Origin: an uncultured bacterium | GTDB lineage: Bacteria > Verrucomicrobiota > Kiritimatiellia > CAIVKH01 | NCBI GenBank assembly: GCA_937958885.1 | Contig: CALGMT010000015.1 | Span: forward strand, 4,280 to 68,279 | Length of the DNA stretch: 64,000 nt | Direction of reading: 5' to 3' | Part shown: positions 1 to 64,000 of the stretch, one piece after another | Layout: each line of letters opens with the position of its first letter | Position numbering within the stretch: the first letter of the stretch is position 1 | Translations under genes and position numbers: made by a program | The notes under the pieces: generated by a model | What the model was told of the DNA's origin: nothing | The model's input: only the letters and a program-made list of their open reading frames with translations | Database searches by the model: none

Positions 1-97
1 CAACCAGCCGAACATGAAAAGCGGGGATTGCTGGTTCTCCGCGCCCGGCGGAGGGCCCATCGCAACCGTCAACATCGTCGTCAGCATTGCATTCTCC

Positions 98-1231
98 TTA
101 TGGCCCGCGGCCGGGCCGTTCCTCGGCCAGCGCCCGGAACTCCGCGCGCAACGCGCCAAACGTTCCGGCCGAAATGGCCTCGCGTATTTCCTTCAACAAC
201 TCCAAATGGCGATACAGGTTGTGAATGGTCAGCAACCGCACGCCCAAAATCTCGTTCACATTGAGCAGGTGCCGGACGTAGGACCGGCTGAAGCGGCGGC
301 AGGCGTAACACCCGCAGCCCTCCTCGATCGGACCCAGCGCCAGCTTGTGCTCCGCGTTGCGGAGCGAGTAGCGCCCGCGCCGCGTCACCGCCGTGCCGTT
401 GCGCGCCACCCGCGTCGGCAACACGCAATCGAACATATCCACGCCCCGCGCGATGGACTCCACCATCTGGCCGAGCCCGCCAACGCCCATCAGGTACCGC
501 GGCCGCTCGGCCGGCAGCGCGGCGATGCCCATCTCCACGCCGGGGAGGATCAGCTCGTCGGGCTCCCCGACGCTGACCCCGCCGATCGCGTAGCCGTCGA
601 AGCCCATCGCCACCAGCTCGCGCGCGCAGCGCTCGCGCAGCTCCGGGTACACCCCGCCCTGCACGATCCCGAAAACCAACTGCCCGTCGGCCCTCGGCTG
701 CTCCGCGCACAAAGCCGCCCACGTTAGGGTTCGCTCCACCGCCTTGCAAGCGTATTCCCGCTCGCACGGATACGGAGGGCACTCGTCGAACACCATCGCA
801 ATATCCGAACCCAGCGTCCGCTGAATCGCCATCGCCTCGACCGGCCCGAGAAAGTGCCGCGCGCCGTCGTTGTGCGACCGGAACTCGACCCCGCGATCCG
901 TCACCTTCCGCAGCCGGGTCAGGCTGAAGACCTGAAATCCGCCGCTGTCCGTCAGAATCGCGCGGTCCCACCCCATGAAGCGGTGCAACCCGCCCGCGTT
1001 CGCGATGACCTCCATGCCCGGCCGATCGTTGAGGTGATAGGTGTTGCCGAGCAGGATGCGGCAATCCATCTCCTCCAGCTCTGCCGGCGACATGGCCTTG
1101 ACCGTGCCCTGCGTGCCGACCGGCATGAACACCGGCGTCTCGACGACGCCGTGCGCGGTGTGCAGCCGCCCCCGCCGCGCGGCGGAGTGCGGATCGGTCG
1201 CCAGGATTTCAAATGTGCCCGCTTTACGCAT
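98..1231 (-). CDS. tgt: tRNA-guanine transglycosylase (queuine tRNA-ribosyltransferase)
   Basis: 377-aa ORF. N-terminus GRLHTAHGVVETPVFMPVGTQGTVK and C-terminal Zn-site CGCYACRRFSRSYVRH are typical of Tgt. Confidence 0.95.
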   Translation of the reverse strand: MRKAGTFEILATDPHSAARRGRLHTAHGVVETPVFMPVGTQGTVKAMSPAELEEMDCRILLGNTYHLNDRPGMEVIANAGGLHRFMGWDRAILTDSGGFQVFSLTRLRKVTDRGVEFRSHNDGARHFLGPVEAMAIQRTLGSDIAMVFDECPPYPCEREYACKAVERTLTWAALCAEQPRADGQLVFGIVQGGVYPELRERCARELVAMGFDGYAIGGVSVGEPDELILPGVEMGIAALPAERPRYLMGVGGLGQMVESIARGVDMFDCVLPTRVARNGTAVTRRGRYSLRNAEHKLALGPIEEGCGCYACRRFSRSYVRHLLNVNEILGVRLLTIHNLYRHLELLKEIREAISAGTFGALRAEFRALAEERPGRGP

Positions 1232-1395
1232 GTGTGTGCAGACGCCTCGGGGCGCCCGAAAACCTGCGAGCCTACGTCAACCCCGCCCCTCCGCGCAATC
1301 GCGGGATTTGATGTGCCCTCGCGGCGAACCATGCAGGGCGGAGCGCGATGACGGCGCTTTGACGTATGCCGCACGTCGTTGCTACGCTGCGCCCC

Positions 1396-2004
1396 ATGCA
1401 CCTGATCGTCGCTACGCGGAATCGGCATAAACTTGAAGAAATCCGCTCAATTCTGAACCTGCCCGGCATCGCGCTGATCGCGGCGGACGACATCCCCGAC
1501 CTTCCCGATGTCGATGAAGACGGCGCGACATTGGAGGAGAACGCCGTCAAAAAAGCCGCCACGCTCGCGCGGGCTGCGCATGCGTGGACCCTCGCGGACG
1601 ACTCCGGCTTGGAAGTCGCCGCGCTCGGCGGCCTGCCCGGCGTCCGCTCAGCCCGCTACGCGGGAGCATCGGCGGACTACGCGGCCAACAACCAAAAACT
1701 GCTCGCCGCACTCCGCCACCTCGAAAACCGTCGCGCGCGCTTCCGCACCGTGATCGCGCTCGCAAGCCCATCCGGACGCACCCGGTGCGTCGAAGGCGCG
1801 TGCGAGGGCGTCATTGTCGCGGCTCCGCGCGGCGCGGGCGGGTTCGGCTATGACCCGCTATTTCAACCGGACGGATACGATCAAACTTTTGCCGAAATGG
1901 ATGCCGCGGAAAAGAACCGCATTTCGCACCGCGCCCGCGCGCTAGACAGCGCCGTGCGCGCATGGCGCGACCTCCTGCTGACCGCGCCCGCCGACTGGCC
2001 CTAA
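1396..2004 (+). CDS. rdgB: RdgB/HAM1 family non-canonical purine NTP pyrophosphatase
   Basis: Internal ATG at 1396 gives MHLIVATRNRHKLEEI. FGYDPLF and NRISHRARA motifs match the HAM1/RdgB family. The 10 upstream codons of the track ORF are not needed. Confidence 0.9.
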   Translation: MHLIVATRNRHKLEEIRSILNLPGIALIAADDIPDLPDVDEDGATLEENAVKKAATLARAAHAWTLADDSGLEVAALGGLPGVRSARYAGASADYAANNQKLLAALRHLENRRARFRTVIALASPSGRTRCVEGACEGVIVAAPRGAGGFGYDPLFQPDGYDQTFAEMDAAEKNRISHRARALDSAVRAWRDLLLTAPADWP

Positions 2005-2028
2005 TCCGCCCCGTTCCCCCGCGTACGG

Positions 2029-2658
2029 TCAGCGCGCGGCAGCCTGATCGAGGCTCGCGCGCCTCGCGAGCCCCTGGCTGATGCGGACGGAGAGCTGCTC
2101 AATTTCCGCCGTCTTGCTGTTGAAAAACAAATGCACCAGGCGGAGATGCCGCGCAAAAAATCGACTCACCGAATTTTCCGGATACGCATACACGCGCGCG
2201 ATATACTCAATACCCTCTCCCGCTGCGCGCGGCGAAGCCGCAATGTGGATCACGGCTTGGAACTCGCCGAAAAACCTGCGCCCCTTCGCGTGAAACACCA
2301 CCTCGGTGGCCGGCCCTTCATGCTCGGCGCGATGCAGCTCGCGAATGTCCGTCTCCTGCCCGGATTTGTTGACGTAGTGATACGCGTCCGGCGCCGTCTG
2401 CGTGATCACGAATTCCGGCTTCTCGCCCGGCGGCAACAGGCGCGCATATTCCGCCTGCACATCGGCCAGCAGCGAGGGCGACTCGAACATCCGCACGGCG
2501 TCGGAATAGGCGATCGGCGCCGCGCCGCGCGTCTCCACGCGGATCGGATTGCGATCGAGCACGCGCCGCGCGGCAGCGTCGCCGCCGATCCGATCGGCGG
2601 TGTCGAGCGCGTACGCGGCGGATACCAAGATGCAAATGAACGCGATGATCCAGCGCAT
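2029..2658 (-). CDS. hypothetical secreted protein
   Basis: 209-aa ORF with a signal-like N-terminus (MRWIIAFICILVSAAYA) and G/C-rich third codon positions. No family recognised. Confidence 0.6.
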   Translation of the reverse strand: MRWIIAFICILVSAAYALDTADRIGGDAAARRVLDRNPIRVETRGAAPIAYSDAVRMFESPSLLADVQAEYARLLPPGEKPEFVITQTAPDAYHYVNKSGQETDIRELHRAEHEGPATEVVFHAKGRRFFGEFQAVIHIAASPRAAGEGIEYIARVYAYPENSVSRFFARHLRLVHLFFNSKTAEIEQLSVRISQGLARRASLDQAAAR

Positions 2659-2731
2659 GTTCGAATTATGCGTCGTCCGCGTTAGCGCCGTCCGTTCATT
2701 CGATGAGAATTTCGCGAGCGCGCCCCGCGCG

Positions 2732-2794
2732 AAAAAAGTTTTTACAGAGTATGGAACTTTTAAAAAAAGTTTTTACAGAGCATGGAACTTTTTT
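2732..2794. repeat. AT-rich 31-bp tandem repeat x2, core TTTTACAGAG[T/C]ATGGAACTTTT
   Basis: Two adjacent units (TACAGAG at 2743 and 2774, 31-bp phase) in the gap between hemH and the 2029-2658 gene. The same core recurs at 38559-38616. Confidence 0.85.
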
Positions 2795-2811
2795 CGGCAG
2801 GCGCGGGCGCG

Positions 2812-3852
2812 TCACACGCCGGCCGCCGCGGAAGAGACCGCGGGGCGTCCGGAGGGGCAGCAGTTTTCGGGACACACGTCGTGCTTCGGCGGCATCGCGC
2901 CGACGACGCGCTTCGGCGTCGCGGGATCGACGCGCTCCAGCACGAGTTCGCCGAGCATTTCGACAAACAGCGGATGCGTGCCGGGCGTGGCGGCGCGGAT
3001 CATGGGCAGCCGGAGCTCCTGCGCGAGTTCCCTTGCCTCGCGGTCGAGATCGTAGAGCACTTCCATGTGATCGGAGATGAATCCGATCGGCGCGAGGATC
3101 ACGGCGGAGGCGCCGCGATCGCGCGCGACGCGGATCGCATCGCACACATCCGGCTCGAGCCAGGGCTGGGACGGCGGCCCGCTGCGGCTTTGATAGACCA
3201 GCCGCCACTCGGAAATTCCCGCGGCCTGCGCGGTCAGCCGTGAGGCCTCGTGCAGTTGCTTTTCGTAGGCACAACCGATCGCCATCGAAACGGGAATACT
3301 GTGCGCGGTAAATAGTGTGATCGGACGCGCGCGGGCGTCGTCGGGCAGGCGGGCGTACGCCTGCTTCCAGTGGCGAGCCCAGACGTCGATGAACAGCGGG
3401 TGGTTGAACCAGACGCGGATCTTGTCGAACGCGGGGGCATCGGAGCCGAGCGGCGCGAGCGCCTTCGCGATGTCCTCGCGGTACTGGCGGCACCCGGAGT
3501 AGCAACTGAAGCCGCTGGTGACGAGTGTGAGGAATCGGCGGACGCCGTCGGCCTGCATCTGCTGGGCGACATCCGCAATCAGCGGGTGCCAGTTGCGGTT
3601 CGCGAGGTAGATGGGCATGGCGATGCCGCGTCGCTCGAGTTCGACTTCGAGCGCGGCTTGCAGTTGACGGTTTTGCAGGTTGATCGGGCTGACGCCGCCA
3701 AAGAGTTCGTAATGGTGCGCGACTTCGCGCTTGCGTTCTTCGGGCACGTTGCGCCCGCGCAGCACATTGTCGAGGAACGGCATGACGTCGTTCATGCCCT
3801 CGGGTCCGCCAAAGGACATAATCAGCAGCGCGTCGTAGGGATTGTGCGTCAT
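2812..3852 (-). CDS. hemH: ferrochelatase
   Basis: ATG at 3852 (MTHNPYDALLIMSFGGPEG) gives 346 aa with FTAHSIP and SGPPSQPWLEPD motifs. A C-terminal Cys cluster (CPENCC) may bind 2Fe-2S. The 227 upstream codons of the 573-aa track ORF are an Arg/His-rich shadow over the divergent EamA gene. Confidence 0.9.
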   Translation of the reverse strand: MTHNPYDALLIMSFGGPEGMNDVMPFLDNVLRGRNVPEERKREVAHHYELFGGVSPINLQNRQLQAALEVELERRGIAMPIYLANRNWHPLIADVAQQMQADGVRRFLTLVTSGFSCYSGCRQYREDIAKALAPLGSDAPAFDKIRVWFNHPLFIDVWARHWKQAYARLPDDARARPITLFTAHSIPVSMAIGCAYEKQLHEASRLTAQAAGISEWRLVYQSRSGPPSQPWLEPDVCDAIRVARDRGASAVILAPIGFISDHMEVLYDLDREARELAQELRLPMIRAATPGTHPLFVEMLGELVLERVDPATPKRVVGAMPPKHDVCPENCCPSGRPAVSSAAAGV

Positions 3853-3930
3853 GCTCCTATATCGCACGAGACGCTGGCGCCTTTCAAGAATCGGCGCTAC
3901 CTTCGCCGGGTGGCGATACGCTCTCCCAGA

Positions 3931-4800
3931 ATGTCCGGGCTGCTGTACATGCTGGCGGCCTCCGTGGTGATGGCGCTGGTGGGCACGTCGGTGAAGTGGG
4001 CGACGGACGGCTTGCCGGCGCCGGTGGTGGTGTTCTTTCGGAACCTCTTCGGCCTCGTTGTACTGTTGCCGTGGCTGGGGACGCCGGGCGGGATCACGCT
4101 GCGCACGCAGCAGATTCGCTATCACGCGCTGCGCTGCGTGTTCGGGTTTCTTGCGATGCAGTGCTATTTCTTCGCCCTTTCGAAACTGCATCTCGGGAGC
4201 GCGGTTGCGCTGAATTTTACCTCGCCGCTCTGGATTCCATTCATCGCGTTCTTTTGGCTGCGCGAGCCGCTGACGCGGCGCGTGTTGTTGGCGTCGCTGG
4301 TGGGACTGGCGGGCGTGTGGACGATCCGAACGCCGGAGAGCGGGGTTTGGTCGCTCGCGGGCGCGATGGGATTGCTCTCCGCTTTTTTTGCGTCGGGCGC
4401 GCTGGTGGGCGTGCGTCGCCTCACGCTGGCGGGAGAGCCGGCGGGCCGGATCGTGTTTTATTTCGCCCTCGGCTCGACCGTATTCACGGCGCTGCCGGTC
4501 CCGTTTTTCTGGAAGATGCCGACGGCGCATCAATGGCTTGCGCTGGCGGCGACGGGGGCGCTGGCGTCGCTCGCGCAGTTCTTGCTGTCGCGCGGATTCG
4601 CGCGCGCGCCGGCTGCGGTCGCGGCGGTGGCGTATTATGGAACGGTTCCCGCGGCAGCGTTTTTCGGGTGGTGGTTTTGGGGCGAACGATTGACGCCGGC
4701 CTTCGCGCTCGGCGCCGCGCTCATTTGTGCGGCGGGCATTGCGGCGTCTCTTCCAGCGCGGGCGAAACGCGAGGCGGCGCCGATCACGGCGGAGCCGTGA
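3931..4800 (+). CDS. EamA/DMT family transporter
   Basis: ATG 3931 (MSGLLYMLAASVVMALVG). About ten hydrophobic helices in two EamA-like halves. The upstream part of the 476-aa track ORF is antisense to hemH. Confidence 0.85.
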   Translation: MSGLLYMLAASVVMALVGTSVKWATDGLPAPVVVFFRNLFGLVVLLPWLGTPGGITLRTQQIRYHALRCVFGFLAMQCYFFALSKLHLGSAVALNFTSPLWIPFIAFFWLREPLTRRVLLASLVGLAGVWTIRTPESGVWSLAGAMGLLSAFFASGALVGVRRLTLAGEPAGRIVFYFALGSTVFTALPVPFFWKMPTAHQWLALAATGALASLAQFLLSRGFARAPAAVAAVAYYGTVPAAAFFGWWFWGERLTPAFALGAALICAAGIAASLPARAKREAAPITAEP

Positions 4801-4801
4801 A

Positions 4802-5527
4802 TTATGCCGACGCGGCCGGCGGCTTCGCCGGCGGTTCCGGCTTGAGCCCCCGCATCAGCAAATCCGGGCGCCGCGCGCGGGTGCGGGCTGCGGATTGCTC
4901 GGCCCGCCAGCGCGCGATTTCCTCGTGATGTCCGGTGAGCAGCGCGTCCGGCACTCGCATCCCTCGAAACTCGGCGGGGCGCGTGTATTGCGGGTATTCG
5001 AGCGCGCCGTCGCTGAACGATTCCTGCTCCGCGGCGCCCTCGCCGCCGAGCACGCCCGGCAGCAGACGAACCACGGCATCAATCACCACGGCGGCGGGCA
5101 ACACGCCGTTGGTCAGCACATAGTCGCCGATTGACAACTCATCCGTGACGAGGGCTTCGCGCACGCGTTCGTCCACGCCCTCGTAGTGGCCGCAGATAAA
5201 TATCAGGTGCCGCTCGGCGGATAATTCCCGTGCGACGGCCTGCGTGAACACGCGGCCCTGCGGGCACATCAGGATAACGCGGCTTTCGGGCGTGCGAACC
5301 GACTCAACGGCGGCGAAGATCGGCTCCGGCTTCATCACCATTCCCGGTCCGCCGCCGAACGGGCGGTCGTCGGTGGTCTGGTGTTTGTCCGTTGCAAAAT
5401 CGCGGAGGTTGATTGTTCGAAGATCGAGTGCGCCCTTTTGCGCCGCGCGCTTCATCATGCTGGCCCGGAGAAAACCGTCCAACATTTCGGGGAATATCGT
5501 AATAACCTCAATGCGCACGCCGTGCAC
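4802..5527 (-). CDS. trmD: tRNA (guanine37-N1)-methyltransferase
   Basis: 241 aa, [10 protein letters not shown] and [11 protein letters not shown] motifs. Confidence 0.95.
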
Positions 5528-5647
5528 TATAAACCGATCCGCCCCAAAAAATCGCGATCTGAATTTGGTATCGGAATCGATCTCGGTCTAGGCCTCGGCC
5601 TCGAAATCCACTCCCTGCACAGCGCGCCGCCCAGACAGGCGGACGCG

Positions 5648-5878
5648 CTATTCCACCACTTCCAGCACGACGCGGCGGTTATCTTTCGCGCCGAGGGCGA
5701 GCGCGAGCGTGCGGAGGGACTGAATAACCTTGCCGTTCTTGCCGATTACTTTGCCGACATCGTCGGCGTGGCAACGGATTTCCATCACGACGGTTTTTTC
5801 GCCGTCGATGGAGGCGATGGAGAGTTCGGATGGGTGGTCCACGAACCACCGCAACGTGTCGGCGACAAATGCTTTCAT
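5648..5878 (-). CDS. KH domain RNA-binding protein (YlqC-like)
   Basis: 76 aa with the KH GxxG loop VIGKNGKVIQSLRTL. Sits at the conserved position between rpsP and trmD. Confidence 0.85.
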   Translation of the reverse strand: MKAFVADTLRWFVDHPSELSIASIDGEKTVVMEIRCHADDVGKVIGKNGKVIQSLRTLALALGAKDNRRVVLEVVE

Positions 5879-5888
5879 GCAGACGGGA

Positions 5889-6149
5889 TCAGGCGGTCGC
5901 CTGCGCCGGGGCGGACTTGCGTTGCTTCTTGACGAGTGTCGATACGGAATCGGTCAACTGCGCGCCGCGCGAAAGCCAGTGGTCGATGCGCGCAAGGTCC
6001 AATTCGAAATTCTGCTTCGACCGCTTCGGGTCGTACCAGCCGACATTCTCGATAAACTGACCGTTGATCTTTCGTTTGACGTCCGCGACGACAATGCGGA
6101 AAAAGGGCTTCTTATTGTTGCCCATGCGAACGAGTCGAATCTTGACCAT
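5889..6149 (-). CDS. rpsP: 30S ribosomal protein S16
   Basis: MVKIRLVRMGNNKKPFFRIVVAD, typical bS16. Confidence 0.95.
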   Translation of the reverse strand: MVKIRLVRMGNNKKPFFRIVVADVKRKINGQFIENVGWYDPKRSKQNFELDLARIDHWLSRGAQLTDSVSTLVKKQRKSAPAQATA

Positions 6150-6188
6150 GCTTCCTCCAAACTCCTGAAACGAGCCGGACTTGATACC

Positions 6189-7523
6189 CTAACGCCCGAA
6201 ACGCAGCAACTTTTTTCGCTGCTTTTTCATGCGCTTGGCCATATCGCGCGCCATTTCGAATCGCTTGAGCAGCTCGTTGACGTCTCGCACCTGCGTGCCG
6301 CTCCCCAGCGCGACCCGACGCCGGCGGCTTGCATTCATGAGGCTAGGCTGACGGCGCTCGGCGGGGGTCATGCTCTGAATGATGGCCTCCGTCCGCTTCA
6401 TCTCCCGCCCGGCATCCGCGCCGAATGAGTCTCGCAGATGGCCCGGCAGTTGAGCGGCGCCCGGCATCATTTCCAACAGATTCTCCAGCGGCCCCAGTTT
6501 CTTGATCTGGCGCAATTGATCGAGAAAGTCTTCCAGCGTAAAGTCATCCGCCAGAAGTTTTTGCTGCATTTCCTCCGCCGATTTCTCGTCTATCGCGGCC
6601 TGTGCTCGTTCGACGAGGGTCACCACATCGCCCATGCCGAGGATACGCGAGGCCATCCGGTCGGGATGAAAGATTTCGAGGTCCTCCGGACGTTCGCCAA
6701 GCCCAACCATCAGGATCGGGCACCCGGTGACATGGCGCACCGAGAGAGCGGCGCCGCCGCGGGCGTCGCCGTCGAGCTTTGTCAGGATAAGCCCCGTGAC
6801 GCCCACTTCCTTATTAAAAGTCTCGGCCACGTGTACCGACTCCTGCCCGATCGCGGCGTCGAGCACGAGGATGACGTTCGCCGGCTGTACCGCCGATTTT
6901 AGGTCCTTCAATTCCGCGACCAGTTCGGCGTCGATCTGGAACCGACCCCCGGTGTCGAAAATCACGACATCGATTTTGTTGTCGCGCGCGTGTTGAAGGG
7001 CGCGCGCGCCAATCGCGGGCACGGTTTCGCCGGGGTTCGGCGTCAGGATGCCGACGCCGACTTGCGCGGCAAGGAGGCGAAGCTGCTCCACGGCGGCCGG
7101 ACGGCGGATATCGCAGGCGGTGAGGAGGACGCTGCGGCCGCTTTTCTTCCATCGAGCCGCGAGTTTCGCGGTGGTGGTGGTTTTTCCGGACCCGTGCAGG
7201 CCGATCATCATCACCGTTGCGGGGCGATTCTTGAGATCGAACTCGCGGGATTCGCCCCCCAGCAGCGCGACCAACTCATCATGCACATGTTTGACGAACT
7301 GCTGGCCCGGCGACACGCTTTCCAGCACGTCGGCTCCAAGGGCCTTCTCGCGCACGCGCGAGATGAACTCTTTGACGACTGTGAAATTGACATCCGCCTC
7401 GAGCAGGGCGAGCCGCACCTCGCGGAGCGCGTCTTGCACATTCTTCTCGTTCAGCTTGCCGTAGCCGCGCAGGTCGCGGAAGACCTTCTGCAGCGCGCCG
7501 GATAGTTTGTCAAAAAGGGCCAT
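6189..7523 (-). CDS. ffh: signal recognition particle protein
   Basis: 444 aa. Has GLHGSGKTTT P-loop, DTGGR, TKLDGDARGGAALS and a Met-rich C-terminal M domain. Confidence 0.95.
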   Translation of the reverse strand: MALFDKLSGALQKVFRDLRGYGKLNEKNVQDALREVRLALLEADVNFTVVKEFISRVREKALGADVLESVSPGQQFVKHVHDELVALLGGESREFDLKNRPATVMMIGLHGSGKTTTTAKLAARWKKSGRSVLLTACDIRRPAAVEQLRLLAAQVGVGILTPNPGETVPAIGARALQHARDNKIDVVIFDTGGRFQIDAELVAELKDLKSAVQPANVILVLDAAIGQESVHVAETFNKEVGVTGLILTKLDGDARGGAALSVRHVTGCPILMVGLGERPEDLEIFHPDRMASRILGMGDVVTLVERAQAAIDEKSAEEMQQKLLADDFTLEDFLDQLRQIKKLGPLENLLEMMPGAAQLPGHLRDSFGADAGREMKRTEAIIQSMTPAERRQPSLMNASRRRRVALGSGTQVRDVNELLKRFEMARDMAKRMKKQRKKLLRFGR

Positions 7524-7529
7524 GGTTGC

Positions 7530-8096
7530 TCATCGCGTTTCGTTTTCAGTTTTCGGAGTTTGAGACCGGAGCTCAGATTCCGCAGCCGATGTTGGTTGAT
7601 CGGGGAGCGCGTCCTCCGCCTCGACGGCCTGCGCCGGACCGAATCGCGGGATGGGCGCCAGATATACCGGCGGCGGCGCGCCTTCGCGGCGGACCAGACC
7701 GCGTCCGTCGCAGCGCCGGCACCAGCGCCACTCGCCGTTATCGTCTTCGATTCGCCCAAAGCCGCCGCAGGCCGGGCACAATACGTCGTCCTCATCCATC
7801 CGCCGTATCTGGCGCGAGCCCAAGCCGAAGCAGGCCGGGCACATCTGGAGTTGCCGCCCGCCTTTTTCGTCGGACTGAGAGAGGACGCCGAGGCCGCGGC
7901 AATGATCGCAACGAATGCGTTCGACCGCGAATGGCGCAAACTTGTGCTTGTTTTGCGCCGTCCAGAAGACCTGCCCGATCAGCGTGACGCCGCAGACCGC
8001 GACCACCGCGAGGATGTACATCGAGCGGCGCGGATCGTCGCGCATCCGGCGCGGGCGCGAACGCGGAGCTACATGCAGTGACGGGGCTTTAAACAT
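7530..8096 (-). CDS. membrane-anchored protein with DnaJ-type zinc-finger domain (4x CxxCxGxG)
   Basis: Start placed at ATG 8096 (MFKAPS), an 8-nt overlap with the prmC stop. Basic N-terminus, one TM helix (MYILAVVAVCGVTLIGQVFW), then CDHCRGLG, CPACFGLG, CPACGGFG and CRRCDGRG. Confidence 0.7.
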   Translation of the reverse strand: MFKAPSLHVAPRSRPRRMRDDPRRSMYILAVVAVCGVTLIGQVFWTAQNKHKFAPFAVERIRCDHCRGLGVLSQSDEKGGRQLQMCPACFGLGSRQIRRMDEDDVLCPACGGFGRIEDDNGEWRWCRRCDGRGLVRREGAPPPVYLAPIPRFGPAQAVEAEDALPDQPTSAAESELRSQTPKTENETR

Positions 8097-8952
8097 CGGC
8101 TTGTCGGGCCTCGGCGAAACGATCGCGGCCCGCAAGATCGCGCCGAATGGCGACATCCGCGAATCCGTGCGCAGTCAACAGTTCGCGCACCGCAGGGCCC
8201 TGTTCGTTTCCGATTTCCATCCAGACTCTACCACCGGGCGCGAGCGCGTGGCGAGCTTGCTCGACTAATCGTCGGATCACAGCCAATCCGTCCGCGCCGC
8301 CGATCAGCGCCACACGCGGCTCGTGGTCGCGCACCTCCGGGTCCAGTCGCGCCCACTCGCCCTCCGCAATGTAGGGCGGATTCGAGACGACGGCGCGCAA
8401 CGACTGCGCGGGCAATCCCGAAAGCAAATCGCCCTGCCGCCACACGATCCGATCCTCTGCGCCGAACCGTTGCGCATTCGCTCGCGCAAGGGCAAGCGCT
8501 TCGGGCGAAAGGTCGATTGCGATCACGCTTGCCGACGGACGCTCCAGCGCAAGCGTGACCGCCAGACAACCGGTACCCGTGCCGACATCCGCAATAGTCG
8601 GCGCCGGGTGCGACCAAACCGTCTCATCCGCCAGCACGCGCTCGCACAACTCCTCCGTCTCGGGCCGCGGGATCAACGCCCGCGCATCGCACACGAAGTC
8701 GCGCCCCAGAAACGGCGCAGTCCCCAACACATACTGCAGCGGCTCGCCGCGCGCCACGCGCGGCGCCCATTCGTCCAGCCGCGCGCGCGCGGCCTCGTCG
8801 ACAAGCCGCGCGCCCTGCGCCGCGACATCGAGACGTCCGACGCCCGCCGCCGCAGCCACGAGCCACTCGGCCAACACCCGCGCATCCCCTCGTCCCGCGT
8901 CCGCTATGACGGACTCGACGGCGCGCAGCATTTCCTGAAGGGTGATCGACAT
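8089..8952 (-). CDS. prmC: release factor glutamine N5-methyltransferase
   Basis: ATG 8952 (MSITLQEML), 36 nt after the prfA stop. SAM motif DVGTGTGC and NPPY present. The 116 upstream codons of the track ORF overlap prfA in another frame. Confidence 0.9.
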   Translation of the reverse strand: MSITLQEMLRAVESVIADAGRGDARVLAEWLVAAAAGVGRLDVAAQGARLVDEAARARLDEWAPRVARGEPLQYVLGTAPFLGRDFVCDARALIPRPETEELCERVLADETVWSHPAPTIADVGTGTGCLAVTLALERPSASVIAIDLSPEALALARANAQRFGAEDRIVWRQGDLLSGLPAQSLRAVVSNPPYIAEGEWARLDPEVRDHEPRVALIGGADGLAVIRRLVEQARHALAPGGRVWMEIGNEQGPAVRELLTAHGFADVAIRRDLAGRDRFAEARQADV

Positions 8953-8987
8953 GGCGGCGCGCGCGTGGATGGAGGACCTCTTGTGCG

Positions 8988-10067
8988 TCAAACGCCGAGG
9001 TGCTTTTGGAGTTTCAGTTCGATGTCGCGCTGGTAGAGCGCGTTCACGAGCGGATCGAGTTCGCCTTCGATCACGCGGTCCAGATTGTAGAGCGTCAGGT
9101 TGATGCGGTGATCGGTGACGCGGTTCTGTGGAAAGTTGTACGTGCGGATGCGTTCGCTGCGGTCGCCGGAACCGACCTGCGACTTGCGGTCGCTCGCATA
9201 TTTCGCCTGCTCGTCGCTGCGAATCTTGTCGAGGAGGCGCGCGGCCAACACCTTCATCGCCCGATCTCGATTCTTGTGTTGCGAGCGCTCGTCCTGGCAC
9301 TGAACCACGAGGCCGGTCGGCAGATGCGTGATGCGCACGGCGGATTCGGTCTTGTTCACCTTTTGCCCGCCCGCCCCCGAAGCGCGAAAAAGATCGATGC
9401 GAATTTCTTCCGGCTTGATGATGACCTCGTCGGTCTCTTCCGCCTCGGGCAGGACCGCGACCGTCGCGGCGGAGGTGTGAATCCGGCCCTGCGCCTCGGT
9501 CTCGGGCACGCGCTGAACTCGGTGGCCGCCGCTTTCATAGCGCAGCACGCGATAGACATTTTCGCCTTCAACGCTGAATATGATTTCCTTATAGCCGCCC
9601 AGTTCCGAGGGGCTCGCGTCGATAAGCGAAACCGTCCACCCGCGCGCGTCGGCGAAGCGCGAATACATGCGGAACAGATCGCCTGCGAACAGCGCGGCCT
9701 CGTCGCCGCCCGTGCCGGCGCGGATTTCGACGATCGTATTGCGGCTGTCATCCGGATCCGGCGGCAGCAGCGCCATCTTGACGGCTTGCTCGGCCGCCGG
9801 CAGCTCCGCGTCGATCCGAGCCAGCTCGGCCTTCGCCATCTCGCGCATCTCGGCGTCATCGCCCATGGCCATCGCCTGCGCCTCCTCGCGCTCGCGCACG
9901 AGCCGGAAATACGCGTCCGCCCGACCGCGCAGCATCTGCACATTCTGATGCTCCGCGAGCAGCGCGCGGTATTTATTTCGGTTCGCGGCGGTCGCCGGGT
10001 CCGACAACTCGGCTTCGAGCACCGAGAGGCGCGCGGTCATTCGTTCGATGGAGGCAGGGTCAATCAT
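8988..10067 (-). CDS. prfA: peptide chain release factor 1
   Basis: ATG 10067 ([10 protein letters not shown]). GGQ loop [19 protein letters not shown] and RF1-type P-x-T region (RVPETE). Confidence 0.95.
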
Positions 10068-10130
10068 ACAATCACGGGAGGAGGGCGAACCGAGCGCAGG
10101 CACGCGCAGAATCGGTTCAACGGCGCGACG

Positions 10131-10349
10131 CTACGTGGAGGCCCGCTCGGGCGGGGATTCTTCCTTGCGCTTGCACTCGCCCTGCCCGCACGCCGGGCAG
10201 GTGATCTGCTCGCCGTCGGCTGTTCGCGTCTGCGCGCGGCCGCACGACTGAAACGCGCGCCCGCGCAGCAACAGTCCGATCGAAAGCCCGATGGCGCACA
10301 GCGCGAGAACCGCTCCAATGGCAACGGCATATAAGAAGAATTGGCTCAT
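10131..10349 (-). CDS. small Cys-rich membrane protein (NqrM/FeoB-associated-like pattern)
   Basis: 72 aa with an N-terminal TM helix followed by SCG...CPACGQGEC. First gene of the prfA run. Function is not established. Confidence 0.5.
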   Translation of the reverse strand: MSQFFLYAVAIGAVLALCAIGLSIGLLLRGRAFQSCGRAQTRTADGEQITCPACGQGECKRKEESPPERAST

Positions 10350-10444
10350 TGGTCTAGGAATAACCTATGCCGCCGCACCCCTACGGTCAAGCCGCGGCAA
10401 GCGGGCGGCATGTGCTGACCCGCGGATTTCTCCCTGGGGAATTA

Positions 10445-11002
10445 ATGTTCGCCGACAAAGCCCGGACGCTGCATAGTCTACACATGTCGATGCACCAACG
10501 ATACGGCACATTGGCGGAGATCGATTGGGGGGCGTGGCAGCCGGTGGAGCGCGCCACGTTGCTGTTCGTCATTCGCGGCGAATCGATCCTGCTTATCCGA
10601 AAGAAGCGCGGACTCGGCGCGGGCAAGATCAACGGGCCGGGCGGGCGCCTCGATTCCGGCGAGACGCCACTCCAATGCGCCATTCGCGAAGTGCAGGAGG
10701 AACTGCTGATCACGCCGACCGATGTGCGGTCCGCAGGCGAATTGCTGTTCCAGTTCGCGGACGGCCACTCGATCCACGGCTATGTCTTCACCGCCGGCGG
10801 TTGCGAGGGCGAACCGCAATCCACGCACGAGGCCGATCCGCTTTGGACGCCTCTCGATCGCATCCCCTACCCCGAAATGTGGGCCGACGATCGCATTTGG
10901 ATTCCGTTGATGCTGGAGGGCCGCCGCTTTACTGGACGATTCCTCTTTGATGGCGATGCGATGCTCGGCTACGATCTTGTCGCGGAAGGAGCAAGTCCTT
11001 AG
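10445..11002 (+). CDS. NUDIX hydrolase, MTH1/NUDT1-like (probable 8-oxo-dGTP diphosphatase)
   Basis: Nudix box [26 protein letters not shown]. The C-terminal [24 protein letters not shown] resembles MTH1-type enzymes. Start uncertain: ATG 10445 has GGGGA upstream, and 10484 is an alternative. Confidence 0.85.
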
Positions 11003-11010
11003 CTGCGGGG

Positions 11011-12756
11011 ATGATGCAAACGGAATCGCTGTGGTGGACTATTTTCCGCCTTTTGGGCGGATTGGCGCTGTTTATCTTCGCCATCAAGTTGTTGACCAGC
11101 GGCCTGCAGGCCGCAGCGGGCCGATCCCTGCGCGGTCTAGTGCGCAAGGCGACGCGAGGACGCTGGATCGGCAGTGCACTCGGAATCCTGCTCGGATTCC
11201 TCCTGCACAGCAGTGCGACGACGGTCATGATCGTGGGGTTCCTGCACGCGGGGTTGCTCACCCTTTCGCAGGCCTTTGGTCCCATCGTGGGCGCCAACAT
11301 CGGGACCACGTTCTCGATGCAACTAATCTCGTTCAAACTCGGCAACTATTTCTTTATTCCGATCCTGCTCGGCGTTGTGCTTCAACTGGCGGCGCCGCGC
11401 CGGCCATGGGATGCCGCCGGGCAGGCGCTGGTCGCGTTCGGCCTTCTATTTCTCGCGATGAATCTGATGAGCGGCGCGGTCGCCCCGCATCGCGACCTGT
11501 TGCGCCCGATCCTGGCCGCGCCGCATGGCGCGGGGCTCGCGGGCCAACTCGCGGCGCTCGCGATCGCCGCGGTTGGAACGGCCGCGATCCAAAGTAGCGG
11601 CGCGATGATCGGCATTCTCTTCGCCTTGATCGAGGCCGGCGTATTCCAGAGCATTGAGCCGATCTTTCCGTTGGTCCTCGGCGCTCACATCGGCACGTGC
11701 TCGACCGCGCTGCTCGGCGCGATCGGCACGTCGATCGAAGCGCGGCGCGGCGCGCTTTCGCATCTTCTGTTCAATATCGTAGGCGCGGCGCTCGCGTTGG
11801 CCGCGGCGCCGCTGCTCATTCCCTTCATTCAAAGCACCTCGACAGACCTAATTCGGCAAACCGCCAACCTGCATACGACCGTGATGATTCTTGCGGCCGT
11901 CGCGATTTTGCCGCTCCGGCAGCCATTCATTTGGGCCGTCCGCGCGATTTCGCCATCCCGCGCGCCGCCGCCTCCGTCGAGTCATCTCGATGAAGCGGCC
12001 ATCGCGAAACCCGAACAGGCCATCTATCTGGCGATTCGGGAGCTGCAGCGCGTCGCGGTAATCTGCGAACAGACCTTCCGGCTCAATGCGGAGATTATGT
12101 TCCGGCTCAATCCGAAAACCCTGCGCACCATCCGCCGCAACGAGGAGGCGGTGGACGAAATCCAGCGCGCATTGAAACAATACTTGCGGGAACTGACCGG
12201 TCGCTATCTCTCCCGCCGTCAGGCGGTCATGATCCAGCATCTTAACCGCTGTATGATCGACATTGAGCGCATCGGCGATCACAACGAGAACATCGCCGAT
12301 CTAACCGAGCAACGTCTGCGCACACGGGGGGCCGCCTTCCCCAGCGAGGCACAGCGCGCCTTGTTCGGCCTGTTTGAGCAGGCGCACCGCGTGTTGAAGC
12401 TGGTGATCGAATCGCTGAACCCGGACCAGAAGGATTTTCAGGCCGTCGCGCATGCGATCCTTCAGGCGCGCGACGCATATGCGGAGCGCAGCCTCTCGGC
12501 AAAAGCGCTGTTCAGCGACAAGATCATCAACCACGAGTGGGCGCCGATCGCGGGCATTTTCTTGAGCGAGTATGTGGCCGAGTTCGACCGGCTCGTGCGC
12601 CACACGAAGATGATCGCGCTGGTGGAGAGCCAGCCGTATTTCTGGATCAAGCGCCAAAAACTAGGCCGTGTCGCCCCCGAGATGCCGGAACGATCTCCCG
12701 CGCGCGACGAGCCCCATGATTTCCTCGATCAATTGCAGAAAGAAGGTTTTGTCTGA
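11011..12756 (+). CDS. Na/Pi cotransporter family protein with PhoU-like C-terminal domain
   Basis: 581 aa. Duplicated membrane repeats (GANIGTT, GAHIGTC) followed by a helical PhoU-like tail. Confidence 0.9.
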   Translation: MMQTESLWWTIFRLLGGLALFIFAIKLLTSGLQAAAGRSLRGLVRKATRGRWIGSALGILLGFLLHSSATTVMIVGFLHAGLLTLSQAFGPIVGANIGTTFSMQLISFKLGNYFFIPILLGVVLQLAAPRRPWDAAGQALVAFGLLFLAMNLMSGAVAPHRDLLRPILAAPHGAGLAGQLAALAIAAVGTAAIQSSGAMIGILFALIEAGVFQSIEPIFPLVLGAHIGTCSTALLGAIGTSIEARRGALSHLLFNIVGAALALAAAPLLIPFIQSTSTDLIRQTANLHTTVMILAAVAILPLRQPFIWAVRAISPSRAPPPPSSHLDEAAIAKPEQAIYLAIRELQRVAVICEQTFRLNAEIMFRLNPKTLRTIRRNEEAVDEIQRALKQYLRELTGRYLSRRQAVMIQHLNRCMIDIERIGDHNENIADLTEQRLRTRGAAFPSEAQRALFGLFEQAHRVLKLVIESLNPDQKDFQAVAHAILQARDAYAERSLSAKALFSDKIINHEWAPIAGIFLSEYVAEFDRLVRHTKMIALVESQPYFWIKRQKLGRVAPEMPERSPARDEPHDFLDQLQKEGFV

Positions 12757-12835
12757 CCCCACCCGCGCCAGGCATGTTAGGAGCGGACGCAATTTCCTCG
12801 TGACACGTGCGCTGTCCTGCCCTAAGTAGGCGCGC

Positions 12836-13801
12836 GTGAGCACAACATCCAGCCGCCCAGGAACGTTGGCAGACTATATCGGCCTGATTCGTCCCGGATA
12901 CTGGATCAAAAACGTCTTCGTTGCGCCGGGCATGCTGCTCGCATTTTATTTTCAGCCCGGTCTCTCGTTGCGCGGACAGGCATTTGAAATCCTGCTGGCC
13001 CTCCTGAGCGCCTGCCTGACGGCATCGAGCAACTACGTCATCAATGAGATTCTCGACGCGCGCGGCGATGCGCTGCACCCGGACAAACGATTCCGCCCCA
13101 TCCCGTCCGGCCGCATCCGCATCGGCTGGGCCTACGCGTTGTGGGCCGCGCTCGCGCTGATGGGTTTCGCCTGCGCGGCCTTGGTGAACACCGGACTGCT
13201 GGCGTCCTGCCTCCTGCTCTGGGTGATGGGCCTCGCCTACAACGTGCCTCCGATCCGTTTGAAAGACCTGCCGTACGGCGATGTGTTGTCCGAATCGGTG
13301 AACAATCCGATCCGAATGGCAATCGGCTGGTACGCGATGGGCCTGACCGCGCCCCCGACCCTGTCGGTCCTGCTGGCCTATTGGATGTTCGGCGCCTTCC
13401 TGATGGCCATCAAGCGTTTCGCGGAGCTGCGTCACATCGGCGACCCGGCCGTCGCCGGCGCGTATCGCAATTCCTTTCGCTGGTATAACGAGGAGCGGCT
13501 GCTGGTCAGCGTCTTGTTTTATGCCGCCCTGTTCGGCATGTTTTCCGGCGTGTTCATCTCGCGCTATCGCATCGAACTGGTTCTTGCCACGCCCTTCGTT
13601 GCCGCGGCCATGGCAGCTTATTTTCGTATCGGATTCAAACCGCACAGTCCGGCAATGAATCCCGAAACCCTGTGGAGCTGCAAGGGCATCATGATTCCAG
13701 CTCTGCTCGCCTTTGCTGTTTGTTCGGTATTGTTGTTTGTCGATCTGGTGAAATTCACCGCCTTCTTCGCGCCGCGTTTTGCCCCGACCGCGATCCCGTG
13801 A
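12836..13801 (+). CDS. UbiA-family prenyltransferase, decaprenyl-phosphate phosphoribosyltransferase-like
   Basis: GTG start, 321 aa, polytopic. IRPGYWIKN, NEILDARGDALHPDKRFRPIPSG and KRFAEL resemble the Rv3806c-type branch of the UbiA superfamily. Confidence 0.8.
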   Translation: MSTTSSRPGTLADYIGLIRPGYWIKNVFVAPGMLLAFYFQPGLSLRGQAFEILLALLSACLTASSNYVINEILDARGDALHPDKRFRPIPSGRIRIGWAYALWAALALMGFACAALVNTGLLASCLLLWVMGLAYNVPPIRLKDLPYGDVLSESVNNPIRMAIGWYAMGLTAPPTLSVLLAYWMFGAFLMAIKRFAELRHIGDPAVAGAYRNSFRWYNEERLLVSVLFYAALFGMFSGVFISRYRIELVLATPFVAAAMAAYFRIGFKPHSPAMNPETLWSCKGIMIPALLAFAVCSVLLFVDLVKFTAFFAPRFAPTAIP

Positions 13802-15672
13802 GCCCGCGCGCGCAACAATACGGCTGGCGTGCTTTGTTTTCCGCGCTGGCCTTCGTGATCTCGATGCATGCCGCCGATCGTATTTTTTATCGCTGTCCGA
13901 TCACCAGCGACGAAAACAGTTACGTGTTTCAGGCAAACAATTTCATCGACGGCCTGATCGCGCGGCCCACGCCGCCGTTTCCGGAAGCGTTCCTGCACGC
14001 GATGATCGTGATTCACCACCGCGCGGGCTGGTTCTCTCGCTACCCGCCGGCGCATTCGCTCTGGCTCGTGCCCGGCGTTCTCCTCGACGACATCCGCCTT
14101 CCGGTCGCCGCCGCGGCCGCCCTTGCCATGTGGTGCTTGTGCGCGGCCGCCGCTGCGCTCGGCATCGCGCAGGCGCTCGTCGCCATTCCGCTGTTGCTTT
14201 CGCCCTATTTCATCTTCATGTACGGCACGCACTTGAGCCATACCAGCGGCCTGGCGATGGCTGCGCTGATGTGCTGGGCCTACATCCGCGGACAACAGAG
14301 CGCCCCGCGCGCGTGGATGGCGCTCGCAGGGCTCGCGTGGAGCTTCTTGTTCCTGAATCGCACCTACACCGCTATGCTGATGGCGATCCCGTTCGGCATC
14401 GATGCGCTCGCGGTGTGGGCCGTGCGCCGCTCGCGCGACGCCTTCTGGCGCGCGGCGTTGTTCGCCGCTGCCGCCGCGGTCGGCGTCGCGCTCTATCTGC
14501 TTTACAACCGCCTCGCGACCGGCGATGCGTTCACCGCCACCTATCTCTTCTACGAACCCAGCGAGGGACTCGGATTCGGACCGCGACGCACACAGGGCAT
14601 CGAGGTGCTGCACACGCCGGCGCGCGGATTCCGCAATTTCCTGGGCAATCTGCAATCCCTGAACACTTGGCTCTTCGGCTTTACCGGCTCGCTGTTGGCC
14701 GCAGCCGCGCTTGCAGCAGCAGGCTGGTCGCGCCGCTGGTCCGCCACGCTGTTGGGCACAGTCGTCGCGGTTTGGATCGGCTACATCGCCTTCTGGTATC
14801 CCGGCATTCCCAACGCAGGCGGGCCGGTCTATTTTTTCGAAACCCTCGCGCCGCTGCTGCTGCTGGTCGGGTTCGGCCTGCAGCGGCTCTGGAATGCCCA
14901 TGCAGCCTGGCCGCGCGGACGATGGATCGCGGGGGCTGCCCTCGTCGCGGCGCTAGGCGCGACTGTCTCGCCTTTTATCGCGCGCGAAGCCGGTCTTCGA
15001 GAGCAGAAACAGCGGTTCCGCCGCATGCTCGAAGACACCATAGACCGCCTTCCGTCAGGCGCTCTCGTTTTTTTCGAAAAAGTCCCGTTTCCCGATCATC
15101 ACGAACTGGCCTTCAATCCGCGCGGTCTCGAAAGCGATCGCCTCCGGGCGTTGAGTCAATATGAAGATAACGTGGCGATCCAACGTCTCTTCCGCCATCG
15201 TCCCGCCTTTCTCATTCATGGACTACAGCCGCTGTCCCCGATTCCCCTGCCCGCTCCGGAGCGGGTAATCATCAGCCGCGATGCGCACAAATTTCACCAC
15301 CGCACCGGGCGCGACGTCGACGTCGAGCAAGGCCTGCGCGTCCGCCTTGTACAAGAAGGCAGGGACCGCGCCGATTGGATCGCGTTTGGTCGGCAATTGC
15401 ATGTGCCGGCCGGCTGTTATCGCGTGCGCTGGCTCGGCGAATGCCGCGACATCGATCCCGCGCGCCCGACGATGGTAGATATCACCTCACGGCGCGGACG
15501 CGATCTCTGGGCTGAGACAAACTTCCACGGCACGAGCGACCGATTACTCGCGGAGATGACCCTGACACTCACAAATGCCATAACCGACATCGAGCCGCGA
15601 ATGAAATATGGCGGCTCGGGCGACCTCGTCGTGCGCCAAGTCCGCATCGAGGAAATTCTTACCGCTCCCTAA
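13798..15672 (+). CDS. GT-C fold glycosyltransferase (ArnT/PMT-like), polytopic membrane protein with soluble C-terminal domain
   Basis: GTG 13798 overlaps the UbiA stop (GTGA). Many TM helices, a first-loop acidic motif SDENSYVF as in ArnT/PMT enzymes, and a soluble tail of about 200 aa. The 42 upstream codons of the track ORF overlap the UbiA gene. Confidence 0.7.
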   Translation: MSPRAQQYGWRALFSALAFVISMHAADRIFYRCPITSDENSYVFQANNFIDGLIARPTPPFPEAFLHAMIVIHHRAGWFSRYPPAHSLWLVPGVLLDDIRLPVAAAAALAMWCLCAAAAALGIAQALVAIPLLLSPYFIFMYGTHLSHTSGLAMAALMCWAYIRGQQSAPRAWMALAGLAWSFLFLNRTYTAMLMAIPFGIDALAVWAVRRSRDAFWRAALFAAAAAVGVALYLLYNRLATGDAFTATYLFYEPSEGLGFGPRRTQGIEVLHTPARGFRNFLGNLQSLNTWLFGFTGSLLAAAALAAAGWSRRWSATLLGTVVAVWIGYIAFWYPGIPNAGGPVYFFETLAPLLLLVGFGLQRLWNAHAAWPRGRWIAGAALVAALGATVSPFIAREAGLREQKQRFRRMLEDTIDRLPSGALVFFEKVPFPDHHELAFNPRGLESDRLRALSQYEDNVAIQRLFRHRPAFLIHGLQPLSPIPLPAPERVIISRDAHKFHHRTGRDVDVEQGLRVRLVQEGRDRADWIAFGRQLHVPAGCYRVRWLGECRDIDPARPTMVDITSRRGRDLWAETNFHGTSDRLLAEMTLTLTNAITDIEPRMKYGGSGDLVVRQVRIEEILTAP

Positions 15673-15684
15673 CGGGACGGAACA

Positions 15685-16953
15685 TCAAGGCGTCAAGCGC
15701 TCGATTCCGCCCATGTAGGGGCGCAGCGCATCGGGCAGCAGTACACTGCCGTCCGCCTGCTGATAATTCTCCAAAATGGCCACCATCAGCCGCGCCAAGG
15801 CGACGCCGGAGCCGTTCAGCGTGTGAACAAACGCGGGCTTGCCCTCGGCATTCCGATACCGAATCCCCGCGCGGCGCGCCTGGAAATCCTCGAAATTGCT
15901 GCACGACGACACCTCCAGCCAACCGTTGTGGCCGGGCGCCCACAGCTCGATGTCATAGCACTTCGCCGCCGCAAAACTCAAATCGCCCGCGCAGAGTTGC
16001 ACGACGCGATAGTGAAGCCCGAGTTTGCGCAGAATGGCCTCGGCGTGGTTCGCGAGAAGCTCCAGTTGTTCATACGACGTGGACGGTTCGACGAATCGCA
16101 CCAGCTCGACCTTGTCGAACTGATGCACGCGGATCAGCCCCTTGGTCTCGCGCCCCGCAGATCCCGCTTCGCGCCGAAAACATGGCGTGTAAGCGGCAAA
16201 CGAAATCGGAAGCGGACGATCGATAATCTCGTCGCGAAAATAATTCGTGACCGGCACCTCGGCGGTCGGGATCAGCCAGAGATCGTCCGCCGGCACCGCA
16301 TACATGTCTTCTCGCATCTTCGGCAACTGCCCCGTTCCGGTCATCGATGCGGAGTTCACCACAAACGGCGGCGCCATCTCGGTGTACCCGTGCTCGCGCG
16401 TGTGAACATCGAGCATGAACTGAATCAGCGCGCGCTCCAGCCGGGCGCCTGCGCCGAGATAGAGCGGAAACCCCGCGCCGGTCATGCGCGCGGCCCGCTC
16501 AAAATCGAACAAGCCGAGCCGCTCGCCCAGCTCCACATGGTTGCGCGGCGAGAAATCGAAGACGCGCGGTTCCCCATGGATCCGCACCACCCGATTATCA
16601 GCGGCATCCCGCCCGTCCTGAACACTGGCGTGCGGCAGATTGGGCACGGCGATCCAAAGTGCATCGAGCCGCGCGTCCGTATCGCGCACTTGCTGGTCAA
16701 GCGCGGCAATCCGGTCGCCCAACTCGCGCATCTCCGCCTTGACGGGCTCGATGTCCTCACCCCGATGTTTGCGAACCCCGATTTCTTTGGATGCGGCGTT
16801 GCGGCGGTTCTTGAGCGCCTCGACCTCGGTCAGCAGCCGGCGTCGCTCGCGATCGAGCGCGAGGATGGCGTCGATATCCACAGCCGCGTGTTTGCGCGCA
16901 AGACCCGCGCGAACTGCCGCTTCATCCTCGCGCAACCGTTTGATGTCGAGCAC
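15685..16953 (-). CDS. serS: serine--tRNA ligase
   Basis: 422 aa with an N-terminal coiled-coil arm and class II motifs ([29 protein letters not shown]). Confidence 0.95.
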
Positions 16954-16956
16954 GCG

Positions 16957-17580
16957 CTATTCCTCCGTAAAATCGCGAAACATGTTGTAGGGGCTATCCG
17001 GATCAAGCGGGATGCCGAGCTCTAGCGCGCGTTCCTGCAAACGGATGAGCCAGGGCGGATCGAGATTTCGCGCGATCTGATCAAGCTCTTCCATGGAAGA
17101 GTAGGCCGCCATCGCGCTTTCCGGATTCGGGCTTAATTCGAGGCCCATCAGCGAGCAGATTCCGCGAATCACCTGGCGCTCCAACCGGCGGGCGAAGGTC
17201 TCCTCGTCCGCCCCCTCCGCCATCAACCGCACGTTCACCACCGCCACGCGCAGCTCCGGATTGTAGATACCGTGGTGAGCCACCGGCTGTTCGCCGGCGA
17301 ACAGGACGACCACGCCGAGCGACTCCGGCGAGAGGCGCGCGGCGGCGGCGCGCGCCACCTCGTCAAGGCTCGTCGGCGCGCCATCCAGCGACAGCGGCGA
17401 ATCAAGCGGAACGGGCAGCGCCAACTGCACGGCGGCCCACATGCGCACGCGCTCAACGAGCGCCGCGTCCAAGTCCCCGGCTACGGCAAGAGAAACAGGC
17501 GCGGGCGGTTGCGGCGGCTCTTCCACACCCCGCGCCGTCAGCGCCATCAGCGCGACAACCATCAATACGACACACTTCAT
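16957..17580 (-). CDS. hypothetical secreted protein
   Basis: ATG 17580 gives the signal-like MKCVVLMVVALMALTARG. No catalytic motif recognised. Confidence 0.55.
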   Translation of the reverse strand: MKCVVLMVVALMALTARGVEEPPQPPAPVSLAVAGDLDAALVERVRMWAAVQLALPVPLDSPLSLDGAPTSLDEVARAAAARLSPESLGVVVLFAGEQPVAHHGIYNPELRVAVVNVRLMAEGADEETFARRLERQVIRGICSLMGLELSPNPESAMAAYSSMEELDQIARNLDPPWLIRLQERALELGIPLDPDSPYNMFRDFTEE

Positions 17581-17666
17581 GACAAGCTCCCAAAAGTCAG
17601 GCGAGTGTACGCGAACGTCGCCGATGTTCAAGCCGCCGCGGCCTGAGGTGTGGCAAGCAGACGGCG

Positions 17667-17740
17667 CGCGCCCGGCAGGATTCGAACCTGCGACCGCCGG
17701 ATTAGAAATCCGATGCTCTGTCCGACTGAGCTACGGGCGC
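17667..17740 (-). tRNA. tRNA-Arg (anticodon TCT)
   Basis: 74-nt cloverleaf folded by hand: acceptor GCGCCCG/CGGGCGC, anticodon loop TTTCTAA, T-arm GCAGG-TTCGAAT-CCTGC. CCA is not encoded. Confidence 0.9.
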
Positions 17741-17850
17741 ATCCGAGAGACCGCGCGCAAAGATCCTATCACCCACCGGCGCGCTTCGCAAACGTAACGG
17801 CTTGAGTCTTTCCCTCGGAACGGCTAATATGCCCTCAAGCGGGAGGGCGA

Positions 17851-19785
17851 ATGTGGCGTGCGATAAATTTGCGTCAGGCTACTGTCGCGCTGGTCGTGGC
17901 GCCCGTTTTGTTGACGGCAGCCGTCATGATGACAGGCGGGTATCGGCTCCTGCGCGAAGCGGAGACGAAGGTCCAGGAGACGATATTTGCCAACCTCATC
18001 CAAGCGATCGGCGCGCAAGCGGATCAGCATTTTCTCACCCCCCTGCGCCTGCTGGAAGAGTTTTCACACCGCGCCGCCATCGGCCGGATGCCGCTCGACG
18101 ACCACGACGCAATGGCCGCCTACCTGGCCGAACGACTCCGCGTCATCAACGACGTTGCGTGGATATCATGGGGCGAGGAGCGTAACGGACGGTTTGTCGG
18201 CGCGCGACGCCGCGAAGATGGCGCAATTATCATTAACCGATCCGATCCATCTATTCACGGCGGCATTCCGGAGGAGCGCCTCGTTCATCTCGACGGATCG
18301 CTCGAGCCGATCGAAACGGCCCACCCGCCATACGACCCGCGCGTGCGTCCGTGGTATCGCGCCGCGGCCGAGCGCACGAATTTGATTTGGACCTCCGCTA
18401 CTCAATTTCACGAGGGCCGCGAGGGCGTCACCGTGGCGAAAGCCGTCCACGATCCCGAGGGCCGATTGATCGGGGTGTTCACCGTCGACTTCTTCACCGA
18501 ACAAATCGGCGCCTTTCTCGACACGCTGCGCGCCGGCCAGTCGGGTATATGCTTTGTTAAACACAAGGACGGCGCGCTCATTTTGCCGACCGGCCTTTCA
18601 CCGGATACGCGGCGCGCCTTTCTGCAAGAACACGAGCAGGCAATCCGACAATGGCGGGCTGCGCGGTCGGACGCCGCCGATCGCCCCGCCGCCCGCGTGC
18701 GCTTCGCCGGCGACAACTACCTGCTCGCCTTCAAAGAGTCGCACGTGGCGAACGGCTCCGGTTGGCATTGCGGCGTCTTGATGCCCGAACGCGAGTTCAC
18801 CGCGCCAGTCGCGCGGGCGACGCACATGCTGCTCGCGCTCGCGGCGTCCATCGCGATACTGGCTGCCGCGGCCGGCGCCGCAATCGCCTCGCGACTTGCG
18901 CGCAGCCTGCATGACCTGACCGACGACCTGCACGAAATCGGAGCGGGCCGGCTTCGCGCCAAACCCATCAGCGCTTCGGATCGGCTGCGCGAGGTGCAGG
19001 TCCTGCGCGGGGCAATCGAACAGATGAAAGAGGCGCTCCGCGACAATGCGCACTTGCTGACCGCCGTGGATCAGGCCGAGCGCGCAAGCAAAATCAAATC
19101 CGATGTGCTGGCCATGGTCGCGCATGACCTGCGTTCCCCGCTGCAGGTGATCAAGGGACATGGCAACCTCTTGCGCACAAACGCCGCCGATGCCGACGAA
19201 TCGTGGCTCGCGATCGAGCGCGCCTGCGACATCATGGAGCAACTCGTGCAAAACATGCTTGAGCTCTCCCGCCTCGAAGCCGGACGCCTGCCCGTCGCGC
19301 GCATTCCATTTCCGGTAGCCGAGGTCGTTCGGCGTTCGCACGGCGCCGTCTCGCTGGCCGCGCGCGCAAAAGCGCTGGCGATCCGCATGGAATTGGGCGA
19401 TCCGAACCTGACCATGCGGAGCGACCCGAAGCGGATCGAACAAATCCTGACCAACTTGCTGTCGAATGCCGTCAAATACACAACGAACGGTTGGATCGAG
19501 CTCGTGTGCAGACGCACGAATGGCGATGTCGAGTTTAACGTGGCCGATACCGGGCCGGGCATGACGCCGGAAGAACTTGAGATCGCGTTCGAACCCTTCA
19601 AACCCGGTTCCGCAGGACGCGGCCGCGCCGACAGCCACGGCTTGGGTCTCGCCATTTGCCTCAAATTGACGGAGCGGCTGGGCGGGACCCTTAAAGTCGA
19701 GAGCGAACCGGGCCGCGGCACGCGATTTAGCGTGCGCTTGCCGATCGAACTTCCCGATACCGGAACAAACGCCGGCGTCAATTGA
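17851..19785 (+). CDS. sensor histidine kinase (Cache-like sensor, HAMP, HisKA, HATPase)
   Basis: TM, then a Cache-like region ([10 protein letters not shown]...GVFTVDF), a second TM, H-box [11 protein letters not shown], and N/G boxes [21 protein letters not shown]. No adjacent response regulator. Confidence 0.9.
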
Positions 19786-20938
19786 CGCGCGCAAACCCGC
19801 GCTTGCCCGCGCGCACAACCATCCCGGGCCGTATCGCCACCGGCGCGCGCGGGTCCGTCATGCGCTCGCCGTCAATCCTCACGGCGCCCTGCTCAATCAG
19901 ACGCCTGGCTTCACCGTTGCTGGCGGCAAGACCGCATCGCACGAGCAGCGCTGCAAGGGGAAGTTCAGGCTCGGCGATCGAAACGACGGGGATATCCGTC
20001 GGAATCTGGCTTTGCGAAAATACGCGCGAAAACTCAGCGGACGCAGCGGCGGCCGCTTCGGCCCCGTGGAACCGCGCGACTATCGCCTGCGCCAACCGGT
20101 CCTTCGCCGCGCGCGGATGCTCCGCGCGCACTTCGGTCAGCTGCTGATCGTCCGCACATACGATCAATTCATAGTACCGCCACATCAAATCATCGCTGAT
20201 CGACATGATCTTACCAAACATCTCCTGCGGAGCCTCCGCGACCCCGATGTAGTTATTCAGGCTCTTGCTCATCTTTTGAACGCCGTCCAGCCCTTCCAGC
20301 AGAGGAAGGGTCATGACGACCTGCGGCGGTTGGCCATGCAGCTTTTGAAGCTCGCGTCCGAGCAGCAAATTAAACAATTGGTCCGTGCCGCCGAGCTCCA
20401 CATCGGCCTTCACCATGACCGAGTCATACGCCTGGATCAGCGGATAGAGGAACTCCACCAACGAAATCGGCGCGTTCTCCGCATACCGCTTCGAAAAATC
20501 CTCGCGCGCCAGCATCTGGGCGACCGTGACATGCGCGGCCAGCCGCACGACCGCTTCGAACCCCATCGGCGCAAGCCACTCGGAGTTGAATCGCATTTCC
20601 GTGCAGCCGGGGTCGAGCACCTGAAACACTTGGCGCTGGTAGGTTTCGGCATTTGCGCGCACCTGCTCGCGCGAAAGCGGCTTGCGGGTTTGCGAGCGAC
20701 CTGACGGGTCGCCGATCATTGCGGTAAAATCGCCGATGATAAACACCACCGTATGACCGGCATCCTGAAACTCGCGCAGCTTGTTGAGACCGACGACATG
20801 CCCAAGATGCAGGTCCGGCGCCGATGGATCCGCACCGTATTTGATGCGCAACGGGCGACCCTCCCGCAACTTGGCCGAAAGCTCGTCCCGGGAAATCAGG
20901 TCCACGCAGCGCGCGGCCAACCTGTCAATCGCGTTCAT
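19778..20938 (-). CDS. tyrS: tyrosine--tRNA ligase
   Basis: ATG 20938 ([11 protein letters not shown]). HIGH-type [14 protein letters not shown], and a C-terminal S4 domain. Confidence 0.93.
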
Positions 20939-21042
20939 AAAACCATCTTGCCACAAGTGAAGAGACCATCGCAATCTCCTCAAAAGAAACAGCGCCGGCC
21001 CTTTCAGACCGACGCTGCTCTATCGTCAGACTAGCTAACCCT

Positions 21043-22788
21043 TCAATTCGATTCGGCATCCTTTTTCTTCTGGCCCGGATGCCACTCTTCCGTCTGAGTG
21101 GAACCGCCGAACGCCTCGTCAAACGCGCCCGCCAGATCGACCAAGTCTTCGCCCGGCCGCAGCCCTTCCAACATGGAGTCGTCCACCACGAACTGATCGT
21201 CCGGCAGCTTAGCGGCTTTAATGCTCAACCCGATCCGGCGTTCGACGCCATCGATTTTGATCACACGGGCCTCGACCTCCTGGCCGGGTTGCAGCGCATC
21301 CTTGACCTTCTGCACGCGCTCATCGCTGATCTGGCTGATGTGCACCAGGCCATCAATGCCCTCGTCGATTTCAACAAACGCGCCGAACGAGGCCAGTTTG
21401 GAGACCTTGCCCTTGACCAATTGGCCGACCTTGAATCGCTGCGAGATGCTGCTCCACGGATCGGTTTGGGCCTGCTTGAGGCCCAGGCTGATGCGCTGAT
21501 TCGCCGCATCCACCTCCAGCACCACCGCTTCGACCTCGTCGCCCTTCTTGAGCACCTCGGACGGATGGTTGATCTTGCGCGTCCACGACATATCGGACAC
21601 GTGGATCATGCCGTCGATCCCCGGCTCCAGCTCCACGAATGCCCCGTAGGAGGTGAAGTTCCGCACCGCGCCCCTTACGCGCGACCCGATGGCATACGTC
21701 TCCTGCGCCTTGCTCCACGGATTCGCTTCGGTCTGCCGGATGCCCAGCGATATCTTCTGTTCGTCGCGGTTGACATTGAGCACCACCGCATCGACTTCCT
21801 GTCCGACCGTGAGCGCATCCGCCGCTTTGGCCACTCGCTTGGTCCAGGAAATTTCCGAGACATGCACCATACCCTCGACCCCTTCCTCGATTTCGATGAA
21901 GGCGCCGTACGGCACGAGATTGACCACCTTGCCATGCACGCGCGTGCCGACCGGATATTTGCGCTCGATATCCTCCCACGGGTTCCGGGCAATCTGCTTG
22001 AGGCCGAGAGAAATGCGCTCCTTTTCGCGATCGACATCGAGGATCATGACATCGAGCTCCTGGCCGACCTTTACCACCTCGGAAGGGTGGTTGACGCGTC
22101 CCCAGCTCATATCGGTGATGTGCAGCAGTCCGTCCATGCCGTTGAGATCCACAAACGCCCCGAAATCCGTGATGTTTTTGACCACACCGTGGCGAACCTG
22201 GCCGACCTGGATCTCGTCCATCAACGTCTTCTTCTGCTCGCGCCGCTTTTCTTCAAGCAATTCGCGCCGAGAGACGACAATATTTCGGCGGTCGCGGTTG
22301 ATCTTGATGATTTTGAACTCCAACTCGCGGTCGTAGTAGTCCTCCGGATTGCGCACCGGCACGACGTCGAGCTGCGATCCGGGCAGGAAGGCATCCACGC
22401 CCACATCGACGATCAACCCGCCCTTGACGCGGCCCTTGACCGCGCCCTTGATGATCCCGCCCTCGACGTAATTGGCGAGCACGCGATCCCAGTTGCGCTG
22501 CTGCTCCGCCTTGCGCTTGCTGACCATGACCATGCCCTGGTCATCTTCCAGCTTTTCGAGCAGGACTTCGATCTGGTCGCCCGGCTTGACCTCATCCGGG
22601 GTTTTGAATTCCGAAATCGGCAGGATGCCTTCGGATTTATATCCGATGTCCACAAGGACTTCGGAGGGCCGCACGTCGAGCACGCGGCCGGTGACAATCG
22701 CGCCCTCGCTGAAATGGCGAAGGGTTTCTTCATAGAGCGCCGCCATGCCCGAAGGGGCGCCGGCGGGTTGTTTGGTTTTCTTGGCCAC
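21043..22788 (-). CDS. rpsA: 30S ribosomal protein S1
   Basis: GTG 22788 is preceded by AGGAGA (caggagaaaccaGTG). Six S1 repeats. The upstream 51 codons of the track ORF are not needed. Confidence 0.93.
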   Translation of the reverse strand: MAKKTKQPAGAPSGMAALYEETLRHFSEGAIVTGRVLDVRPSEVLVDIGYKSEGILPISEFKTPDEVKPGDQIEVLLEKLEDDQGMVMVSKRKAEQQRNWDRVLANYVEGGIIKGAVKGRVKGGLIVDVGVDAFLPGSQLDVVPVRNPEDYYDRELEFKIIKINRDRRNIVVSRRELLEEKRREQKKTLMDEIQVGQVRHGVVKNITDFGAFVDLNGMDGLLHITDMSWGRVNHPSEVVKVGQELDVMILDVDREKERISLGLKQIARNPWEDIERKYPVGTRVHGKVVNLVPYGAFIEIEEGVEGMVHVSEISWTKRVAKAADALTVGQEVDAVVLNVNRDEQKISLGIRQTEANPWSKAQETYAIGSRVRGAVRNFTSYGAFVELEPGIDGMIHVSDMSWTRKINHPSEVLKKGDEVEAVVLEVDAANQRISLGLKQAQTDPWSSISQRFKVGQLVKGKVSKLASFGAFVEIDEGIDGLVHISQISDERVQKVKDALQPGQEVEARVIKIDGVERRIGLSIKAAKLPDDQFVVDDSMLEGLRPGEDLVDLAGAFDEAFGGSTQTEEWHPGQKKKDAESN

Positions 22789-22882
22789 TGGTTTCTCCTG
22801 ACTGACTTGGCGCGCCCTCCACCCGGAGCGACGCGATTTCGCCGGACGCGCAACAGGCGCGGATCCCGGCGGAAAGGAGCGG

Positions 22883-22911
22883 ACTATAGATTGGCCCGCC
22901 TCCCCGCACAA
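22883..22911 (-). promoter_or_regulatory. candidate sigma70-type promoter of rpsA
   Basis: Minus strand reads TTGTGC, a 17-nt spacer, then TATAGT, about 95 nt upstream of the rpsA start. Confidence 0.35.
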
Positions 22912-22920
22912 GCGGGAATG

Positions 22921-22958
22921 ACAAAAAAGCCGCCCCGACAATGTCGGGGCGGCTTTCT
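22921..22958 (-). terminator. intrinsic terminator at the end of the rrn operon
   Basis: Perfect 11-bp GC-rich stem (GCCGCCCCGAC/GTCGGGGCGGC, 22929-22953) followed on the minus strand by TTTTTT. Confidence 0.8.
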
Positions 22959-22964
22959 AAATTA

Positions 22965-23081
22965 ACCCGGCAACGTGCTACTCTCCCGAAGACTACACTT
23001 CAGTACCATCGCCGCTGAGGGTCTTAACGGCCGTGTTCGGAATGGGAACGGGTGTTTCCCCCTCGCTATGGTCACCGGGAA
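22965..23081 (-). rRNA. rrf: 5S rRNA
   Basis: Minus strand reads TTCCCGGTGACCATAGCGAGGGGG...CCGAACACGG...GGGAGAGTAGCACGTTGCCGGG, with closing helix I. Ends are approximate. Confidence 0.9.
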
Positions 23082-23152
23082 ATCGGTGTCCCGCATCTGC
23101 GGGAAAAACATTGCATAGGATGGGTCCATACATTCATCGAAAAAGAGAAATA

Positions 23153-26108
<2,956 letters not shown>

Positions 26109-26301
26109 AACATTCATTGGTCGCCGACCGCGTCTTTTGCGAACGCGATCGGTTACGATCTTCTTCGGTGAAGATTGTATGTTCCCATCCTATGCAATTG
26201 TCAAAGAACCGCCCTCCGCCGGCCGCCATCGGCGACCCGCGTCGGGAAATCGGTTGAAGCAAGAGGGCGCCGCGTTCGGCGCTGCCGTCGACCGCGCCGG
26301 C

Positions 26302-26378
26302 TGGTGGGCGTGCCTGGATTCGAACCAGGGACCTCGTCCTTATCAGGGACGCGCTCTAACCAACTGAGCTACACGCCC
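26302..26378 (-). tRNA. tRNA-Ile (anticodon GAT)
   Basis: GGGCGTGTAGCTCAGTTGGTTAGAGC...CTGATAA...TTCGAATCC...CGCCCACCA. CCA is encoded. Confidence 0.95.
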
Positions 26379-26413
26379 ATCTGACCCTTGAACATCCGCG
26401 GCGAATGTTCACG

Positions 26414-26489
26414 TGGTGGAGGCAACCGGGTTCGAACCGGTGACCTTCTGCTTGCAAAGCAGACGCTCTACCAGCTGAGCTATGCCCCC
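26414..26489 (-). tRNA. tRNA-Ala (anticodon TGC)
   Basis: GGGGGCATAGCTCAGCTGGTAGAGC...TTTGCAA...TTCGAACCC...GCCTCCACCA. The G3:U70 identity pair is present and CCA is encoded. Confidence 0.95.
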
Positions 26490-26738
26490 GTGACCTCGGT
26501 CGCGGAGTCGCGCTCATCCGGCCACCCGGCTCGATCTCTCGCTTCGTCGGACTACTTGCTATGCGGAAAATGCTTCGGTGCAGAAATGGTGCGGCTTGTG
26601 CGGCCATACGGTGGCCGCGCGTTGCCGCGCGGCCGGCGACCTGTCCGAAAACAGGCCGTTATCCTCTCGTTGACAAGGCTCAGCCCAAGGATCCGGCATC
26701 GCTGCCTTCACGCTTTTGCTGCGGCCCTGTCGCGGATG

Positions 26739-28301
<1,563 letters not shown>

Positions 28302-28577
28302 AGGAAAGTTTTTTCGCTGCCCACCCTCTCGGATGCGCAGCGCGTCAATTCTGACAGGCTATCTCTCGATAACCCCGATCTTACTCAAACTGACGTATAA
28401 CCTCACACAAGCCACACCACTTCTAAACCGAAGCGGCATAGCAAGTATTCCATTTTCAAAGAGCTGATCAACGAGACGAAAATACTCAATCGCCCTCTTC
28501 TAAAGCTCGAAGCGGGCGCTTGAGCAACTGCACGTTGATAAAGACCATGAGGCTTTTCAACCTCAAGTTCTGGAATG

Positions 28578-28640
28578 AAGCTAGTGGATGCCCCGCATGG
28601 TGTCAACGGATTTTTGAAAAAAATTTCAAAAAATCTCGCG
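28578..28640 (-). promoter_or_regulatory. candidate rrn promoter (proximal) with A/T-rich UP-like element
   Basis: Minus strand: the A/T tract 28611-28634, then TTGACA (28601-28606), a 17-nt spacer, then TAGCTT (28578-28583). Lies about 270 nt upstream of mature 16S. Confidence 0.45.
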
Positions 28641-28646
28641 CGTACC

Positions 28647-28675
28647 AAAATATACTGCATCATACTCTATATCAA
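28647..28675 (-). promoter_or_regulatory. candidate rrn promoter (distal)
   Basis: Minus strand reads TTGATA (28670-28675), a 17-nt spacer, then TATTTT (28647-28652). Confidence 0.3.
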
Positions 28676-28744
28676 CGAGTTGAATAATACGACTTTCGTC
28701 ATCTCGCGCTTGTTTGTGCCAGTATTTTCTGCAACTGTCACCGC

Positions 28745-29464
28745 ATGAACTCCAATTCGCCTGAACTCATCGTTGCGCTGGATGTCGATTCCAGCCAAAA
28801 AATCGCGGAATTCCTCGATATTCTTCCCCCTTCTGTCGTTTGGTACAAGGTCGGCCTCGAGGTGTTCTGCGCCGAGGGACCCGACGCGATAAAGCCGATT
28901 TTGCGCCGAAATTCATCGGTTTTCCTCGACCTCAAGCTGCACGATATCCCGCGCACCATCGAGCGCGCCGTTCGCACAGCGGGCCGGCACGGCGTCCGCA
29001 TGCTCACCATCCACGCATCAGGCGGACGCGACATGATTCGCGCAGCAGCGGAAGCCGCGCATGAATTCGGCGAAAATCGTCCCAAAATCGTCGCTGTCAC
29101 AGCGCTGACCAGCCTTCAACAACGCGACCTCGCCGAGATCGGAATCGACCGCGCAATGCCCGACCACGTCCGCGCATTGACCGAACTGGCCGTCGAATCC
29201 GGCGCGGATGGCGTCGTTTGTTCTCCACTGGAAGTCAACGAGTTGCGAAACAAATTCGGCCGAGACGTTCTTCTTGTGGCTCCAGGCATCCGCGGCGCGG
29301 GCGATGCATTGGGCGACCAGAAACGCACGCTATCCGCAGCAGAGGCAGTCCGGGCGGGCGCCTCTCACCTCGTCGTGGGGCGCCCGATCTTGGGCGCGGC
29401 CGATCCGCGCGCTGCCGCGCAGCGAATCTTGAACGAGATTGCACAAGCCGCAGCATCGCCGTGA
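28745..29464 (+). CDS. pyrF: orotidine 5'-phosphate decarboxylase
   Basis: 239 aa. LIVALDV, FLDLKLHDIPRT and a C-terminal VVGRPI motif. Confidence 0.95.
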   Translation: MNSNSPELIVALDVDSSQKIAEFLDILPPSVVWYKVGLEVFCAEGPDAIKPILRRNSSVFLDLKLHDIPRTIERAVRTAGRHGVRMLTIHASGGRDMIRAAAEAAHEFGENRPKIVAVTALTSLQQRDLAEIGIDRAMPDHVRALTELAVESGADGVVCSPLEVNELRNKFGRDVLLVAPGIRGAGDALGDQKRTLSAAEAVRAGASHLVVGRPILGAADPRAAAQRILNEIAQAAASP

Positions 29465-29469
29465 CCGCT

Positions 29470-30120
29470 ATGCGCACAGCCATCCGCCACATCGTCTGGG
29501 ACTGGAACGGCACGCTGCTGGACGATACCGCGCTGTGCATTGACGTGATGAACGGCCTGCTGGCCGAGCGGAACATGCCGCCGCTTACCCTCGCGCGATA
29601 TCGCGAAATCTTCGATTTTCCCGTTCGTGAATATTATGTGCGGCTCGGATTCGACTTCGCGCGCGATCCGTTCGAGGTCATCGGGGCCGAATTTATCCGC
29701 CGCTACGAAGCGCGCCGAGGCGAGGCCCGCCTGCACGCGCACGCGCGTGAAACGCTCGCCGCGCTGCGCCACGGCGGCTACACGCAATCGGTCCTCTCCG
29801 CGTACAAACACGACACGCTCGAATCGCTGCTTGCCCAACATGACGTGCGCCATTTTTTCGACGACGTGCTCGGCAGCGACAACGTGTATGCGCACGGCAA
29901 GGTCGAGCAAGGCTGCGCATGGATCCGCGCGCGCGCCATCGATCCCGCGACCGTCCTGCTCATCGGCGACACGCGCCACGATTTTGAGGTCGCGCAAGCC
30001 ATGGCCTGCCGCTGCCTGCTCGTCGCCGACGGCTATCACCCGCGCGAAAAACTCGAGCCGCTGGGTGCGCCGGTCGTCGATTCGCTGCGCGAGGTCGCAC
30101 GCGTCGTCACAGCCTCGTAG
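29470..30120 (+). CDS. HAD family hydrolase (phosphoglycolate phosphatase-like)
   Basis: ATG 29470 (MRTAIRHIVWDWNGTLLDD); GTG 29461 overlapping the pyrF stop is an alternative. Motif IV is IGDTRHD. The 84 upstream codons of the track ORF overlap pyrF. Confidence 0.85.
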   Translation: MRTAIRHIVWDWNGTLLDDTALCIDVMNGLLAERNMPPLTLARYREIFDFPVREYYVRLGFDFARDPFEVIGAEFIRRYEARRGEARLHAHARETLAALRHGGYTQSVLSAYKHDTLESLLAQHDVRHFFDDVLGSDNVYAHGKVEQGCAWIRARAIDPATVLLIGDTRHDFEVAQAMACRCLLVADGYHPREKLEPLGAPVVDSLREVARVVTAS

Positions 30121-30281
30121 CACACACCGTTCACACCCCTCCGGGCCGGCGTCTTTGCAACGCGAAAATTATGCGCTCAACTCCTCGCACCACGTTCGCA
30201 GGACCAGTCGCCGGGCACTTCCACATACGATCCTAACAAAATATCTCGACTTTTCGACAGGATATCCGTAATCTGAATTCG

Positions 30282-32192
30282 ATGATGATTCACGTCAGCA
30301 CGTCAGCACGTCAGCACGTCAGCCTAGCCTGCCTCATCGCGGTCTTCGTTGCGTATAGTCGCCGCCTGCTCCTCAGCCTTTCGGTTTTGATCGGTTCGAC
30401 ATTCGCCGAGTCGGTGAATGACGTCCGCGAAGTTCAAATCGCCTTCTCCCCGCGCGGCGAGGCGGCGCCCCTCATTCTCCGCGAGCTGCAATCCGCCCAG
30501 CAGCGCGTGGATGTGGCCATGTTCTATTTCAGTCACGCCGTTCTGGCCGATACATTGTGCGTGCTGGCCCGGCGCGGGGTATCGGTCCGTGTGCTGACGG
30601 ACGGACGCATGAATCGGCCGGCTCATCGGCCGCTCCTCGATCGTATGGCGGCCTGCGGCGTCTCGGTGCAATTTCTCCCGCTACCCAACGATGCGCGTAT
30701 GCACCTGAAGTGCGCGGTCATTGATGAGGCAACCGTCATTACCGGCGCGGCGAATTGGTCCCCTGCTGCGTTCGATCAGAACTTCGAAGACACGCTCGTT
30801 ATTCGATCGCGCGAGCTCAGCCGCCACTACAGGGCAAAACTGAATGAGCTTGCCGCAAAGGCGGAAAACTTGCTTCTCGATTCAGCGAGCGTCGACCGGA
30901 CGCCGAGCCCCAAGTTTGCGGCAGCGCAACAGCAACCTCCACCTGCATCCGCAGCGGAGGCCCGGATTCCTCCGAAGATCGCCGTTCGAGACGTTCGGCA
31001 GGCCGCCGTGCACTTTTGCCCGGGACGCGAGGGCATCCGGCATGTGTTGGCGCAAGTCCGCGAGGCCGCGCAACGTATAGACATCGGGATTTATCTGATC
31101 AATGACACCGAGGTGGTCAATGCCTTGACGGATATGGCGCGCAGCGGGCGCGTAAAAGTAAGGCTGCTGGTGAATTCGGGAATGCTGGACGGGACCTTGT
31201 TGCCGCGCCTTCAGACATTGTGGGACGCAGGCGTCGAAGTGCTCTATTTCCAGGCAGATCGCCGCGCGCTGCACCTCAAGTCGGCCGTGATTGATGGCCG
31301 CTACGTCTGGACCGGCACCGCGAATTGGACGACCGGCGCGTTCGATCTAAATGTCGAGGATATGCTTTTCTTCGAGTCGTCGGATATGGCGCGGGCCTAT
31401 ACGGCCGCGCTCGACGGTATCGCCGGCGTGAGTCAATCGTTCGCGCCATTGTCGCTTGGCCATCGAGCGGCCGACGTGGAAGCGCGAGCGGATTACAGTC
31501 GATCCGGATGGCTTACGGGCCTGCCGCCCACGGGACCGCGCACGAATTGGACGTCCATCAATGTGTTCGGCGATCCGCCATTCCCCGCGTTCGAGACCCG
31601 CGCGACGGTGAGCTATCTGCCCGACGAGGAGTACTTCCCCGTCCTGCTCAACCTGGTCCAGAGCGCGCACCAATCCATTCTTATCACCATGTTTGCCATG
31701 CCCGAGACCAAGACCGCAGCGCCCTATCGGGAACAGTTGCTCCATGCATTGGAGCAAGCCGTAAAGCGGGGGGTTTATGTGCGCATGCTGCTGCACATGC
31801 CGACGAGTCTCCAGGACCGGCTTCATGAGGCCCATTCCAACTGGGCCGAAAAGCTGCGGGCGAAGGGGATAGACGTGCGGTTGAACCTGCCGCACATCCA
31901 TCTGCACGCCAAGACGGTGGTGGTGGATTTGGCCAAGATCCTGATCGGTTCGCACAACTGGTCGGAGGGCTCCCTTTCGAGCAGGGCCGTTTATGAATCC
32001 AGCGCGCTGATTGTGCTGCCCCGGCAGGACGTCCGCTTTGCCGATTATCTCTTCAGCCGCCAGGCCATCAGCGACATGCGCAGCCGTGAGCACTGGGAAC
32101 AAGAGCTCACGCTCCTGCGCCACGCAGGCGGCATGCACTCGAAACAACGCGCCGCCTTCTTCCGCGACAAGGAGGCGCCGGCAACTCCATGA
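30282..32192 (+). CDS. secreted/anchored phospholipase D (Nuc-like) family protein with three HKD modules
   Basis: Hydrophobic N-terminus (LACLIAVFVAYSRRLLLSLSVLIGSTFA). Three HxKx4D motifs: MHLKCAVIDEATVITGAANWS, LHLKSAVIDGRYVWTGTANWT and HLHAKTVVVDLAKILIGSHNWS. Confidence 0.85.
   Translation: MMIHVSTSARQHVSLACLIAVFVAYSRRLLLSLSVLIGSTFAESVNDVREVQIAFSPRGEAAPLILRELQSAQQRVDVAMFYFSHAVLADTLCVLARRGVSVRVLTDGRMNRPAHRPLLDRMAACGVSVQFLPLPNDARMHLKCAVIDEATVITGAANWSPAAFDQNFEDTLVIRSRELSRHYRAKLNELAAKAENLLLDSASVDRTPSPKFAAAQQQPPPASAAEARIPPKIAVRDVRQAAVHFCPGREGIRHVLAQVREAAQRIDIGIYLINDTEVVNALTDMARSGRVKVRLLVNSGMLDGTLLPRLQTLWDAGVEVLYFQADRRALHLKSAVIDGRYVWTGTANWTTGAFDLNVEDMLFFESSDMARAYTAALDGIAGVSQSFAPLSLGHRAADVEARADYSRSGWLTGLPPTGPRTNWTSINVFGDPPFPAFETRATVSYLPDEEYFPVLLNLVQSAHQSILITMFAMPETKTAAPYREQLLHALEQAVKRGVYVRMLLHMPTSLQDRLHEAHSNWAEKLRAKGIDVRLNLPHIHLHAKTVVVDLAKILIGSHNWSEGSLSSRAVYESSALIVLPRQDVRFADYLFSRQAISDMRSREHWEQELTLLRHAGGMHSKQRAAFFRDKEAPATP
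30291..30322 (+). repeat. octanucleotide tandem repeat (CACGTCAG)x4 inside the 5' end of the PLD-like gene
   Basis: Four perfect head-to-tail copies starting 9 nt after ATG 30282. They encode HVSTSARQHVS ahead of the signal peptide. Confidence 0.95.
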
Positions 32193-32460
32193 CAGGAACG
32201 CTTCCACATCCAAAGCCTGAAAAGGTGGACGCCGGCCTCCGGACGGCGTCTCCCAATGCCTGCCATGTGACGAGACTGCATATTGCCCTTGCCCTGCTTC
32301 TACTATTCCATCCGCCTCCAACTGATATCTATGCCGCGCTCGACCGCGTGTACCTGCGCGACGGGCGCGTCCTGGAGGGACGAATCGCCGGCGAGCGCAA
32401 GGTCAATACACCTTCGTCGCCGAATCGCATCTTCAGATCCCCAAGGCGGCGGTCATGTTC

Positions 32461-32545
32461 GGGCAAAATGGGGTCAGTCCGCGGGCAAAATGGGGTCAGT
32501 CCGCACATAGTTGCAAAACGCAAGCGGGAAATGGGGTCAGTCCGC
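32461..32545 (+). repeat. REP-like direct repeats (GGGCAAAATGGGGTCAGTCCGC x2 in tandem, plus a third copy)
   Basis: Units at 32461-32482, 32483-32504 and 32526-32545 (GGGAAATGGGGTCAGTCCGC). Confidence 0.85.
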
Positions 32546-33031
32546 AGCCGGAAACGATCTGCGGCGCGGATGGAACTGCGCGCTGGCGAGATTCTGGAGG
32601 GTACGCCGTCGGATGCGATGGAAGAGGAGTGGCGACGATTGTGCCGGGGCTGGTATCTGGGCGGAGAGACGTTCCGGGATCGGCTGATGGATCGGATCGA
32701 TCGTGTGGTTCGCGGGCGCCGGCGCGCTTCATATCGATCCGAAGGGATGCGAACACACGACGAACGCGAAGCCGTGCGCCTGTTGAAGGAGTCGTGCAAA
32801 GCCCTGGGAGTTGACCTCCCCGATTTACGGAAAAGACGACAGACAGACGAGGTCAAACAGGGGATCGCGTGGTATGTGAAGAGTCGGAGCACGATAGAAG
32901 ACGAATGGCTATGTCGGAAGCTGGTAATGGGATCGCGGACGAATATCTATCGAGCGGTCAGCCGGTATCGAATCGCCGAAACCTCCTCGATCCGCAACAT
33001 CCGAAAAAAGTTGGAACTATGTGCGGACTGA
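32546..33031 (+). pseudogene. C-terminal fragment of a RayT/IS200-like (REP-associated tyrosine) transposase
   Basis: WRRLCRGWYLGGETFRDRLMDRI...THDEREAVRLLKESCKALGVDLPDLRKRRQTDEVKQGIAWYVKSRSTIEDEWLCRKLVMGS matches, from memory, the C-terminal tail of the abundant PVC transposase family. No N-terminal Y1/HUH domain is present. Confidence 0.5.
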
Positions 33032-33035
33032 CCCC
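33017..33035 (-). repeat. inverted copy of the REP-like motif (CTATGTGCGGACTGACCCC)
   Basis: Perfect reverse complement of 32492-32510 (GGGGTCAGTCCGCACATAG). The pair brackets the transposase fragment. Confidence 0.85.
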
Positions 33036-33087
33036 TTTCTCTTTGCCTTTCTCTTTGACGACCCACGCCGACTCTACCAAGGCCCAC

Positions 33088-33168
33088 CTCAGTCACCACC
33101 CTCCCGGCATCGTCGATGATGCTGACGATTGAGTAGCGTATGTGGTAGCCAATACCGATGTAGTTCAT
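33088..33168 (-). pseudogene. N-terminal fragment of an IS110 family transposase
   Basis: MNYIGIGYHIRYSIVSIIDDAGRVVTE resembles the IS110 N-terminus (YxGIDxHK...S...V.D..G). The first catalytic Asp is replaced by Gly, and similarity ends after about 27 codons. Confidence 0.5.
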
Positions 33169-33296
33169 GGCGGTTACCTCTGAGTTCTGTGGCGGGCCCC
33201 TATGGCCGCGCCTTCAAAAGATGATGGGCATTATGCCGCATCTGCGGAGCTCTAACCGCCTTTCATGCTATCTGACCCTTTTCTCTGAAGAGGGCG

Positions 33297-33389
33297 TGGC
33301 GGAGGGGGTGGGATTTGAACCCACGGACCACTTTATGGGCGGTCTCTCGATTTCGAGTCGAGTGCCTTAAGCCGCTCAGCCACCCCTCC
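33297..33389 (-). tRNA. tRNA-Ser (anticodon CGA)
   Basis: GGAGGGGTGGCTGAGCGG...CTCGAAA...long variable arm...GGTTCAAATCCCACCCCCTCCGCCA. CCA is encoded. Confidence 0.9.
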
Positions 33390-33471
33390 AAATCGTTGGT
33401 CAATCAAGTGCCGAACCTACCCACGTTCGCCCAAAAGCGCAAGGCGAAGGATCGTCCGACCAGCGCCGGGA

Positions 33472-34692
33472 TTACAAGTGGCGGTCGGCGTAGTCGAGCT
33501 GCCACTCCCAATCTTGAAGTTCATGCCCGTGCGCGCCTTCGCGGATGTGAAACGCAATGTGTCCGCCGTGAAGCGGCATGTTCAGAGGCGGGATCGTCTC
33601 CGCCTCAACGCCTGTCAGCCCGTAGAGGCGCCACGCCGGATCGGCGTAGCGACAGGCCCAAAAGTCGCGCGCGGGTATCGCGAATTTGTCGTTCGATGCC
33701 GCGGCGATATACACGCGCCGGGGCGCGATGAGCGCGAGGAACTGGTGCTGGTCCACCGGCATCCGCGCATCTTCGCCGACATACGCCCGCAGCCGGGCGC
33801 TGAACCAAAAGGGCGAATAATTGAACAAATGCTCGATGGTGTCGTTCCCTCCGGCGATGCGGGAGAGCGCGGAGCCCAATCCGACGGAATTGTTGCCGAC
33901 AGCCAGCGCGACGCGCTCGTCCTCTATCGCGCACCACAGGGCCGCTTTGCCGCGCCGCGATTGACCGAAAACGACCACGCGGCGGGCGTCGAGGTCCGGG
34001 TCCGTTTCGATGTAGTCGATGACCCGGCTCATGCCCCATGCCCACACGGCGAGCGTTCCCCATGCGTCATCCGGACGGCCGTCCGGCCACGCGACAGGAT
34101 CGAACAGGCGCTGCACGCCGTCTTTCATTCCGTCCGCCATGTCCGGCGCGACATCGCTGACGTGGAAGGTCGCAAGCGCATAGCCGCGCGCCACGATGCG
34201 CTCGACGGGCCACGGCGCGCCGCCGCGCAACCGCGTGCGCGGTTGGCCGGTCGAGCGCTTTGTGCTCTCCGGCACGGCGGGATCGTCGGAGAGCGCATGA
34301 TTGCCGCGCGCGTTGGGGCCGAGAAATACCGGGGCGGGGCCTGTCCGCTGATTTGGAATGTAGATCAGCACGTCCATGAACGGCGCCGCAGGGTCGTCGG
34401 AAAAGTGGATGCGCACCTGTTTCCGCGCGGCGAGTCCCTCGAAGGCGGAGCCCGACTCCACGAGCGCAAACCGCATGCCGTCCGGGCGCCCCACCGGCGC
34501 GCGGCCATAGACGTTGGCGCGATACCATTCAAGCAATTCGGGCCGACGCAGCGTCTCCCACTCTTCGCGCGTCGTGATGGGTTGTCCGTTCTCCATCCGC
34601 AGCAGCTCGGGCAGGTCGGGCGGCGTCGAATCGTCGGCCATGGCGAATCCCCCTAGGCAAAGCATCATGACCCACATACGGAGCCGATTCAT
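33472..34692 (-). CDS. CE15-type glucuronoyl esterase-like secreted hydrolase
   Basis: Signal peptide MNRLRMWVMMLCLGGFAMA. GQSRRGKAAL matches the GxSRxGK nucleophile motif of CE15. Confidence 0.7.
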   Translation of the reverse strand: MNRLRMWVMMLCLGGFAMADDSTPPDLPELLRMENGQPITTREEWETLRRPELLEWYRANVYGRAPVGRPDGMRFALVESGSAFEGLAARKQVRIHFSDDPAAPFMDVLIYIPNQRTGPAPVFLGPNARGNHALSDDPAVPESTKRSTGQPRTRLRGGAPWPVERIVARGYALATFHVSDVAPDMADGMKDGVQRLFDPVAWPDGRPDDAWGTLAVWAWGMSRVIDYIETDPDLDARRVVVFGQSRRGKAALWCAIEDERVALAVGNNSVGLGSALSRIAGGNDTIEHLFNYSPFWFSARLRAYVGEDARMPVDQHQFLALIAPRRVYIAAASNDKFAIPARDFWACRYADPAWRLYGLTGVEAETIPPLNMPLHGGHIAFHIREGAHGHELQDWEWQLDYADRHL

Positions 34693-34696
34693 GCGA

Positions 34697-36235
34697 TCAG
34701 CCTCCCGCGCGCAGCGCAGTATTCCCGGCGGGGATGTCGTGGGCCTTGCCGTTGACGATCAGCGTGAACGGCGCCGTGCTGCGCACGCGGATATTGCCTC
34801 CGCCATCCGTCAGGATCGTGGCGGTGGTATTTCCGAACCGCAGGTTTTCGATCCCGTGCCGGCCGCTGCGATAGAGACGCCATTCGACGACGTTTCGCTG
34901 CGCGTCGATCGTGTGGAAGCCCAGCACGTTTTCGATCAGCAGCGAAATCGGCGGGAGCGAAGACCATCCGACATACAGGCGAACCCGCGCGTCGGGCAGT
35001 TTTCGGCCTGTCTGCTTGTTGATTTTTGCGGGCTTGCTGGCGGGGTGGTCGCGCGATGGGCTCAACGCCTCCCACAGCGTCGCCGGCTCCACCGCGCGAT
35101 ACGTGCGCAGGGAATGGTGGAGCGCGCGGTATGCCAACGCGTTGGCCTCGTCGTGGAACCCGTATTTTTGCAGCGCCTTGGTCGCCATGTAGGTCGTCGG
35201 CGGCCAGACGCCGCCCCGCCAATAATGCCCGTCCGGCAGCGCGTCGATATAGTCGGGGTCCGTGCGGGCGAGGGTCGGCCATGGACGTTCGCCGCCGAAC
35301 ACCTGTTCGTCGAGCGCGTGCTTGAGCATGCGGCGCGCCTGTTCCGGCGAGCACATCTCCGCGAGCATCGGCCAGTAGGACGCGGGTGTCATCACCTTCA
35401 CCGGTTTCAGCGTTACGCTGTCGATGTCGTAGTAAAACCCGTCGGCCTCGTCCCAATAGTGCGTGTTGACGGTCTGTTTGATGTGCTCGTAGCGGGCGCG
35501 CCACGCCGCCGCTTCCTCCTTAAGGTCGACGGCGTCGGCGAGGCGGGAAATATACAGCGCGGAAAGGCCCTGCTGCGCGAGCGCGTCCACCCAGAGGATC
35601 TCATTCGCCGCGCCGCGGCCCCGCGTGGTGTTGTCCATGCCGCTGGGGTACCGATTCCAGAGATAGCCGTGCGGCGTTTTTTTCAGGCGGACGGGCGCGC
35701 TGACCTTTTTTTCCGTGTCGCTCTCGAAGCGCCAGCCCGGCTTGAGCTGCTCGATCCATTCAAAGTGCCGCTGGAGATAGCGTGTGCGACCGAGCAGATC
35801 TTTCACGTGCGCCCGATCGCCGGTGAGTTTGAAAAAGTCGTATTCGACCCACGCGAACAGCGGCGGATTGTCCGGATGCTGGATGTTCAGCGGATAGAGC
35901 CCGTCCCACCCGTCGTGCAGCGGCACGTAAAAGTTCTTCATGCTCTCGATGGCGGGCAGGACATCGGGCGCGTAGCGCGCGAACAGCGCCATGAAGCAGG
36001 TGTCCCAAATCCAGATCGAGTGGTCCCATGCGCCCGGCCACAAATAGGGCGACTGCGGAAGACCCGGTTTCTCCCGGATGCTGCCGTGCGCCAGTTCCCA
36101 CGCCTTCCAATACAGCTCCACCAGCCCCGGGTCCTCGTCCAGCACCGGGTGGGGCACGCGCGACTTCCAGTCGTCGGCGATAACGGCGTGCGCCAACAAC
36201 CCGCTTATGGCGACTCGCACGATGCGCTGATCCAT
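34697..36235 (-). CDS. (alpha/alpha)6-barrel glycoside hydrolase, GH63/MGH1/trehalase-like
   Basis: ATG 36235 (MDQRIVRVAISGLLAHA). Has WDTCFMA, PSGMDNTTRG and YWRGGVWPP motifs. The 109 upstream codons of the track ORF are not needed. Confidence 0.7.
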   Translation of the reverse strand: MDQRIVRVAISGLLAHAVIADDWKSRVPHPVLDEDPGLVELYWKAWELAHGSIREKPGLPQSPYLWPGAWDHSIWIWDTCFMALFARYAPDVLPAIESMKNFYVPLHDGWDGLYPLNIQHPDNPPLFAWVEYDFFKLTGDRAHVKDLLGRTRYLQRHFEWIEQLKPGWRFESDTEKKVSAPVRLKKTPHGYLWNRYPSGMDNTTRGRGAANEILWVDALAQQGLSALYISRLADAVDLKEEAAAWRARYEHIKQTVNTHYWDEADGFYYDIDSVTLKPVKVMTPASYWPMLAEMCSPEQARRMLKHALDEQVFGGERPWPTLARTDPDYIDALPDGHYWRGGVWPPTTYMATKALQKYGFHDEANALAYRALHHSLRTYRAVEPATLWEALSPSRDHPASKPAKINKQTGRKLPDARVRLYVGWSSLPPISLLIENVLGFHTIDAQRNVVEWRLYRSGRHGIENLRFGNTTATILTDGGGNIRVRSTAPFTLIVNGKAHDIPAGNTALRAGG

Positions 36236-36401
36236 TTCATCATCTCCCGCACCCCGCGCGGACCGCGCTCCGGACGCCGCCCGCCGCGAAATGAGGTTGC
36301 AAATAATCGGCCATCCGTCAAAAGATACAACGTTATATTTCATCGTCAATCGGTTTCGACAGTCCATCCACAATCGCAGCGCATCAACGCGGAGGAAAAA
36401 C

Positions 36402-38519
36402 ATGACACGAAGAATCATCGGGCTGGCGCTTGCCCTGCATCTGGCGTGCGCCGGATGGGTGGGCGCGGCGGAGCACGTGCGGATCACCGCGGAGGGCGGC
36501 GGCGCGGCGGCGAGGGCGCCGGAGACCGGCTCCGTCCTGTTCCAGGACGCAGATCCGCTCAAGGTGTTCGAGTGGGCGATGTTGAACTATCCGGTCACGG
36601 TGATCGGAGCGGGGTCGTATCGAATTGCGGAGCCGGTCCGCATCCCGCGCGCCGATATCGCGCTGGTGATCGAGGAGGACGCGGACATCGAATTGGATAT
36701 CGGCGCGCTTCCGCGCGTTCGGCCGTATGCGCCGTGGACGCCGGTGATCTACAACCAACGGCACGACAACGCGACGGTGGTGAACCTCGGCACGCTGCGC
36801 GGACAGCCGAAGTCCGGCGGCGTCGCGATTCTGTACGACGGGCGCGCGGACGGCGAACATGGACTGCGCGGAGGGCGCATCGTGTCGACCGGCATGCAGG
36901 GTCTCCGTCCTGCAGTCGGCACAATAATCTCACTCGTCGATTGCGCGGAGGTCGAGATCCCGATGGTGGTCAGCGACGGCTATCGTATTGCCCCCGTCGA
37001 GTTGGAGGGATGCAAAGACGTCCGCATCGGCGTGGCGGCGGCAGCGCCGCGGCCCAGCCCGCGCCCGGTGACCCTGCTCGGGCGGAATGAAGGAACGCGC
37101 ATTCGCCGCGTGGTCGGCGCGCAACCGCTGGATCAGGCGGTGCTCGTGCGGAACTCGCCCGGCACGGTAGTGGAAGAAGCCATCGTCATCGGCGATCCGA
37201 TGGCATTCGTAAAATTGTTCCACGTGCATGAATACGAGCCCGGCAGCGCCCGCTTCACCCGGCGTCCGTTCATTCCCGATTCGGCGGGGTCGAAGGCGCT
37301 CAAGGAAACGATCGTCAATCGAAAGGTCAAGGCCTGGCCGCAGACCGTCACGCTGGAGAATTTCCCGGAATCCCTGCCGCGTCTTTCGGTGCGCGTTGAG
37401 CTGGACGCGGTCTTCATAGACGGCGAAACGGAGCGCGTGCTGGACCAAACCTTCGAACTTGAATTGCTTTCCGCGGGCGAGTTCGCGGCCGCGCCCGAAC
37501 CGCTGTTCGTGTCGGTTGCGGACGGCAAAACGAGCGCGCGCAGCGCTCGATCCCGCGCGGTAAAGTTCATCTCCGCGGACGCGCGCGAGACGCTGCACTG
37601 GGCGATGGCGAACAGCCCGATTACGGTGCTCGAAGCGGGCGTCTATGTGGTGCCCGGCACGGTGACCATTCCGCGCGACAACATCTCGCTCATCATCGCC
37701 GAGGGCGCGGAGCTGATCCAGGATCCGGCCGTCGTGATCGAGCCGATGCCCGGCGGTCGCGGCGGCTATCGTCCGCTCATCCACAACCCCGGCCATGATC
37801 GCGTCGAGATCATCAATTTCGGCACGCTGCGCGCGCATCCGGGAATGCGCGGCGTCGGCATTCATATCGACGGCCGGCGCGACGGCGAGCTGGGCATCGA
37901 CGGCGGCTTGATCTTTGCCGTCGGCGCGATCCACGCCGACGATGCCGTCTGGGTGGTGGACGCGAAGAATATCCGCATACCGCTTTTGTCCTTCAAAGGG
38001 TACGGCAATGCGCCGCTTGCGTTGGAAGGCTGCGAGGATATGGAAATCGGCGCGCTCACGGCGCTGATGGGCGATGCCGCGTTCGAGAACGAGGCGCTTG
38101 ATTTCAACAGTTACTGTCAGCGGGTGAAGGTCGGCCTGGTGATCGGCACCACGCCTGCCGAGGAAATCGTGGATGTGAACAACAGCCGCGACTGCGTGAT
38201 CGGCGAAATACGCGTCTATCGCAGTCCGCGGGATGTGAAGACCGTCCGCGTCTTCGACCACCCGCCGGACGATACGCGCGGCGCGGTCGCGCGGGCGAGC
38301 AAGCGTCCGTTCATTCGATTCTCCGGCGAGGCGGCCGCGCAGCGCGAAACGATTGTGGAGCAATCGGTCCGCGGATGGACCAAAGATATCCTGGTGAAGC
38401 CGCTTGTCCGGACATGGCCGTATGCGGTGATCTCCGCGTCGCTTGCGGCGCAATTCGACGATGACACCGAAATGGGGGTGTTTGAAGAGTCGCTGACCTT
38501 GTCGCTTGTTCCGAAATAA
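36402..38519 (+). CDS. secreted protein made of two tandem homologous modules (probable right-handed beta-helix)
   Basis: ATG 36402 preceded by GGAGG. Signal peptide MTRRIIGLALALHLACAG. The two halves align, e.g. PVIYNQRHDNATVVNLGTLRGQPKSGGVAILYDGRADGEHGLRGGRI with PLIHNPGHDRVEIINFGTLRAHPGMRGVGIHIDGRRDGELGIDGGLI. Confidence 0.7.
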   Translation: MTRRIIGLALALHLACAGWVGAAEHVRITAEGGGAAARAPETGSVLFQDADPLKVFEWAMLNYPVTVIGAGSYRIAEPVRIPRADIALVIEEDADIELDIGALPRVRPYAPWTPVIYNQRHDNATVVNLGTLRGQPKSGGVAILYDGRADGEHGLRGGRIVSTGMQGLRPAVGTIISLVDCAEVEIPMVVSDGYRIAPVELEGCKDVRIGVAAAAPRPSPRPVTLLGRNEGTRIRRVVGAQPLDQAVLVRNSPGTVVEEAIVIGDPMAFVKLFHVHEYEPGSARFTRRPFIPDSAGSKALKETIVNRKVKAWPQTVTLENFPESLPRLSVRVELDAVFIDGETERVLDQTFELELLSAGEFAAAPEPLFVSVADGKTSARSARSRAVKFISADARETLHWAMANSPITVLEAGVYVVPGTVTIPRDNISLIIAEGAELIQDPAVVIEPMPGGRGGYRPLIHNPGHDRVEIINFGTLRAHPGMRGVGIHIDGRRDGELGIDGGLIFAVGAIHADDAVWVVDAKNIRIPLLSFKGYGNAPLALEGCEDMEIGALTALMGDAAFENEALDFNSYCQRVKVGLVIGTTPAEEIVDVNNSRDCVIGEIRVYRSPRDVKTVRVFDHPPDDTRGAVARASKRPFIRFSGEAAAQRETIVEQSVRGWTKDILVKPLVRTWPYAVISASLAAQFDDDTEMGVFEESLTLSLVPK

Positions 38520-38558
38520 ACGCGGTCTCCGCCCGCGTGTACAGAATGGACGGCGAAC

Positions 38559-38616
38559 AAATTTTTTACAGAGCATGGAGCTTGAAAATTAAAATTTTAC
38601 AGAGCATGGAACTTTT
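38559..38616. repeat. AT-rich 31-bp tandem repeat x2, core TTTTACAGAGCATGGA[G/A]CTT
   Basis: TACAGAG at 38567 and 38598 (31-bp phase), with a degenerate third copy TACAGAATGGAC at 38540. Same core as 2732-2794. Confidence 0.85.
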
Positions 38617-38821
38617 CACCGCGGCGCCGGCTCTTCCCCCGCCCGTCCGCCGAAGACGGTTGGGCGAGGGGGGTGAGGGCTTCGACAACAGCCCCTATGA
38701 CCGCGCGCACCGAGCGCGGCGGTCTATGAATGACCCGGCGCCGCAGTGAGTGTCATATTCCACGAGTCGCCGCGCCGCTTGCCGCGTTGTGTTGGTTTCG
38801 CGCACTTGCTACGCTCCGTTT

Positions 38822-39964
38822 ATGCGGAAAGCAATCGTCATGCTGGCGGCGGGCCTTTTGATCCGCGCGGCGCAGGGGCAGGAGCCGGGCGCCTTGATAT
38901 TGCTTAACGGCACGGCGTTGCGCGGAGAGATCGTCGAGGTTCGTGCTGACGGAATCGAAATCCAGGCGGGCGCCGCCGTGCGGTTCTATCCCTGGACCGC
39001 CTTTGCGCCCGGCACGCGATTCCGCTTTGATCCGCTCTACCGAGCGAATCTTGACGCCGCGCAGCAAGGCCTTCCCGTCGCGCGCTGGCCGAATCCGGCG
39101 GATGGCGACTACACGGCGCGGCCGCGTCCACTCGAAGCGCCGCGCGCGGAAGCGCCCGCCGCTTCCGTGACGCCGCTCTCGTTCACCGCGTTTCCCGCCA
39201 TTCCCGCGAAATCGCGCGGCAGTCTGGTCGCGCTCGATCCCAAGGCGGGCGCGAATGCGTTGTCCTGGGGTCTTCGCTACGGAGCCGCCGAGACCGAGGC
39301 GGCCTATTTCATCTTCGAGTCCGCCGGCGAGGACGGTTTGCCGCCTGCTATGCATGTGTGGATCGCTGCGGACAAACGGCCCGAACGCGTGCGATCGAGC
39401 CGACGCGCCGACGGCGAAGAGGCGCGCGCCATCTTCCGCGAGCAGCGCTTCCGAGCGCAACGCGAGGGCGTCGACGTCTCGTACGGCGTCGCGCCTTCCG
39501 CCTCAACTCGTGCGCCCGGCGCGTTGCTGGTGAGCGTGGAAATCGAATTGAAAAAAGACGGGACCTCTTCCTCCTTTGCGCTCGTCGGCGCGCCGCCGGG
39601 CGTGTTGTCCGGCGATGGGAACGTCGTCGCGCGCGACGTGCTTGCGCCGCCCGCCCTGGTGATGGCGCTCGACTCGATCGACAACAAGCCGGTGTTTGCC
39701 GGCGCCGTGCGCATGGGCCGCCTGCGTCTGATCCCGCGCGGCGGAATGGACCGTGCCGTCTCCATCAAAATCGCCGACGAGCGGGGCGGGGAGGCGTTGG
39801 CCGCCAAAGTCCCATTCACTGGCGACGCGCCGACCGACAAGCACTCCTTCGTTGTCCCGCTCGATGGACTGACTGCGGGGCGCAAGTACACGCTGAACGC
39901 GCGGATCGGACTCGGCCCGTTCCTCGGCGAGGTTTCGTATCAGGAGCACTTCGTTTTGAGGTGA
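38822..39964 (+). CDS. hypothetical secreted protein
   Basis: ATG 38822 (MRKAIVMLAAGLLIRAAQG signal). 380 aa, no family recognised. Confidence 0.6.
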   Translation: MRKAIVMLAAGLLIRAAQGQEPGALILLNGTALRGEIVEVRADGIEIQAGAAVRFYPWTAFAPGTRFRFDPLYRANLDAAQQGLPVARWPNPADGDYTARPRPLEAPRAEAPAASVTPLSFTAFPAIPAKSRGSLVALDPKAGANALSWGLRYGAAETEAAYFIFESAGEDGLPPAMHVWIAADKRPERVRSSRRADGEEARAIFREQRFRAQREGVDVSYGVAPSASTRAPGALLVSVEIELKKDGTSSSFALVGAPPGVLSGDGNVVARDVLAPPALVMALDSIDNKPVFAGAVRMGRLRLIPRGGMDRAVSIKIADERGGEALAAKVPFTGDAPTDKHSFVVPLDGLTAGRKYTLNARIGLGPFLGEVSYQEHFVLR

Positions 39965-40770
39965 TCCGCCGCGCGGCGCTGGCGCACTGCTTCGTAAAGC
40001 AGCAGCGTGGTTGCCGCGGCCACATTCAATGAGTCGATCTGGCCCAGCATCGGGATGCGCACCCGCTCGTCCGCCTCGGACATCCATCGATCGCTCAGGC
40101 CGAACTTTTCTGTGCCGACCACCAGCGCGATCCCCTGTGTCATGTCGCACGCGGTGTATTCGCGCTCCGCGTGTGGCGTCGCCGCGAGGATGCGTATCCC
40201 GCGAGCGCGCAACCAGGCCAGGGCCTCCTCGGACGTCGCCTCTACGACGGGCACGCTGAACAGCGTGCCGATGCTGGAGCGCACGACATTCGGATTGTGG
40301 ATGTCCGTGCAGCGGTCGCACACGATGACGGCGTGCACACCTGCCGCGTCTGCGGAGCGAAGAAGCGACCCGAGATTGCCCGGCTTTTCGATCGCTTCGG
40401 CCACTAGCACCAGCGGACGGTCCGGGGGCTGCACCTCATCGAGCCGCCGGTGGACCTGAGGGGTGAGTGCGATCAAGCCCTCGGGACGGTCGCGATACGC
40501 GACTTTCTGGAACGCCTCGGCGGAGCACTCGAACAGTTCCGCGCCCGCCTCCGCGCAGCGCCGTACGATCTCGGGTTCGTTTTCGCCCTGATAAAACGAG
40601 GGCGAGAAAAACAACGCGATCGGACGGCGGGCATTGTCCAGCATCCGCTTCACCTCGCGATACCCCTCCACCACAATCACACCGCGCTCGTCGCGATACG
40701 GCCGCTTCTGCAACCGGACCAGATCCTTCAACCGCGGATTTTGCAAACTGGTTATCGGTGTAATGCGCAT
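39940..40770 (-). CDS. TrmH/SpoU family RNA 2'-O-methyltransferase
   Basis: ATG 40770 (MRITPITSLQNPRLKDL). SPOUT motifs EKPGNLGSLLRSADAAG, NPNVVRSSIG and IPMLGQIDSLNVAAA. Confidence 0.88.
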   Translation of the reverse strand: MRITPITSLQNPRLKDLVRLQKRPYRDERGVIVVEGYREVKRMLDNARRPIALFFSPSFYQGENEPEIVRRCAEAGAELFECSAEAFQKVAYRDRPEGLIALTPQVHRRLDEVQPPDRPLVLVAEAIEKPGNLGSLLRSADAAGVHAVIVCDRCTDIHNPNVVRSSIGTLFSVPVVEATSEEALAWLRARGIRILAATPHAEREYTACDMTQGIALVVGTEKFGLSDRWMSEADERVRIPMLGQIDSLNVAAATTLLLYEAVRQRRAADHLKTKCS

Positions 40771-40838
40771 CCCATCAATTCCGCCGCTCGCCCCATTCTT
40801 TTTGAATCCAGCTCGATAGGTGTGTATGCTGACATCTC

Positions 40839-41519
40839 GTGAGACTCGTTGTCCAGATTGCGCGTGCGACGTGTGCGGCATTTCTCATGGCCGCGCTTGC
40901 CGCGCCGGCGGCGCAGACGCCCTTCGCGTTCGACCGCTATCAAATCATCCTACAACGCAAACCCTTTGGCGACATGCCGGCGCCCGAGCCGCCACCGCCT
41001 CCTCCGCAGCCTCAGGGCGAATCGTTTGCCAAAAGCCTGCGCCTCTCAATGATCGTCGATGTTAACGACGGCGAGACCATGAAAGTCGGCTTCGTTGACA
41101 CGCGCACCGGCCGCAGTTACCTGCTGATGCCGGGCGAGTCGCAGGACGGCATCGAGGTCGTATCCGCGAGTTGGAAAGACGAGGAGGCGATTCTCAAACA
41201 AGGCGCCGAGATGGCGCTGATCAAAATCGCGTCCGGCGAAGTGCGCGCGATTGGCCCCGGGCAGCCGCCGACCGGCGGGCCTGTCACCTCTCCCGGCGCC
41301 GCGCGGCCTTCGTGGGAGGAGCGCCGTCGCGCCCGCGCCGCGCCCCCGCCGCCGCCCGAACCGCCGCCGCCGCCGAAATATACCGGCGCCGAGTTGGAGC
41401 GCCATTTACAGGAATATCAGCTCGAAGTCATTCGCCAAGGCCTCCCCCCGTTGCCGATTCCGCTCACCCCTGAAATGGACGCACGCCTCGTGGCTGAGGG
41501 CGTCCTACCCCCCCGGTAG
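40839..41519 (+). CDS. hypothetical secreted proline-rich protein
   Basis: GTG start, a signal-like N-terminus, two PPPPP tracts flanking a beta-rich core, and a conserved-looking tail YQLEVIRQGLPPLPIPLTPEMD. Confidence 0.55.
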   Translation: MRLVVQIARATCAAFLMAALAAPAAQTPFAFDRYQIILQRKPFGDMPAPEPPPPPPQPQGESFAKSLRLSMIVDVNDGETMKVGFVDTRTGRSYLLMPGESQDGIEVVSASWKDEEAILKQGAEMALIKIASGEVRAIGPGQPPTGGPVTSPGAARPSWEERRRARAAPPPPPEPPPPPKYTGAELERHLQEYQLEVIRQGLPPLPIPLTPEMDARLVAEGVLPPR

Positions 41520-41556
41520 TACTCGAAATCGAACCAATCATACAGGAGAACGGACC

Positions 41557-41979
41557 ATGTGGACCTATGAGACCGCGCTCAAATGGACTGGCGGCGAAAC
41601 CGGAATCGAGCAGACCTCGGGTCGGCCGGATCTGACCTTCAGTTCGCCCCCCGAATTTGGCGGGCGCGAGACGATGTGGAATCCCGAGCTGCTGCTCGTT
41701 GCCTCGGTCGAGTCCTGCATGTTGCTCACCTCGCTGAGCGTCGCGCAGCGGCAGAAAATCGAGCTCAAGGGATACACCAGCACAGCTGTCGGGAAAATGG
41801 CCAAAACCGCTGAAGGACTCCGCTTTCAAGAAATCGCGGTTTCGGTCACATTGACTATCGCCCCCGGCACAGACGCGGCAAAAGCCGCGCAAGTCGTGCA
41901 TACCGCCGAAAAATACTGCCCTGTTTCAAACGCCGTCAAATGCCCCGTCCCCGTCACCGTGACCGTGCAGACCACCTAA
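41557..41979 (+). CDS. OsmC/Ohr family peroxiredoxin-like protein
   Basis: ATG 41557 preceded by AGGAGA. 140 aa with NPELLLVASVESCMLLT and AEKYCPVSNA (the two OsmC Cys). Confidence 0.9.
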   Translation: MWTYETALKWTGGETGIEQTSGRPDLTFSSPPEFGGRETMWNPELLLVASVESCMLLTSLSVAQRQKIELKGYTSTAVGKMAKTAEGLRFQEIAVSVTLTIAPGTDAAKAAQVVHTAEKYCPVSNAVKCPVPVTVTVQTT

Positions 41980-42033
41980 AAAGGGGTCAGTCCTTTATTC
42001 TTGATTAAGGCCGTCATGAGTAAGGGACTGACC
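41978..42033. repeat. REP-like palindromic unit (AAAAAGGGGTCAGTCCTTTATTCTTGA ... AAGGGACTGACCT)
   Basis: Arms GGTCAGTCC (41985-41993) and GGACTGACC (42024-42032). The unit spans the osmC stop and the pgsA start codon (42016). Confidence 0.8.
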
Positions 42034-42630
42034 TGTTCTTCGGCTGCGCACGGCATTACACTTGCGACGCGCGTCACGCTGCTGCGCATACTCGGCATAC
42101 CCGTTTTCATCGTTTTGGTGGTCTATCACCTGCTCGCATTGTCGCGCGGCGAGGCCGACTCGATCTACCGCTGGTGGGCGCTCGCCGCGTTTGCCGCGGT
42201 GGCGGCGACCGATGCGCTCGACGGTTATCTCGCCCGTTCGCGGAATGAAGTATCCAACCTCGGGCGTGTGCTCGATCCGTTGGCCGATAAGGCGCTGCTG
42301 CTTTCGGCGTTGATTTTGCTCACGAGGCCGGATCTCGATGCGCTGACGCCGCACATCCCGGTTTGGTTCACCGCACTGGTTATCAGCCGCGACATCTTGG
42401 CGGTGGGCGGATACTTTTTGATCCGTCATCTCGTCGGGAGCGTGCACGTGCAGCCGCGCTGGACGGGTAAATTCGCGACCGTGTTGCAGATGGTCACCAT
42501 CCTGTGGGTCCTCGCGCAATTGCCGGATCGGTACTTTCTTTCGCTCGTCGTTGCCGCCGCTGTATTCACTGCTGTTGCTGGACTTCAGTATCTGATCGAC
42601 GGCCTTCGCCAGGGAAACGCTTTCGTCTGA
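42016..42630 (+). CDS. pgsA: CDP-diacylglycerol--glycerol-3-phosphate 3-phosphatidyltransferase
   Basis: ATG 42016 (MSKGLTC). CDP-alcohol phosphatidyltransferase motif DALDGYLARSRNEVSNLGRVLDPLADK. Confidence 0.9.
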   Translation: MSKGLTCSSAAHGITLATRVTLLRILGIPVFIVLVVYHLLALSRGEADSIYRWWALAAFAAVAATDALDGYLARSRNEVSNLGRVLDPLADKALLLSALILLTRPDLDALTPHIPVWFTALVISRDILAVGGYFLIRHLVGSVHVQPRWTGKFATVLQMVTILWVLAQLPDRYFLSLVVAAAVFTAVAGLQYLIDGLRQGNAFV

Positions 42631-42644
42631 TCGGACGGGCGTCC

Positions 42645-42780
42645 GGCCTTTAGGGGCTGTTGCACGAATCATATCCTCCCAAACACCTCGCCTTGAGGGC
42701 ATCTTTTTGCGGACATACCCACTCCGCCCTTCGGGCACCCTTCCTCCGGAGAGGTCAGCATCGCTGGGGGGCAAAATCCA
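42645..42780. repeat. partial copy of the MITE-like element seen at 50462-50702
   Basis: GGCCTTTAGGGGCTGTTGCACGAATCAT...CCGCCCTTCGGGCACCC aligns with 50462-50560. The right half and right terminal repeat are absent. Confidence 0.7.
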
Positions 42781-42985
42781 AAAACAATCTTCTGAAAAAT
42801 AAAGAAGGCGTCGAGATGTACGGCCGCGTCTCGCCGTCCTGTTCGGACAGGAATTCGCGAAGGACCGAACCCTGTCGTGCGTCCAGCCTTTGTTTGTGCC
42901 TAACAAATTATTAATTCGCCGCGCGCCGCATCCTATTGCGCACCCCAGCGGCGTTTCGTATGACTCCTGTACAGGAGTGCCTGCG

Positions 42986-44479
42986 ATGTCGAAACATTTG
43001 TCCCTGTTGGACGCAACGCAACCGCCGCATCGTGTGACGCATCGCGTCACCGCGATCGCCGGCGATGGAATAGGGCCCGAGGTGATGGCCGCCGCGCGCC
43101 GTGTGCTCGACGCCGCGGGAGTTTCAATCGCGTGGGAGGACGCAGAGGCCGGCGGCGCAGCATTCGCGCGCGGCGTCGTTTCCGGCGTGCCCTCGGAAAC
43201 CATTGCCTCCATCGCAAGAACGCGCGTGTTGTTCAAGGGTCCGCTTGAAACGCCCGTCGGGCATGGCGGCAAGAGCGCGAATGTGACGCTGCGCAAATTG
43301 TTCGAAACCTTTGCGAACGTGCGCCCTGTCCGCGAGATTCCAGGCGTGCCGACGCGCTTCAGCGGTTCCGGCGTTGATCTCGTCGTCGTCCGCGAAAATG
43401 TCGAGGACCTCTATGCCGGCATCGAGCACATGCAAACCCCGGAGGTCGCGCAGTGCCTCAAGCTCATCTCGCGCAAAGGATGCGAAAAAATCGTCAGACT
43501 CGCGTTCGAGCTCGCGCGCGCCGAGGGCCGCACGCGCGTCCATTGCGCAACGAAGGCAAACATTATGAAATTGACCGAAGGCTTGATGAAAAAGGTCTTC
43601 GAGGAAATCGCGACCGACTATCCGGAAATCGAGGCGAAGCACATCATCATCGACAACTGCGCGCACCAGCTCGTGATGAAGCCGCAACAGTTTCAAGTCA
43701 TCGTGACCACAAATTTGAACGGCGATATTTTGAGCGATTTGTGCTCCGGCTTGATCGGCGGGCTCGGGTTTTCACCCTCTGTCAACCTTGGTCACGACGT
43801 TGCTATTTTTGAGCCTGTTCATGGTTCGGCTCCTGATATTGCAGGACAAGACAAAGCAAACCCGACCGCGATGATCCTGTCCGGTGCGATCCTGCTGCGG
43901 CATCTCGGCGAAATGGAGGCGGCGATCCGCGTTGAGAACGCCGTGTTGGCCACGCTGGAGGAGGGCGCAGCCCGCACACCCGATATGGCCGCGGGTGGTC
44001 CGTCTGTCGGCACCCGTGCCTACACCGAGGCCGTGATCGCCCATCTCGGATGCGCGCCGAAAGACCACGCCGCGCGCGCCGCCGCGCCGCTGCGGATTCC
44101 CGCGCGTATGGCCGGCGCGTCCATGCGCCCCGCGCCCGCGCGCGCCGCGATCGGCGTCGATGTGTTTATCGAGTCGGAGTCGGAACCTGAAGCAATCGGC
44201 TCGGCGCTTGCGGCGTTGGCCGTCGGCCACGGGTTTGAACTAAAGATGATTTCCAACCGCGGAACGCAGGTGTATCCGGCGCGCGACGCGGAAACCGACT
44301 GTGTGAACCACTGGCGCTGTCGATTTCTTGCCACTTCACGCGCGGCCGACATTCCCGCACGGACTCTTGCGCGGCTATTGGAGGCAATCGAGGTTGCCGG
44401 TTGGCGATGGATGCACATCGAAAAACTGCAGGAGTTTGACGGCGTTCCCGCGTACACCCGCGCCCAGGGCGAGGATTAG
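42986..44479 (+). CDS. icd: NAD-dependent-type isocitrate dehydrogenase with ~150-aa C-terminal extension
   Basis: ATG 42986 preceded by AGGAG. GDGIGPEV, VVVRENVEDLY and NLNGDILSD motifs. The long C-terminal tail matches the prokaryotic ~480-aa IDH subfamily as I recall it. Confidence 0.85.
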   Translation: MSKHLSLLDATQPPHRVTHRVTAIAGDGIGPEVMAAARRVLDAAGVSIAWEDAEAGGAAFARGVVSGVPSETIASIARTRVLFKGPLETPVGHGGKSANVTLRKLFETFANVRPVREIPGVPTRFSGSGVDLVVVRENVEDLYAGIEHMQTPEVAQCLKLISRKGCEKIVRLAFELARAEGRTRVHCATKANIMKLTEGLMKKVFEEIATDYPEIEAKHIIIDNCAHQLVMKPQQFQVIVTTNLNGDILSDLCSGLIGGLGFSPSVNLGHDVAIFEPVHGSAPDIAGQDKANPTAMILSGAILLRHLGEMEAAIRVENAVLATLEEGAARTPDMAAGGPSVGTRAYTEAVIAHLGCAPKDHAARAAAPLRIPARMAGASMRPAPARAAIGVDVFIESESEPEAIGSALAALAVGHGFELKMISNRGTQVYPARDAETDCVNHWRCRFLATSRAADIPARTLARLLEAIEVAGWRWMHIEKLQEFDGVPAYTRAQGED

Positions 44480-44539
44480 ACGGGATTCAGAATAGATCGC
44501 CAAGCGTTGGCGATCTCCGCATGAAACGCGCGCGCCGGT

Positions 44540-44585
44540 AAAGGGGTGACTCTTTTCCGTCAAGAATAAAGGACTGACCCCTTTT
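44540..44585. repeat. REP-like palindromic unit; possible bidirectional terminator
   Basis: AAAGGGGTGACTC...TCAAGAATAAAGGACTGACCCCTTTT. The last 26 nt are the exact reverse complement of 41979-42004. Confidence 0.8.
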
Positions 44586-44620
44586 GCTCTGATACCGCGC
44601 CGCGCACCTGCGCTCCGCGG

Positions 44621-44791
44621 TCATTTCCCGCCCGCCAAGAGCGCGCCGAGCATGCCGTAGATGGCGATGGCGATCCAGGGGTTGGCGGTGAGGGGACAGG
44701 CGCCGGTTTTACATCCGACGAAGCGATATAGGAGAAATCCCACCGCCGCGCCGATTGCGGCGCCGATGAGGGTTCGCAGCAACGGATTCAT
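44621..44791 (-). CDS. small membrane protein (56 aa, below the ORF-track cutoff)
   Basis: Hand translation gives MNPLLRTLIGAAIGAAVGFLLYRFVGCKTGACPLTANPWIAIAIYGMLGALLAGGK: two hydrophobic segments flanking a Cx4C. Lies directly downstream of the P-II-like gene. Confidence 0.5.
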   Translation of the reverse strand: MNPLLRTLIGAAIGAAVGFLLYRFVGCKTGACPLTANPWIAIAIYGMLGALLAGGK

Positions 44792-44801
44792 GGCGACCCT
44801 T

Positions 44802-45092
44802 TCACAACACCGCCTCCGCGGGAATCGCGAAGGCGTGCAGCCGTTCGTCCGGATAGAGCCGGCTTTTGAGCGCGGACAGGCCGTCGATCACCGCGACGAA
44901 CTGCTCGGCGTTCAGCACGCTGAAGATCAGCGTTTCGCGGCCGGGGAAGGCTTGCGTGTCGAGATGCGCGCCGGTTGTCCCCATCCCGAGTACGTCGGGC
45001 ACTTCGGTGAAGGCGCGCGCGCCCCGCGCGCGAAGCACGTCCCGAATCTCGCGTTCGCGCGATTGCGGGCCAATCACGATGAGCATCTTCAT
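44802..45092 (-). CDS. P-II-like small protein
   Basis: ATG 45092 overlaps the RND stop (ATGA). 96 aa, MKMLIVIGPQSREREIRDVLRARGARAFTEVPDVLGMGTTG, with beta-alpha-beta periodicity like GlnB/DUF3240-type proteins. Confidence 0.65.
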   Translation of the reverse strand: MKMLIVIGPQSREREIRDVLRARGARAFTEVPDVLGMGTTGAHLDTQAFPGRETLIFSVLNAEQFVAVIDGLSALKSRLYPDERLHAFAIPAEAVL

Positions 45093-48000
45093 GATGGAAC
45101 CTCCGGCGTGCGGTCGCCGTAAATCAAATAGTACACCACAGGTATCACGACGAGCGTGAATGCGGTGGACACGAACAATCCGAAGATAAGCGACCAGGCG
45201 AGTCCGCTGAAGATCGGATCGAGCGTGATCGGCCACGCGCCGAGCAGCGTCGTGCCGGCGGTCAGCACAATCGGGCGGAGGCGAACGGCGCCGGATTCGA
45301 GGATCGCGTCCTTGATCGGACGCCCGCGCTCGACTTGCAGGCGGATGAAGTCGATCAGAATGATGCCGTTCCGCACGACAATGCCGGCCAGCGCAATCAT
45401 GCCGATCATGGCCGTCGCAGTGAAGAATACCGGATCGGGATAGCCTGCGACGGGCCGGTTCACCAGCAGGTTCAAAATCCAGAAGCCGGGCATGATGCCG
45501 ATCATGGTCAGCGGAATGGAAAGCATGATCACGCCGGGTAAAGCATACGAGCGGGTTTCGTAGACGAGCAGGACATAGATGCCGAGCAGCGCCGCCGCAA
45601 AGGCGAGTCCGAGATCGCGGAAGACATCCACCGTGATCTTCCATTCGCCCTCGCCGCTCCAGTCGGCGCGAATGCCATCGGGCAGCGGGTGCTTCTTGAA
45701 GTGCCGTTGCAGCGCGAGCACGGGATAGGCGGGGCCGCGGCCTGCCGTTTCGGCGGTCACATAGACCACGCGCTCGAGATTTTTGTGGAAGATGGTTTTG
45801 TCTTCAAGGCCCTCCCTGAATATGCCGATTTCGCCCAGTTGAACCAAATCGCCGCCTCGTCCTTTGACGGGAATTGTTTTCAGCCGCTCGACATCGGAGC
45901 GCTGGGCGCGGGGCAGTTGCAGGCGGATCACGGTCTCGTTCTGCTCGCCCGATTCGTGCAGGGTGCCGACATCCGCGCCGGCGAGCGCCATGCGCAGCGT
46001 GCGGACGGCGTCGTCCACAGATATGCCGTTTCGAGCGGCTTTATCGCGGTCGAGTTCGTATGTCACTTTTTTCTGGTCGGCTTCGACGTAGTCGTCCACC
46101 TCAACCACACCGCGCTCCGCGCGCATGCGCGCCTTGACGATCTCGGCGGCGGCGATGAGCTCGTCATAGCGGTGGTGCGGTCGCCCGTAAATTTCGGCGA
46201 CGATGGTGGCGAGAACCGGCGGTCCGGGCGGCACTTCCACGATCTTGACCATCGCGCCGTTGCGCCGGGCGACAGCTTCGACGTCGGGTCGGATGCGCAG
46301 CGCGATGGCATGGCTGTTCATGGCGCGCTTTTTGCGGTGTGCGAGGTTGATGCGTATATCCGCGACGTGCGGACCCTGGCGCAAGTAATAGTGGCGGACG
46401 AGTCCGTTGAAATCCATCGGCGAGGCAGCGCCGACAAGCGAGGTGAAATGTTCGATCTCCGGCACCGTGCGGAGAAGGTTTTCCAGATCGCGGACGACGG
46501 CGTCCGTGGCTTCGAGCGGCGTGCCTTCGGGGAGATCAACGATGAGCTGCAGTTCGTTCTTGTTGTCGAACGGCAGCATCTTTAGCGGGACGAGCAGCAG
46601 CGCCATCGCGACCGCCGCGAACAAGAGGCCGGCAACGATCCACAGCAAGCGACGCGCCTTTGCGCGCGAGTCGATGAAGGGACGCACGATGCGGGAATAA
46701 AAACGAAAGACGCGGGAGCCGCTCACGTTTTGCTCATCGGCATGCGCCTTAAATTTTGCGTTTTTGAGCATGATGCTCGAGACCCACGGCGTAATCATCA
46801 GCGAAACAATCATCGAGCTGAGCATCGCCAGCGGGACGTTCAGCGCCATGGGCCGCATGTAGGGACCCATCATGCCGGTGATGAAAAACATCGGCACGAA
46901 GGCGACCATCACGGAAAGCGTGGCGAGAATCAGCGGCGGCATGACCTCGTTCATCGCGGTTTGGATCGCGTCGAGCCGCGGCTGTTTGCCGATGCCGAGG
47001 TGGCGGTAGATGTTTTCCACGGCGACGATCGGATCGTCGACGAGCAGGCCGAGCGCGAGAATCAGCGCGAAGAGCGTGACGCGGTTGATCGTGTAGCCGG
47101 CGAGATAATTGACCAGCAGCGTGAGCGAATAGGTGATGGGCACGGCGAGCGCGACGATCAGGCCGATGCGCCAGTTCATCACCAGCGCGATGAGGACGAT
47201 CACCGTGATGATCGCCTCGCCGAGCGAGCCCACGAGATTGTTCACTTTTTCGTTGGCCGTTTGCCCGTAGTCGCGTGTGACAAGGGCCTCGACCTCATCG
47301 GGAATGATCGTGCCGCGCAGCGCGTCAATCATTTCGCGGATTGCTGCCGTCACGCGCACCGCATTGCTGCCTTTTTTCTTTGCGACGGCAATGGTGACCG
47401 CCGGCTGGATGTCAGATGATCGGGCCGAGGCGGGTCCGTATCCAAACCGGGAATAGGTGGCCGGTTCTTCGGGGCCGTCCACGATGTCCGCGACGTCGCG
47501 CAGGTAGACCGGCCGCCCCTCGTGCAGCGCAATCAGCAGGTCCTCCACCTCGCGCGCATTTCGCAAAAACGGTCCCGCGCTAACGCGCACGGTTTGGTTG
47601 GCCTGGTCGAAGGATCCGCTCTCCAGTTGCGCGTTCGAGGCCTGAATGGCCGCGGCGATTTCCCCGGGCGCCACGTGATAGGCCGCCATCCGATCGGCGT
47701 CGAGCTGAACCGTTACCATTCGGCGCTGGCCCCCGTGAATGGTAATCGCGGCGGTGTTGGGGATGTGCTGCAACCGCGCGACGACCTCTTCGGCGATGCG
47801 GTAGAGCTCGTGCGTGTCATAGCGAGCGCTTGTGAGCGCGATGCCCGCTACGGGCACGTCGTCCACCTCGATCGGCTTGATGACCCAGCCGGCGATGCCG
47901 GGCGTCGCTTTGTCCACATTCTGAAAGACCTTGTTGTACAATTTGATCAGGCTGGCCTCGCGGTCCTCGCAGACGAAGAAGCGGACCGTCACCACGGCCT

Positions 48001-48283
48001 GGCCGGGCATCGACATCGAGTAGACGTATTCGACGCCGTCGATCTGATAGAGCAGCCGCTCGAGACGCGAGGCGACGAGTCGCTCGACCTCCTCCGCGCT
48101 GCCGCCGGGGTACTGCACAAAAACATCGGCGAGCGGGACGACGATTTGCGGCTCTTCCTCGCGCGGGGTGGCGATGAGCGCAATGCCGCCGGCCGCGAGC
48201 GCGACGAACATCAGCAGGATGGCAAGATTCCCGCGGAGGAACGACTCGATCAGCCGGCCGATGCCTGAATGCGGGCCGCTCAT
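45089..48283 (-). CDS. efflux RND transporter permease subunit
   Basis: 1064 aa, 12-TM AcrB/CzcA architecture with two large periplasmic loops. Confidence 0.95.
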   Translation of the reverse strand: MSGPHSGIGRLIESFLRGNLAILLMFVALAAGGIALIATPREEEPQIVVPLADVFVQYPGGSAEEVERLVASRLERLLYQIDGVEYVYSMSMPGQAVVTVRFFVCEDREASLIKLYNKVFQNVDKATPGIAGWVIKPIEVDDVPVAGIALTSARYDTHELYRIAEEVVARLQHIPNTAAITIHGGQRRMVTVQLDADRMAAYHVAPGEIAAAIQASNAQLESGSFDQANQTVRVSAGPFLRNAREVEDLLIALHEGRPVYLRDVADIVDGPEEPATYSRFGYGPASARSSDIQPAVTIAVAKKKGSNAVRVTAAIREMIDALRGTIIPDEVEALVTRDYGQTANEKVNNLVGSLGEAIITVIVLIALVMNWRIGLIVALAVPITYSLTLLVNYLAGYTINRVTLFALILALGLLVDDPIVAVENIYRHLGIGKQPRLDAIQTAMNEVMPPLILATLSVMVAFVPMFFITGMMGPYMRPMALNVPLAMLSSMIVSLMITPWVSSIMLKNAKFKAHADEQNVSGSRVFRFYSRIVRPFIDSRAKARRLLWIVAGLLFAAVAMALLLVPLKMLPFDNKNELQLIVDLPEGTPLEATDAVVRDLENLLRTVPEIEHFTSLVGAASPMDFNGLVRHYYLRQGPHVADIRINLAHRKKRAMNSHAIALRIRPDVEAVARRNGAMVKIVEVPPGPPVLATIVAEIYGRPHHRYDELIAAAEIVKARMRAERGVVEVDDYVEADQKKVTYELDRDKAARNGISVDDAVRTLRMALAGADVGTLHESGEQNETVIRLQLPRAQRSDVERLKTIPVKGRGGDLVQLGEIGIFREGLEDKTIFHKNLERVVYVTAETAGRGPAYPVLALQRHFKKHPLPDGIRADWSGEGEWKITVDVFRDLGLAFAAALLGIYVLLVYETRSYALPGVIMLSIPLTMIGIMPGFWILNLLVNRPVAGYPDPVFFTATAMIGMIALAGIVVRNGIILIDFIRLQVERGRPIKDAILESGAVRLRPIVLTAGTTLLGAWPITLDPIFSGLAWSLIFGLFVSTAFTLVVIPVVYYLIYGDRTPEVPS

Positions 48284-49272
48284 CAGCGCGCCTCCGCCAG
48301 GATGGCGTCGCCGTCCGCCAGCCCGGACAGGATTTCGATCCGGTCGCCGCGCGCGGGCCCGGTTCGGACCAGGCGATCGATCACGCGCTCATCGCGCACC
48401 AACCCGACAAACTCCAACTGGCCCACGCGCCGAATGGCGGAAGCCGGTGCCATCATCAAGGGGCGGGGCGTTGTTTCCACCCACAATCGCCCAAAGGCGC
48501 CGGGTAGGAGATCGGCCTCCGGCCGATCAATGTTCACGCGCACGATCTGACTACGGCTGCGGGGGTCGATTTCGCCGACAATCTCGGCGACGATGCCCGT
48601 TGTCATCAGCGCGGGGTGTTCGATTGTGACCGCGACCGGCGCGCCAAGCGAAAGGTATGGAATCAAACGCACCGGAACAGCCGCCTCGACCCGCATGCGC
48701 GAGGGGTCGTAGAGGGACATGAGTTCCTGGCCGGGCGCGGCGAGATCGCCGACTTCGACTCGGCGCTCAATCACAATCCCATCGAGTGGCGCGGTGATGA
48801 CCGTGTAGGAGCGAAGCACGCGAATGCGGTCCACTTGGGCGCGCGCAGTGTGGAAGGCGGATTCGGCGGCGGTCAGTTCCTGCTCGCTGGCGGAGCGCGC
48901 TTCGAAAAGCTGTCGGGTGCGGTTGTAGTCCGCCTCGGCCTGCCGCAGTTGGGCCTCAGCCGCGGCAAGTTGCTCCTGGATTTCGCGGTCGTCGAGCACC
49001 AGCAAGACTTGGTCCTTCGCGACGCGTTGTCCGGCGTTGGCGCGAACTTCGCGCACCTCCGCCTGCAGGCGCGACGCGATTTTGACGCGCTCCGCCGCCG
49101 AAACCGTGCCGACGACATCGACGCCGGGCGTATGCGATTCGAGCGCGAGCTCGACGACCGATGCGCCCGGCGGAAGCGGACGGCCTGGCGCATGGTCCAC
49201 ACGGCCTGGTTCGATTTTAGGTCCGCCGCAGCCGGCCAATGCCAGCACGGCAACAATCAGTACTCGATGCAT
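48283..49272 (-). CDS. efflux RND transporter periplasmic adaptor subunit
   Basis: ATG 49272 gives the lipobox signal MHRVLIVAVLALAGC. Coiled-coil hairpin and barrel-sandwich regions present. The stop overlaps the RND start by 1 nt. Confidence 0.9.
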   Translation of the reverse strand: MHRVLIVAVLALAGCGGPKIEPGRVDHAPGRPLPPGASVVELALESHTPGVDVVGTVSAAERVKIASRLQAEVREVRANAGQRVAKDQVLLVLDDREIQEQLAAAEAQLRQAEADYNRTRQLFEARSASEQELTAAESAFHTARAQVDRIRVLRSYTVITAPLDGIVIERRVEVGDLAAPGQELMSLYDPSRMRVEAAVPVRLIPYLSLGAPVAVTIEHPALMTTGIVAEIVGEIDPRSRSQIVRVNIDRPEADLLPGAFGRLWVETTPRPLMMAPASAIRRVGQLEFVGLVRDERVIDRLVRTGPARGDRIEILSGLADGDAILAEAR

Positions 49273-49540
49273 AAAACGGCCTCCACAGTTGAGGGATACA
49301 CGCCTATTGGAGACACCGCCCCTCTCCAAGGTTCCCCAAAAGTGCTCGGATGAGACGCCGTGCGTTTCGCCCCGCATTCGAGGAACTCCAAATTACGGGG
49401 GGTGGCATCCGACATCGGGCGATCGAGTGTGGTTGTGTGCCGCTGGTTTCAGTTCAACGCGCGTGCCAAGACTATCCGAAAGCCCATGTGGCGTATTCCT
49501 CTGGATGCAGTGCATTTTGCCGAATTAATCATTTTCTAAC

Positions 49541-49570
49541 TTCAACAGTTTTTTCGTGGATGAGTATTAT
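49541..49570 (+). promoter_or_regulatory. candidate promoter of the PEP-CTERM gene
   Basis: TTCAAC, an 18-nt spacer, then TATTAT, inside an AT-rich tract upstream of 49599. Confidence 0.25.
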
Positions 49571-49598
49571 TCTTCGGCATATTGGGGAAATTCTGTAG

Positions 49599-50462
49599 AT
49601 GAGGTTTGACATGGTTAACAAACAGATTGTGCTACTGCTCGTTGCCAGCACGTTAGCCTTTTCGCCTCACGCGCATGGGACAATAGCCTTCGATTCGGCC
49701 TCCGATCCCGCGTACGGTGGCGGGTGGACTAATGGGTCGAATGGCGGGTACGGATTCGGACCGTGGAATCTCAGTCATCCATCGCCATCGACCACGTTTG
49801 GAATTGGACCTTCGACGGCGAACGGCGATGGGCTAGATGACGGCGTGTATAACGGTGTGCCGAGCGACGGCGATATCGGCATCGCGCTGCGTTTGCAGGG
49901 AACAAACGCTACCGCAACAGCGGGGCGATTGTTTTCATCGGGTCGACTGGCCATCGGCCAGACGTTTTCCATCGATTTTGATAACGGGGATTATGGCTAT
50001 GAAACCCGATATGCCATACAGCTTTATCAAACTGATTCCAGTTTTAACCCAGTTGATCTCGCATTTGAATTATTTCTACACTTAGGCTCTTTCTACGGAT
50101 ATTTGGACACTGGGTTTGGCACTACGACGTTGATTGAATACGGGACGGAAGGACTGCGATTCTCGTTCAGTCTCACCGGGGAAATTGATTATGGCACCGC
50201 AACGAACTACAGCTATGTCGCTTCGTTGGTGCGCGCCGACGGCGTTTCCACGTCCTGGACAGGCGAGGTGGCGTATCGCCCCGACTATCTGCAACTCGAA
50301 CATTCTATCCCGATAGGAGCGGATGCAACGGTGAACGGCTTCTATGTCAACAATCTATCGATAGTTCCGGAACCTTCCACGCTGGCAATTCTTGTATGTG
50401 GAGCGGGATGTCTTTGGTTGCGTACGCGATATCTGGCGCATAGGGCGAGGGTCAAGGGATAG
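49599..50462 (+). CDS. PEP-CTERM sorting domain-containing protein
   Basis: The C-terminus VPEPSTLAILVCGAGCLWLRTRYLAHR is a PEP motif, a TM helix and a basic tail. N-terminal signal present. ATG 49611 (GAGG upstream) is an alternative start. The gene is visibly less GC-rich than its neighbours. Confidence 0.85.
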   Translation: MRFDMVNKQIVLLLVASTLAFSPHAHGTIAFDSASDPAYGGGWTNGSNGGYGFGPWNLSHPSPSTTFGIGPSTANGDGLDDGVYNGVPSDGDIGIALRLQGTNATATAGRLFSSGRLAIGQTFSIDFDNGDYGYETRYAIQLYQTDSSFNPVDLAFELFLHLGSFYGYLDTGFGTTTLIEYGTEGLRFSFSLTGEIDYGTATNYSYVASLVRADGVSTSWTGEVAYRPDYLQLEHSIPIGADATVNGFYVNNLSIVPEPSTLAILVCGAGCLWLRTRYLAHRARVKG

Positions 50463-50702
50463 GCCGTTTAGGGGCTGTTGCCCAAATCATGTTCCCCCAA
50501 AACACCTTGCCCATCGGGCGCCGCAATGCGGAGTTAACCCACCCCGCCCTTCGGGCACCCCTCGGGAGGAGGGGACTACTCATTCGGTCCCCTCCCGGGA
50601 GGGGTCCGCGAAGCGGGGGGGGTGTTTTTCCCGGATCCGAACCGACCTTTGCTTTGCGAATATAGAGAACTTCTATCAACAGCCCGTTTGGGCAACAGCT
50701 CC
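50462..50702. mobile_element. MITE-like element with 16-bp terminal inverted repeats
   Basis: GGGGCTGTTGCCCAAA (50471-50486) pairs with TTTGGGCAACAGCTCC (50687-50702), 15 of 16 complementary. An internal GC hairpin lies at about 50549-50607. A partial second copy is at 42645-42780. Confidence 0.65.
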
Positions 50703-50804
50703 ACCGAGACCCATGCAGAGCTTCCAAACGACTGTGGCGCTTACGGGCTTCTGGGGCCGGCGGGCGGAAGATTGACAAAATCAGGCGTTTGGAGAATGAT
50801 CCTG

Positions 50805-50993
50805 ATGTCTATGAAGAGTAACCCTTCCAAAGACACGGCGGTTAACAGCGGTGTGACCGGGGCAAAGACCCCGCCTCCCAAAGGCATAACGCGCCGCCGG
50901 GCGATCAAGGTCGGCGTGTTCTCGCTGGCGACCGCATTGCCGATTGTGATGACCATCGCACCCACCGAGGCGCGTGGCTCCGACCCCTCTTAA
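50805..50993 (+). CDS. candidate substrate peptide, twin-arginine-signal-like, ending in Ser (62 aa)
   Basis: MSMKSNPSKDTAVNSGVTGAKTPPPKGITRRRAIKVGVFSLATALPIVMTIAPTEARGSDPS. GGAG lies 10 nt upstream, third codon positions are G/C-rich, and the 3' end overlaps the kinase start. ATG 50796 and 50811 are alternative starts. Confidence 0.5.
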   Translation: MSMKSNPSKDTAVNSGVTGAKTPPPKGITRRRAIKVGVFSLATALPIVMTIAPTEARGSDPS

Positions 50994-51813
50994 TCGCGAC
51001 CCTGTCACGCAGCGCTGTTTCGGCGGGTCGATCATTGTTTCCCTTCAGGCTCCTGCGCCGGTGATCGCGGCGTATGAGCGGCTTTTCGCAGCGTTCCCGT
51101 CTTCCGCGAACGGCGAGGAAACGGAACGGCTTGAAATCCGAGTGATTGCCCAGGATGCCCGGTGGGCGGTTGAGCTGGACGGCCTGCGCGCGGCTGCCTT
51201 TGAGACGGCAGCGCACATCCCGCCGTTTCTCGAAACGCTGGTGTGCCAATTTCTGATCCAACACCGCGCGGACCGTATCCCGATCCACGCCGCCGGCGTG
51301 GCGTCGGCGGCGGGTGTCGTCCTGATGCCGGGCGAGAAGGGGAGCGGCAAGTCCACGTTGAGTCTGTGGCTGGCTCAGCGCGGCTACGCTTATTTCGGGG
51401 ATGAATTGCTCTGGATCGATCCGACCTCCGCACTGCTGGAGCCGTATCCGAAGGCCGCGGCGATCAAGGCGGGGTCGTTCGCCCTTTTTGACGAGGCCGA
51501 GATCTTCGTCAGTCCGACGCGCGGGCCGCTGCGTTATTTCGCGCCCGGTGAAAGGGCGGCGCCGCTGGATACGGCTCGACCCGCCGCGCGGATCGTTTTC
51601 CCGCATTTCAATCGCGAAGAGCCGGCCGGGGTGTATCCGTTGTGTCCGGAGGAAACCTTGCTTTATTTGTCGCAGATGCTTTTCGGCGGGCTGGCGCGCA
51701 GGCCCGAGCGCTTTCCCGCCCTCGCGCGGCTCGCGCAAACGCCCGCGGTACTCGCTGTGTATCGGGATGCGCGCGAGATCGAGGAGTGGTTGCGCGCGGA
51801 AGTCCTATCATGA
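50974..51813 (+). CDS. HPr-kinase-related (HprK C-terminal domain-like) kinase
   Basis: GTG start. HAAGVASAAGVVLMPGEKGSGKSTLSLWLAQRGYAYFGDE fits the HprK P-loop region. Confidence 0.85.
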   Translation: MAPTPLNRDPVTQRCFGGSIIVSLQAPAPVIAAYERLFAAFPSSANGEETERLEIRVIAQDARWAVELDGLRAAAFETAAHIPPFLETLVCQFLIQHRADRIPIHAAGVASAAGVVLMPGEKGSGKSTLSLWLAQRGYAYFGDELLWIDPTSALLEPYPKAAAIKAGSFALFDEAEIFVSPTRGPLRYFAPGERAAPLDTARPAARIVFPHFNREEPAGVYPLCPEETLLYLSQMLFGGLARRPERFPALARLAQTPAVLAVYRDAREIEEWLRAEVLS

Positions 51814-53150
51814 AGCGCGAGATCGAGCATCTGTGCGAGTGTCTCTGGTGGGCGATCGGTCAACGCGGGCCCGCGACGGCGGCCGAGCCGGATTGGTCCC
51901 GCTGGCTTGCGCTGGTGGACGAACACAAGCTCGGCGCATTCCTCTACAGCCGCTTGCGCGGCCGCGCCGAGTGGCCGGAACAGGTGCGATCCGCGCTGGC
52001 CGCGCAGCACGTCACCTCGGGATTTCTCAACGGGCTGCGCCTGCGCGAGCAGGCGCGCATCCTCGCGCGGATCCTCCCCGCGGCGCGGTGTGTGGTGCTC
52101 AAGGGCGCCGCGCTTGCGCTCACGCGCTACGCCGAAGCGGCGGAGCGCGATATGGTGGACTTGGATTTGTTTTGCGCGCGGCGCGAAGATGTCGATACAG
52201 CGCTCGACATCCTGCGCGCGAACCAGTACGCGCCGACGCGCGCGATACCCGGCCACCATCATTTGCCGCCGATGCTGCATCGCTCGGGGCGCCTTTCGGT
52301 CGAGCTGCACACCAATTTGACGACCCCCGGTTTGCCGTCCGCGTTTCTTGAACAATTCTTCGCGGATCGCGTGCACGTTTCGACACCCGGTGGAATCGCC
52401 GTGCCGGTGGCCGATCGCGCGCACCTTCTTTTTCATCATGGACTGCACACGCTGAAAGACCCGATTGAGAGCCCGCTGCTCCGCAATTTATTCGAGATCG
52501 CGTGGATGGCCTCCGACTTCGGTCCGGACGAGTGGACGCGGTTCACCCGCATCGCGGAATCGAGCGGGCGCAGCGAGGTCGTGCGCCGCGCGTTGGCGCT
52601 CGCGCGCGATTATTTTCCGGTGGACTTGCCGCCGTTCAAGCGGCCCCGCTACAGCTCGATCGAGTTTTGGGCGCGCCGTCGACTGGGCTGGATCGAGGAC
52701 GCCATGCGCCCGGCGACTCGTCGCTTGCGCCACATCGGCGTGAAGCATTTCGACCGGATGCCGTCCGGACGCTGGCGCACGGATGCGCTCGACATGGCGC
52801 GTGTGGCGGCGGTCAGCGTGAAGAACGGGATTGCGCATCATGCGCGCGCGCGGCTCGCGCCTCTTCGCGGGGCGCTGCTGCATCGGGTGGAGGCGCATGA
52901 ACTGGCCTTTGGCGAACATGCCGCGCTGTTGCGGCCCGAATCGGGACAGGTGTTTGTGTTGCGCGGCGATGCGATCGCCGTGTGGCGGGCGGCGGCGGCG
53001 CCCGTGTCGGGCGCGGAACTCTACCGCCGCCTGCTCGCGCAGGGCCTGCCGCCGCGCGCCGCGCGTCGCGCGGTGCGCTCGCTGTTGGCACTGGAGCTGA
53101 TCGCGCCGGCGTCAAATACTGCTGGAGCGCACGGCGCGCCGGACCTATAA
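51810..53150 (+). CDS. nucleotidyltransferase family (PF14907-like) protein fused to a C-terminal PqqD-like RRE domain
   Basis: ATG 51810 overlaps the kinase stop (ATGA). The N-terminal part has VVLKGAALALTRYAEAAERDMVDLDLF. The last ~85 aa (ALLRPESGQVFVLRGDAIAVWRAAAAPVSGAELYRRLLAQGLPPRAARRAVRSLLALELI) fit the PqqD pattern. Confidence 0.85.
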   Translation: MKREIEHLCECLWWAIGQRGPATAAEPDWSRWLALVDEHKLGAFLYSRLRGRAEWPEQVRSALAAQHVTSGFLNGLRLREQARILARILPAARCVVLKGAALALTRYAEAAERDMVDLDLFCARREDVDTALDILRANQYAPTRAIPGHHHLPPMLHRSGRLSVELHTNLTTPGLPSAFLEQFFADRVHVSTPGGIAVPVADRAHLLFHHGLHTLKDPIESPLLRNLFEIAWMASDFGPDEWTRFTRIAESSGRSEVVRRALALARDYFPVDLPPFKRPRYSSIEFWARRRLGWIEDAMRPATRRLRHIGVKHFDRMPSGRWRTDALDMARVAAVSVKNGIAHHARARLAPLRGALLHRVEAHELAFGEHAALLRPESGQVFVLRGDAIAVWRAAAAPVSGAELYRRLLAQGLPPRAARRAVRSLLALELIAPASNTAGAHGAPDL

Positions 53151-53179
53151 CCGTGCGCTCGGGACCGAGGGAGTACGCG

Positions 53180-53995
53180 ATGAGCATGACGATTCCATTT
53201 TGGAAAATGCACGGTGCGTCCAACGATTTCATCGTCGTCGACGATCGGGCGCGCTTGTTTCCGGAGCAGGACGCGGCGTGGCTGCGCGCGATCATGGCGC
53301 GGCGCACTGGCGTCGGTTCGGAGGGTGTCCTGCTGATCCAGCCGTCGGAGCGCGCCGATTTCCGGATGCGCTTCTTCAATCCGGACGGCGGCGAGGTCGA
53401 TATGTGCGGGAACGGCGCGCGCTGCATCGCGCGGCTTGCGTTCGAGCTCGGGGTCGCGCCGTCGCCGATGAGGTTCGAGACGGGCGCGGGACTGGTCCGC
53501 GCGGAGATGCTCGGCGATCAGGTGCGCCTCGGGATGACCGTGCCGCGCGACTGGCGCCTCGGCGGCGAACTCGCGGTCGACGGCGTCGTCTATGCGTACG
53601 ACTTTGTGAACAGCGGCGTGCCGCACGTCGTGGTCACGGTGGACGACGTGCGCGCGATCGATGTTGCACGGGTCGGCGCGGCGATTCGGTATCACGCGGA
53701 TTTTGCGCCGAAGGGTACGAATGCGAATTTCATTCAAATCATGGGTCCGGACGCCATTGCGGTGCGGACGTATGAGCGCGGCGTCGAGGCGGAGACGCTC
53801 GCGTGCGGGACGGGCATCGTTGCCGCGGGCTTGCTCGCCGGCAAGTCGGGTCGCGTCGCGCCGCCGGTGCGCGTCACGCCCGCCAGCGGCGATGTGCTGA
53901 TTGTGGATTACCGGTTGACGCCGGAAGGCGCGGAGGATGTGACCCTCACCGGGCCCGCTGTGCACGTATTCCGCGGGGAACTGCGCTACGGATAA
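53180..53995 (+). CDS. dapF: diaminopimelate epimerase
   Basis: ATG 53180 (MSMTIPFWKMHGASNDFIVVDD). Catalytic Cys motifs NPDGGEVDMCGNGARC and ETLACGTG. Confidence 0.95.
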   Translation: MSMTIPFWKMHGASNDFIVVDDRARLFPEQDAAWLRAIMARRTGVGSEGVLLIQPSERADFRMRFFNPDGGEVDMCGNGARCIARLAFELGVAPSPMRFETGAGLVRAEMLGDQVRLGMTVPRDWRLGGELAVDGVVYAYDFVNSGVPHVVVTVDDVRAIDVARVGAAIRYHADFAPKGTNANFIQIMGPDAIAVRTYERGVEAETLACGTGIVAAGLLAGKSGRVAPPVRVTPASGDVLIVDYRLTPEGAEDVTLTGPAVHVFRGELRYG

Positions 53996-54014
53996 TTCGT
54001 CGGACCTCGGTCGT

Positions 54015-54839
54015 TCAGGCGTCGGACTCGTCGGCTTTGACCTCTTCCCAGACGCGGTCGAGCTCGGCCAGGGGCAGGTCGGAAACGTTTTGGCCGCGCG
54101 CATGTACGCGCTTTTCGAGTTCGTCGAATCGGCGGACGAACTTTCGGATGGTCTGATCGAGAATTTCCTCGGCGTTGTGATCGAGGAAGCGGCTGACGTT
54201 TACGGCGGCGAACAGCAGATCGCCGATTTCTTCGCGGATGGCCGCGGCGTCGCCGGAGGCGACCGCGGCGCGGATTTCGGCGATTTCCTCTTCCAGCTTG
54301 TCGAGGGCGCCGTCCACGTGGTCCCAGTCGAAGCCGATGCGCGCGACACGTTTCTGGACGAGGTGTGCGCGGCGCAGCGCGGGCAGGCTGCGCGGGATGC
54401 CGTCGAGCGTGGAGCGCGGCTTCTCGCCGCGTTCGGCTTTTTTGATCGCCTCCCAGTTTTTCAGCACCTGCTCGGGATTGTCCGCCTTCACATCGCCGAA
54501 GACGTGCGGGTGGCGGCGCACGAGTTTGTCGCCGATCGCGCGGGCGACGTCGTCGAACGCGAACGCGCCTTCTTCGGCGCAGATTTGCGCCTGGAACACG
54601 ACTTGCAACAGCAGGTCGCCCAATTCGTCGCGAAGCTGCGATCGGTCGCCGCTGTCGATTGCGTCGAGCACCTCATGGCTTTCCTCGACGAGGTGGTCTT
54701 TGAGGGAATGCAGGGTTTGCTCGTGGTCCCACGGGCAGCCGCCGGGCCCGCGCAGGATGCGCATGATCGCGAGCAGGCGCGGCAAGGGCTCGCCGCCGGG
54801 ATCGCGATGCGCCGGAGCGGGTGGAGCGGGGTCTGGCAT
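54015..54839 (-). CDS. mazG: nucleoside triphosphate pyrophosphohydrolase MazG
   Basis: Two MazG repeats: CPWDHEQTLHSLKDHLVEESHEVLDAI and EEIGDLLFAAVNVSRF. Confidence 0.93.
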   Translation of the reverse strand: MPDPAPPAPAHRDPGGEPLPRLLAIMRILRGPGGCPWDHEQTLHSLKDHLVEESHEVLDAIDSGDRSQLRDELGDLLLQVVFQAQICAEEGAFAFDDVARAIGDKLVRRHPHVFGDVKADNPEQVLKNWEAIKKAERGEKPRSTLDGIPRSLPALRRAHLVQKRVARIGFDWDHVDGALDKLEEEIAEIRAAVASGDAAAIREEIGDLLFAAVNVSRFLDHNAEEILDQTIRKFVRRFDELEKRVHARGQNVSDLPLAELDRVWEEVKADESDA

Positions 54840-54849
54840 CGCGCGCGGC

Positions 54850-55566
54850 CTAGCGCAACGAGGGGATCAGGTCGTCGAGTGTCGTGTTGATGTCGATATC
54901 GTCCCACGATTCGACGATCACATCGGCGCCGCTGAAGTCGTGGTGGCCCGTGAAGGCGTCCGGCGCGGCGATCGTGCGGAGGCCTGCCGACAGCGCGGAT
55001 TTGCAGGTGGCGTGGCTGCTGCCGACAGCGACGCAGAATCGCGCCGTTTTGCCGAGCTGTTTTGCGGCCTTCAACCAGGCATCGGCGCGGGGGAACAGTT
55101 TGTCCTCGTCGCTGAACACGAACAACTGGATGCCGCGGCCTTCGAAACCAGCCGCATGAAAGGCTTTCTTGGCAAGCGCTTCCGGCAATCCGGTCAGCGC
55201 CGCGGCGGTCAGGCCGCGGCGCGCGGCCGCATCGAGCAGCTTCGCCATGCCCGGATTTAATGGGATTCGGCCGGCGTTGAATTGGTCGGCGAGCGCGCCG
55301 TTGAGGGCGTCGGCGAGTTCGCTTGCGCCGTCGTTGAGGCGGAGGAGTCCGATGAGCTGCGCGGCCAGCGTCGAGATCGGGCCGCCGCAGCGGGCAAACA
55401 TCGCCATGTCGAGTCTGGTTTGCCGCGATTCGAAATGCGCGCGAGCGGCCTCGAACAACACCGGCCGAATCGGAAGGGCTGCGCCTTCGAGTTCGAAGAG
55501 GAGGGCGGCGGGCGGCGGGGCGCCGGCGGATCGAGTCGCGGGGGTGGATTCAGCGGCGGTGGACAT
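54850..55566 (-). CDS. HAD-like fold protein with non-canonical motif I
   Basis: HAD-like layout (LLFELEGAAL...LTGLPE...VGSSHA) but Glu-x-Glu occupies the Asp-x-Asp position. Confidence 0.65.
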   Translation of the reverse strand: MSTAAESTPATRSAGAPPPAALLFELEGAALPIRPVLFEAARAHFESRQTRLDMAMFARCGGPISTLAAQLIGLLRLNDGASELADALNGALADQFNAGRIPLNPGMAKLLDAAARRGLTAAALTGLPEALAKKAFHAAGFEGRGIQLFVFSDEDKLFPRADAWLKAAKQLGKTARFCVAVGSSHATCKSALSAGLRTIAAPDAFTGHHDFSGADVIVESWDDIDINTTLDDLIPSLR

Positions 55567-55641
55567 AAATGGCGAGCTCCTTCGTCATGAGTAAGCGGCG
55601 AGAATAGGAACGGATATGCGTTCGGTCAAGACTCGGGCGGT

Positions 55642-57228
55642 TCAGGAGAATTCCGCGATGACGAGGGTGTAGTCGTCGCTGGCGGTGATGGCGCCGCGGT
55701 GGCCGGCGAGCGCGCGGGAGAGCCGCTCGATCACGACGGGGGCAGGCTCGGCGCCGTGAGCGCGCAGCAGCGCCAGGAAGCGCTCGTCGCCGAACTCCTC
55801 GCCCGCGCTGTTCATCGCCTCTGTGATCCCGTCGGTATAAAACACGAGCTTGTCGCGCGCACCGAACGAGCAATCCGCTTCGGGCCAGTCGCCCGCTTCG
55901 CACAGTCCGATGGCCGCGCCGGTCGGCATCGCGATCGGCGTCGCGACGCCGCCCGACGCCAGCACCGGCGGCGGATGTCCGGCGCTTGCGAGCCGGCAGA
56001 CGGAGGCGCGCAGGTCGAACACGGCATAGATGATGGTCACGAACTTATCCGACGGGATTTCGCGGCCCACGAGGCGGTTGATCCGCGCGAGCGCAGCGCC
56101 GGGCCGGCCGACGATCGGGTCGGCGTCGCGCTCGGCTTTCATGGCTTCGACGGTCATTTTCACCAGTCCGGAGATGAGCGCGGCGCTCGCGCCGTGCCCG
56201 GCGACATCGGCGACATAGAGGACGATTCGATCATCATCCACCTGGAACGCGTCATACAAATCGCCGCCGAGCATTTCGCAGGTGACGAAGCATCGGTCGA
56301 ACGAAAGTCGATCATGGCGCGGGAACTCGCGCGGAAGCAGGCCGAGTTGCACATCCTGTGCGAGTTTGAGTTCTTCCTCGTATTGTCGGTTCATCCGTTC
56401 CAGTTGCGCGTTGGCGGCGTGTAGCAGGCGGTTGCGGGTTTCCAATTCGCGCGTGAGGGCCTCGTTGCGCGCGAGGGCGAGGTGTTGCTTTCGATACAGC
56501 ACGAGCACGACGGTGAGCAGCGCGTTCATCGCCAGCGCGAGCACCCACGCGGCGCGGCGCACGGCGGCTTTCTTGGACCGAACCGTATCCGCGAGCACAT
56601 CGACGCCGACGATGGCGGCCGTTCCGCCATCCGCGCCGCGCACAGGCGCGTAGCCGGAGATCGAATCGGGATAGGGCGGGTCGGCGGTGACCGCCTCGTC
56701 CGCGGCGGGCGCATGCCACGCGGCGACCATGGCGGGGAAGTCGGTCGCGTCGTAGGGCGTGCCGGGCTGTTGTGCGCGCTCGTCGTCGTCGATGACGCCG
56801 TTGCCGTTTCGGTCCCGTTCGCGCTCGTCCACGATGTAGAGGTAGGCGGTATCGGGCGAGCCGGGCGTCGTATCGCGCCGCATGACGTAGGCGTAGCGCA
56901 CGTCGGGATTTGCCGCGGTCACGTTGTCGATCAACTCCTGGATGCGCTGGAAACCGGGCCGCGTCATATCGTCGGGTCCATGTATCTGCGCCAGCTCATC
57001 CGGATCGAGCGCGGCGGCCAGGGCGACGGCGATGCCGCGCGCTTGTGCGCGTATTTCATCGAGGACGGCTTTATCGGCGGTGCGCGTCATCCATCCGAAC
57101 AGCATGATGACGGCGAGCCAGCAGAAGATGAGGATGGCGAGTCGCGTGTGCAGATGGCGGGGCACCGGAACCCGCATGCGCAGGCGCCGCCGCTCTGTGG
57201 ACTCCCAGCCTGAAGCCCCGCCCGACAT
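55642..57228 (-). CDS. PP2C/SpoIIE family protein phosphatase with N-terminal extracytoplasmic sensor domain
   Basis: Start at ATG 57228 (57177 is an alternative). TM, a Cache-like region (ISGYAPVRGADGGTAAIVGVDV), a second TM, a coiled coil, then the SpoIIE domain (GGDLYD, YVADVAGHG, FYTDGITE). Confidence 0.85.
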   Translation of the reverse strand: MSGGASGWESTERRRLRMRVPVPRHLHTRLAILIFCWLAVIMLFGWMTRTADKAVLDEIRAQARGIAVALAAALDPDELAQIHGPDDMTRPGFQRIQELIDNVTAANPDVRYAYVMRRDTTPGSPDTAYLYIVDERERDRNGNGVIDDDERAQQPGTPYDATDFPAMVAAWHAPAADEAVTADPPYPDSISGYAPVRGADGGTAAIVGVDVLADTVRSKKAAVRRAAWVLALAMNALLTVVLVLYRKQHLALARNEALTRELETRNRLLHAANAQLERMNRQYEEELKLAQDVQLGLLPREFPRHDRLSFDRCFVTCEMLGGDLYDAFQVDDDRIVLYVADVAGHGASAALISGLVKMTVEAMKAERDADPIVGRPGAALARINRLVGREIPSDKFVTIIYAVFDLRASVCRLASAGHPPPVLASGGVATPIAMPTGAAIGLCEAGDWPEADCSFGARDKLVFYTDGITEAMNSAGEEFGDERFLALLRAHGAEPAPVVIERLSRALAGHRGAITASDDYTLVIAEFS

Positions 57229-57281
57229 GGCGGTAGAATGACAAGGCGCCGTCTCGCTTGGCGAGGCTTTTTGGATCGGCG

Positions 57282-58412
57282 TCAGGCGGAGCAGGCGCGG
57301 CGGTAGGCGTCGATTGTCAGGCGCGCGGTTCGTTCCCAGGTGAAGTGGGCGGCGCGCCGCAGACCGCGACGCGCGAGGTCTTCCGCGATTTCGGTGCGCG
57401 TGAGGACCTCGGTGAGCGCATCGACGAGCTGCGGAAGGATCGCGGGGTCCACCTTGCGCGCGGCGTCGCCGGCGACTTCGGGCAGCGAGCCGATGTTGCT
57501 GCAGACACAGGGGGTGCCGCAGGCCATTGCTTCGAGCAGGGTGAGGCCGAAGCCCTCGTAGCGGGACGGCAGGCAGAAGACGTCGGCGGTCTGGTATTCG
57601 CGGATAAGCTGGTCCGGCGCGACGTAGCCGGTCCAATCGACGTACGGCGCGAGGCCGAGCTCCTGCGCGCGGCGCGGGGCCTCGGGGTAGCGCGGATCGG
57701 GCGAGCCGACCACGCGCAGCCGCGCGGGCACGCCGTTTGCGCGCACGCCCGCGAGCGCCTCGACGAGGCGCGGGAGATTCTTGTAGGGATCGGAGCGTCC
57801 GACGTAGAGGATGATTTTCTCCGCGCGATCGCGCGGACGCGCGCCCGGCCGGTAGTTCGGCGAAACGCCTTCCGGAATGGCGACCACGCGGTCGGCGCGC
57901 GCGGGCGGGATGCGCAGTTCCTGAATGATGTCGCGCCGTGTGGACTGGCTCGGCGCGATGATCAGGTCGGCGCGCGCGGCGATGCTCAACATGAGGCGGC
58001 GATAGAGCGGAAACAAACGGGATTTCCGCGATTTGGGCGCGTGGTCGGGGAAGAGCAACGGGATGAGGTCGTGGATGGTGACCACGCGGCGCACGCGGCC
58101 GGGCCGGAGCAGCGGCATCATGTAGTTGGTCGAGTGGAACACATCGAAGCCGCGGCGAGACAGCAACCCCGGCAGCAGCGCCTGCCCGCGGGGACTAAAC
58201 ACCCCGTACGGCACGCGCAGTGCGCGGAAGCGCGGCGAGAGATCAAAGCGCGCGGCCGCGCGCGTGCGCTCCTGCACATCGACCCGGTCGAACAGCAGCG
58301 TATATTCATTTTCGTGGTCCACGCGCGCGAGTGCGCGGATCAGCTCCTGCGTGTAGAGGCCGATGCCGGAGAGCTCCGGGAAAATCCAGCGCGCGTCGAT
58401 GCAGATGTTCAT
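57282..58412 (-). CDS. glycosyltransferase family 4
   Basis: 376 aa, GT-B fold. The C-terminal domain has LPSRYEGFGLTLLEAMACGTP. Confidence 0.9.
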   Translation of the reverse strand: MNICIDARWIFPELSGIGLYTQELIRALARVDHENEYTLLFDRVDVQERTRAAARFDLSPRFRALRVPYGVFSPRGQALLPGLLSRRGFDVFHSTNYMMPLLRPGRVRRVVTIHDLIPLLFPDHAPKSRKSRLFPLYRRLMLSIAARADLIIAPSQSTRRDIIQELRIPPARADRVVAIPEGVSPNYRPGARPRDRAEKIILYVGRSDPYKNLPRLVEALAGVRANGVPARLRVVGSPDPRYPEAPRRAQELGLAPYVDWTGYVAPDQLIREYQTADVFCLPSRYEGFGLTLLEAMACGTPCVCSNIGSLPEVAGDAARKVDPAILPQLVDALTEVLTRTEIAEDLARRGLRRAAHFTWERTARLTIDAYRRACSA

Positions 58413-59581
58413 AATGACGCGGCCGCCTCGCCGTGTTTCGCTCGGAGGCCCTCTTGTTCGCGGTAGTCCGCGAGCGCGGCTTCATAGACCGCCCAGGTGC
58501 GGCGGGCGGTCTCGTTCCAGGTGTAGCGCGCGGCCCGCTCCGCGCCGCGGCGGCGCAGGTTGTCGAGCATGGCCGGCGCGCTCAAGAGCGCGCCGATTTC
58601 GGCGGCCCAGCGACCCGCGTCGATCGCGTCGAGCACGAGCGCGCCGTCGCCGCAGATTTCAGCGAGCGCGCCGCCGGGCGAGACGACGGCAGGCGTGCCG
58701 CACGCCATCGCCTCGAGGGGCGGGAAACCGAACCCCTCATAGAGCGAGGGCAGTACAAACAGTTCCGCGCCCCCGTAGAGCGCGGGCAGGTCGGCCTCGG
58801 CCAGGTCCTCGATCAGGCGGATGCGCGAACGGCGCGTCGAGCGCGCGATGCGGTCGAGGATCGGTTGATATTTCCAGCCGCGCCGTCCCGCGATCACGAG
58901 GTCGCCGTCGAATTTCGACAGGCGCTCGAAGACCTCGATCAGAAACGGATAGTTCTTGCGCGGTTCGAGCGTGCCGACGGTCAGCAGATAGGGCCGCTGC
59001 AGGTCGAGCCGTTTGCGCAGCGCGCGGACGACCTCGGCCGGGGGGCGGTGCATCGCCGGGTCGAGGCCCGAGGGAATCGCGTGGAGTTTCGTTGCGGGCG
59101 CGTCGAGCAGTTCGGCGACCTCGCGCGCGGTGAACGCGGAGACGGTGATGATCGCGTTCGCGCGCCGCACCGTCTCGCGAATGTGCGCGTTGAGATAGAC
59201 GAGGTTCCGCGCCTCGATGGTTTCCGGATAGCGCAGAAAAGCGACATCATGGATTGTGACGACCGACGCGCCGCGCGCCAGGGGGGGGCGGATGAAGTTC
59301 GGGAAGTGATAGACATCCGCAGGTCCCGCGAACCAGTCGTAGGGCGGCCAACCGAACGTCTTCCACGCGAATTGAGGCGCGCGCCCGGGCATCCAGCGGC
59401 ACCGGCGCAGCTCCGCGCCTTCGACATCGAACGGCGCCCCGCGCCCGCGGAAATCGAAGTGGAACAGGGCAAGCTCGCGCGGTCCGCGCGTCGGGCCGAG
59501 GTGTTCCGCGAGCATCTGGGTATAGCGTCCGACCCCGGCGCGCGCGCCGAGCGTGGACTGGATGTCGAGGCAGACCTTCAT
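58409..59581 (-). CDS. glycosyltransferase family 4
   Basis: 390 aa with LPSLYEGFGFPPLEAMACGTP. Has a 4-nt overlap with the downstream GT4 gene. Confidence 0.9.
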   Translation of the reverse strand: MKVCLDIQSTLGARAGVGRYTQMLAEHLGPTRGPRELALFHFDFRGRGAPFDVEGAELRRCRWMPGRAPQFAWKTFGWPPYDWFAGPADVYHFPNFIRPPLARGASVVTIHDVAFLRYPETIEARNLVYLNAHIRETVRRANAIITVSAFTAREVAELLDAPATKLHAIPSGLDPAMHRPPAEVVRALRKRLDLQRPYLLTVGTLEPRKNYPFLIEVFERLSKFDGDLVIAGRRGWKYQPILDRIARSTRRSRIRLIEDLAEADLPALYGGAELFVLPSLYEGFGFPPLEAMACGTPAVVSPGGALAEICGDGALVLDAIDAGRWAAEIGALLSAPAMLDNLRRRGAERAARYTWNETARRTWAVYEAALADYREQEGLRAKHGEAAASL

Positions 59582-59762
59582 ACGCCGCGCGCAGTGTAGC
59601 GAGTCCCCCGCCGCCGTTCCAGATATGCCGCGTTCGTTTTTCGCGCGCGCGATTCAGGCTGCGCTCCGTCATCGGGGGCAACGGCCTTCCTCTTCCGCGG
59701 GCGCAGCGTCGGAACTACAGCGCTCCCAATACGATGCCGGCGACACGCGTCCGGCGCGCACG

Positions 59763-59791
59763 TTGACAGCGGGCGCGGCGCGTGCGAATAT
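59763..59791 (+). promoter_or_regulatory. candidate sigma70-type promoter of the FHA gene
   Basis: TTGACA (59763-59768), a 17-nt spacer, then GAATAT (59786-59791). GGAG lies 9 nt before ATG 59817. Confidence 0.45.
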
Positions 59792-59816
59792 CGATTTTCA
59801 ACTGGAGCGAGATATC

Positions 59817-60317
59817 ATGGCTGTACTCATGGGCATGTCCGGCGACGTCAAAGGCAAGACATACCCGATCGATGACAACGGATTGACGCTTGGCCGGAGC
59901 ACAGACAATACGGTCGCCATCAACAACGCGACCGTGTCCGGCCATCACGCGACGATCCGGCGCGAGGGCGACGCCTATATCTTGCGCGATCTCGGTTCGA
60001 CGAACGGCACCCGCGTCAATTCGCGCGAGGTGAAAGAGGCCGCGCTGCGCCCCAAGGATCTGATCCAGGTCGGGTCCGTCGAGTTCCTGTTCAATTCCGA
60101 GGCGATGAGCTTCGAGGACGCTCAGGCCGCCATGACGCGCACCGAGGTGCTCGAAAGCCAGGGCTCGGTCTCGATGCCGGAGTCGTTCGACAACATTTCG
60201 CCGTTCGGCGCGCGCCGCCGCGAGAATCTGACCTTCTGGGTTCCGCTCATCGTCGCGCTGGGCCTGCTCGCGCTCGGCGTGGTCATCTATCTGTTTATCA
60301 AGCTGTTCTCGGCCTGA
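59817..60317 (+). CDS. FHA domain protein with C-terminal TM anchor
   Basis: ATG 59817. LTLGRSTDNTVAINNATVSGHHATI...DLGSTNGTRVN is a canonical FHA core. C-terminal helix FWVPLIVALGLLALGVVIYLFI. Confidence 0.88.
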   Translation: MAVLMGMSGDVKGKTYPIDDNGLTLGRSTDNTVAINNATVSGHHATIRREGDAYILRDLGSTNGTRVNSREVKEAALRPKDLIQVGSVEFLFNSEAMSFEDAQAAMTRTEVLESQGSVSMPESFDNISPFGARRRENLTFWVPLIVALGLLALGVVIYLFIKLFSA

Positions 60318-60342
60318 CCGCCCGCGCGTCGCCGCATTCGCC

Positions 60343-60975
60343 ATGCGACCCGCACAGTCAGCCGGTTTCACCCTCGTCGAGCTGCTGCTCGCGGCGGCCA
60401 TCGCGGTCCTGATCGCGGCGCTTGCCTGGTCGCTCCTCTCGACAACCGGGCGTTCGGTTTCCTCTCAGGAGGCGCGCGCGGCGGGACCCGCCGCCGCTGC
60501 GCGCGCGGCGGAGCGCGCGCAGGCGGACCTCGCCGCTTTGTTTCTGCCGGAGGGCGACGCGGCCTGCGCGCTCGCGCTGGAGGAGAATGGCTCGCGCATT
60601 GCGTTTTGCGCGGTGCGCGCGGCGGGCCGCACGCCCGATCTCGTGTGGAGCGATCCACGGCGCATCGAGTATGCGGTGGAAAACGCAGGCGGACCGGATG
60701 CCGCGTTGGTGCGCGTCGAAGAGGCGCTTGCGGGTCCGCTCGGGCGCGTCACGAACCGCGTGCTGTCGCGCGTCGCAGAGTTCGCGATCGAATTGCACGA
60801 CGGCGCGGACTGGCGTCGCGCGTGGCCGCCGGAGGGCGTGACGCCGCCGCCGATTCCCCAGCGAGCGCGAATCACGGTTCGCAAAGAGGACATGGCCGAC
60901 GCGATTTCGGCGGAGTGCTGGATTCCCGTCGGGCACTCCTTCACGTCGCGCATGGTCCGTTCGGCGGCCGAGTAG
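60343..60975 (+). CDS. prepilin-type N-terminal cleavage/methylation domain protein (GspJ-like pseudopilin)
   Basis: MRPAQSAGFTLVELLLAAAIAVLIA carries the G/FTLxE prepilin signature. Confidence 0.85.
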   Translation: MRPAQSAGFTLVELLLAAAIAVLIAALAWSLLSTTGRSVSSQEARAAGPAAAARAAERAQADLAALFLPEGDAACALALEENGSRIAFCAVRAAGRTPDLVWSDPRRIEYAVENAGGPDAALVRVEEALAGPLGRVTNRVLSRVAEFAIELHDGADWRRAWPPEGVTPPPIPQRARITVRKEDMADAISAECWIPVGHSFTSRMVRSAAE

Positions 60976-60978
60976 CGC

Positions 60979-63663
60979 CTACTCTGCGATGATCCGCAGC
61001 GCTTCGCCGAATTCTCCCGCGGGATGCAGCCAGCCCCGCAGGGTCCACGCGCCGGGATCGGTCGGCGTCCACACCAGCGAGGCGCGCGCGCCCGGCGCGG
61101 TTTCGCGAACGGGCAGCATCTGGGTGCGCCCGGCGTCCGACCGCGCGCGGACCCAGACGGCGCCGACGTGACCGGTGATGGACGGCGACCATGTGGCGAC
61201 GCCGGTGTTCAGCCACTCAAGTTGAACCGGTTGTCGCGCGCGTCGGCGCAACGGTTCCGATTCCGGCGCCGGCTCCAGCCACTCCGCATTCACGTACGCC
61301 AGGGGCGCCGGCGCAGAGATTGGTTGATTGTCCAGGCCGGCCGCGGGGAGGTCGCGCGTGCCGCGCCCCCAGGCGGTCGGCCGCATTTCCTCGATCGTGT
61401 CCGCGCGCGCCTCATCGACATAGCGGTCGCCCCAGCTCCGCCACGCCGCGTCGGTTTCCGGCTCCGCTTCGCGCCCGCGCCAGACCGGCGTCGGCGCGGG
61501 TGCGCGCCGCCACTCGTGCACGCGACCGCGCAGTGCGTCGCCCCCGGGCCGCCAGCCCGTGTCGGGATTCACCAAGCCGATGTCGAGATCGGACGGCCCG
61601 CGCGGGCCGCCCGCGAGCGACGCATACATCAACCCCGCTGCACGCGCGCGCTGGAGCGCGCGTCCGGCGGCGCTCAACGCCTCCGCCTGACGCCGCAAGT
61701 CGTCGGCAGACGGAGGATAGGTCATCGGGGCGCCCGCGTGCCGCCACAACACAGGTTTGCCGCCCGCGGCCCCGCGGGCGTGCGCGGTGCGGAATTCCAA
61801 AAGCCCCGGCGCGGGCGGCTCCATGGCGGCGGGAATCGTGCGCGTGACGAAGTCGAGATGATGCGCGGGGGGCGGAAGCGGGTACTCGTCGCCGCCGATC
61901 GCGGTGAGGAGCGCGCCGTGCGCGCGCGTTTGAAGGAATCGGCGCGTATCGCGCATGCGGCGGCTCGTATGATCGTGAAGGAATCGCGCAATCGCGCGGC
62001 GCAGCGCCGGCGGCGTCTCAGCGGCGCGCGCGTGATCGGGATCCGGCAGCACGGCATCCGGATCGGCATTGAGCAGAAACTCCGCGTGCGCAGGGTCGCC
62101 GTACTGTTCCGCGATCCATGCCCGCCATGCGGCGCGGAGCGCGGTTCGGCTTCGCTCGTTATTCGGATCGATCGCGAGGTCGATGGCGACGGCGAACACG
62201 CGGTGTCCGCGCGAAAGGCGGAGCGCGGCGAGTTGGGCGTCGGCTTGCGCCCAATCGGGCGTCCACGGAGAGAGGGCCGGCATCCGAATCAGCGCCCACA
62301 ACTGCCGCGGCCGCATCTCGTCGAGCAGATGGCGCAGTTGCGGGGCTTGCGCGGGGGTCGTGTAGTCGAGTTCGACGAGGTTGAAGCCCGCCTCGCGGAA
62401 TAGATCGAGTTCGCGCAGCGCGCGGGCCATGTCGTAGCGATCGAGGTCGAGCGGGTTCCCCGGCGCGCCGGCGAAGACCGGATCGAAAGCCGCGCCGAAG
62501 AGCGCGAGCGGGCGTCGCCCGACGATGAAGCCCGCGCCGCGCACGCCGAGGCGCTCGTCGGAGGGGTCGTCCGCGGGGCGCTCGTCCGGCAGCAGGCGAA
62601 TGCGCTGGGTGAATTCATCGAGCGATTTCACGCCCGCGGCGTCGGTCAGCGAGAAGCGGATCCTCACGTCTTCCGCGCGGGCGATCGCGCGCGGCGCTGA
62701 GCCGAGAAAGAGCGAGGTGGAAACCATCGCGATGGGGCGTCGCGCGCGGTCGCCGTCGAGCGGCTCCGCCAGCCGGCGAGTGACGACCCCGGCATCGTTT
62801 TCCATCTCCACCGAAATCCGCCAAGGCCCGGCCGTCGGCGACGCGGCGGCGATGCGCAGCGGAATCTCGATCGAGTCCCCCGGGCTCATGGCCGCGCGAT
62901 CGATGCCGGCGTCGAGTATATACTGACGCTCGTATAATCTGCGCGCCGCGCGGCGGAGCAGTGCGCGTTGCGCGGCGGCATGCGCCGACGCGGGCGCCCA
63001 GCCGATCCAGCCCCACGCGCGGAGCGGCCCTTCGGCGGGCGCTTCAATCAATAGCGAGGCCGGCCATCCGCGCGGGTGGCCCGGGGGTTCGCGCGCCTCC
63101 GCGAGCGGAATCCAGCGCCGCATCTTGCCGGTCGCGCCCGTTGCCGTTTCCCGCGGGAACGGACTTTGGAATCGCAGCGCCCGCGGCGCCTGAAGCATGC
63201 CGCCGGAAAGCCCGCGAATTTCTCGGGCGTTCAGCGTGTAGTACTCGCGGAGCGGGCGCAGCATGGGCAGCGCCACGCCGTCGCCGCCGCCCGCGGGATC
63301 GAGGCCCCAGAAGAGGACGGGCCCGCCGCGCTGGATATGGCTTGCGAGCTGTTGCCAGTGCGCGGGAGTCAGCAGATGCATTTCGGGGACGACGAGCGCC
63401 GCGCCGTCCTGGCGAAGCCGCGGCCCGGCGGTAACCAGTTGCTCGACCCGAAGGCGACGCGCGTCCGGAAAAGCGGCGCGCAGGATCGATTCCGTGTCCG
63501 CGTGCATCGCGCCCTCGCCGGCTTGGAGGATGACAACCGCGTCGGGGTCCGGCGCGGGGCCCGCATCCCACGGTTCTTCTCGTGAAGAGCAGCCTGCGAG
63601 CATCAGCGCGCACAGCGCGGCAATAACCGCAACGCCGCCGGCGAATGAGCGCGCGTCCCGCAT
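60979..63663 (-). CDS. large lipoprotein with glycoside-hydrolase-like TIM-barrel region
   Basis: ATG 63663 gives the lipobox signal MRDARSFAGGVAVIAALCALMLAGC. The central region resembles GH5/GH42-type barrels (FNLVELDY...). The assignment is weak. Confidence 0.6.
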   Translation of the reverse strand: MRDARSFAGGVAVIAALCALMLAGCSSREEPWDAGPAPDPDAVVILQAGEGAMHADTESILRAAFPDARRLRVEQLVTAGPRLRQDGAALVVPEMHLLTPAHWQQLASHIQRGGPVLFWGLDPAGGGDGVALPMLRPLREYYTLNAREIRGLSGGMLQAPRALRFQSPFPRETATGATGKMRRWIPLAEAREPPGHPRGWPASLLIEAPAEGPLRAWGWIGWAPASAHAAAQRALLRRAARRLYERQYILDAGIDRAAMSPGDSIEIPLRIAAASPTAGPWRISVEMENDAGVVTRRLAEPLDGDRARRPIAMVSTSLFLGSAPRAIARAEDVRIRFSLTDAAGVKSLDEFTQRIRLLPDERPADDPSDERLGVRGAGFIVGRRPLALFGAAFDPVFAGAPGNPLDLDRYDMARALRELDLFREAGFNLVELDYTTPAQAPQLRHLLDEMRPRQLWALIRMPALSPWTPDWAQADAQLAALRLSRGHRVFAVAIDLAIDPNNERSRTALRAAWRAWIAEQYGDPAHAEFLLNADPDAVLPDPDHARAAETPPALRRAIARFLHDHTSRRMRDTRRFLQTRAHGALLTAIGGDEYPLPPPAHHLDFVTRTIPAAMEPPAPGLLEFRTAHARGAAGGKPVLWRHAGAPMTYPPSADDLRRQAEALSAAGRALQRARAAGLMYASLAGGPRGPSDLDIGLVNPDTGWRPGGDALRGRVHEWRRAPAPTPVWRGREAEPETDAAWRSWGDRYVDEARADTIEEMRPTAWGRGTRDLPAAGLDNQPISAPAPLAYVNAEWLEPAPESEPLRRRARQPVQLEWLNTGVATWSPSITGHVGAVWVRARSDAGRTQMLPVRETAPGARASLVWTPTDPGAWTLRGWLHPAGEFGEALRIIAE

Positions 63664-63664
63664 G

Positions 63665-64000
63665 TCAGCCTCGCCCATCGCGCGCGCCGCGATTGGCGGC
63701 TTTGACTTTGCCCGACAGGTCGCGCGCGAGGATCTTTTGCAATTTGACCAACAACAGCGGGTTGAGTTGTTCGAGCCGGATGAGCTTCTCCTGCGGCCAC
63801 GCGAGCAGCCGCACGGCGCCGTCGGCAATCACATCGGCGGAGGCCGCATCGCCGGTGACAAAGCTCATCTCCGCGACAAACGATCCGCGTCCGAGCCGCG
63901 CCAGGACGACGCTGTCGTTGCGGACCACGACTTCGCCGTCGAGCAGCAACACGAGCTCGTGCTGTTTCTCGCCCGCGCGAATGAGCTGGCGCCCGTCCAC
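63665..64000 (-). CDS. cyclic nucleotide-binding domain protein (C-terminal part; gene continues beyond the window)
   Basis: IRAGEKQHELVLLLDGEVVV...LGRGSFVAEMSF matches the cNMP-binding beta-barrel. Truncated by the window edge. Confidence 0.75.
   Translation of the reverse strand: MDGRQLIRAGEKQHELVLLLDGEVVVRNDSVVLARLGRGSFVAEMSFVTGDAASADVIADGAVRLLAWPQEKLIRLEQLNPLLLVKLQKILARDLSGKVKAANRGARDGRG

What the first reader, a model, noticed from the sequence alone, without database searches (positions are those of the whole stretch)
30291..30322. (CACGTCAG)x4 octanucleotide repeat just after the start codon of the PLD-like gene: possible slipped-strand ON/OFF switch
Seen: four perfect 8-nt units begin 9 nt downstream of ATG 30282. 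The only in-frame start codons (30282, 30285) lie upstream of the repeat, and the signal peptide lies downstream. Gain or loss of one unit (8 nt) would therefore shift the frame. Established: tandem repeats whose unit is not a multiple of 3, placed at the 5' end of surface or secreted protein genes, are classic contingency loci. Inference: expression of the secreted nuclease/phospholipase may be phase-variable. Alternatively the TGACGTG array (reverse strand) is an operator.
Basis: partly seen in the sequence, partly recalled or inferred. Interest (0 to 1): 0.6.

Follow-up and report, generated by a model that had tools for sequence, protein, structure and literature searches.

The report
Repeat switch on secreted nuclease gene
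A perfect 8-letter DNA repeat just after the start codon of a secreted nuclease-like gene in a marine Kiritimatiellia bacterium sits where related bacteria carry 7- or 8-letter repeats whose copy number changes and turns the gene on or off, so it is very probably a classic slippage switch, seen here in a free-living phylum where none had been described.

Summary
(CACGTCAG)x4 plus one C lies at 30291-30323, 9 nt after ATG 30282 of a 636-aa gene with three PLD/HKD modules. It is the only perfect repeat of this kind in the 64-kb window.

- 17 of 37 distinct orthologues from Kiritimatiellia carry a perfect repeat at the same place, between the start codon and the signal-peptide core.
- The units are unrelated in sequence and are 7, 8 or 4 nt long, never a multiple of 3.
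- On flanks identical over 4.5 kb, copy number differs between assemblies: 7, 11, 12, 15, 16, 17 and 18 in one lineage; 7, 8 and 12 in another; 3 versus 4 in a third.
- Only one copy-number class in three keeps the start codon in frame. Roughly 10 ON and 20 OFF alleles were seen, and the reading frame downstream was intact wherever I examined OFF alleles.

For the window's own organism the evidence is indirect. The k=31 contigs of its best-matching run break at the repeat, which a uniform 4-unit allele would not cause.

The operator alternative is rejected because the unit sequence is not conserved.

This is a new member of a known kind, an opa-type contingency locus.

The parts
30246..30251 (+). 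-35-like hexamer TCGACT (inferred)
   Evidence: It aligns with a TTGACA/TTGACT/TTGCAA hexamer that lies 35-38 nt upstream of the start codon in 14 of 16 repeat-bearing orthologues. It is weak in the window (4 of 6 matches). The tool's own promoter scan found nothing here.
30269..30274 (+). -10-like hexamer TAATCT, 17 nt after the -35-like hexamer and 7 nt before the ATG (inferred; implies a leaderless or nearly leaderless mRNA)
   Evidence: The same spacing (6 + 17 + 6 + 6-9 nt to the start codon) recurs in orthologues. No Shine-Dalgarno sequence is present. No RNA run was available for the window.
30282..30287 (+). start codons ATG ATG; the ATGATT context is conserved in orthologues
   Evidence: These are the only in-frame ATG codons between the stop at 30234 and the signal-peptide core.
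30291..30323 (+). (CACGTCAG)x4 + C, the repeat tract that acts as the switch; it encodes HVSTSARQHVS
30324..30326 (+). TAG directly after the tract, read as a stop when n = 2, 5 or 8
30282..30407 (+). probable signal peptide (42 codons): an n-region that includes the repeat-encoded residues, then RR, the core LLLSLSVLIG, and STFA|E
   Evidence: Read from the translation. Orthologues have the same layout. No signal-peptide predictor was available, so this is an inference.
30282..32192 (+). gene for a 636-aa protein with three Nuc-like single-HKD modules (H141/K143/D148, H331/K333/D338, H542/K544/D549)
   Evidence: Pfam PLDc_2 x3. The HKD residues are invariant or nearly invariant in alignment A1. 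The closest solved structures are Zucchini/MitoPLD, Nuc and NucT. The best NCBIfam matches, all below the curated cut-off, are DrmC and NucT; PADLOC also finds DrmC models.
32189..32431 (+). remnant of the single-HKD partner gene, overlapping the stop codon by 4 nt; only about 70 N-terminal residues are left
   Evidence: BLASTP and tblastn against the 253-aa partner of relatives match only the N-terminus (DRVYLRDGRVLEG). No HKD part is found anywhere in the window.

Best explanation
The octamer tract is a slipped-strand contingency switch of the translational type.

**Layout**
- It lies 9 nt after the start codon, in the part of the gene that encodes the n-region of a cleavable signal peptide. 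That region tolerates any length and any sequence.
- The mRNA is probably leaderless or nearly so (inferred), so no alternative start is available.

**Mechanism**
- Replication slippage adds or removes 8-nt units.
- Only n = 1 mod 3 (1, 4, 7, 10) keeps the ATG in frame with the secreted triple-HKD, Nuc-like nuclease/phospholipase.
- All other numbers stop translation after 9-46 codons.
- In relatives the switch would also govern a single-HKD partner gene that overlaps the stop codon by 4 nt.

**Shown**
- The tract, the frame logic, and the same architecture in orthologues.
- Different tract lengths on identical backgrounds in orthologues.
- Both ON and OFF alleles, with the downstream reading frame intact in the OFF alleles examined.

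**Inferred**
- That switching is frequent and reversible.
- That it occurs in this organism.
- That the mRNA is leaderless.
- That the protein is secreted, and what the benefit is. Bet-hedging over a costly or risky extracellular nuclease is the likeliest.
For: **1. Same position, different units.** 35 of 64 orthologous loci (17 of 37 distinct sequences) have a perfect repeat ending 91-175 nt before the conserved FSPxG motif, 3-9 nt after an ATG or GTG. The units are AGACGCC, CAGCCGC, CGTCAGC, GCATCTC (7 nt); GGCATCTC, GGCATCTT, CGACATCT, GTCTGCCT, CACGTCAG (8 nt); and TCAC (4 nt). None is a multiple of 3.

**2. Specific to this site.** All 37 perfect repeats found in 635 kb of fetched loci sit at this site. 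None lies elsewhere.

**3. Phylogeny.** Repeat-bearing genes form clades. The 10-member group that holds the window gene is entirely repeat-bearing. The trait needs only 3 changes on the tree, and 0 of 500 shuffles do as well.

**4. Hypervariability on identical backgrounds.**
- Loci L001 and L003-L006 have n = 18, 12, 17, 11 and 15 with 0 mismatches in about 4.5 kb of flank. All five are out of frame. L176 (n = 16) and L177 (n = 7) encode the same protein in frame, but their flanking DNA was not compared.
- L008 has n = 7 (ON). L188 (n = 8) and L187 (n = 12) are OFF.
- n = 3 (ON, 7 contigs, 3 pipelines) versus n = 4 (OFF, 2 contigs, 2 pipelines).
- GGCATCTC has n = 4 versus 7 with 0-1 mismatches in 3.3 kb.

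**5. Protein clusters at 90% identity.** They contain length variants that differ by whole sets of three units, plus N-terminally truncated gene calls from OFF alleles.

**6. OFF alleles have no substitute start.** No in-frame start lies ahead of the signal peptide, yet the reading frame stays open through the tract into the domain.

**7. The window's own sample.**
- In run X1 the k=31 contigs stop 30 nt into the tract.
- A 38-nt unitig holds all eight rotations of the pure repeat at 45x, against 12-15x in the flanks. A uniform 33-nt tract would give one continuous contig.
- Short tracts are spanned by Logan contigs elsewhere (L186, L194).
- A related 57-nt tract gives the expected cycle graph.
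Against: - No reads or contigs show two copy numbers for the window's own locus. The X1 evidence is indirect.
- The extra repeat k-mers in X1 could come from another genome. (CACGTCAG)n occurs in four unrelated IMG/VR contigs.
- The window's right-hand junction is not reproduced in X1 contigs, for reasons I could not resolve.
- Four units is a short tract. A 3-unit OFF allele of one relative is identical in 10 of 10 assemblies, so short tracts can be stable.
- The ON:OFF ratio among distinct alleles is about 10:20. That is what random tract lengths would give, so it offers no sign of selection for either state.
- In the GGCATCTC lineage only n = 4 and 7 were seen. Both are out of frame with the conserved ATG but in frame with a TTG 4 nt upstream. 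This fits the model poorly.
- Assembled lengths of long tracts may be collapse products of the assembler.
- The partner gene is truncated in the window, so the system may be decaying in this genome.
Confidence: 0.72

Rival explanations
1. Frozen remnant. The family-level switch is real, but in this organism the tract has shrunk to four units, switches too rarely to matter, and the gene is in effect locked ON.
For: - The 3-unit OFF allele P0129 is identical in 10 of 10 assemblies.
- P0004 carries a degenerate, point-mutated tract and shows no length variants among its 5 cluster members.
- The partner gene is truncated in the window.
Against: - X1 k=31 contigs break at the tract, which requires at least 5 units somewhere in that sample.
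- 3-unit and 4-unit alleles coexist on one background in a relative.
- The tract is perfect, with no interruptions.
Confidence: 0.2
2. Neutral slippage hot spot. The repeat is a tolerated mutational by-product in an unconstrained signal-peptide region of a dispensable gene, without adaptive value.
For: - About 10 ON to 20 OFF alleles, which is the random expectation.
- The n-region of a signal peptide tolerates insertions.
Against: - A neutral coding repeat should favour triplet units, yet none of about 6 unrelated unit families is a multiple of 3.
- The site has kept a perfect tract across genes only 40-60% identical, while the unit sequence turned over.
- OFF alleles have no other lesion: 0 changes in 4.5 kb.
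- The catalytic residues are invariant.
Confidence: 0.12
3. Operator array. The repeated TGACGTG/CACGTCAG motif binds a regulator.
For: The tract is a tandem motif with an ACGT core next to the promoter region.
Against: - Orthologues carry unrelated units at the same site.
- A 7-8 bp period does not keep sites on one face of the helix.
- The octamer occurs only once elsewhere in the window.
- Copy number varies from 3 to 18 in relatives.
Confidence: 0.02
4. The assembled copy number is an artefact. The real tract in the source population is longer (about 7 units) or mixed, and 33 nt is the collapsed shortest path.
For: - 33 nt equals the collapse length for k of 26-33.
- In X1 the depth ratio 45.4/13.3 = 3.4 equals (T-30)/8 for a tract length T of about 57 nt, that is n of about 7.
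- The same arithmetic recovers n of about 6-7 for a relative assembled with 7 units.
Against: - Usual metagenome assemblers (k of 55-141) would resolve a uniform 57-nt tract.
- The extra depth may come from other genomes.
- This rival does not contradict the switch: n = 7 is also in frame.
Confidence: 0.35

Closest known systems
Neisseria opa genes: CTCTT pentamer repeats in the signal-peptide coding region (my own knowledge; Stern et al. 1986)
   Same: - A non-triplet repeat sits inside the leader-peptide coding part, just after the start codon.
- Slippage changes the frame, giving translational ON/OFF of an exported protein.
- The repeat-encoded residues are removed with the signal peptide.
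   Different: - The unit is 7-8 nt here, not 5.
- The organism is a free-living anaerobe of the PVC group, not a host-restricted pathogen.
- The target is a nuclease-like enzyme, not an adhesin.
- The unit sequence turns over between species.
- The mRNA is probably leaderless.
Haemophilus influenzae tetranucleotide contingency loci (lic1A, lgtC, hgp and others; reviews PMC2651432, PMC11868660)
   Same: - Repeats at the 5' end of the ORF.
- Tract length is polymorphic between strains.
- Mutability rises with tract length.
   Different: - Those loci use 4-nt units, and several have alternative ATGs in two frames.
- Many loci share one unit per genome.
H. influenzae hmw1A/hmw2A 7-bp promoter repeats
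   Same: Heptanucleotide unit with variable copy number.
   Different: Those repeats lie in the promoter or 5' UTR and grade transcription. Here the tract is inside the coding sequence and acts through the reading frame.
Nuc (pKM101), NucT (Helicobacter pylori) and Zucchini/MitoPLD: single-HKD nucleases
   Same: Each of the three modules matches these proteins, with E-values of 1e-8 to 2e-11 against chains 1byr, 6ehi, 4ggj and 9lkx. The HxKx4D motifs are intact.
   Different: Three modules lie in one chain, plus (in relatives) a fourth on a translationally coupled partner. None of these known nucleases is known to me to be phase-variable.

Membership tests
SSR contingency locus (slipped-strand phase variation, translational type) | Perfect tandem repeat, with a unit that is not a multiple of 3, inside the 5' coding region | tested here: met
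   (CACGTCAG)x4 lies 9 nt after the ATG and is unique in the window.
SSR contingency locus (slipped-strand phase variation, translational type) | A unit change moves the only usable start codon out of frame | tested here: met
   ON only for n = 1, 4, 7, 10; the only start behind the tract is a TTG inside the signal peptide.
SSR contingency locus (slipped-strand phase variation, translational type) | Tract length is polymorphic among near-identical genomes or samples | tested here: met
   Met for orthologues: n = 11-18 on flanks identical over 4.5 kb; 7, 8 and 12; 3 versus 4; 4 versus 7. For the window's own locus the evidence is only indirect.
SSR contingency locus (slipped-strand phase variation, translational type) | Heterogeneity within one population, or within the window's own organism | tested here: inconclusive
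   X1 k=31 contigs break at the tract, and a pure-repeat unitig has 3.4x the flank depth. No raw reads were available. The same octamer array exists in other genomes.
SSR contingency locus (slipped-strand phase variation, translational type) | High-frequency, reversible switching of the phenotype | not testable with these tools
   This needs cultures or reporter constructs.
SSR contingency locus (slipped-strand phase variation, translational type) | Repeats are enriched at the locus relative to background | tested here: met
   37 of 37 perfect repeats in 635 kb of loci lie at this site.
PLD/HKD superfamily, Nuc-like nuclease branch | HxKx4D motif in each module and a match to PLDc_2 | tested here: met
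PLD/HKD superfamily, Nuc-like nuclease branch | Nuclease or phospholipase activity | not testable with these tools
   An enzyme assay is needed.
DISARM DrmC | Score above the curated cut-off, and DrmA/DrmB/methylase neighbours | tested here: not met
   NCBIfam gives 122 bits against a cut-off of 133. The protein has a signal peptide, and the genes called beside it in the window and in relatives are not DISARM genes.

The most novel reading that the evidence does not exclude
A clade of free-living Kiritimatiellia has maintained, by selection for mutability itself, an ancient contingency locus on a secreted four-HKD nuclease operon. The repeat unit is repeatedly replaced (7 and 8 nt, several unrelated sequences), but its position in the signal-peptide n-region of a leaderless mRNA is kept. 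Some genomes carry two independently switching paralogues. This would be bet-hedging over an extracellular public-good or risk enzyme in environmental communities, and it could be followed directly in metagenome time series.
Probability: 0.45. Interest if true: 0.72.

Novelty: new member of a known kind. Interest (0 to 1): 0.62.

Why it matters
Repeat-driven phase variation is known almost entirely from host-adapted pathogens and commensals. No paper in the searched library combines Kiritimatiellia with phase variation.

Here the same switch design as in Neisseria opa genes appears in uncultured, free-living anaerobes from marine, sludge and digester habitats. It sits on a secreted nuclease-like enzyme. 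It has been kept at one site across genes only 40-60% identical, while the repeat sequence itself was replaced.

If confirmed, three things follow:
- Stochastic ON/OFF control is part of the ecology of environmental polymer degraders.
- ON and OFF alleles can be read from public metagenomes, giving a natural system in which to study how mutable sites are maintained.
- Gene callers systematically mis-annotate these genes. The truncated proteins P0121, P0129, P0150 and P0153 come from OFF alleles; P0156 is a short call made on the same DNA as the full-length P0157.

Tried and rejected
- **Whole-genome tools.** I could not look for paralogues or other repeat loci in the window's genome.
- **Operator hypothesis.** Rejected because the unit is not conserved.
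- **Start codon behind the tract.** Rejected: the window has only a TTG inside the signal peptide, and most OFF orthologues have none.
- **P0156 (528 aa, 82 contigs) as an OFF allele of different length.** Wrong: its contigs have the same n = 7 or 4 as P0157. The gene callers simply differ.
- **RNA evidence for the transcription start.**
  - No RNA run holds the window gene.
  - RNA-labelled runs for a relative gave only k=31 contigs. In one run (X30) nothing is covered between 425 and 602, just upstream of the tract. That fits a short or absent leader but proves nothing.
- **Right-hand junction in X1.** I tried to locate the mismatch at the end of the right-hand contig. It lies in the 2 nt left of 30324, but neither the base nor the reason for the contig end could be read.
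- **Window protein in the assembly index.** The look-up found nothing.
- **Octamer array in viral contigs.** The search found 4 unrelated hits. These mainly weaken the depth argument for X1.
- **DISARM membership.** Rejected.
Full report
**Observation**

Window 30291-30322 is CACGTCAG four times without a mismatch, followed by one more C. The doubled unit, allowing 2 mismatches, occurs only here; 0.02 matches are expected by chance. No other perfect repeat with a unit of 4-12 nt and at least 3 copies exists in the 64 kb.

The tract starts 9 nt after ATG 30282, which opens a 636-aa ORF (30282-32192). The frame is closed upstream by TAA at 30234. The product has three PLDc_2 modules with intact HxKx4D motifs. 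Its closest solved relatives are the single-HKD nucleases Nuc, NucT and Zucchini.

With other copy numbers the full ORF is read only for n = 1, 4, 7 and 10. For n = 2, 5 and 8 the TAG at 30324 ends translation at once.

**Who the organism is**

The best protein relatives (up to 61% identity) are all from Kiritimatiellia and 'Verrucomicrobia' MAGs from marine, activated-sludge and digester metagenomes. The window comes from a marine metagenome; run X1 holds 97% of its sampled words.

**The key finding: the repeat is a family trait**

The N-termini of homologues carry peptide repeats that are simply translations of 7- or 8-nt DNA repeats: RRQTPDA = (AGACGCC)x3, QPPAASR = (CAGCCGC)x3, GISASRHL = (GGCATCTC)x3, GILASWHL = (GGCATCTT)x3.

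I fetched the DNA of 190 loci.
- Of 64 orthologous loci, 35 have a perfect repeat ending 91-175 nt before the conserved FSPxG motif. That is 17 of 37 distinct sequences.
- In every case the repeat starts 3-9 nt after an ATG or GTG, often in the context ATGATT.
- Units are 7, 8 or, once, 4 nt. About six unit families are unrelated in sequence.
- The window's CACGTCAG resembles the CGTCAGC of locus L012 and locus L175.
- In 635 kb of fetched DNA, all 37 perfect repeats lie at this one site.
- On a maximum-likelihood tree the trait is strongly clustered. It needs 3 changes, and 0 of 500 shuffles do as well. The 10-member group around the window gene is entirely repeat-bearing. A 15-member clade of related genes (several genomes carry a copy from each clade) has none.

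**Copy number varies on identical backgrounds**

| Lineage | Copy numbers seen | Background |
|---|---|---|
| AGACGCC, wastewater | 18, 12, 17, 11, 15 (all out of frame); 16 and 7 (in frame) | 0 mismatches in about 4.5 kb of flank for the five OFF assemblies; the two ON loci encode the same protein, flanks not compared |
| CAGACGC, P0147 background | 7 (ON), 8 and 12 (OFF) | same protein |
| CAGACGC, P0152 background | 3 (ON, 7 contigs, three pipelines including a k=31 Logan contig) versus 4 (OFF, 2 contigs, two pipelines) | same protein |
| GGCATCTC | 4 versus 7 | 0-1 mismatches in 3.3 kb |

Protein clusters at 90% identity hold the matching length variants (642/663 aa, 630/638 aa, 632/638 aa). 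They also hold N-terminally truncated gene calls that come from OFF alleles.

The OFF alleles examined have no in-frame start ahead of the signal peptide, yet their reading frame stays open through the tract into the domain. Counting distinct alleles by the conserved start gives about 10 ON and 20 OFF.

**Caveats on assembled numbers**

A tract longer than the assembler's k collapses to the shortest consistent length. Three observed lengths equal such collapse values: 133 nt for k = 127, 57 nt for k = 55 and 33 nt for k of 26-33. Some numbers may therefore be wrong, including the window's 4. The variants of 3, 4, 7, 8 and 12 units are shorter than usual read lengths. Each of the 3- and 4-unit alleles was recovered by independent pipelines, so the polymorphism itself is real.

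Short tracts can also be stable: the 3-unit OFF allele P0129 is identical in 10 of 10 assemblies.

**The window's own population**

In X1 the k=31 Logan contigs stop exactly 30 nt into the tract. A 38-nt unitig carries all eight rotations of the pure repeat at depth 45.4, against 14.9 and 11.7 in the flanks. A uniform 33-nt tract contains only three pure-repeat 31-mers and would give one continuous contig, as happens for 3-unit tracts in Logan contigs L186 and L194.

As a calibration, the 57-nt GGCATCTC tract of a relative gives the textbook cycle graph in four runs. The unit depths there are 3.1-3.5x and 2.2-2.6x the flank.

The X1 ratio of 3.4 would fit about 7 units, which is also in frame. 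Two things weaken this:
- The right-hand contig of X1 has only two bases left of TAGCC, and one of them differs from the window. I cannot explain this.
- (CACGTCAG)n arrays occur in four unrelated viral contigs, so the extra k-mers might come from another genome.

I conclude that the locus in the sample is not a simple, uniform 4-unit allele. Variation in this organism is not proven.

**Mechanism**

A TTGAC/TTGCA hexamer lies 35-38 nt upstream of the start codon in 14 of 16 repeat-bearing orthologues. A -10-like hexamer follows 16-18 nt later and ends 6-9 nt before the start codon. No Shine-Dalgarno sequence is present.

In the window these elements are TCGACT (30246-51) and TAATCT (30269-74). 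The match is weak, and the standard scan finds no promoter. I infer a leaderless or nearly leaderless mRNA, which would explain why no other start can rescue OFF alleles. This is not shown.

The repeat-encoded residues fall in the signal-peptide n-region, where length and sequence are free. The design is the same as the CTCTT repeats in the leader of Neisseria opa genes.

**Rivals**

- **Operator array.** Rejected, because the units are unrelated among orthologues.
- **Neutral hot spot.** Unlikely, for three reasons: no unit is a multiple of three; the site has kept a perfect tract over deep divergence while the unit turned over; and OFF alleles carry no other lesion. The random-looking 1:2 ON:OFF ratio, however, gives no positive sign of selection.
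- **Frozen remnant in this genome.** This remains possible at about 0.2.
- **An unexplained case.** In the GGCATCTC lineage both observed numbers are out of frame with the conserved ATG but in frame with a TTG 4 nt upstream.

**Context**

In all relatives a 253-259-aa single-HKD gene overlaps the stop codon of the triple-HKD gene by 4 nt. That gives four HKD motifs in total, enough for two active sites. In the window only about 70 N-terminal residues of that partner remain before repeat or transposase-like DNA begins.

**Novelty**

The mechanism is classical. New points are the phylum and life style, the target enzyme, the long-term retention of the site with unit turnover, and the probable leaderless context. 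No paper in the searched library links Kiritimatiellia with phase variation.

**Verdict**

| Item | Result |
|---|---|
| Observation | confirmed |
| Novelty class | new member of a known kind |
| Interest | about 0.6 |

Noticed in passing
window 32189-32431 (to about 32460): The gene that overlaps the PLD stop codon by 4 nt keeps only the signal peptide and the DRVYLRDGRVLEG motif of the single-HKD partner that follows the triple-HKD gene in relatives. The HKD part is absent from the whole window. The ORF then runs into the 22-bp tandem repeat at 32460-32504.
   Followed up: partly
window 30246-30274; loci L001, L007, L012, L029, L100, L175 and others: A TTGAC/TTGCA hexamer lies 35-38 nt before the start codon and a -10-like hexamer lies 6-9 nt before it. 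No Shine-Dalgarno sequence is present. This is a probable leaderless mRNA design shared by the repeat-bearing orthologues.
   Followed up: partly
L198 7328-7423; L199 1715-1762; L200; L201: The same octamer (CACGTCAG)n occurs in four unrelated IMG/VR contigs with n = 14, 6, 3 and 3. In L199 it lies next to what look like a tRNA gene end and an integrase-like ORF (not verified with a tool). No link to PLD genes was seen.
   Followed up: partly
L011, L015, L022 (one MAG, ADurb.Bin018): One genome has three paralogues: one with a mixed CAGCCGC/CAGACGC/CAACCGC array, one with (GGCATCTC)x7, and one without a repeat. That means two potentially independent switches. In Logan contigs of four runs the L011 array region is shattered into 37-47-nt unitigs of unequal depth.
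   Followed up: partly
L015/L099/L100/L167-L174, about 9 nt before the GGCATCTC tract: Both observed alleles (n = 4 and 7) are out of frame with the conserved ATG but in frame with a TTG 4 nt upstream. Public annotations split between a 638-aa call from the TTG and a 528-aa call from an internal start on identical DNA.
   Followed up: partly
window 30322-30323, in run X1: The right-hand Logan contig of X1 ends two bases left of TAGCC, and one of those bases differs from the window. The 28-29 k-mers that hold the window's tract-to-flank junction are missing, although the flank depth is 11.7x.
   Followed up: partly
L167 425-602, in RNA run X30: No contig covers the intergenic stretch up to the repeat, while the gene body has depth 33. 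This is compatible with a transcription start at or just before the ATG. Three sister runs instead show gaps just downstream of the tract.
   Followed up: no

Follow-up and report, generated by a model that had tools for sequence, protein, structure and literature searches.

In lasso peptide pathways, HprK homologues phosphorylate the C-terminal Ser of the precursor and, in the case of pseudomycoidin, the nucleotidyltransferase PsmN is required for a hexose (+162 Da) on that phosphate. So far, HprK-like kinases and PF14907 nucleotidyltransferases have been understood in no other role than that of optional lasso peptide decorators. The locus described here lies in a 64,000-nt stretch of DNA that was analysed as a whole (hereafter the window), and its initial annotation had invoked both lasso precedents, which the literature confirms as real (Ser phosphorylation and the PsmN-dependent +162 Da). 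The locus shares an HprK-family kinase, a nucleotidyltransferase and an RRE/PqqD module with the tailoring systems of pseudomycoidin and of paeninodin and its relatives (PsmK/PsmN, PadeK, ThcoK, SyanK), the likeness to PsmN resting on the description of that protein as an 'uncharacterised nucleotidyltransferase'. Unlike those systems, it has no cyclase, B protease or ABC exporter, its RRE is fused to the nucleotidyltransferase, the proposed core has 3-7 residues in most members and the leader resembles a Tat signal.

The HPr-rel-A system (TIGR04352 and TIGR04353) follows the same logic of a kinase and a PqqD chaperone. TIGR04352 (HprK_rel_A) is the best curated family for the kinase of the window (72.6 bits, E 2.7e-20) and for all the subgroup kinases tested (63-94 bits; L010, L018 and L021 at 63.6-94.5). 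Membership in HPr-rel-A, to which the trio had been likened, did not hold, since the kinase is far under the equivalog cut-off of 200 bits, the 446-aa protein matches neither TIGR04353 (cut-off 35 bits) nor, over its whole length, any other NCBIfam model, and its PqqD part is fused instead of free-standing. As these scores fall below the curated cut-offs, the cassette is a related but distinct variant.

The SynChlorMet cassette is defined by two radical SAM/SPASM enzymes. Several kinase homologues carry the precomputed Pfam label PF27840 (ScmC; TIGR04249), which NCBIfam resolves as SynChlorMet cassette protein ScmC, and ScmD (TIGR04248) is the sole NCBIfam match of the C-terminal 106 aa of the 446-aa protein (E 0.036, 14.3 bits vs 100). 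A literature search for the origin of the 'ScmC' label was uninformative. These matches are weak or faint, the kinase of the window showed no match to ScmC at E ≤ 0.01 and, unlike SynChlorMet, the window had no radical SAM/SPASM gene among the ~40 ORFs scanned with Pfam. In PQQ and mycofactocin synthesis (PqqA/PqqD, MftA/MftB), as proposed for the cassette, a PqqD-family RRE presents a short precursor and processing is confined to a few C-terminal residues. There, the chemistry is of the radical SAM type, the peptidases are dedicated ones and the products remain in the cytoplasm or turn into cofactors, whereas the cassette has a kinase and a nucleotidyltransferase instead, together with a signal-like leader.

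Organization and genomic context of the cassette

Our analysis confirmed that the three-gene cassette and its overlaps are real, as all the coordinates and overlaps of the initial annotation were reproduced. The features of the locus are:

50540-50630, + strand: GC-rich hairpin followed by a U-run, likely terminator of the PEP-CTERM gene at 49599-50462
50791-50795, + strand: Shine-Dalgarno-like GGAGA, 9 nt 5' of the ATG at 50805, read directly from the sequence
50805-50993, + strand: small ORF, 62 aa (ATG at 50805, TAA at 50991-50993)
50974-51813, + strand: HprK-like P-loop kinase, 279 aa, GTG start, 20-nt overlap with the small ORF
51810-53150, + strand: PF14907 nucleotidyltransferase::RRE-like protein, 446 aa, ATG start
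51885-52619, + strand: nucleotidyltransferase domain (PF14907), residues 26-270 of the 446-aa protein
52869-53108, + strand: PqqD/RRE-like putative peptide-binding domain, about residues 354-433, in the last ~90 aa, from the structural model

The ATG of the nucleotidyltransferase gene (51810) overlaps the TGA of the kinase gene (51811-51813) as ATGA. Upstream, the spacer at 50463-50804 folds at -146.9 kcal/mol (z -2.89) into a long hairpin followed by GUGUUUUU and, because this hairpin is the likely terminator of the PEP-CTERM gene, it would set the left boundary of the cassette transcription unit. A regulatory RNA in this 340-nt spacer was considered and rejected, as an Rfam search of it gave no significant match to any family. 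The suggested link to PEP-CTERM systems was not sustained either: it comes down to one neighbouring gene, separated from the cassette by the terminator-like hairpin, and the other loci showed no PEP-CTERM neighbour. A tie to the RND efflux pair at 45089-49377 was also discarded, the pair being found only in the window and in its close relative L002. In the window, the cassette is surrounded by housekeeping chromosomal genes.

Pfam scans of ~40 ORFs of the 64-kb window detected no lasso cyclase (Asn-synthase-like), transglutaminase-like B protease or ABC exporter, in agreement with the earlier statement that cyclase, leader protease and exporter are absent from it. Gene tables consulted for 5-7 kb of flanking sequence at homologous loci likewise listed no lasso cyclase, protease or ABC transporter.

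The kinase and the nucleotidyltransferase

The string GEKGSGKSTLSLWLAQRGYAYFGDE, on which the HPr-kinase signature had been recognized, was located at residues 120-144 of the kinase. It includes the P-loop G120-EKGSGKS-T128 (51331-51357), and H105, G120-T128 and D143 are invariant in the homologue alignment. The protein has the preceding His, the P-loop, the following acidic motif and the HprK-like fold that characterize the HPr kinase/phosphorylase superfamily. A search of the PDB with the kinase profile retrieved the HprK/P entries 1ko7, 2qmh and 1jb1 at E ~1e-4, and Foldseek matched the kinase model (pLDDT 83) to PEP carboxykinase and HprK/P (prob 0.99-1.00); both concur with TIGR04352 as best match in upholding the HprK-like assignment. 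Related kinases are abundant, with 16,204 clusters at E ≤ 1e-3 in a profile search, most of them without an assigned substrate. About 50 kinase clusters reach E ≤ 1e-30.

The 446-aa protein matched PF14907 (NTP_transf_5) well above threshold (113.4 bits, cut-off 31.2, model positions 2-249 of 249) and the pattern VVLKGAALAL...DMVDLDLF was found at residues 94-121, so that its description as an uncharacterised nucleotidyltransferase was correct. The motifs K98-G99 and D117-x-D119 (52158-52166) are among the residues invariant in 12 homologues, together with H149, H151, E165 and H167. Foldseek paired this domain with the nucleotidyltransferases 4ok0, MenT1/MenT4, TM1012 and ANT(2'')-Ia.

The PqqD/RRE character attributed to the C-terminus stood at the level of fold but not of sequence. 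The C-terminal 106 aa matched PqqD (PF05402) at 16.2 bits (E 0.014), below the cut-off of 23.4, and one homologue (P0011) has a precomputed weak match to the same family. In the AlphaFold model of the protein (pLDDT 87; 80-91 over residues 350-430) the domain is predicted as beta3-alpha3, with strands at 356-384 and three helices at 386-427, and it superposes on solved RREs: Foldseek paired it with TbiB1, a lasso RRE with a leader bound (TM 0.67, rmsd 2.6 A and prob 1.00 to 5v1v), and also with the RRE regions of MibB (5ehk) and CteB (5why). Both enzymes lack signal sequences and, since they need NTPs, any modification must precede export.

The small ORF and its peptide family

The small ORF encodes the 62-aa peptide MSMKSNPSKDTAVNSGVTGAKTPPPKGITRRRAIKVGVFSLATALPIVMTIAPTEARGSDPS and we consider it a precursor peptide gene on the basis of its reading frame, its GC3 and its family. 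Its GC3 is 0.75 in its own frame, compared to 0.51 and 0.60 in the other two, and profile searches recovered a family of 34 sequences across phyla (E 1e-7 to 1e-21 for most); on both counts, the possibility of a spurious ORF was rejected. Three segments can be distinguished in the peptide:

50889-50909, + strand: twin-arginine motif T29-R-R-R-A-I-K35, aligned with the TRRxFLK-type motifs of the family
50910-50978, + strand: h-region V36-P53, including the conserved ALPIVMTIAP, and c-region T-E-A-R-G, from the family alignment
50979-50990, + strand: tail S59-D-P-S62, four residues, proposed core and putative modification site

The segment at 50910-50978 is the best conserved of the family, with P53 and A56 invariant and P46 and R57 conserved in at least 90%, and its c-region contains A-x-G, a signal-peptidase-I-like site. 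It is likely the sequence recognized by the RRE. The tails that follow have 4 aa here (SDPS) and mostly 3-7 aa in the family, are of Ser/Gly/acidic composition, rich in Ser, Gly, Gln and Glu, and there are also long-tailed forms of 55-158 aa. Such conservation of the leader, next to a short tail that varies, is the RiPP pattern. All 34 peptides have a Ser among the first 7 tail residues. The initial annotation had pictured a conserved upstream peptide terminated by Ser: the small ORF is indeed conserved, but the C-terminal residue is Ser in only 20 of the 27 short tails and, given the long-tailed forms as well, a universal C-terminal Ser was abandoned as a defining trait.

Recurrence of the three-gene set

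We compared 14 non-identical loci from Verrucomicrobiota, a Deltaproteobacteria MAG and metagenomes, and 12 of them have a homologous small ORF directly 5' of the kinase gene, as had been anticipated for homologous loci. Gene order and the 4-nt start/stop overlap between kinase and nucleotidyltransferase recur in unrelated contigs wherever coordinates were checked, indicating that the arrangement is more than chance. Furthermore, the peptide stop and the kinase start overlap or nearly abut in several loci (the window, L006, L010, L016 and L020), and the domain-fusion variants PqqD::kinase in L021 and kinase::nucleotidyltransferase in P0014 tie the three functions together. Pattern scans based on the kinase alignment yielded only 5 loci from genome contigs and 5 from metagenome contigs, so the census stays small. 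The three-gene set recurs across phyla and is without previous characterisation; literature searches on HPr-rel-A, TIGR04352 and PF14907 found nothing relevant. The closest relatives found belong to Verrucomicrobiota and Kiritimatiellae MAGs.

Tat-signal-like features of the peptide and proposed mechanism

Across the 34 sequences, the conserved part of the peptide seems to have the anatomy of a Tat signal peptide, a feature absent from the initial annotation. By inspection, essentially all of them show an RR motif, an h-region and an A-x-A/G site. The site reads A-[RH]-[AG] in 34/34 peptides, and the h-region has 14-20 aa and a mean hydropathy of ~1.1-2.5 in nearly all (three longer values are parsing artefacts). 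The TIGR01409 model (TAT_signal_seq) was matched by 10 of 33 peptides (best E 9.8e-5) and PF10518 by 3; other family members match the Tat leaders of formate dehydrogenase, HydA, NapG and DsrO, and one carries the NCBI name Tat signal protein. In several sub-groups, both the TRRxFLK motif and the A-x-A site are of the textbook form. In addition, in the lineage of L018 and L019, which have two or three paralogous peptide genes, a TatA/B/E gene lies 3' of the cassette on the same strand and is followed in L019 by a TatC-like N-terminus (LTEHLGELRGR), which places tatA-tatC directly downstream of the cassette. This adjacency is limited to one lineage and may be just the housekeeping tat operon of that genome. 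Several observations were counted against a Tat signal: the RR motif of the window peptide has Ala at the position usually occupied by Phe, this peptide (TRRRAIK ... ARG) matched no Tat HMM, including TIGR01409, position -3 of the predicted cleavage site is Lys in one sub-group (KEAHG), and, at 3-7 residues, the mature products would be unusually small.

The earlier reading of the locus was supported as a whole, each computational test that it proposed having favoured it. We give somewhat better than even chances to a stand-alone RiPP-like peptide-modification system, in which the leader would be held by the RRE, a tail Ser phosphorylated and then capped, and the product perhaps exported by the housekeeping Tat system and trimmed by signal peptidase. 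The 62-aa product of 50805-50993 would be the substrate, and the PqqD/RRE domain that is joined to the nucleotidyltransferase would bind its conserved segment (TRRRAIK, then ALPIVMTIAPTEARG). Phosphorylation of a tail Ser (S59 or S62) with ATP would then fall to the HprK-like kinase, whose gene is translationally coupled, and the PF14907 domain would cap the phosphate or the Ser with a hexose or a nucleotide, comparable to PsmK/PsmN on their lasso peptide. Because the leader has Tat signal anatomy, the modified peptide would most likely leave via the housekeeping Tat translocase. Cleavage after A-R-G/A by signal peptidase I would then set free a very short modified oligopeptide, SDPS in this case, on the outer side of the cytoplasmic membrane.

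The RRE domain could also double as a Tat proofreading-like chaperone, withholding the signal until modification is complete. The Tat proofreading chaperones TorD, DmsD and NapD bind a specific Tat signal and delay export until cytoplasmic maturation ends. The parallel would be one of function only, the fold being unrelated (the RRE is a winged helix), and these chaperones attend cofactor insertion, as opposed to a covalent modification of a tiny tail that we wholly infer. The full version of the proposal, in which the Tat signal is itself the leader recognized by the RRE, a core of 3-7 residues is phosphorylated and then glycosylated or nucleotidylylated, and the RRE proofreads before export by Tat and signal peptidase I, is tentative and we would put it at about one chance in three.

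If this version were true, the product would be a secreted phospho-linked modified oligopeptide, for which a signal, a metal binder or an envelope component can be suggested. A RiPP leader would then be a general-secretion signal and covalent peptide modification would be coupled to Tat proofreading, for which we know of no precedent; a literature search on Tat signals as RiPP leaders found nothing relevant. A Tat-type leader could account for the lack of a protease and an exporter here and, if confirmed, would explain how some orphan RiPP-like cassettes manage without their own. Moreover, the cassette is a minimal expressible three-gene system and, as its candidate substrate is obvious and has a core of four residues, the chemistry of the nucleotidyltransferase is directly testable.

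Alternative explanations

The RRE may guide tail modification of a peptide that is no Tat substrate at all, its RR-hydrophobic segment being a recognition leader or a membrane anchor. An anchor would keep the modified tail at the membrane, and release, if any, would depend on unlinked factors. The h-region (ALP[LI]V.T[LI].P.EA) is far better conserved than ordinary Tat signals and might therefore serve recognition only and never be exported, in line with the failure of the window peptide to match Tat HMMs and with the lack of tat genes near most loci. Set against this are the textbook TRRxFLK motifs and A-x-A sites of several sub-groups, the tatA-tatC genes directly 3' in L018 and L019, and the fact that no locus conserves another protease or exporter, and we regard this explanation as rather unlikely.

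It is less probable still that the small ORF encodes nothing more than an ordinary small membrane or Tat-exported protein and that the enzymes act on a small molecule, a glycan or an envelope precursor, with the PqqD-like domain given another or a regulatory purpose. Such a role would suit the enzyme pairs without an adjacent peptide gene found in two lineages (L001 and L007-9), and relatives of the nucleotidyltransferase fold also act on aminoglycosides and tRNA. It would also suit the dapF gene that lies 3' of the cassette, in the same orientation, in the window, L001, L002 and L007-9, but this synteny is absent from L003, L005, L006, L010, L015, L016 and L018, and dapF/mazG synteny was dropped as a functional clue because it is limited to related PVC-type lineages. 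Furthermore, the enzyme is fused here to an RRE fold, a module for peptide binding, and the linkage of the peptide gene in 12/14 loci, overlapping or near-abutting in several, speaks for the peptide as the partner of the enzymes.

The genes could also serve to tailor a lasso peptide, with the cyclase, protease and exporter encoded at another place in the genome, given that most of what is known of both enzyme families comes from lasso clusters and that the RRE model has its nearest match in a lasso B1 protein. A lasso fold needs a 7-9-residue ring plus a tail, for which 3-7 residues are too short. Since the tail comprises 4 aa in this peptide and 3-7 aa in most of the family, and since neither the 64-kb window nor the 5-7 kb around the consulted loci showed a cyclase, protease or ABC transporter, we find this very improbable. 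Lastly, a toxin-antitoxin or phage-defence module made of a MenT/AbiE-like nucleotidyltransferase and a kinase was rejected as the least probable of all, because the MenT1 and MenT4 toxins and the AbiEi complex, although among the top Foldseek matches, resemble the nucleotidyltransferase only at the level of fold (13-16% identity), PADLOC had no match for any of the three proteins, an RRE domain and a signal-like peptide have no place in such systems, and the genomic context is one of housekeeping chromosomal genes.

Anatomy and genomic context of the cassette

The three same-strand ORFs reported in the initial annotation were found in the sequence with exactly the coordinates and overlaps given there, and they lie among the following features:

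17666-17740: tRNA-Arg
22965-28303, minus strand: complete rRNA operon (5S, 23S, spacer tRNA-Ile(GAT) and tRNA-Ala(TGC), 16S; Rfam)
33297-33389: tRNA-Ser
49599-50462, plus strand: gene for a PEP-CTERM protein, 287 aa, C-terminal sorting signal VPEPSTLAILVCGAGCLWLRTRY
50540-50630: very stable GC-rich hairpin followed by a U-run, GUGUUUUU, separating the PEP-CTERM gene from the cassette
9 nt 5' of the small ORF ATG, plus strand: GGAGA, putative ribosome-binding site
50805 (ATG) to 50991-50993 (stop), plus strand: small peptide ORF, 62 aa
50974 (GTG) to 51811-51813 (stop), plus strand: kinase ORF, 279 aa, starting 20 nt inside the small ORF
51810 (ATG) to 53150, plus strand: nucleotidyltransferase::RRE ORF, 446 aa, its start overlapping the kinase stop (51811-51813)
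53180: start of dapF, downstream of the cassette, with its own ribosome-binding site

Third-position GC in the small ORF is 0.75 in frame versus 0.51 and 0.60 in the other two frames, and in an alignment with eleven homologues no later start of the kinase keeps its conserved N-terminus. The hairpin looks like an intrinsic terminator; Rfam gave no significant match for it, the weak mraW and BjrC80 matches (E 0.18-0.27) being on the opposite strand. All NCBIfam PEP-CTERM matches of the 287-aa protein were sub-threshold, and the exosortase association put forward earlier finds its basis in this one neighbour and goes no further.

Pfam scans of about 40 further ORFs showed that the cassette is surrounded by housekeeping genes, including tgt, trmD, ffh, prfB, serS, tyrS, rpsA, pyrF, icd, dapF and mazG. 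The complete rRNA operon indicates that the window is ordinary chromosome. The same scans revealed no Asn-synthase-like cyclase, transglutaminase-like protease or ABC transporter in the window. The divergent RND pump beside the cassette is shared with L002 alone, the closest relative. Downstream, 55642-60317 encodes a SpoIIE-type PP2C phosphatase (664 aa), two GT4 glycosyltransferases and an FHA-domain protein, the phosphatase and glycosyltransferases being present in L002 as well. Four large ORFs (13672-15672, 36291-38519, 38750-39964 and 60979-63828; 404-949 aa) have coding-like codon bias and no Pfam match at E<=1e-4.

Families and folds of the two enzymes

The best curated match of the kinase was TIGR04352, 'HprK-related kinase A' (72.6 bits, E 2.7e-20; cut-off 200). 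Additionally, a twelve-homologue profile found HPr kinase/phosphorylases of known structure, aligning over the His/P-loop/GDD region (E ~1e-4), and the AlphaFold model (pLDDT 83) retrieved ATP-dependent PEP carboxykinases and HprK/P with Foldseek, which belong to one superfamily. The kinase looks catalytically competent from its sequence, because the homologue alignment shows no variation at H105, in the P-loop (G120-T128) or at D143.

The 446-aa protein clearly belongs to PF14907 (113.4 bits, cut-off 31.2, residues 26-270), its K-G and DxD motifs are invariant among homologues, and its model (pLDDT 87) resembles the nucleotidyltransferases 4ok0, MenT1/MenT4, TM1012 and ANT(2'')-Ia. The last ~90 residues scored 16.2 bits as PqqD, below the threshold of 23.4; their model has three or four strands and three helices and superposes on the leader-bound lasso RRE TbiB1 (5v1v; TM 0.67, rmsd 2.6 A; Foldseek), with further matches to the RRE regions in MibB and CteB. 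One homologue carries a precomputed PqqD match. Since profile matches and modelled folds support them, the family assignments made initially hold, the PqqD part by its fold and not by its sequence.

The cassette resembles the NCBIfam HPr-rel-A system, but kinase and PqqD part are both below the curated cut-offs. The Pfam label 'ScmC' on homologues comes from SynChlorMet, whose radical SAM partners are absent in the window.

A peptide family with a Tat-like leader

A profile built from seven peptides retrieved 29 small proteins; together with peptides taken directly from the loci, they gave a set of 34 sequences for analysis, one relative carrying a Myxococcota annotation. All 34 are built alike. 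They open with a hydrophilic N-region that varies in sequence, followed by an RR motif (anything from TRR[RK]AIK to the textbook TRRxFLKKSG) and a mildly hydrophobic segment, 14-20 residues long, in which ALP[LI]V.T[LI].P is strikingly conserved. The c-region reads [TK]EA[RH][AG] or [DSG]KARA, an A-x-A/G pattern that includes a basic residue, and a tail completes the peptide. Tails have 3-7 residues in most members (e.g. SDPS, QSS, QETEGS, QSSSEG, TGAS), 9-16 in one lineage, where they start [AG]GS[CH]G, 60 in another, starting AGSWS, and 114 in one sequence. Short tails consist almost wholly of S, G, Q, E, T and D and end in Ser in 20 of 27 cases, and a Ser lies within the first seven residues of every tail.

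Judged from sequence, the conserved part looks like a Tat-type signal. TIGR01409 (TAT_signal_seq) was matched by 10 of 33 members (best E 9.8e-5), others matched Tat leaders of formate dehydrogenase, HydA, NapG and DsrO, and NCBI names one a Tat-signal protein. The window's own peptide had no match to the Tat-signal and leader HMMs searched, so its assignment rests on homology and inspection. A leader serving recognition or membrane anchoring only, with no Tat export, is in our estimate rather unlikely.

Conservation of the cassette

A kinase profile, searched exhaustively, returned 50 clusters (50% identity) at E<=1e-30, part of a superfamily that grows to 3,173 clusters when the limit is relaxed to E<=1e-10 and to 16,204 with E<=1e-3; the fused nucleotidyltransferase::RRE is rare, with only 14 matches in a word-indexed search. 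Our set comprised 14 non-identical loci, each with the kinase and the fusion, from Verrucomicrobiota and Kiritimatiellae MAGs, a Deltaproteobacteria MAG and metagenome contigs, all consistently annotated by HMMs built in this analysis. The two enzyme genes overlap by 4 nt at every locus with checked coordinates. Furthermore, in L021 (119-2875) an HprK_rel_A-like kinase (389 aa) carries an N-terminal PqqD domain and a PF14907-like nucleotidyltransferase comes next, and the homologue P0014 is a 632-aa kinase::nucleotidyltransferase fusion, variants that tie the three functions together.

That the enzymes take a substrate other than a peptide is in our estimate quite improbable. The conserved upstream small ORF proposed as a check was present immediately 5' of the kinase in 12 of the 14 loci, overlapping or abutting it in several and less than 100 nt away in the others checked; two lineages, L001 and L007-9, have no such gene adjacent to the kinase. 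In L001, a Kiritimatiellae MAG, tandem 32/63-nt repeats (TTTCCATGCCATGGAAA...; 4925-5135) fill the spacer 5' of the kinase, the position of the peptide gene elsewhere.

Proposed function

The peptide is probably the substrate of both kinase and nucleotidyltransferase. RRE domains bind leaders, and Tat is the export pathway for cargo completed in the cytoplasm. In the scheme whose every functional step we infer, the RRE domain would bind the conserved leader segment, the translationally coupled kinase would phosphorylate a tail Ser, and the nucleotidyltransferase domain would cap that phosphate; modification would be cytoplasmic, since both enzymes are soluble and NTP-dependent. Given the Tat-like leader, housekeeping Tat and signal peptidase I could stand in for the missing exporter and protease, the RRE acting like a TorD-type proofreading chaperone. 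With Tat export included, the full scheme is offered tentatively.

Linear lasso precursors have been shown to receive a phosphate on their C-terminal Ser from HprK homologues, which are largely indifferent to the remaining sequence. Addition of one or two 162-Da units to that phosphate in pseudomycoidin depends on the 'uncharacterised nucleotidyltransferase' PsmN, whose DxD motif is essential. The cassette may work like this PsmK/PsmN pair, or the paeninodin kinase PadeK, but it is not itself a lasso cluster. That these are detached tailoring genes of a lasso pathway is very improbable, as the flanks of the loci inspected contained no cyclase and the peptide cores are too short. A toxin-antitoxin or defence module is more doubtful still; PADLOC gave no match for the cassette proteins.

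In the literature, which was incompletely covered so that absence is weak evidence, we found nothing on the function of HPr-rel-A or PF14907, or on Tat signals as RiPP leaders. We rate the enzyme families as known and the self-contained architecture and unexpected leader type as new. It is a compact, conserved cassette that lends itself to direct testing.

Variation in gene content

L018 and L019 have three paralogous peptide genes 5' of the enzymes and a same-strand TatA/B/E gene after the cassette, followed in L019 by an ORF beginning ...LTEHLGELRGR..., which we take to be a TatC N-terminus. In L010 (8125-9444) and L016 (9466-10770), of the lineages with a 98-aa peptide, a same-strand VKOR-thioredoxin/DsbA fusion gene follows the nucleotidyltransferase gene; those peptides have no cysteine. 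Lastly, L013 (4686-10039), a Binatia MAG, holds a different relative of the enzyme set: a free-standing lasso-type PqqD whose ORF tail weakly matches a lasso leader model, an HprK_rel_B-like kinase, a PF14907-like nucleotidyltransferase and a 761-aa ORF read by eye as a putative glycosyltransferase.

Follow-up and report, generated by a model that had tools for sequence, protein, structure and literature searches.

A conserved, twin-arginine-signal-like peptide as the putative substrate of an HprK-like kinase and nucleotidyltransferase cassette in an uncultured bacterium

In the window, the 64,000-nt stretch of DNA that was analysed, a short gene directly precedes genes for an HprK-like kinase and a nucleotidyltransferase (NTase), and this pair most likely acts on its product, in a type of modified-peptide pathway that has not been described so far. 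In the reading that we prefer, and to which we give about an even chance of being right, the three genes form a self-contained cassette for modifying this ribosomally made peptide, its Tat-type leader doubles as a RiPP leader, and a short modified tail is exported. The features on which this reading draws are the following:

50772-50800, forward strand: sigma-70-type promoter, with TTGACA at 50772-50777, a 17-nt spacer that includes GGAG, and AATGAT at 50795-50800
50805-50993, forward strand: putative precursor or substrate peptide gene, 62 aa plus stop; gene-called, of a conserved family, under purifying selection
50805-50888, forward strand: n-region of the peptide, M1-I28, polar, with no conserved alignment columns apart from the initiator Met
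50889-50909, forward strand: twin-arginine motif T-R-R-R-A-I-K, T29-K35, of the pattern [ST]RRxx[ILV][KR]
50910-50963, forward strand: h-region VGVFSLATALPIVMTIAP, V36-P53, 18 uncharged residues with an L-P-x-V...T..P block
50964-50978, forward strand: c-region T-E-A-R-G, T54-G58, with a basic residue and candidate signal peptidase I sites after T-E-A (before R) and after A-R-G (before S)
50979-50990, forward strand: tail S-D-P-S, S59-S62, putative core with acceptor residues
50974-51813, forward strand: HprK-like P-loop kinase, 279 aa, Walker A GEKGSGKST at about 51331-51357
51810-53150, forward strand: PF14907 nucleotidyltransferase, 446 aa (PF14907 E=2.4e-32), D-x-D at about 52158-52166
52878-53090, forward strand: PqqD/RRE-type peptide-recognition domain at the NTase C-terminus, residues about 357-427

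The open reading frame runs from an ATG at 50805 to a TAA at 50991-50993 and encodes MSMKSNPSKDTAVNSGVTGAKTPPPKGITRRRAIKVGVFSLATALPIVMTIAPTEARGSDPS. A sequence-only reading of this DNA had described a frame with T-R-R-R-A-I-K, an 18-residue hydrophobic stretch, TEA followed by RGSDPS, TTGACA at 50772 and GGAG upstream, and all of these were found, the GGAG at 50791-50794. The bias towards G or C at third codon positions that it claimed was also borne out, with a GC3 of 0.75 in the peptide gene and 0.76 in the kinase gene. An identical 62-aa product is gene-called in public assemblies (P0001), and the peptide family comprises 32 clusters, orthologs and remoter relatives together, with E-values down to 1e-23. 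Over 32 conserved codons dN/dS was 0.07-0.19 with synonymous change near saturation, two of the loci (L001 and L002) differ by 11 synonymous and no non-synonymous changes, and the stop position is conserved. Judged by this pattern of substitution, the frame is a real, conserved gene. High-GC DNA is rich in spurious frames, several of which overlap here on both strands, and by that token the kinase operon's 5' UTR could hold an open frame by chance alone; against the purifying selection, the size of the family, the fixed stop and a promoter directly upstream, we rejected that explanation as extremely improbable.

The promoter matches the consensus at 10 of 12 hexamer positions and is the single promoter-like site in 50400-51200, where 0.2 were expected. 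Its elements (ATTGACAAAA...AATnaT) are invariant or conserved across five orthologous loci, while the DNA around them is not. The GGAG had been noted 10 nt upstream of the start; as the motif sits within the promoter spacer and its letters vary among orthologs (GAAG, GGAG or TGGG), it is probably no Shine-Dalgarno sequence. The peptide mRNA is probably leaderless or nearly so; at two loci (L005 and L007) the ATG lies about 10 nt past the -10 hexamer, and in the window the true start could be 50796, 50805 or 50811. No terminator-like site was found between the peptide and kinase genes, and an attenuator or terminator hairpin at this place was rejected, with folding energies in eight loci no better than those of shuffles. 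The kinase gene begins at a GTG that overlaps the final 20 nt of the peptide gene (in L012 the kinase start is 1 nt past the peptide stop), and the ATG of the NTase overlaps the kinase stop codon.

The order of peptide, kinase and PF14907 NTase, with the peptide gene directly upstream, recurs in all eight independent contexts of family members, as the sequence-only reading had proposed to check for homologous kinase/NTase pairs. Because the flanking genes of these contexts are unrelated (dapF/mazG, SpoU/MBOAT/AlgX, purple acid phosphatase and CLIPPER), the three genes form a cassette, and a small co-oriented precursor gene that adjoins its enzymes with conserved linkage is the arrangement of a RiPP locus. 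Neither an LppS-like signal peptidase I homolog nor an MsbA-like exporter is present in any of the eight contexts, and the lasso macrolactam synthetase (C) and B2 protease are absent from all eight as well. In a sister clade (L008-L010), with 55% identity and intact motifs in kinase and NTase-RRE, a six-frame HMM search, tblastn and two regular expressions detected no peptide gene over about 6 kb upstream and 3 kb downstream. The relatives were gathered by exact-protein look-ups. Profile scans of genome-contig and metagenome-contig collections with the peptide and kinase alignments gave no matches, suggesting that the peptide/kinase clade is rare, and a plasmid search with the window NTase gave no match.

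Tat signals have the consensus S/T-R-R-x-F-L-K, in which RR is essentially invariant, followed by an uncharged, moderately hydrophobic h-region and a c-region with A-x-A, often with a basic residue. By its sequence, the leader of the peptide looks like such a signal. The family consensus is ..[ST]RRxx[IL]K..LPxVxTLAPTEA[RK]AQxS, with RR in 32 of 32 members. An h-region of 18-19 uncharged residues is found in nearly all of them (mean Kyte-Doolittle hydropathy mostly 1.6-2.0) and is followed in nearly every member by T-E-A-[RK]-[AG]; all members but P0036, which has A-Q-A instead, keep an A-[RKH]-[AG] site (31 of 32). Tat-signal models were the sole curated profiles matched recurrently by the family, namely TIGR01409 by eight of the 32 members (best 2e-5) and PF10518 by six (best 1e-3). 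The family resembles Tat signals by its RR motif and by these relatives, but the window peptide itself falls below both HMM thresholds, matching neither model even at E<=10. Tat usually carries folded or cofactor-bearing passengers, and such a passenger is missing here: beyond the predicted cleavage site the window peptide has 4-6 residues left, and family members have 3-8. No tat genes were found in the window, and no tatA-like gene or TatA-like motif in the window or in the fetched loci.

Conservation peaks in the h- and c-regions, while the N-terminal 25 or so residues are not conserved and the tail is variable, a pattern that, at the level of sequence, is typical of a RiPP precursor. The block LPxVxTLAPTEA[RK]A is near-invariant across the family, and within it L45, P46, T50 and P53, and likewise E55 and A56, are invariant or nearly so. 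Signal peptides are normally less conserved in sequence than this, so the RR motif and h-region could serve purely for enzyme recognition or membrane anchoring. The tails are 3-8 aa of Ser, Thr, Gly and acidic residues, with Ser or Thr in every one. The terminal Ser stressed in the sequence-only reading is conserved in 27 of the 32 members, but the other five end in G, P or A. Longer relatives have a conserved Ser/Thr/Gly-rich stretch right after the A-x-A site rather than a terminal Ser, which suggests that the acceptor may be set by its distance from the leader, by analogy with core Ser3 of the LPP peptides discussed below (PMC13381572).

Both enzymes belong to recognizable families. In the kinase, GEKGSGKST and GD[ED] are invariant, so that the P-loop and the G-D-[DE] motif are both in place. 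Its homology to P0008 extends from residue 12, ahead of the 51061 start of the public gene call. Orthologs carry precomputed PF27840 ScmC matches, the best PDB sequence matches are the HPr kinases 3tqf and 1ko7, and the AF2 model (pLDDT 89.9) matched PEPCK and HprK/P structures at probability 1.00; by this model the kinase has the HprK/PEPCK fold. The window NTase is without an NCBIfam match, but K98, G99, E112, R113, D117, D119 and a triad at H149-151 are invariant in the alignment of its homologs. Its structural model, of moderate quality (pLDDT 68, from a 3-sequence alignment), resembles the nucleotidyltransferases MenT1, ANT(2'')-Ia and TM1012 in the N-terminal domain. The C-terminus matches PF05402 weakly (E=0.017), and in a profile comparison its best PDB match was the lasso RRE TbiB1 (5v1u, E=0.004), with TfuB1 lower in the list. 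The modelled domain is a beta-sheet followed by three helices, with four short strands called by DSSP; it superposes on leader-bound TbiB1 (5v1v_A) with an rmsd of 2.6 A over 82 columns and a TM of 0.66, and also resembles the RREs of CteB, McbB, MccB and LynD. Going by profile and model, an RRE fold is present on the NTase, and it is fused to the C-terminus in 10 of 10 aligned homologs, truncated in L012.

Cassette relatives were also identified in Alpha- and Gammaproteobacteria and in Gemmatimonadota. Five distant cassettes of HprK-like kinase, PqqD and NTase have a separate upstream ORF; three are canonical HPr-rel-A systems and two have the RRE fused to the kinase, and in every one of the five this ORF has an RR-signal-like N-terminus. 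The mature parts of these upstream proteins span about 45 to 210 residues (about 95-210 aa in the canonical systems), and next to them the window family appears as the cargo-less extreme. A loose rule of RR plus at least 12 uncharged residues was tabulated in eight loci with called or annotated genes, namely three family-member contexts and the five distant cassettes; it fits 8 of 8 ORFs immediately upstream of a cassette vs 2 of 88 other genes. In Gemmatirosa, the PqqD domain is fused straight onto an RR-signal peptide. The upstream RR-signal ORF is the one constant partner over four different domain architectures.

The closest described system is that of the linear polyphosphorylated peptides (LPP, lppA-K-B-S-D-N) of Bacillota, reported by Popov et al. 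(Nat Commun 2026; PMC13381572). There, a kinase, an RRE and an NTase act on linear peptides and the leader is removed by a signal-peptidase-I-type enzyme (PMC13381572). LppN was inactive in a heterologous host (PMC13381572), a point against the reading preferred here. Shared with the window cassette are a ribosomal linear precursor with a conserved N-terminal leader and a variable C-terminal part, an HprK-like kinase, a PF14907 NTP-transferase and a PqqD/B1-type RRE. The acceptor Ser is near the leader-core junction in LPP (Ser3 of AQSNWK), and most members here have Q-x-S after the A of the presumed junction; leader removal of the signal-peptidase-I type would be a further likeness in the window family. 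The differences are considerable. The window cassette has no dedicated signal peptidase I homolog such as LppS, which is of archaeal type, and no MsbA-like pump, and its RRE is fused to the NTase whereas that of LPP is discrete. The LPP leader, YxxPxVLxHQxIxFETxxS, differs from the RR-signal-like leader here, only P-x-V and a Ser soon after the junction being reminiscent of it. Cores of the window family are 3-8 aa, compared with 35-200 aa of overall precursor variability in LPP, and the hosts of the window family are uncultured high-GC bacteria and not Bacillota.

The same two enzyme families act in paeninodin and pseudomycoidin biosynthesis (PadeK/PsmK kinase and PsmN NTase; PMC6993621). A kinase of the PadeK/PsmK type phosphorylates the C-terminal Ser of the precursor ahead of further processing, and an NTase of the PsmN type is needed to add hexose(s) to the phosphate, so that in pseudomycoidin this Ser is phosphorylated and then hexosylated (PMC6993621). 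The D-x-D essential in PsmN (PMC6993621) is invariant in the window NTase family. The window cassette differs in having no lasso cyclase, B2 protease or ABC exporter, in its tiny linear peptide, and in a terminal Ser that is not universal.

In function and gene order the window cassette also resembles the HPr-rel-A system of NCBIfam (TIGR04352 kinase A, TIGR04353 PqqD family peptide chaperone and an adjacent nucleotidyltransferase), and the three canonical examples likewise have the upstream RR-signal ORF. However, the window kinase scores 72.6 bits on TIGR04352 (E=2.7e-20; cut-off 200 bits) compared with 245.9 bits for the canonical L017 kinase. The canonical PqqD protein is discrete and encoded upstream of the kinase, while that of the window is fused to the NTase with no discrete gene, and a mature part of about 95-210 aa contrasts with 4-6 aa in the window. 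For the canonical system, the literature yielded neither a substrate nor a function, and we found no earlier description of a signal-only peptide with a kinase/NTase-RRE cassette. With Tat signals, including small Tat-signal proteins (TIGR01409, PF10518 and TIGR02811 formate_TAT), the family shares [ST]-R-R-x-x-[LI]-[KR], the 18-19 aa h-region, the basic c-region residue and the A-x-A site; unlike them it is essentially without a passenger, and its h/c-region is far more conserved. The bufferins, which are MNIO-modified RiPPs, set a precedent for RiPPs that use a general-secretion signal (PMC11626156). They too depend on a general secretion signal and a housekeeping signal peptidase, without a dedicated exporter or protease, as would the window peptide by its putative export route. 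They differ in their Sec-type signal, which modification does not require, in cores of 60-70 aa and in unrelated enzymes; with bulky modifications, poor transport by Sec is to be expected (PMC11626156).

In the preferred reading the course of events would be as follows, every step from RRE binding to cleavage being a proposal. A strong promoter of its own would drive the peptide gene, the mRNA probably having little or no 5' leader, and translation of the kinase and NTase would be coupled to that of the peptide gene. In the cytoplasm, the C-terminal RRE of the NTase would bind the conserved h/c-region (LPxV..T..PTEA), the kinase would phosphorylate a tail Ser, S59 or S62, and the NTase would extend that phosphate with a hexose, by analogy with PsmN, or else with a nucleotidyl group. 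The N-terminal two-thirds of the peptide would act as RiPP-type leader and twin-arginine signal at once. Already modified, the peptide may then leave via Tat, which is tolerant of bulky cargo, and the housekeeping signal peptidase I would cut after A-R-G (or T-E-A) to leave a 4-6-residue modified peptide in the periplasm. Such a route would account for the absence of protease and exporter genes from the cassette.

This reading may extend beyond the window family. Cassettes of HprK-like kinase, PqqD/RRE and PF14907 NTase, HPr-rel-A included, might constitute a widespread pathway that modifies Ser or Thr at the mature start of twin-arginine-signal proteins in the cytoplasm, with the Tat signal as RiPP leader and the window family as the signal-only extreme. 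We hold this wider view tentatively and think it somewhat more probably wrong than right. Under it, Tat would have been chosen since the cargo is already decorated before export, the housekeeping Tat system and signal peptidase would do the work of a dedicated exporter and protease, and the window family would yield nothing but a phospho-(glycosyl or nucleotidyl) tetra- to octapeptide that is secreted.

The idea of a modified substrate, as put forward in the sequence-only reading, gains from the synteny, the invariant RR and the RRE on the NTase, but is weakened by the Ser that is not universal and by the peptide-less sister clade, and other explanations have to be weighed. The nearest of them keeps the peptide as substrate of the same enzymes but leaves it uncleaved, as an N-in/C-out signal anchor whose phospho-(glycosyl/nucleotidyl) tail faces the periplasm; one conceivable role there is that of a primer or acceptor, bound to the membrane, for an envelope glycan. 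Export alone would not call for so conserved an h-region, whose 18-19 uncharged residues (hydropathy reaching 2.0) fit a short membrane helix, some loci have polysaccharide neighbours (MBOAT/AlgX in L012-L015, GT4 in L005, glmU/glmS in canonical systems), and LPP clusters are embedded in capsule loci (PMC13381572). Yet every member has retained a good A-x-[AG] site, with a Pro at about -6 that breaks the helix; cleavable signals have h-regions of this length (18-19 aa), and the flanking genes are not consistently polysaccharide-related. We regard an anchored peptide as unlikely.

Less probable still is that the peptide is a small membrane- or Tat-targeted regulator or scaffold of the cassette, with the kinase and NTase acting on something else. 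Modification of the peptide is itself a prediction, and the sister clade keeps an intact kinase and NTase-RRE with no adjacent peptide gene, as such a role would allow; but the closest structural and sequence relatives of the RRE bind precursor leaders, in the related systems that have been characterised the HprK-like kinase has the neighbouring precursor as its target (PMC6993621, PMC13381572), and both the Gemmatirosa fusion and the constancy of the upstream RR-signal ORF speak against such a role. A lasso-peptide precursor with a tailored C-terminal Ser, in the manner of paeninodin or pseudomycoidin, would share the tailoring pair, the B1-like RRE and the terminal Ser (PMC6993621). We rejected it as almost certainly wrong: the missing C and B2 genes, a variable C-terminal part of 3-8 residues that is too short for a 7-9-residue ring plus tail, and a leader without the aromatic YxxP motif all speak against it.

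If the preferred reading is right, it would provide a substrate, and hence a testable function, for the HPr-rel-A cassettes annotated in many genomes. It would also be the first RiPP-type pathway with a Tat signal as leader, RiPPs with Sec signals (bufferins) dating from 2024 only, and would offer a simple rationale for Tat, namely that modification precedes export. The lower size limit of a Tat passenger would be put to the test as well. With a minimal precursor (about 35 conserved residues and a 4-residue tail) and two enzymes, the system is very small and would suit the dissection of RRE leader recognition, Ser phosphorylation and PF14907 chemistry.

Elsewhere in the window, Rfam matched rRNA and tRNA genes only. 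The EUB338 site of the 16S rRNA reads ACTCCTACGGGAGGCTGC, which we take to be unlike all three standard probe targets.

The features at the core of the analysis all lie on the forward strand of the window:

TTGACA at 50772, 17-nt spacer, AATGAT at 50795-50800 (+): promoter, the single promoter-like site in 50400-51200
50805-50993 (+): peptide gene, 62 aa, product MSMKSNPSKDTAVNSGVTGAKTPPPKGITRRRAIKVGVFSLATALPIVMTIAPTEARGSDPS
50974-51813 (+): HprK-like kinase, TIGR04352 'HprK-related kinase A' (E=2.7e-20)
51810-53150 (+): PF14907 nucleotidyltransferase (NTase; E=2.4e-32)

The peptide ORF has the coordinates and 62-codon length given in the sequence-only reading, and the G/C third-position bias reported there was also recovered, with a GC3 of 0.75 compared to 0.76 in the downstream kinase gene. 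The identical product (cluster P0001) has been gene-called in NCBI, ENA, and Logan assemblies, and we recovered four orthologous loci (L001, L002, L005/L006, and L007). Over the 32 alignable codons (GITRRR...TEARG) dN/dS was 0.07-0.19 with synonymous sites near saturation, and L001 and L002 differ by 11 synonymous and 0 non-synonymous changes, which rules out a chance ORF.

One promoter-like site was found in 50400-51200, while 0.2 would be expected. The TTGACA at 50772, which had already been picked out, forms this promoter together with AATGAT, and ATTGACAAAA and an AATnaT hexamer are kept in five orthologous loci where the surrounding DNA cannot be aligned. We do not read the GGAG noted upstream (50791-50794) as a ribosome-binding site, because it falls within the promoter spacer and differs from locus to locus. 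The ATG of L005 and L007 is ~10 nt past the -10 hexamer, a spacing that suggests leaderless or near-leaderless mRNAs; the start codon of the window peptide could be at 50796, 50805, or 50811. No terminator or significant hairpin was found between the peptide and kinase genes. When the kinase is read as 279 aa, its homology to relatives starts at residue 12; as GTG 50974 is the only in-frame start upstream of this point, the gene likely begins there and would share its first 20 nt with the 3' end of the peptide gene. In public gene calls the kinase is 250 aa long and opens at GTG 51061. Homology reaches 18 residues further upstream, and the structural model of the 250-aa form has low confidence over its first 20 residues, consistent with truncation. 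The ATG of the NTase (51810) overlaps the kinase stop, and the three genes are tightly coupled.

The kinase has an invariant Walker A motif (GEKGSGKST) and G-D-[DE], its top PDB sequence matches are HPr kinases, and its confident predicted structure (pLDDT 89.9) resembles PEP carboxykinase and HprK/P structures; its orthologs also match PF27840 ScmC. The NTase homologs show no variation in the G-x11-13-D-x-D signature or in an HHH triad, and the model of the N-terminal domain resembles the nucleotidyltransferases MenT1, TM1012, and ANT(2'')-Ia. We assign the last ~90 residues of the NTase as a peptide-recognition domain, or RiPP recognition element (RRE), because they match PF05402 PqqD (E=0.017), because the best PDB match of a profile of eight homologs is the lasso RRE TbiB1 (E=0.004, with TfuB1 lower in the list), and because the model superposes on leader-bound TbiB1 (5v1v_A, 2.6 A, TM 0.66). 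The model comprises a beta-sheet, in which DSSP assigns four short strands, then three helices, and it also superposes on the RREs of CteB, McbB, MccB, and LynD.

Conservation upstream of homologous kinases had been proposed as a check on the peptide, and the kinase and NTase-RRE genes directly follow it in all members with a readable contig (the window, L001, L002, L005/6, L007, L011, L012/13, L014/15, and L016). Flanking genes bear no relation to one another from context to context, being dapF-mazG-HAD in the window clade and SpoU/MBOAT/AlgX, purple acid phosphatase, or CLIPPER-domain proteins in others, and none of these contexts holds a protease or transporter in the cassette flanks; the conserved unit is therefore the three genes. 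The exception is the kinase clade P0010-P0012 (L008-L010), which has 55% identity with motifs and RRE intact and no peptide-family member in about 9.7 kb. Here, a flavodoxin-like (FMN_red) gene (about 5309-6001) sits where the peptide gene and promoter would be, with its end 54 bp upstream of the kinase. Either the gene for the substrate now lies at another genomic location, or these enzymes can use a different substrate. Overall, the peptide gene family and the three-gene cassette are solidly supported.

An exhaustive HMMER search together with a profile search yielded a peptide family of 32 clusters (36-87 aa) with this consensus:

n-region: variable, polar
RR motif: [ST]-R-R-x-x-[ILV]-[KR]
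h-region: uncharged, 18-19 residues long in almost every member, including L-P-[LIV]-[VI]-x-T-[LIM]-x-P
c-region: T-E-A-[RKH]-[AG]
tail: 3-8 residues of S, T, G, D, E, P, Q

The RR pair singled out by the sequence-only reading is present in 32/32 members. The C-terminal Ser it emphasized is less strict: 27/32 have it, while in the remaining members the final residue is G, P, or A and the tail holds a Ser or Thr. The only recurrent curated-family matches are to Tat-signal models, namely TIGR01409 (8/32, best 2e-5), PF10518 (6/32), the hydrogenase small-subunit signal region (six members), and formate_TAT (two); the window peptide itself falls below threshold on these. The h/c-region is the most conserved part of the peptide, which would be unusual for a plain signal peptide and expected of an enzyme-recognised leader.

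Similar ORFs lie upstream of distant cassettes, including L017, a canonical HPr-rel-A system (the NCBIfam pairing of TIGR04352 kinase and TIGR04353 PqqD with an adjacent nucleotidyltransferase; 246 and 65 bits, respectively):

L017: 143 aa, ...VTRRRALMMGAITASAVVSIKPALA followed by QTAGS...
Sphingomonas parapaucimobilis plasmid: 161 aa, ...TSRRMLMLGAVGASTVIAVRPALA followed by QTTAS...
Vibrio alfacsensis plasmids: 270 aa, ...FSRRRFIRSAAISSPILLSIKSPSAWA followed by GGYNSS..., then an unannotated PqqD-like ORF
Methylobacterium tardum plasmid: 94 aa, ...GRRSALKAMGAVAAYTAPVLLATSIPTRAARA followed by SGSTSSS..., PqqD fused to kinase
Parasedimentitalea psychrophila plasmid: 91 aa, ...ERRELLVKAGCYAAATPAAVVVLLSTAKDAEA followed by SGIF..., PqqD fused to kinase
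Gemmatirosa: PqqD domain fused directly to an SRRRATMKMG...AAA peptide followed by DSTG...

Under a loose rule (RR plus >=12 uncharged residues within the first 75 aa) applied to 96 called or annotated genes from eight loci, 8/8 ORFs immediately upstream of the cassette passed, compared to 2/88 other genes, and the L017 ORF was the only non-family sequence matched by the peptide-family HMM (E=0.016). The constant partner of the enzymes is thus an N-terminus resembling an RR signal, with a Ser/Thr/Gly-rich stretch beginning right after it. This partner accompanies four different domain architectures in no fewer than three phyla, and the length of its mature part varies between about 210 and 3 residues, with the window family at the minimal end. 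In Vibrio alfacsensis (L020, NZ_CP140104), the 84-aa PqqD-like ORF at 3715-3969 (+), which follows the Tat-signal protein and precedes the 'HprK-related kinase A' gene, is missing from the plasmid database gene table. In Gemmatirosa kalamazoonensis (L022, NZ_CP007129), a single ORF (about 5650-6208, +) carries the PqqD-like domain, the signal-like SRRRATMKMG... segment, and a Cys-rich peptide (...CTDLLRGCDINTCTGTCKRTF...), such that recognition domain and presumed substrate appear to be one polypeptide; the next gene encodes a membrane protein whose C-terminal half is thioredoxin-like, and on the other strand a long ORF (7152-8495) looks by eye like NTP_transf_5 enzymes.

We infer a pathway whose chemistry and export route are speculative: the RRE would bind the conserved h/c-region, the kinase would phosphorylate a tail Ser, the NTase would decorate the phosphate, Tat would export the pre-modified peptide, and signal peptidase I would cut after A-R-G (or T-E-A). 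There are precedents for several steps. PsmK and PsmN act on the C-terminal Ser of pseudomycoidin, adding first phosphate and then hexose, and the D-x-D motif of PsmN is essential (PMC6993621). In the linear polyphosphorylated peptides (LPP) of Bacillota, Ser3 of the linear core is phosphorylated, and the leader is removed by a signal-peptidase-I homolog presented by an RRE (PMC13381572). Bufferins are RiPPs that use Sec and signal peptidase, and bulky modifications have been argued to be poor Sec substrates (PMC11626156), which may be the rationale for a Tat-type leader here. Modification at the terminal Ser would fit paeninodin, and modification at a Ser/Thr two to four residues after A-x-A would fit LPP and the longer relatives.

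By analogy, the cassette may work in the manner of LPP and of paeninodin-type tailoring, and it has an evolutionary relationship to HPr-rel-A, but it falls outside all three by their defining features. Unlike LPP, it has no LppS or pump and its leader differs; unlike lasso systems, it has no B or C gene; and unlike HPr-rel-A, its kinase scores 72.6 bits on TIGR04352, under the 200-bit cut-off, and its PqqD is not discrete. Full-text searches of the open-access literature found no papers on TIGR04352 or HPr-rel-A, nor any in which a RiPP precursor is connected with a Tat signal peptide, and a full-text search of the RRE-Finder paper found no mention of kinase or nucleotidyltransferase RREs.

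Several neighboring genes were also observed. Directly upstream of the cassette lies a gene (49599-50462, +) whose 287-aa product bears a PEP-CTERM sorting signal (...VPEPSTLAILVCGAGCLWLRTRY...) and weakly matches NCBIfam PEP-CTERM families; the host therefore probably has an exosortase system, and this gene is not conserved beside the cassette in other loci. An MBOAT (AlgI-like) and AlgX-domain pair, linked to polysaccharide O-acetylation, occurs within a few kb of the cassette in two unrelated contexts (L012 12946-15973 and L014 1048-4216), and glmU and glmS follow the canonical systems L017 and L019; a link to envelope glycans or UDP-GlcNAc supply is possible. Two relatives of the window organism keep near the cassette a bacterial gene with ubiquitin/Rad60-SLD Pfam matches (L007 2255-2731, -) and, adjoining it, a ~818-aa pyridine-nucleotide disulfide oxidoreductase-rhodanese-TusA-DsrE fusion (L005 1-763; L007 2901-5357, -). 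The window also carries a complete rRNA operon (22965-28303, -; 5S, 23S, two spacer tRNAs, 16S), and the EUB338 target site in its 16S is ACTCCTACGGGAGGCTGC, unlike any of the three standard targets (EUB338 I/II/III).
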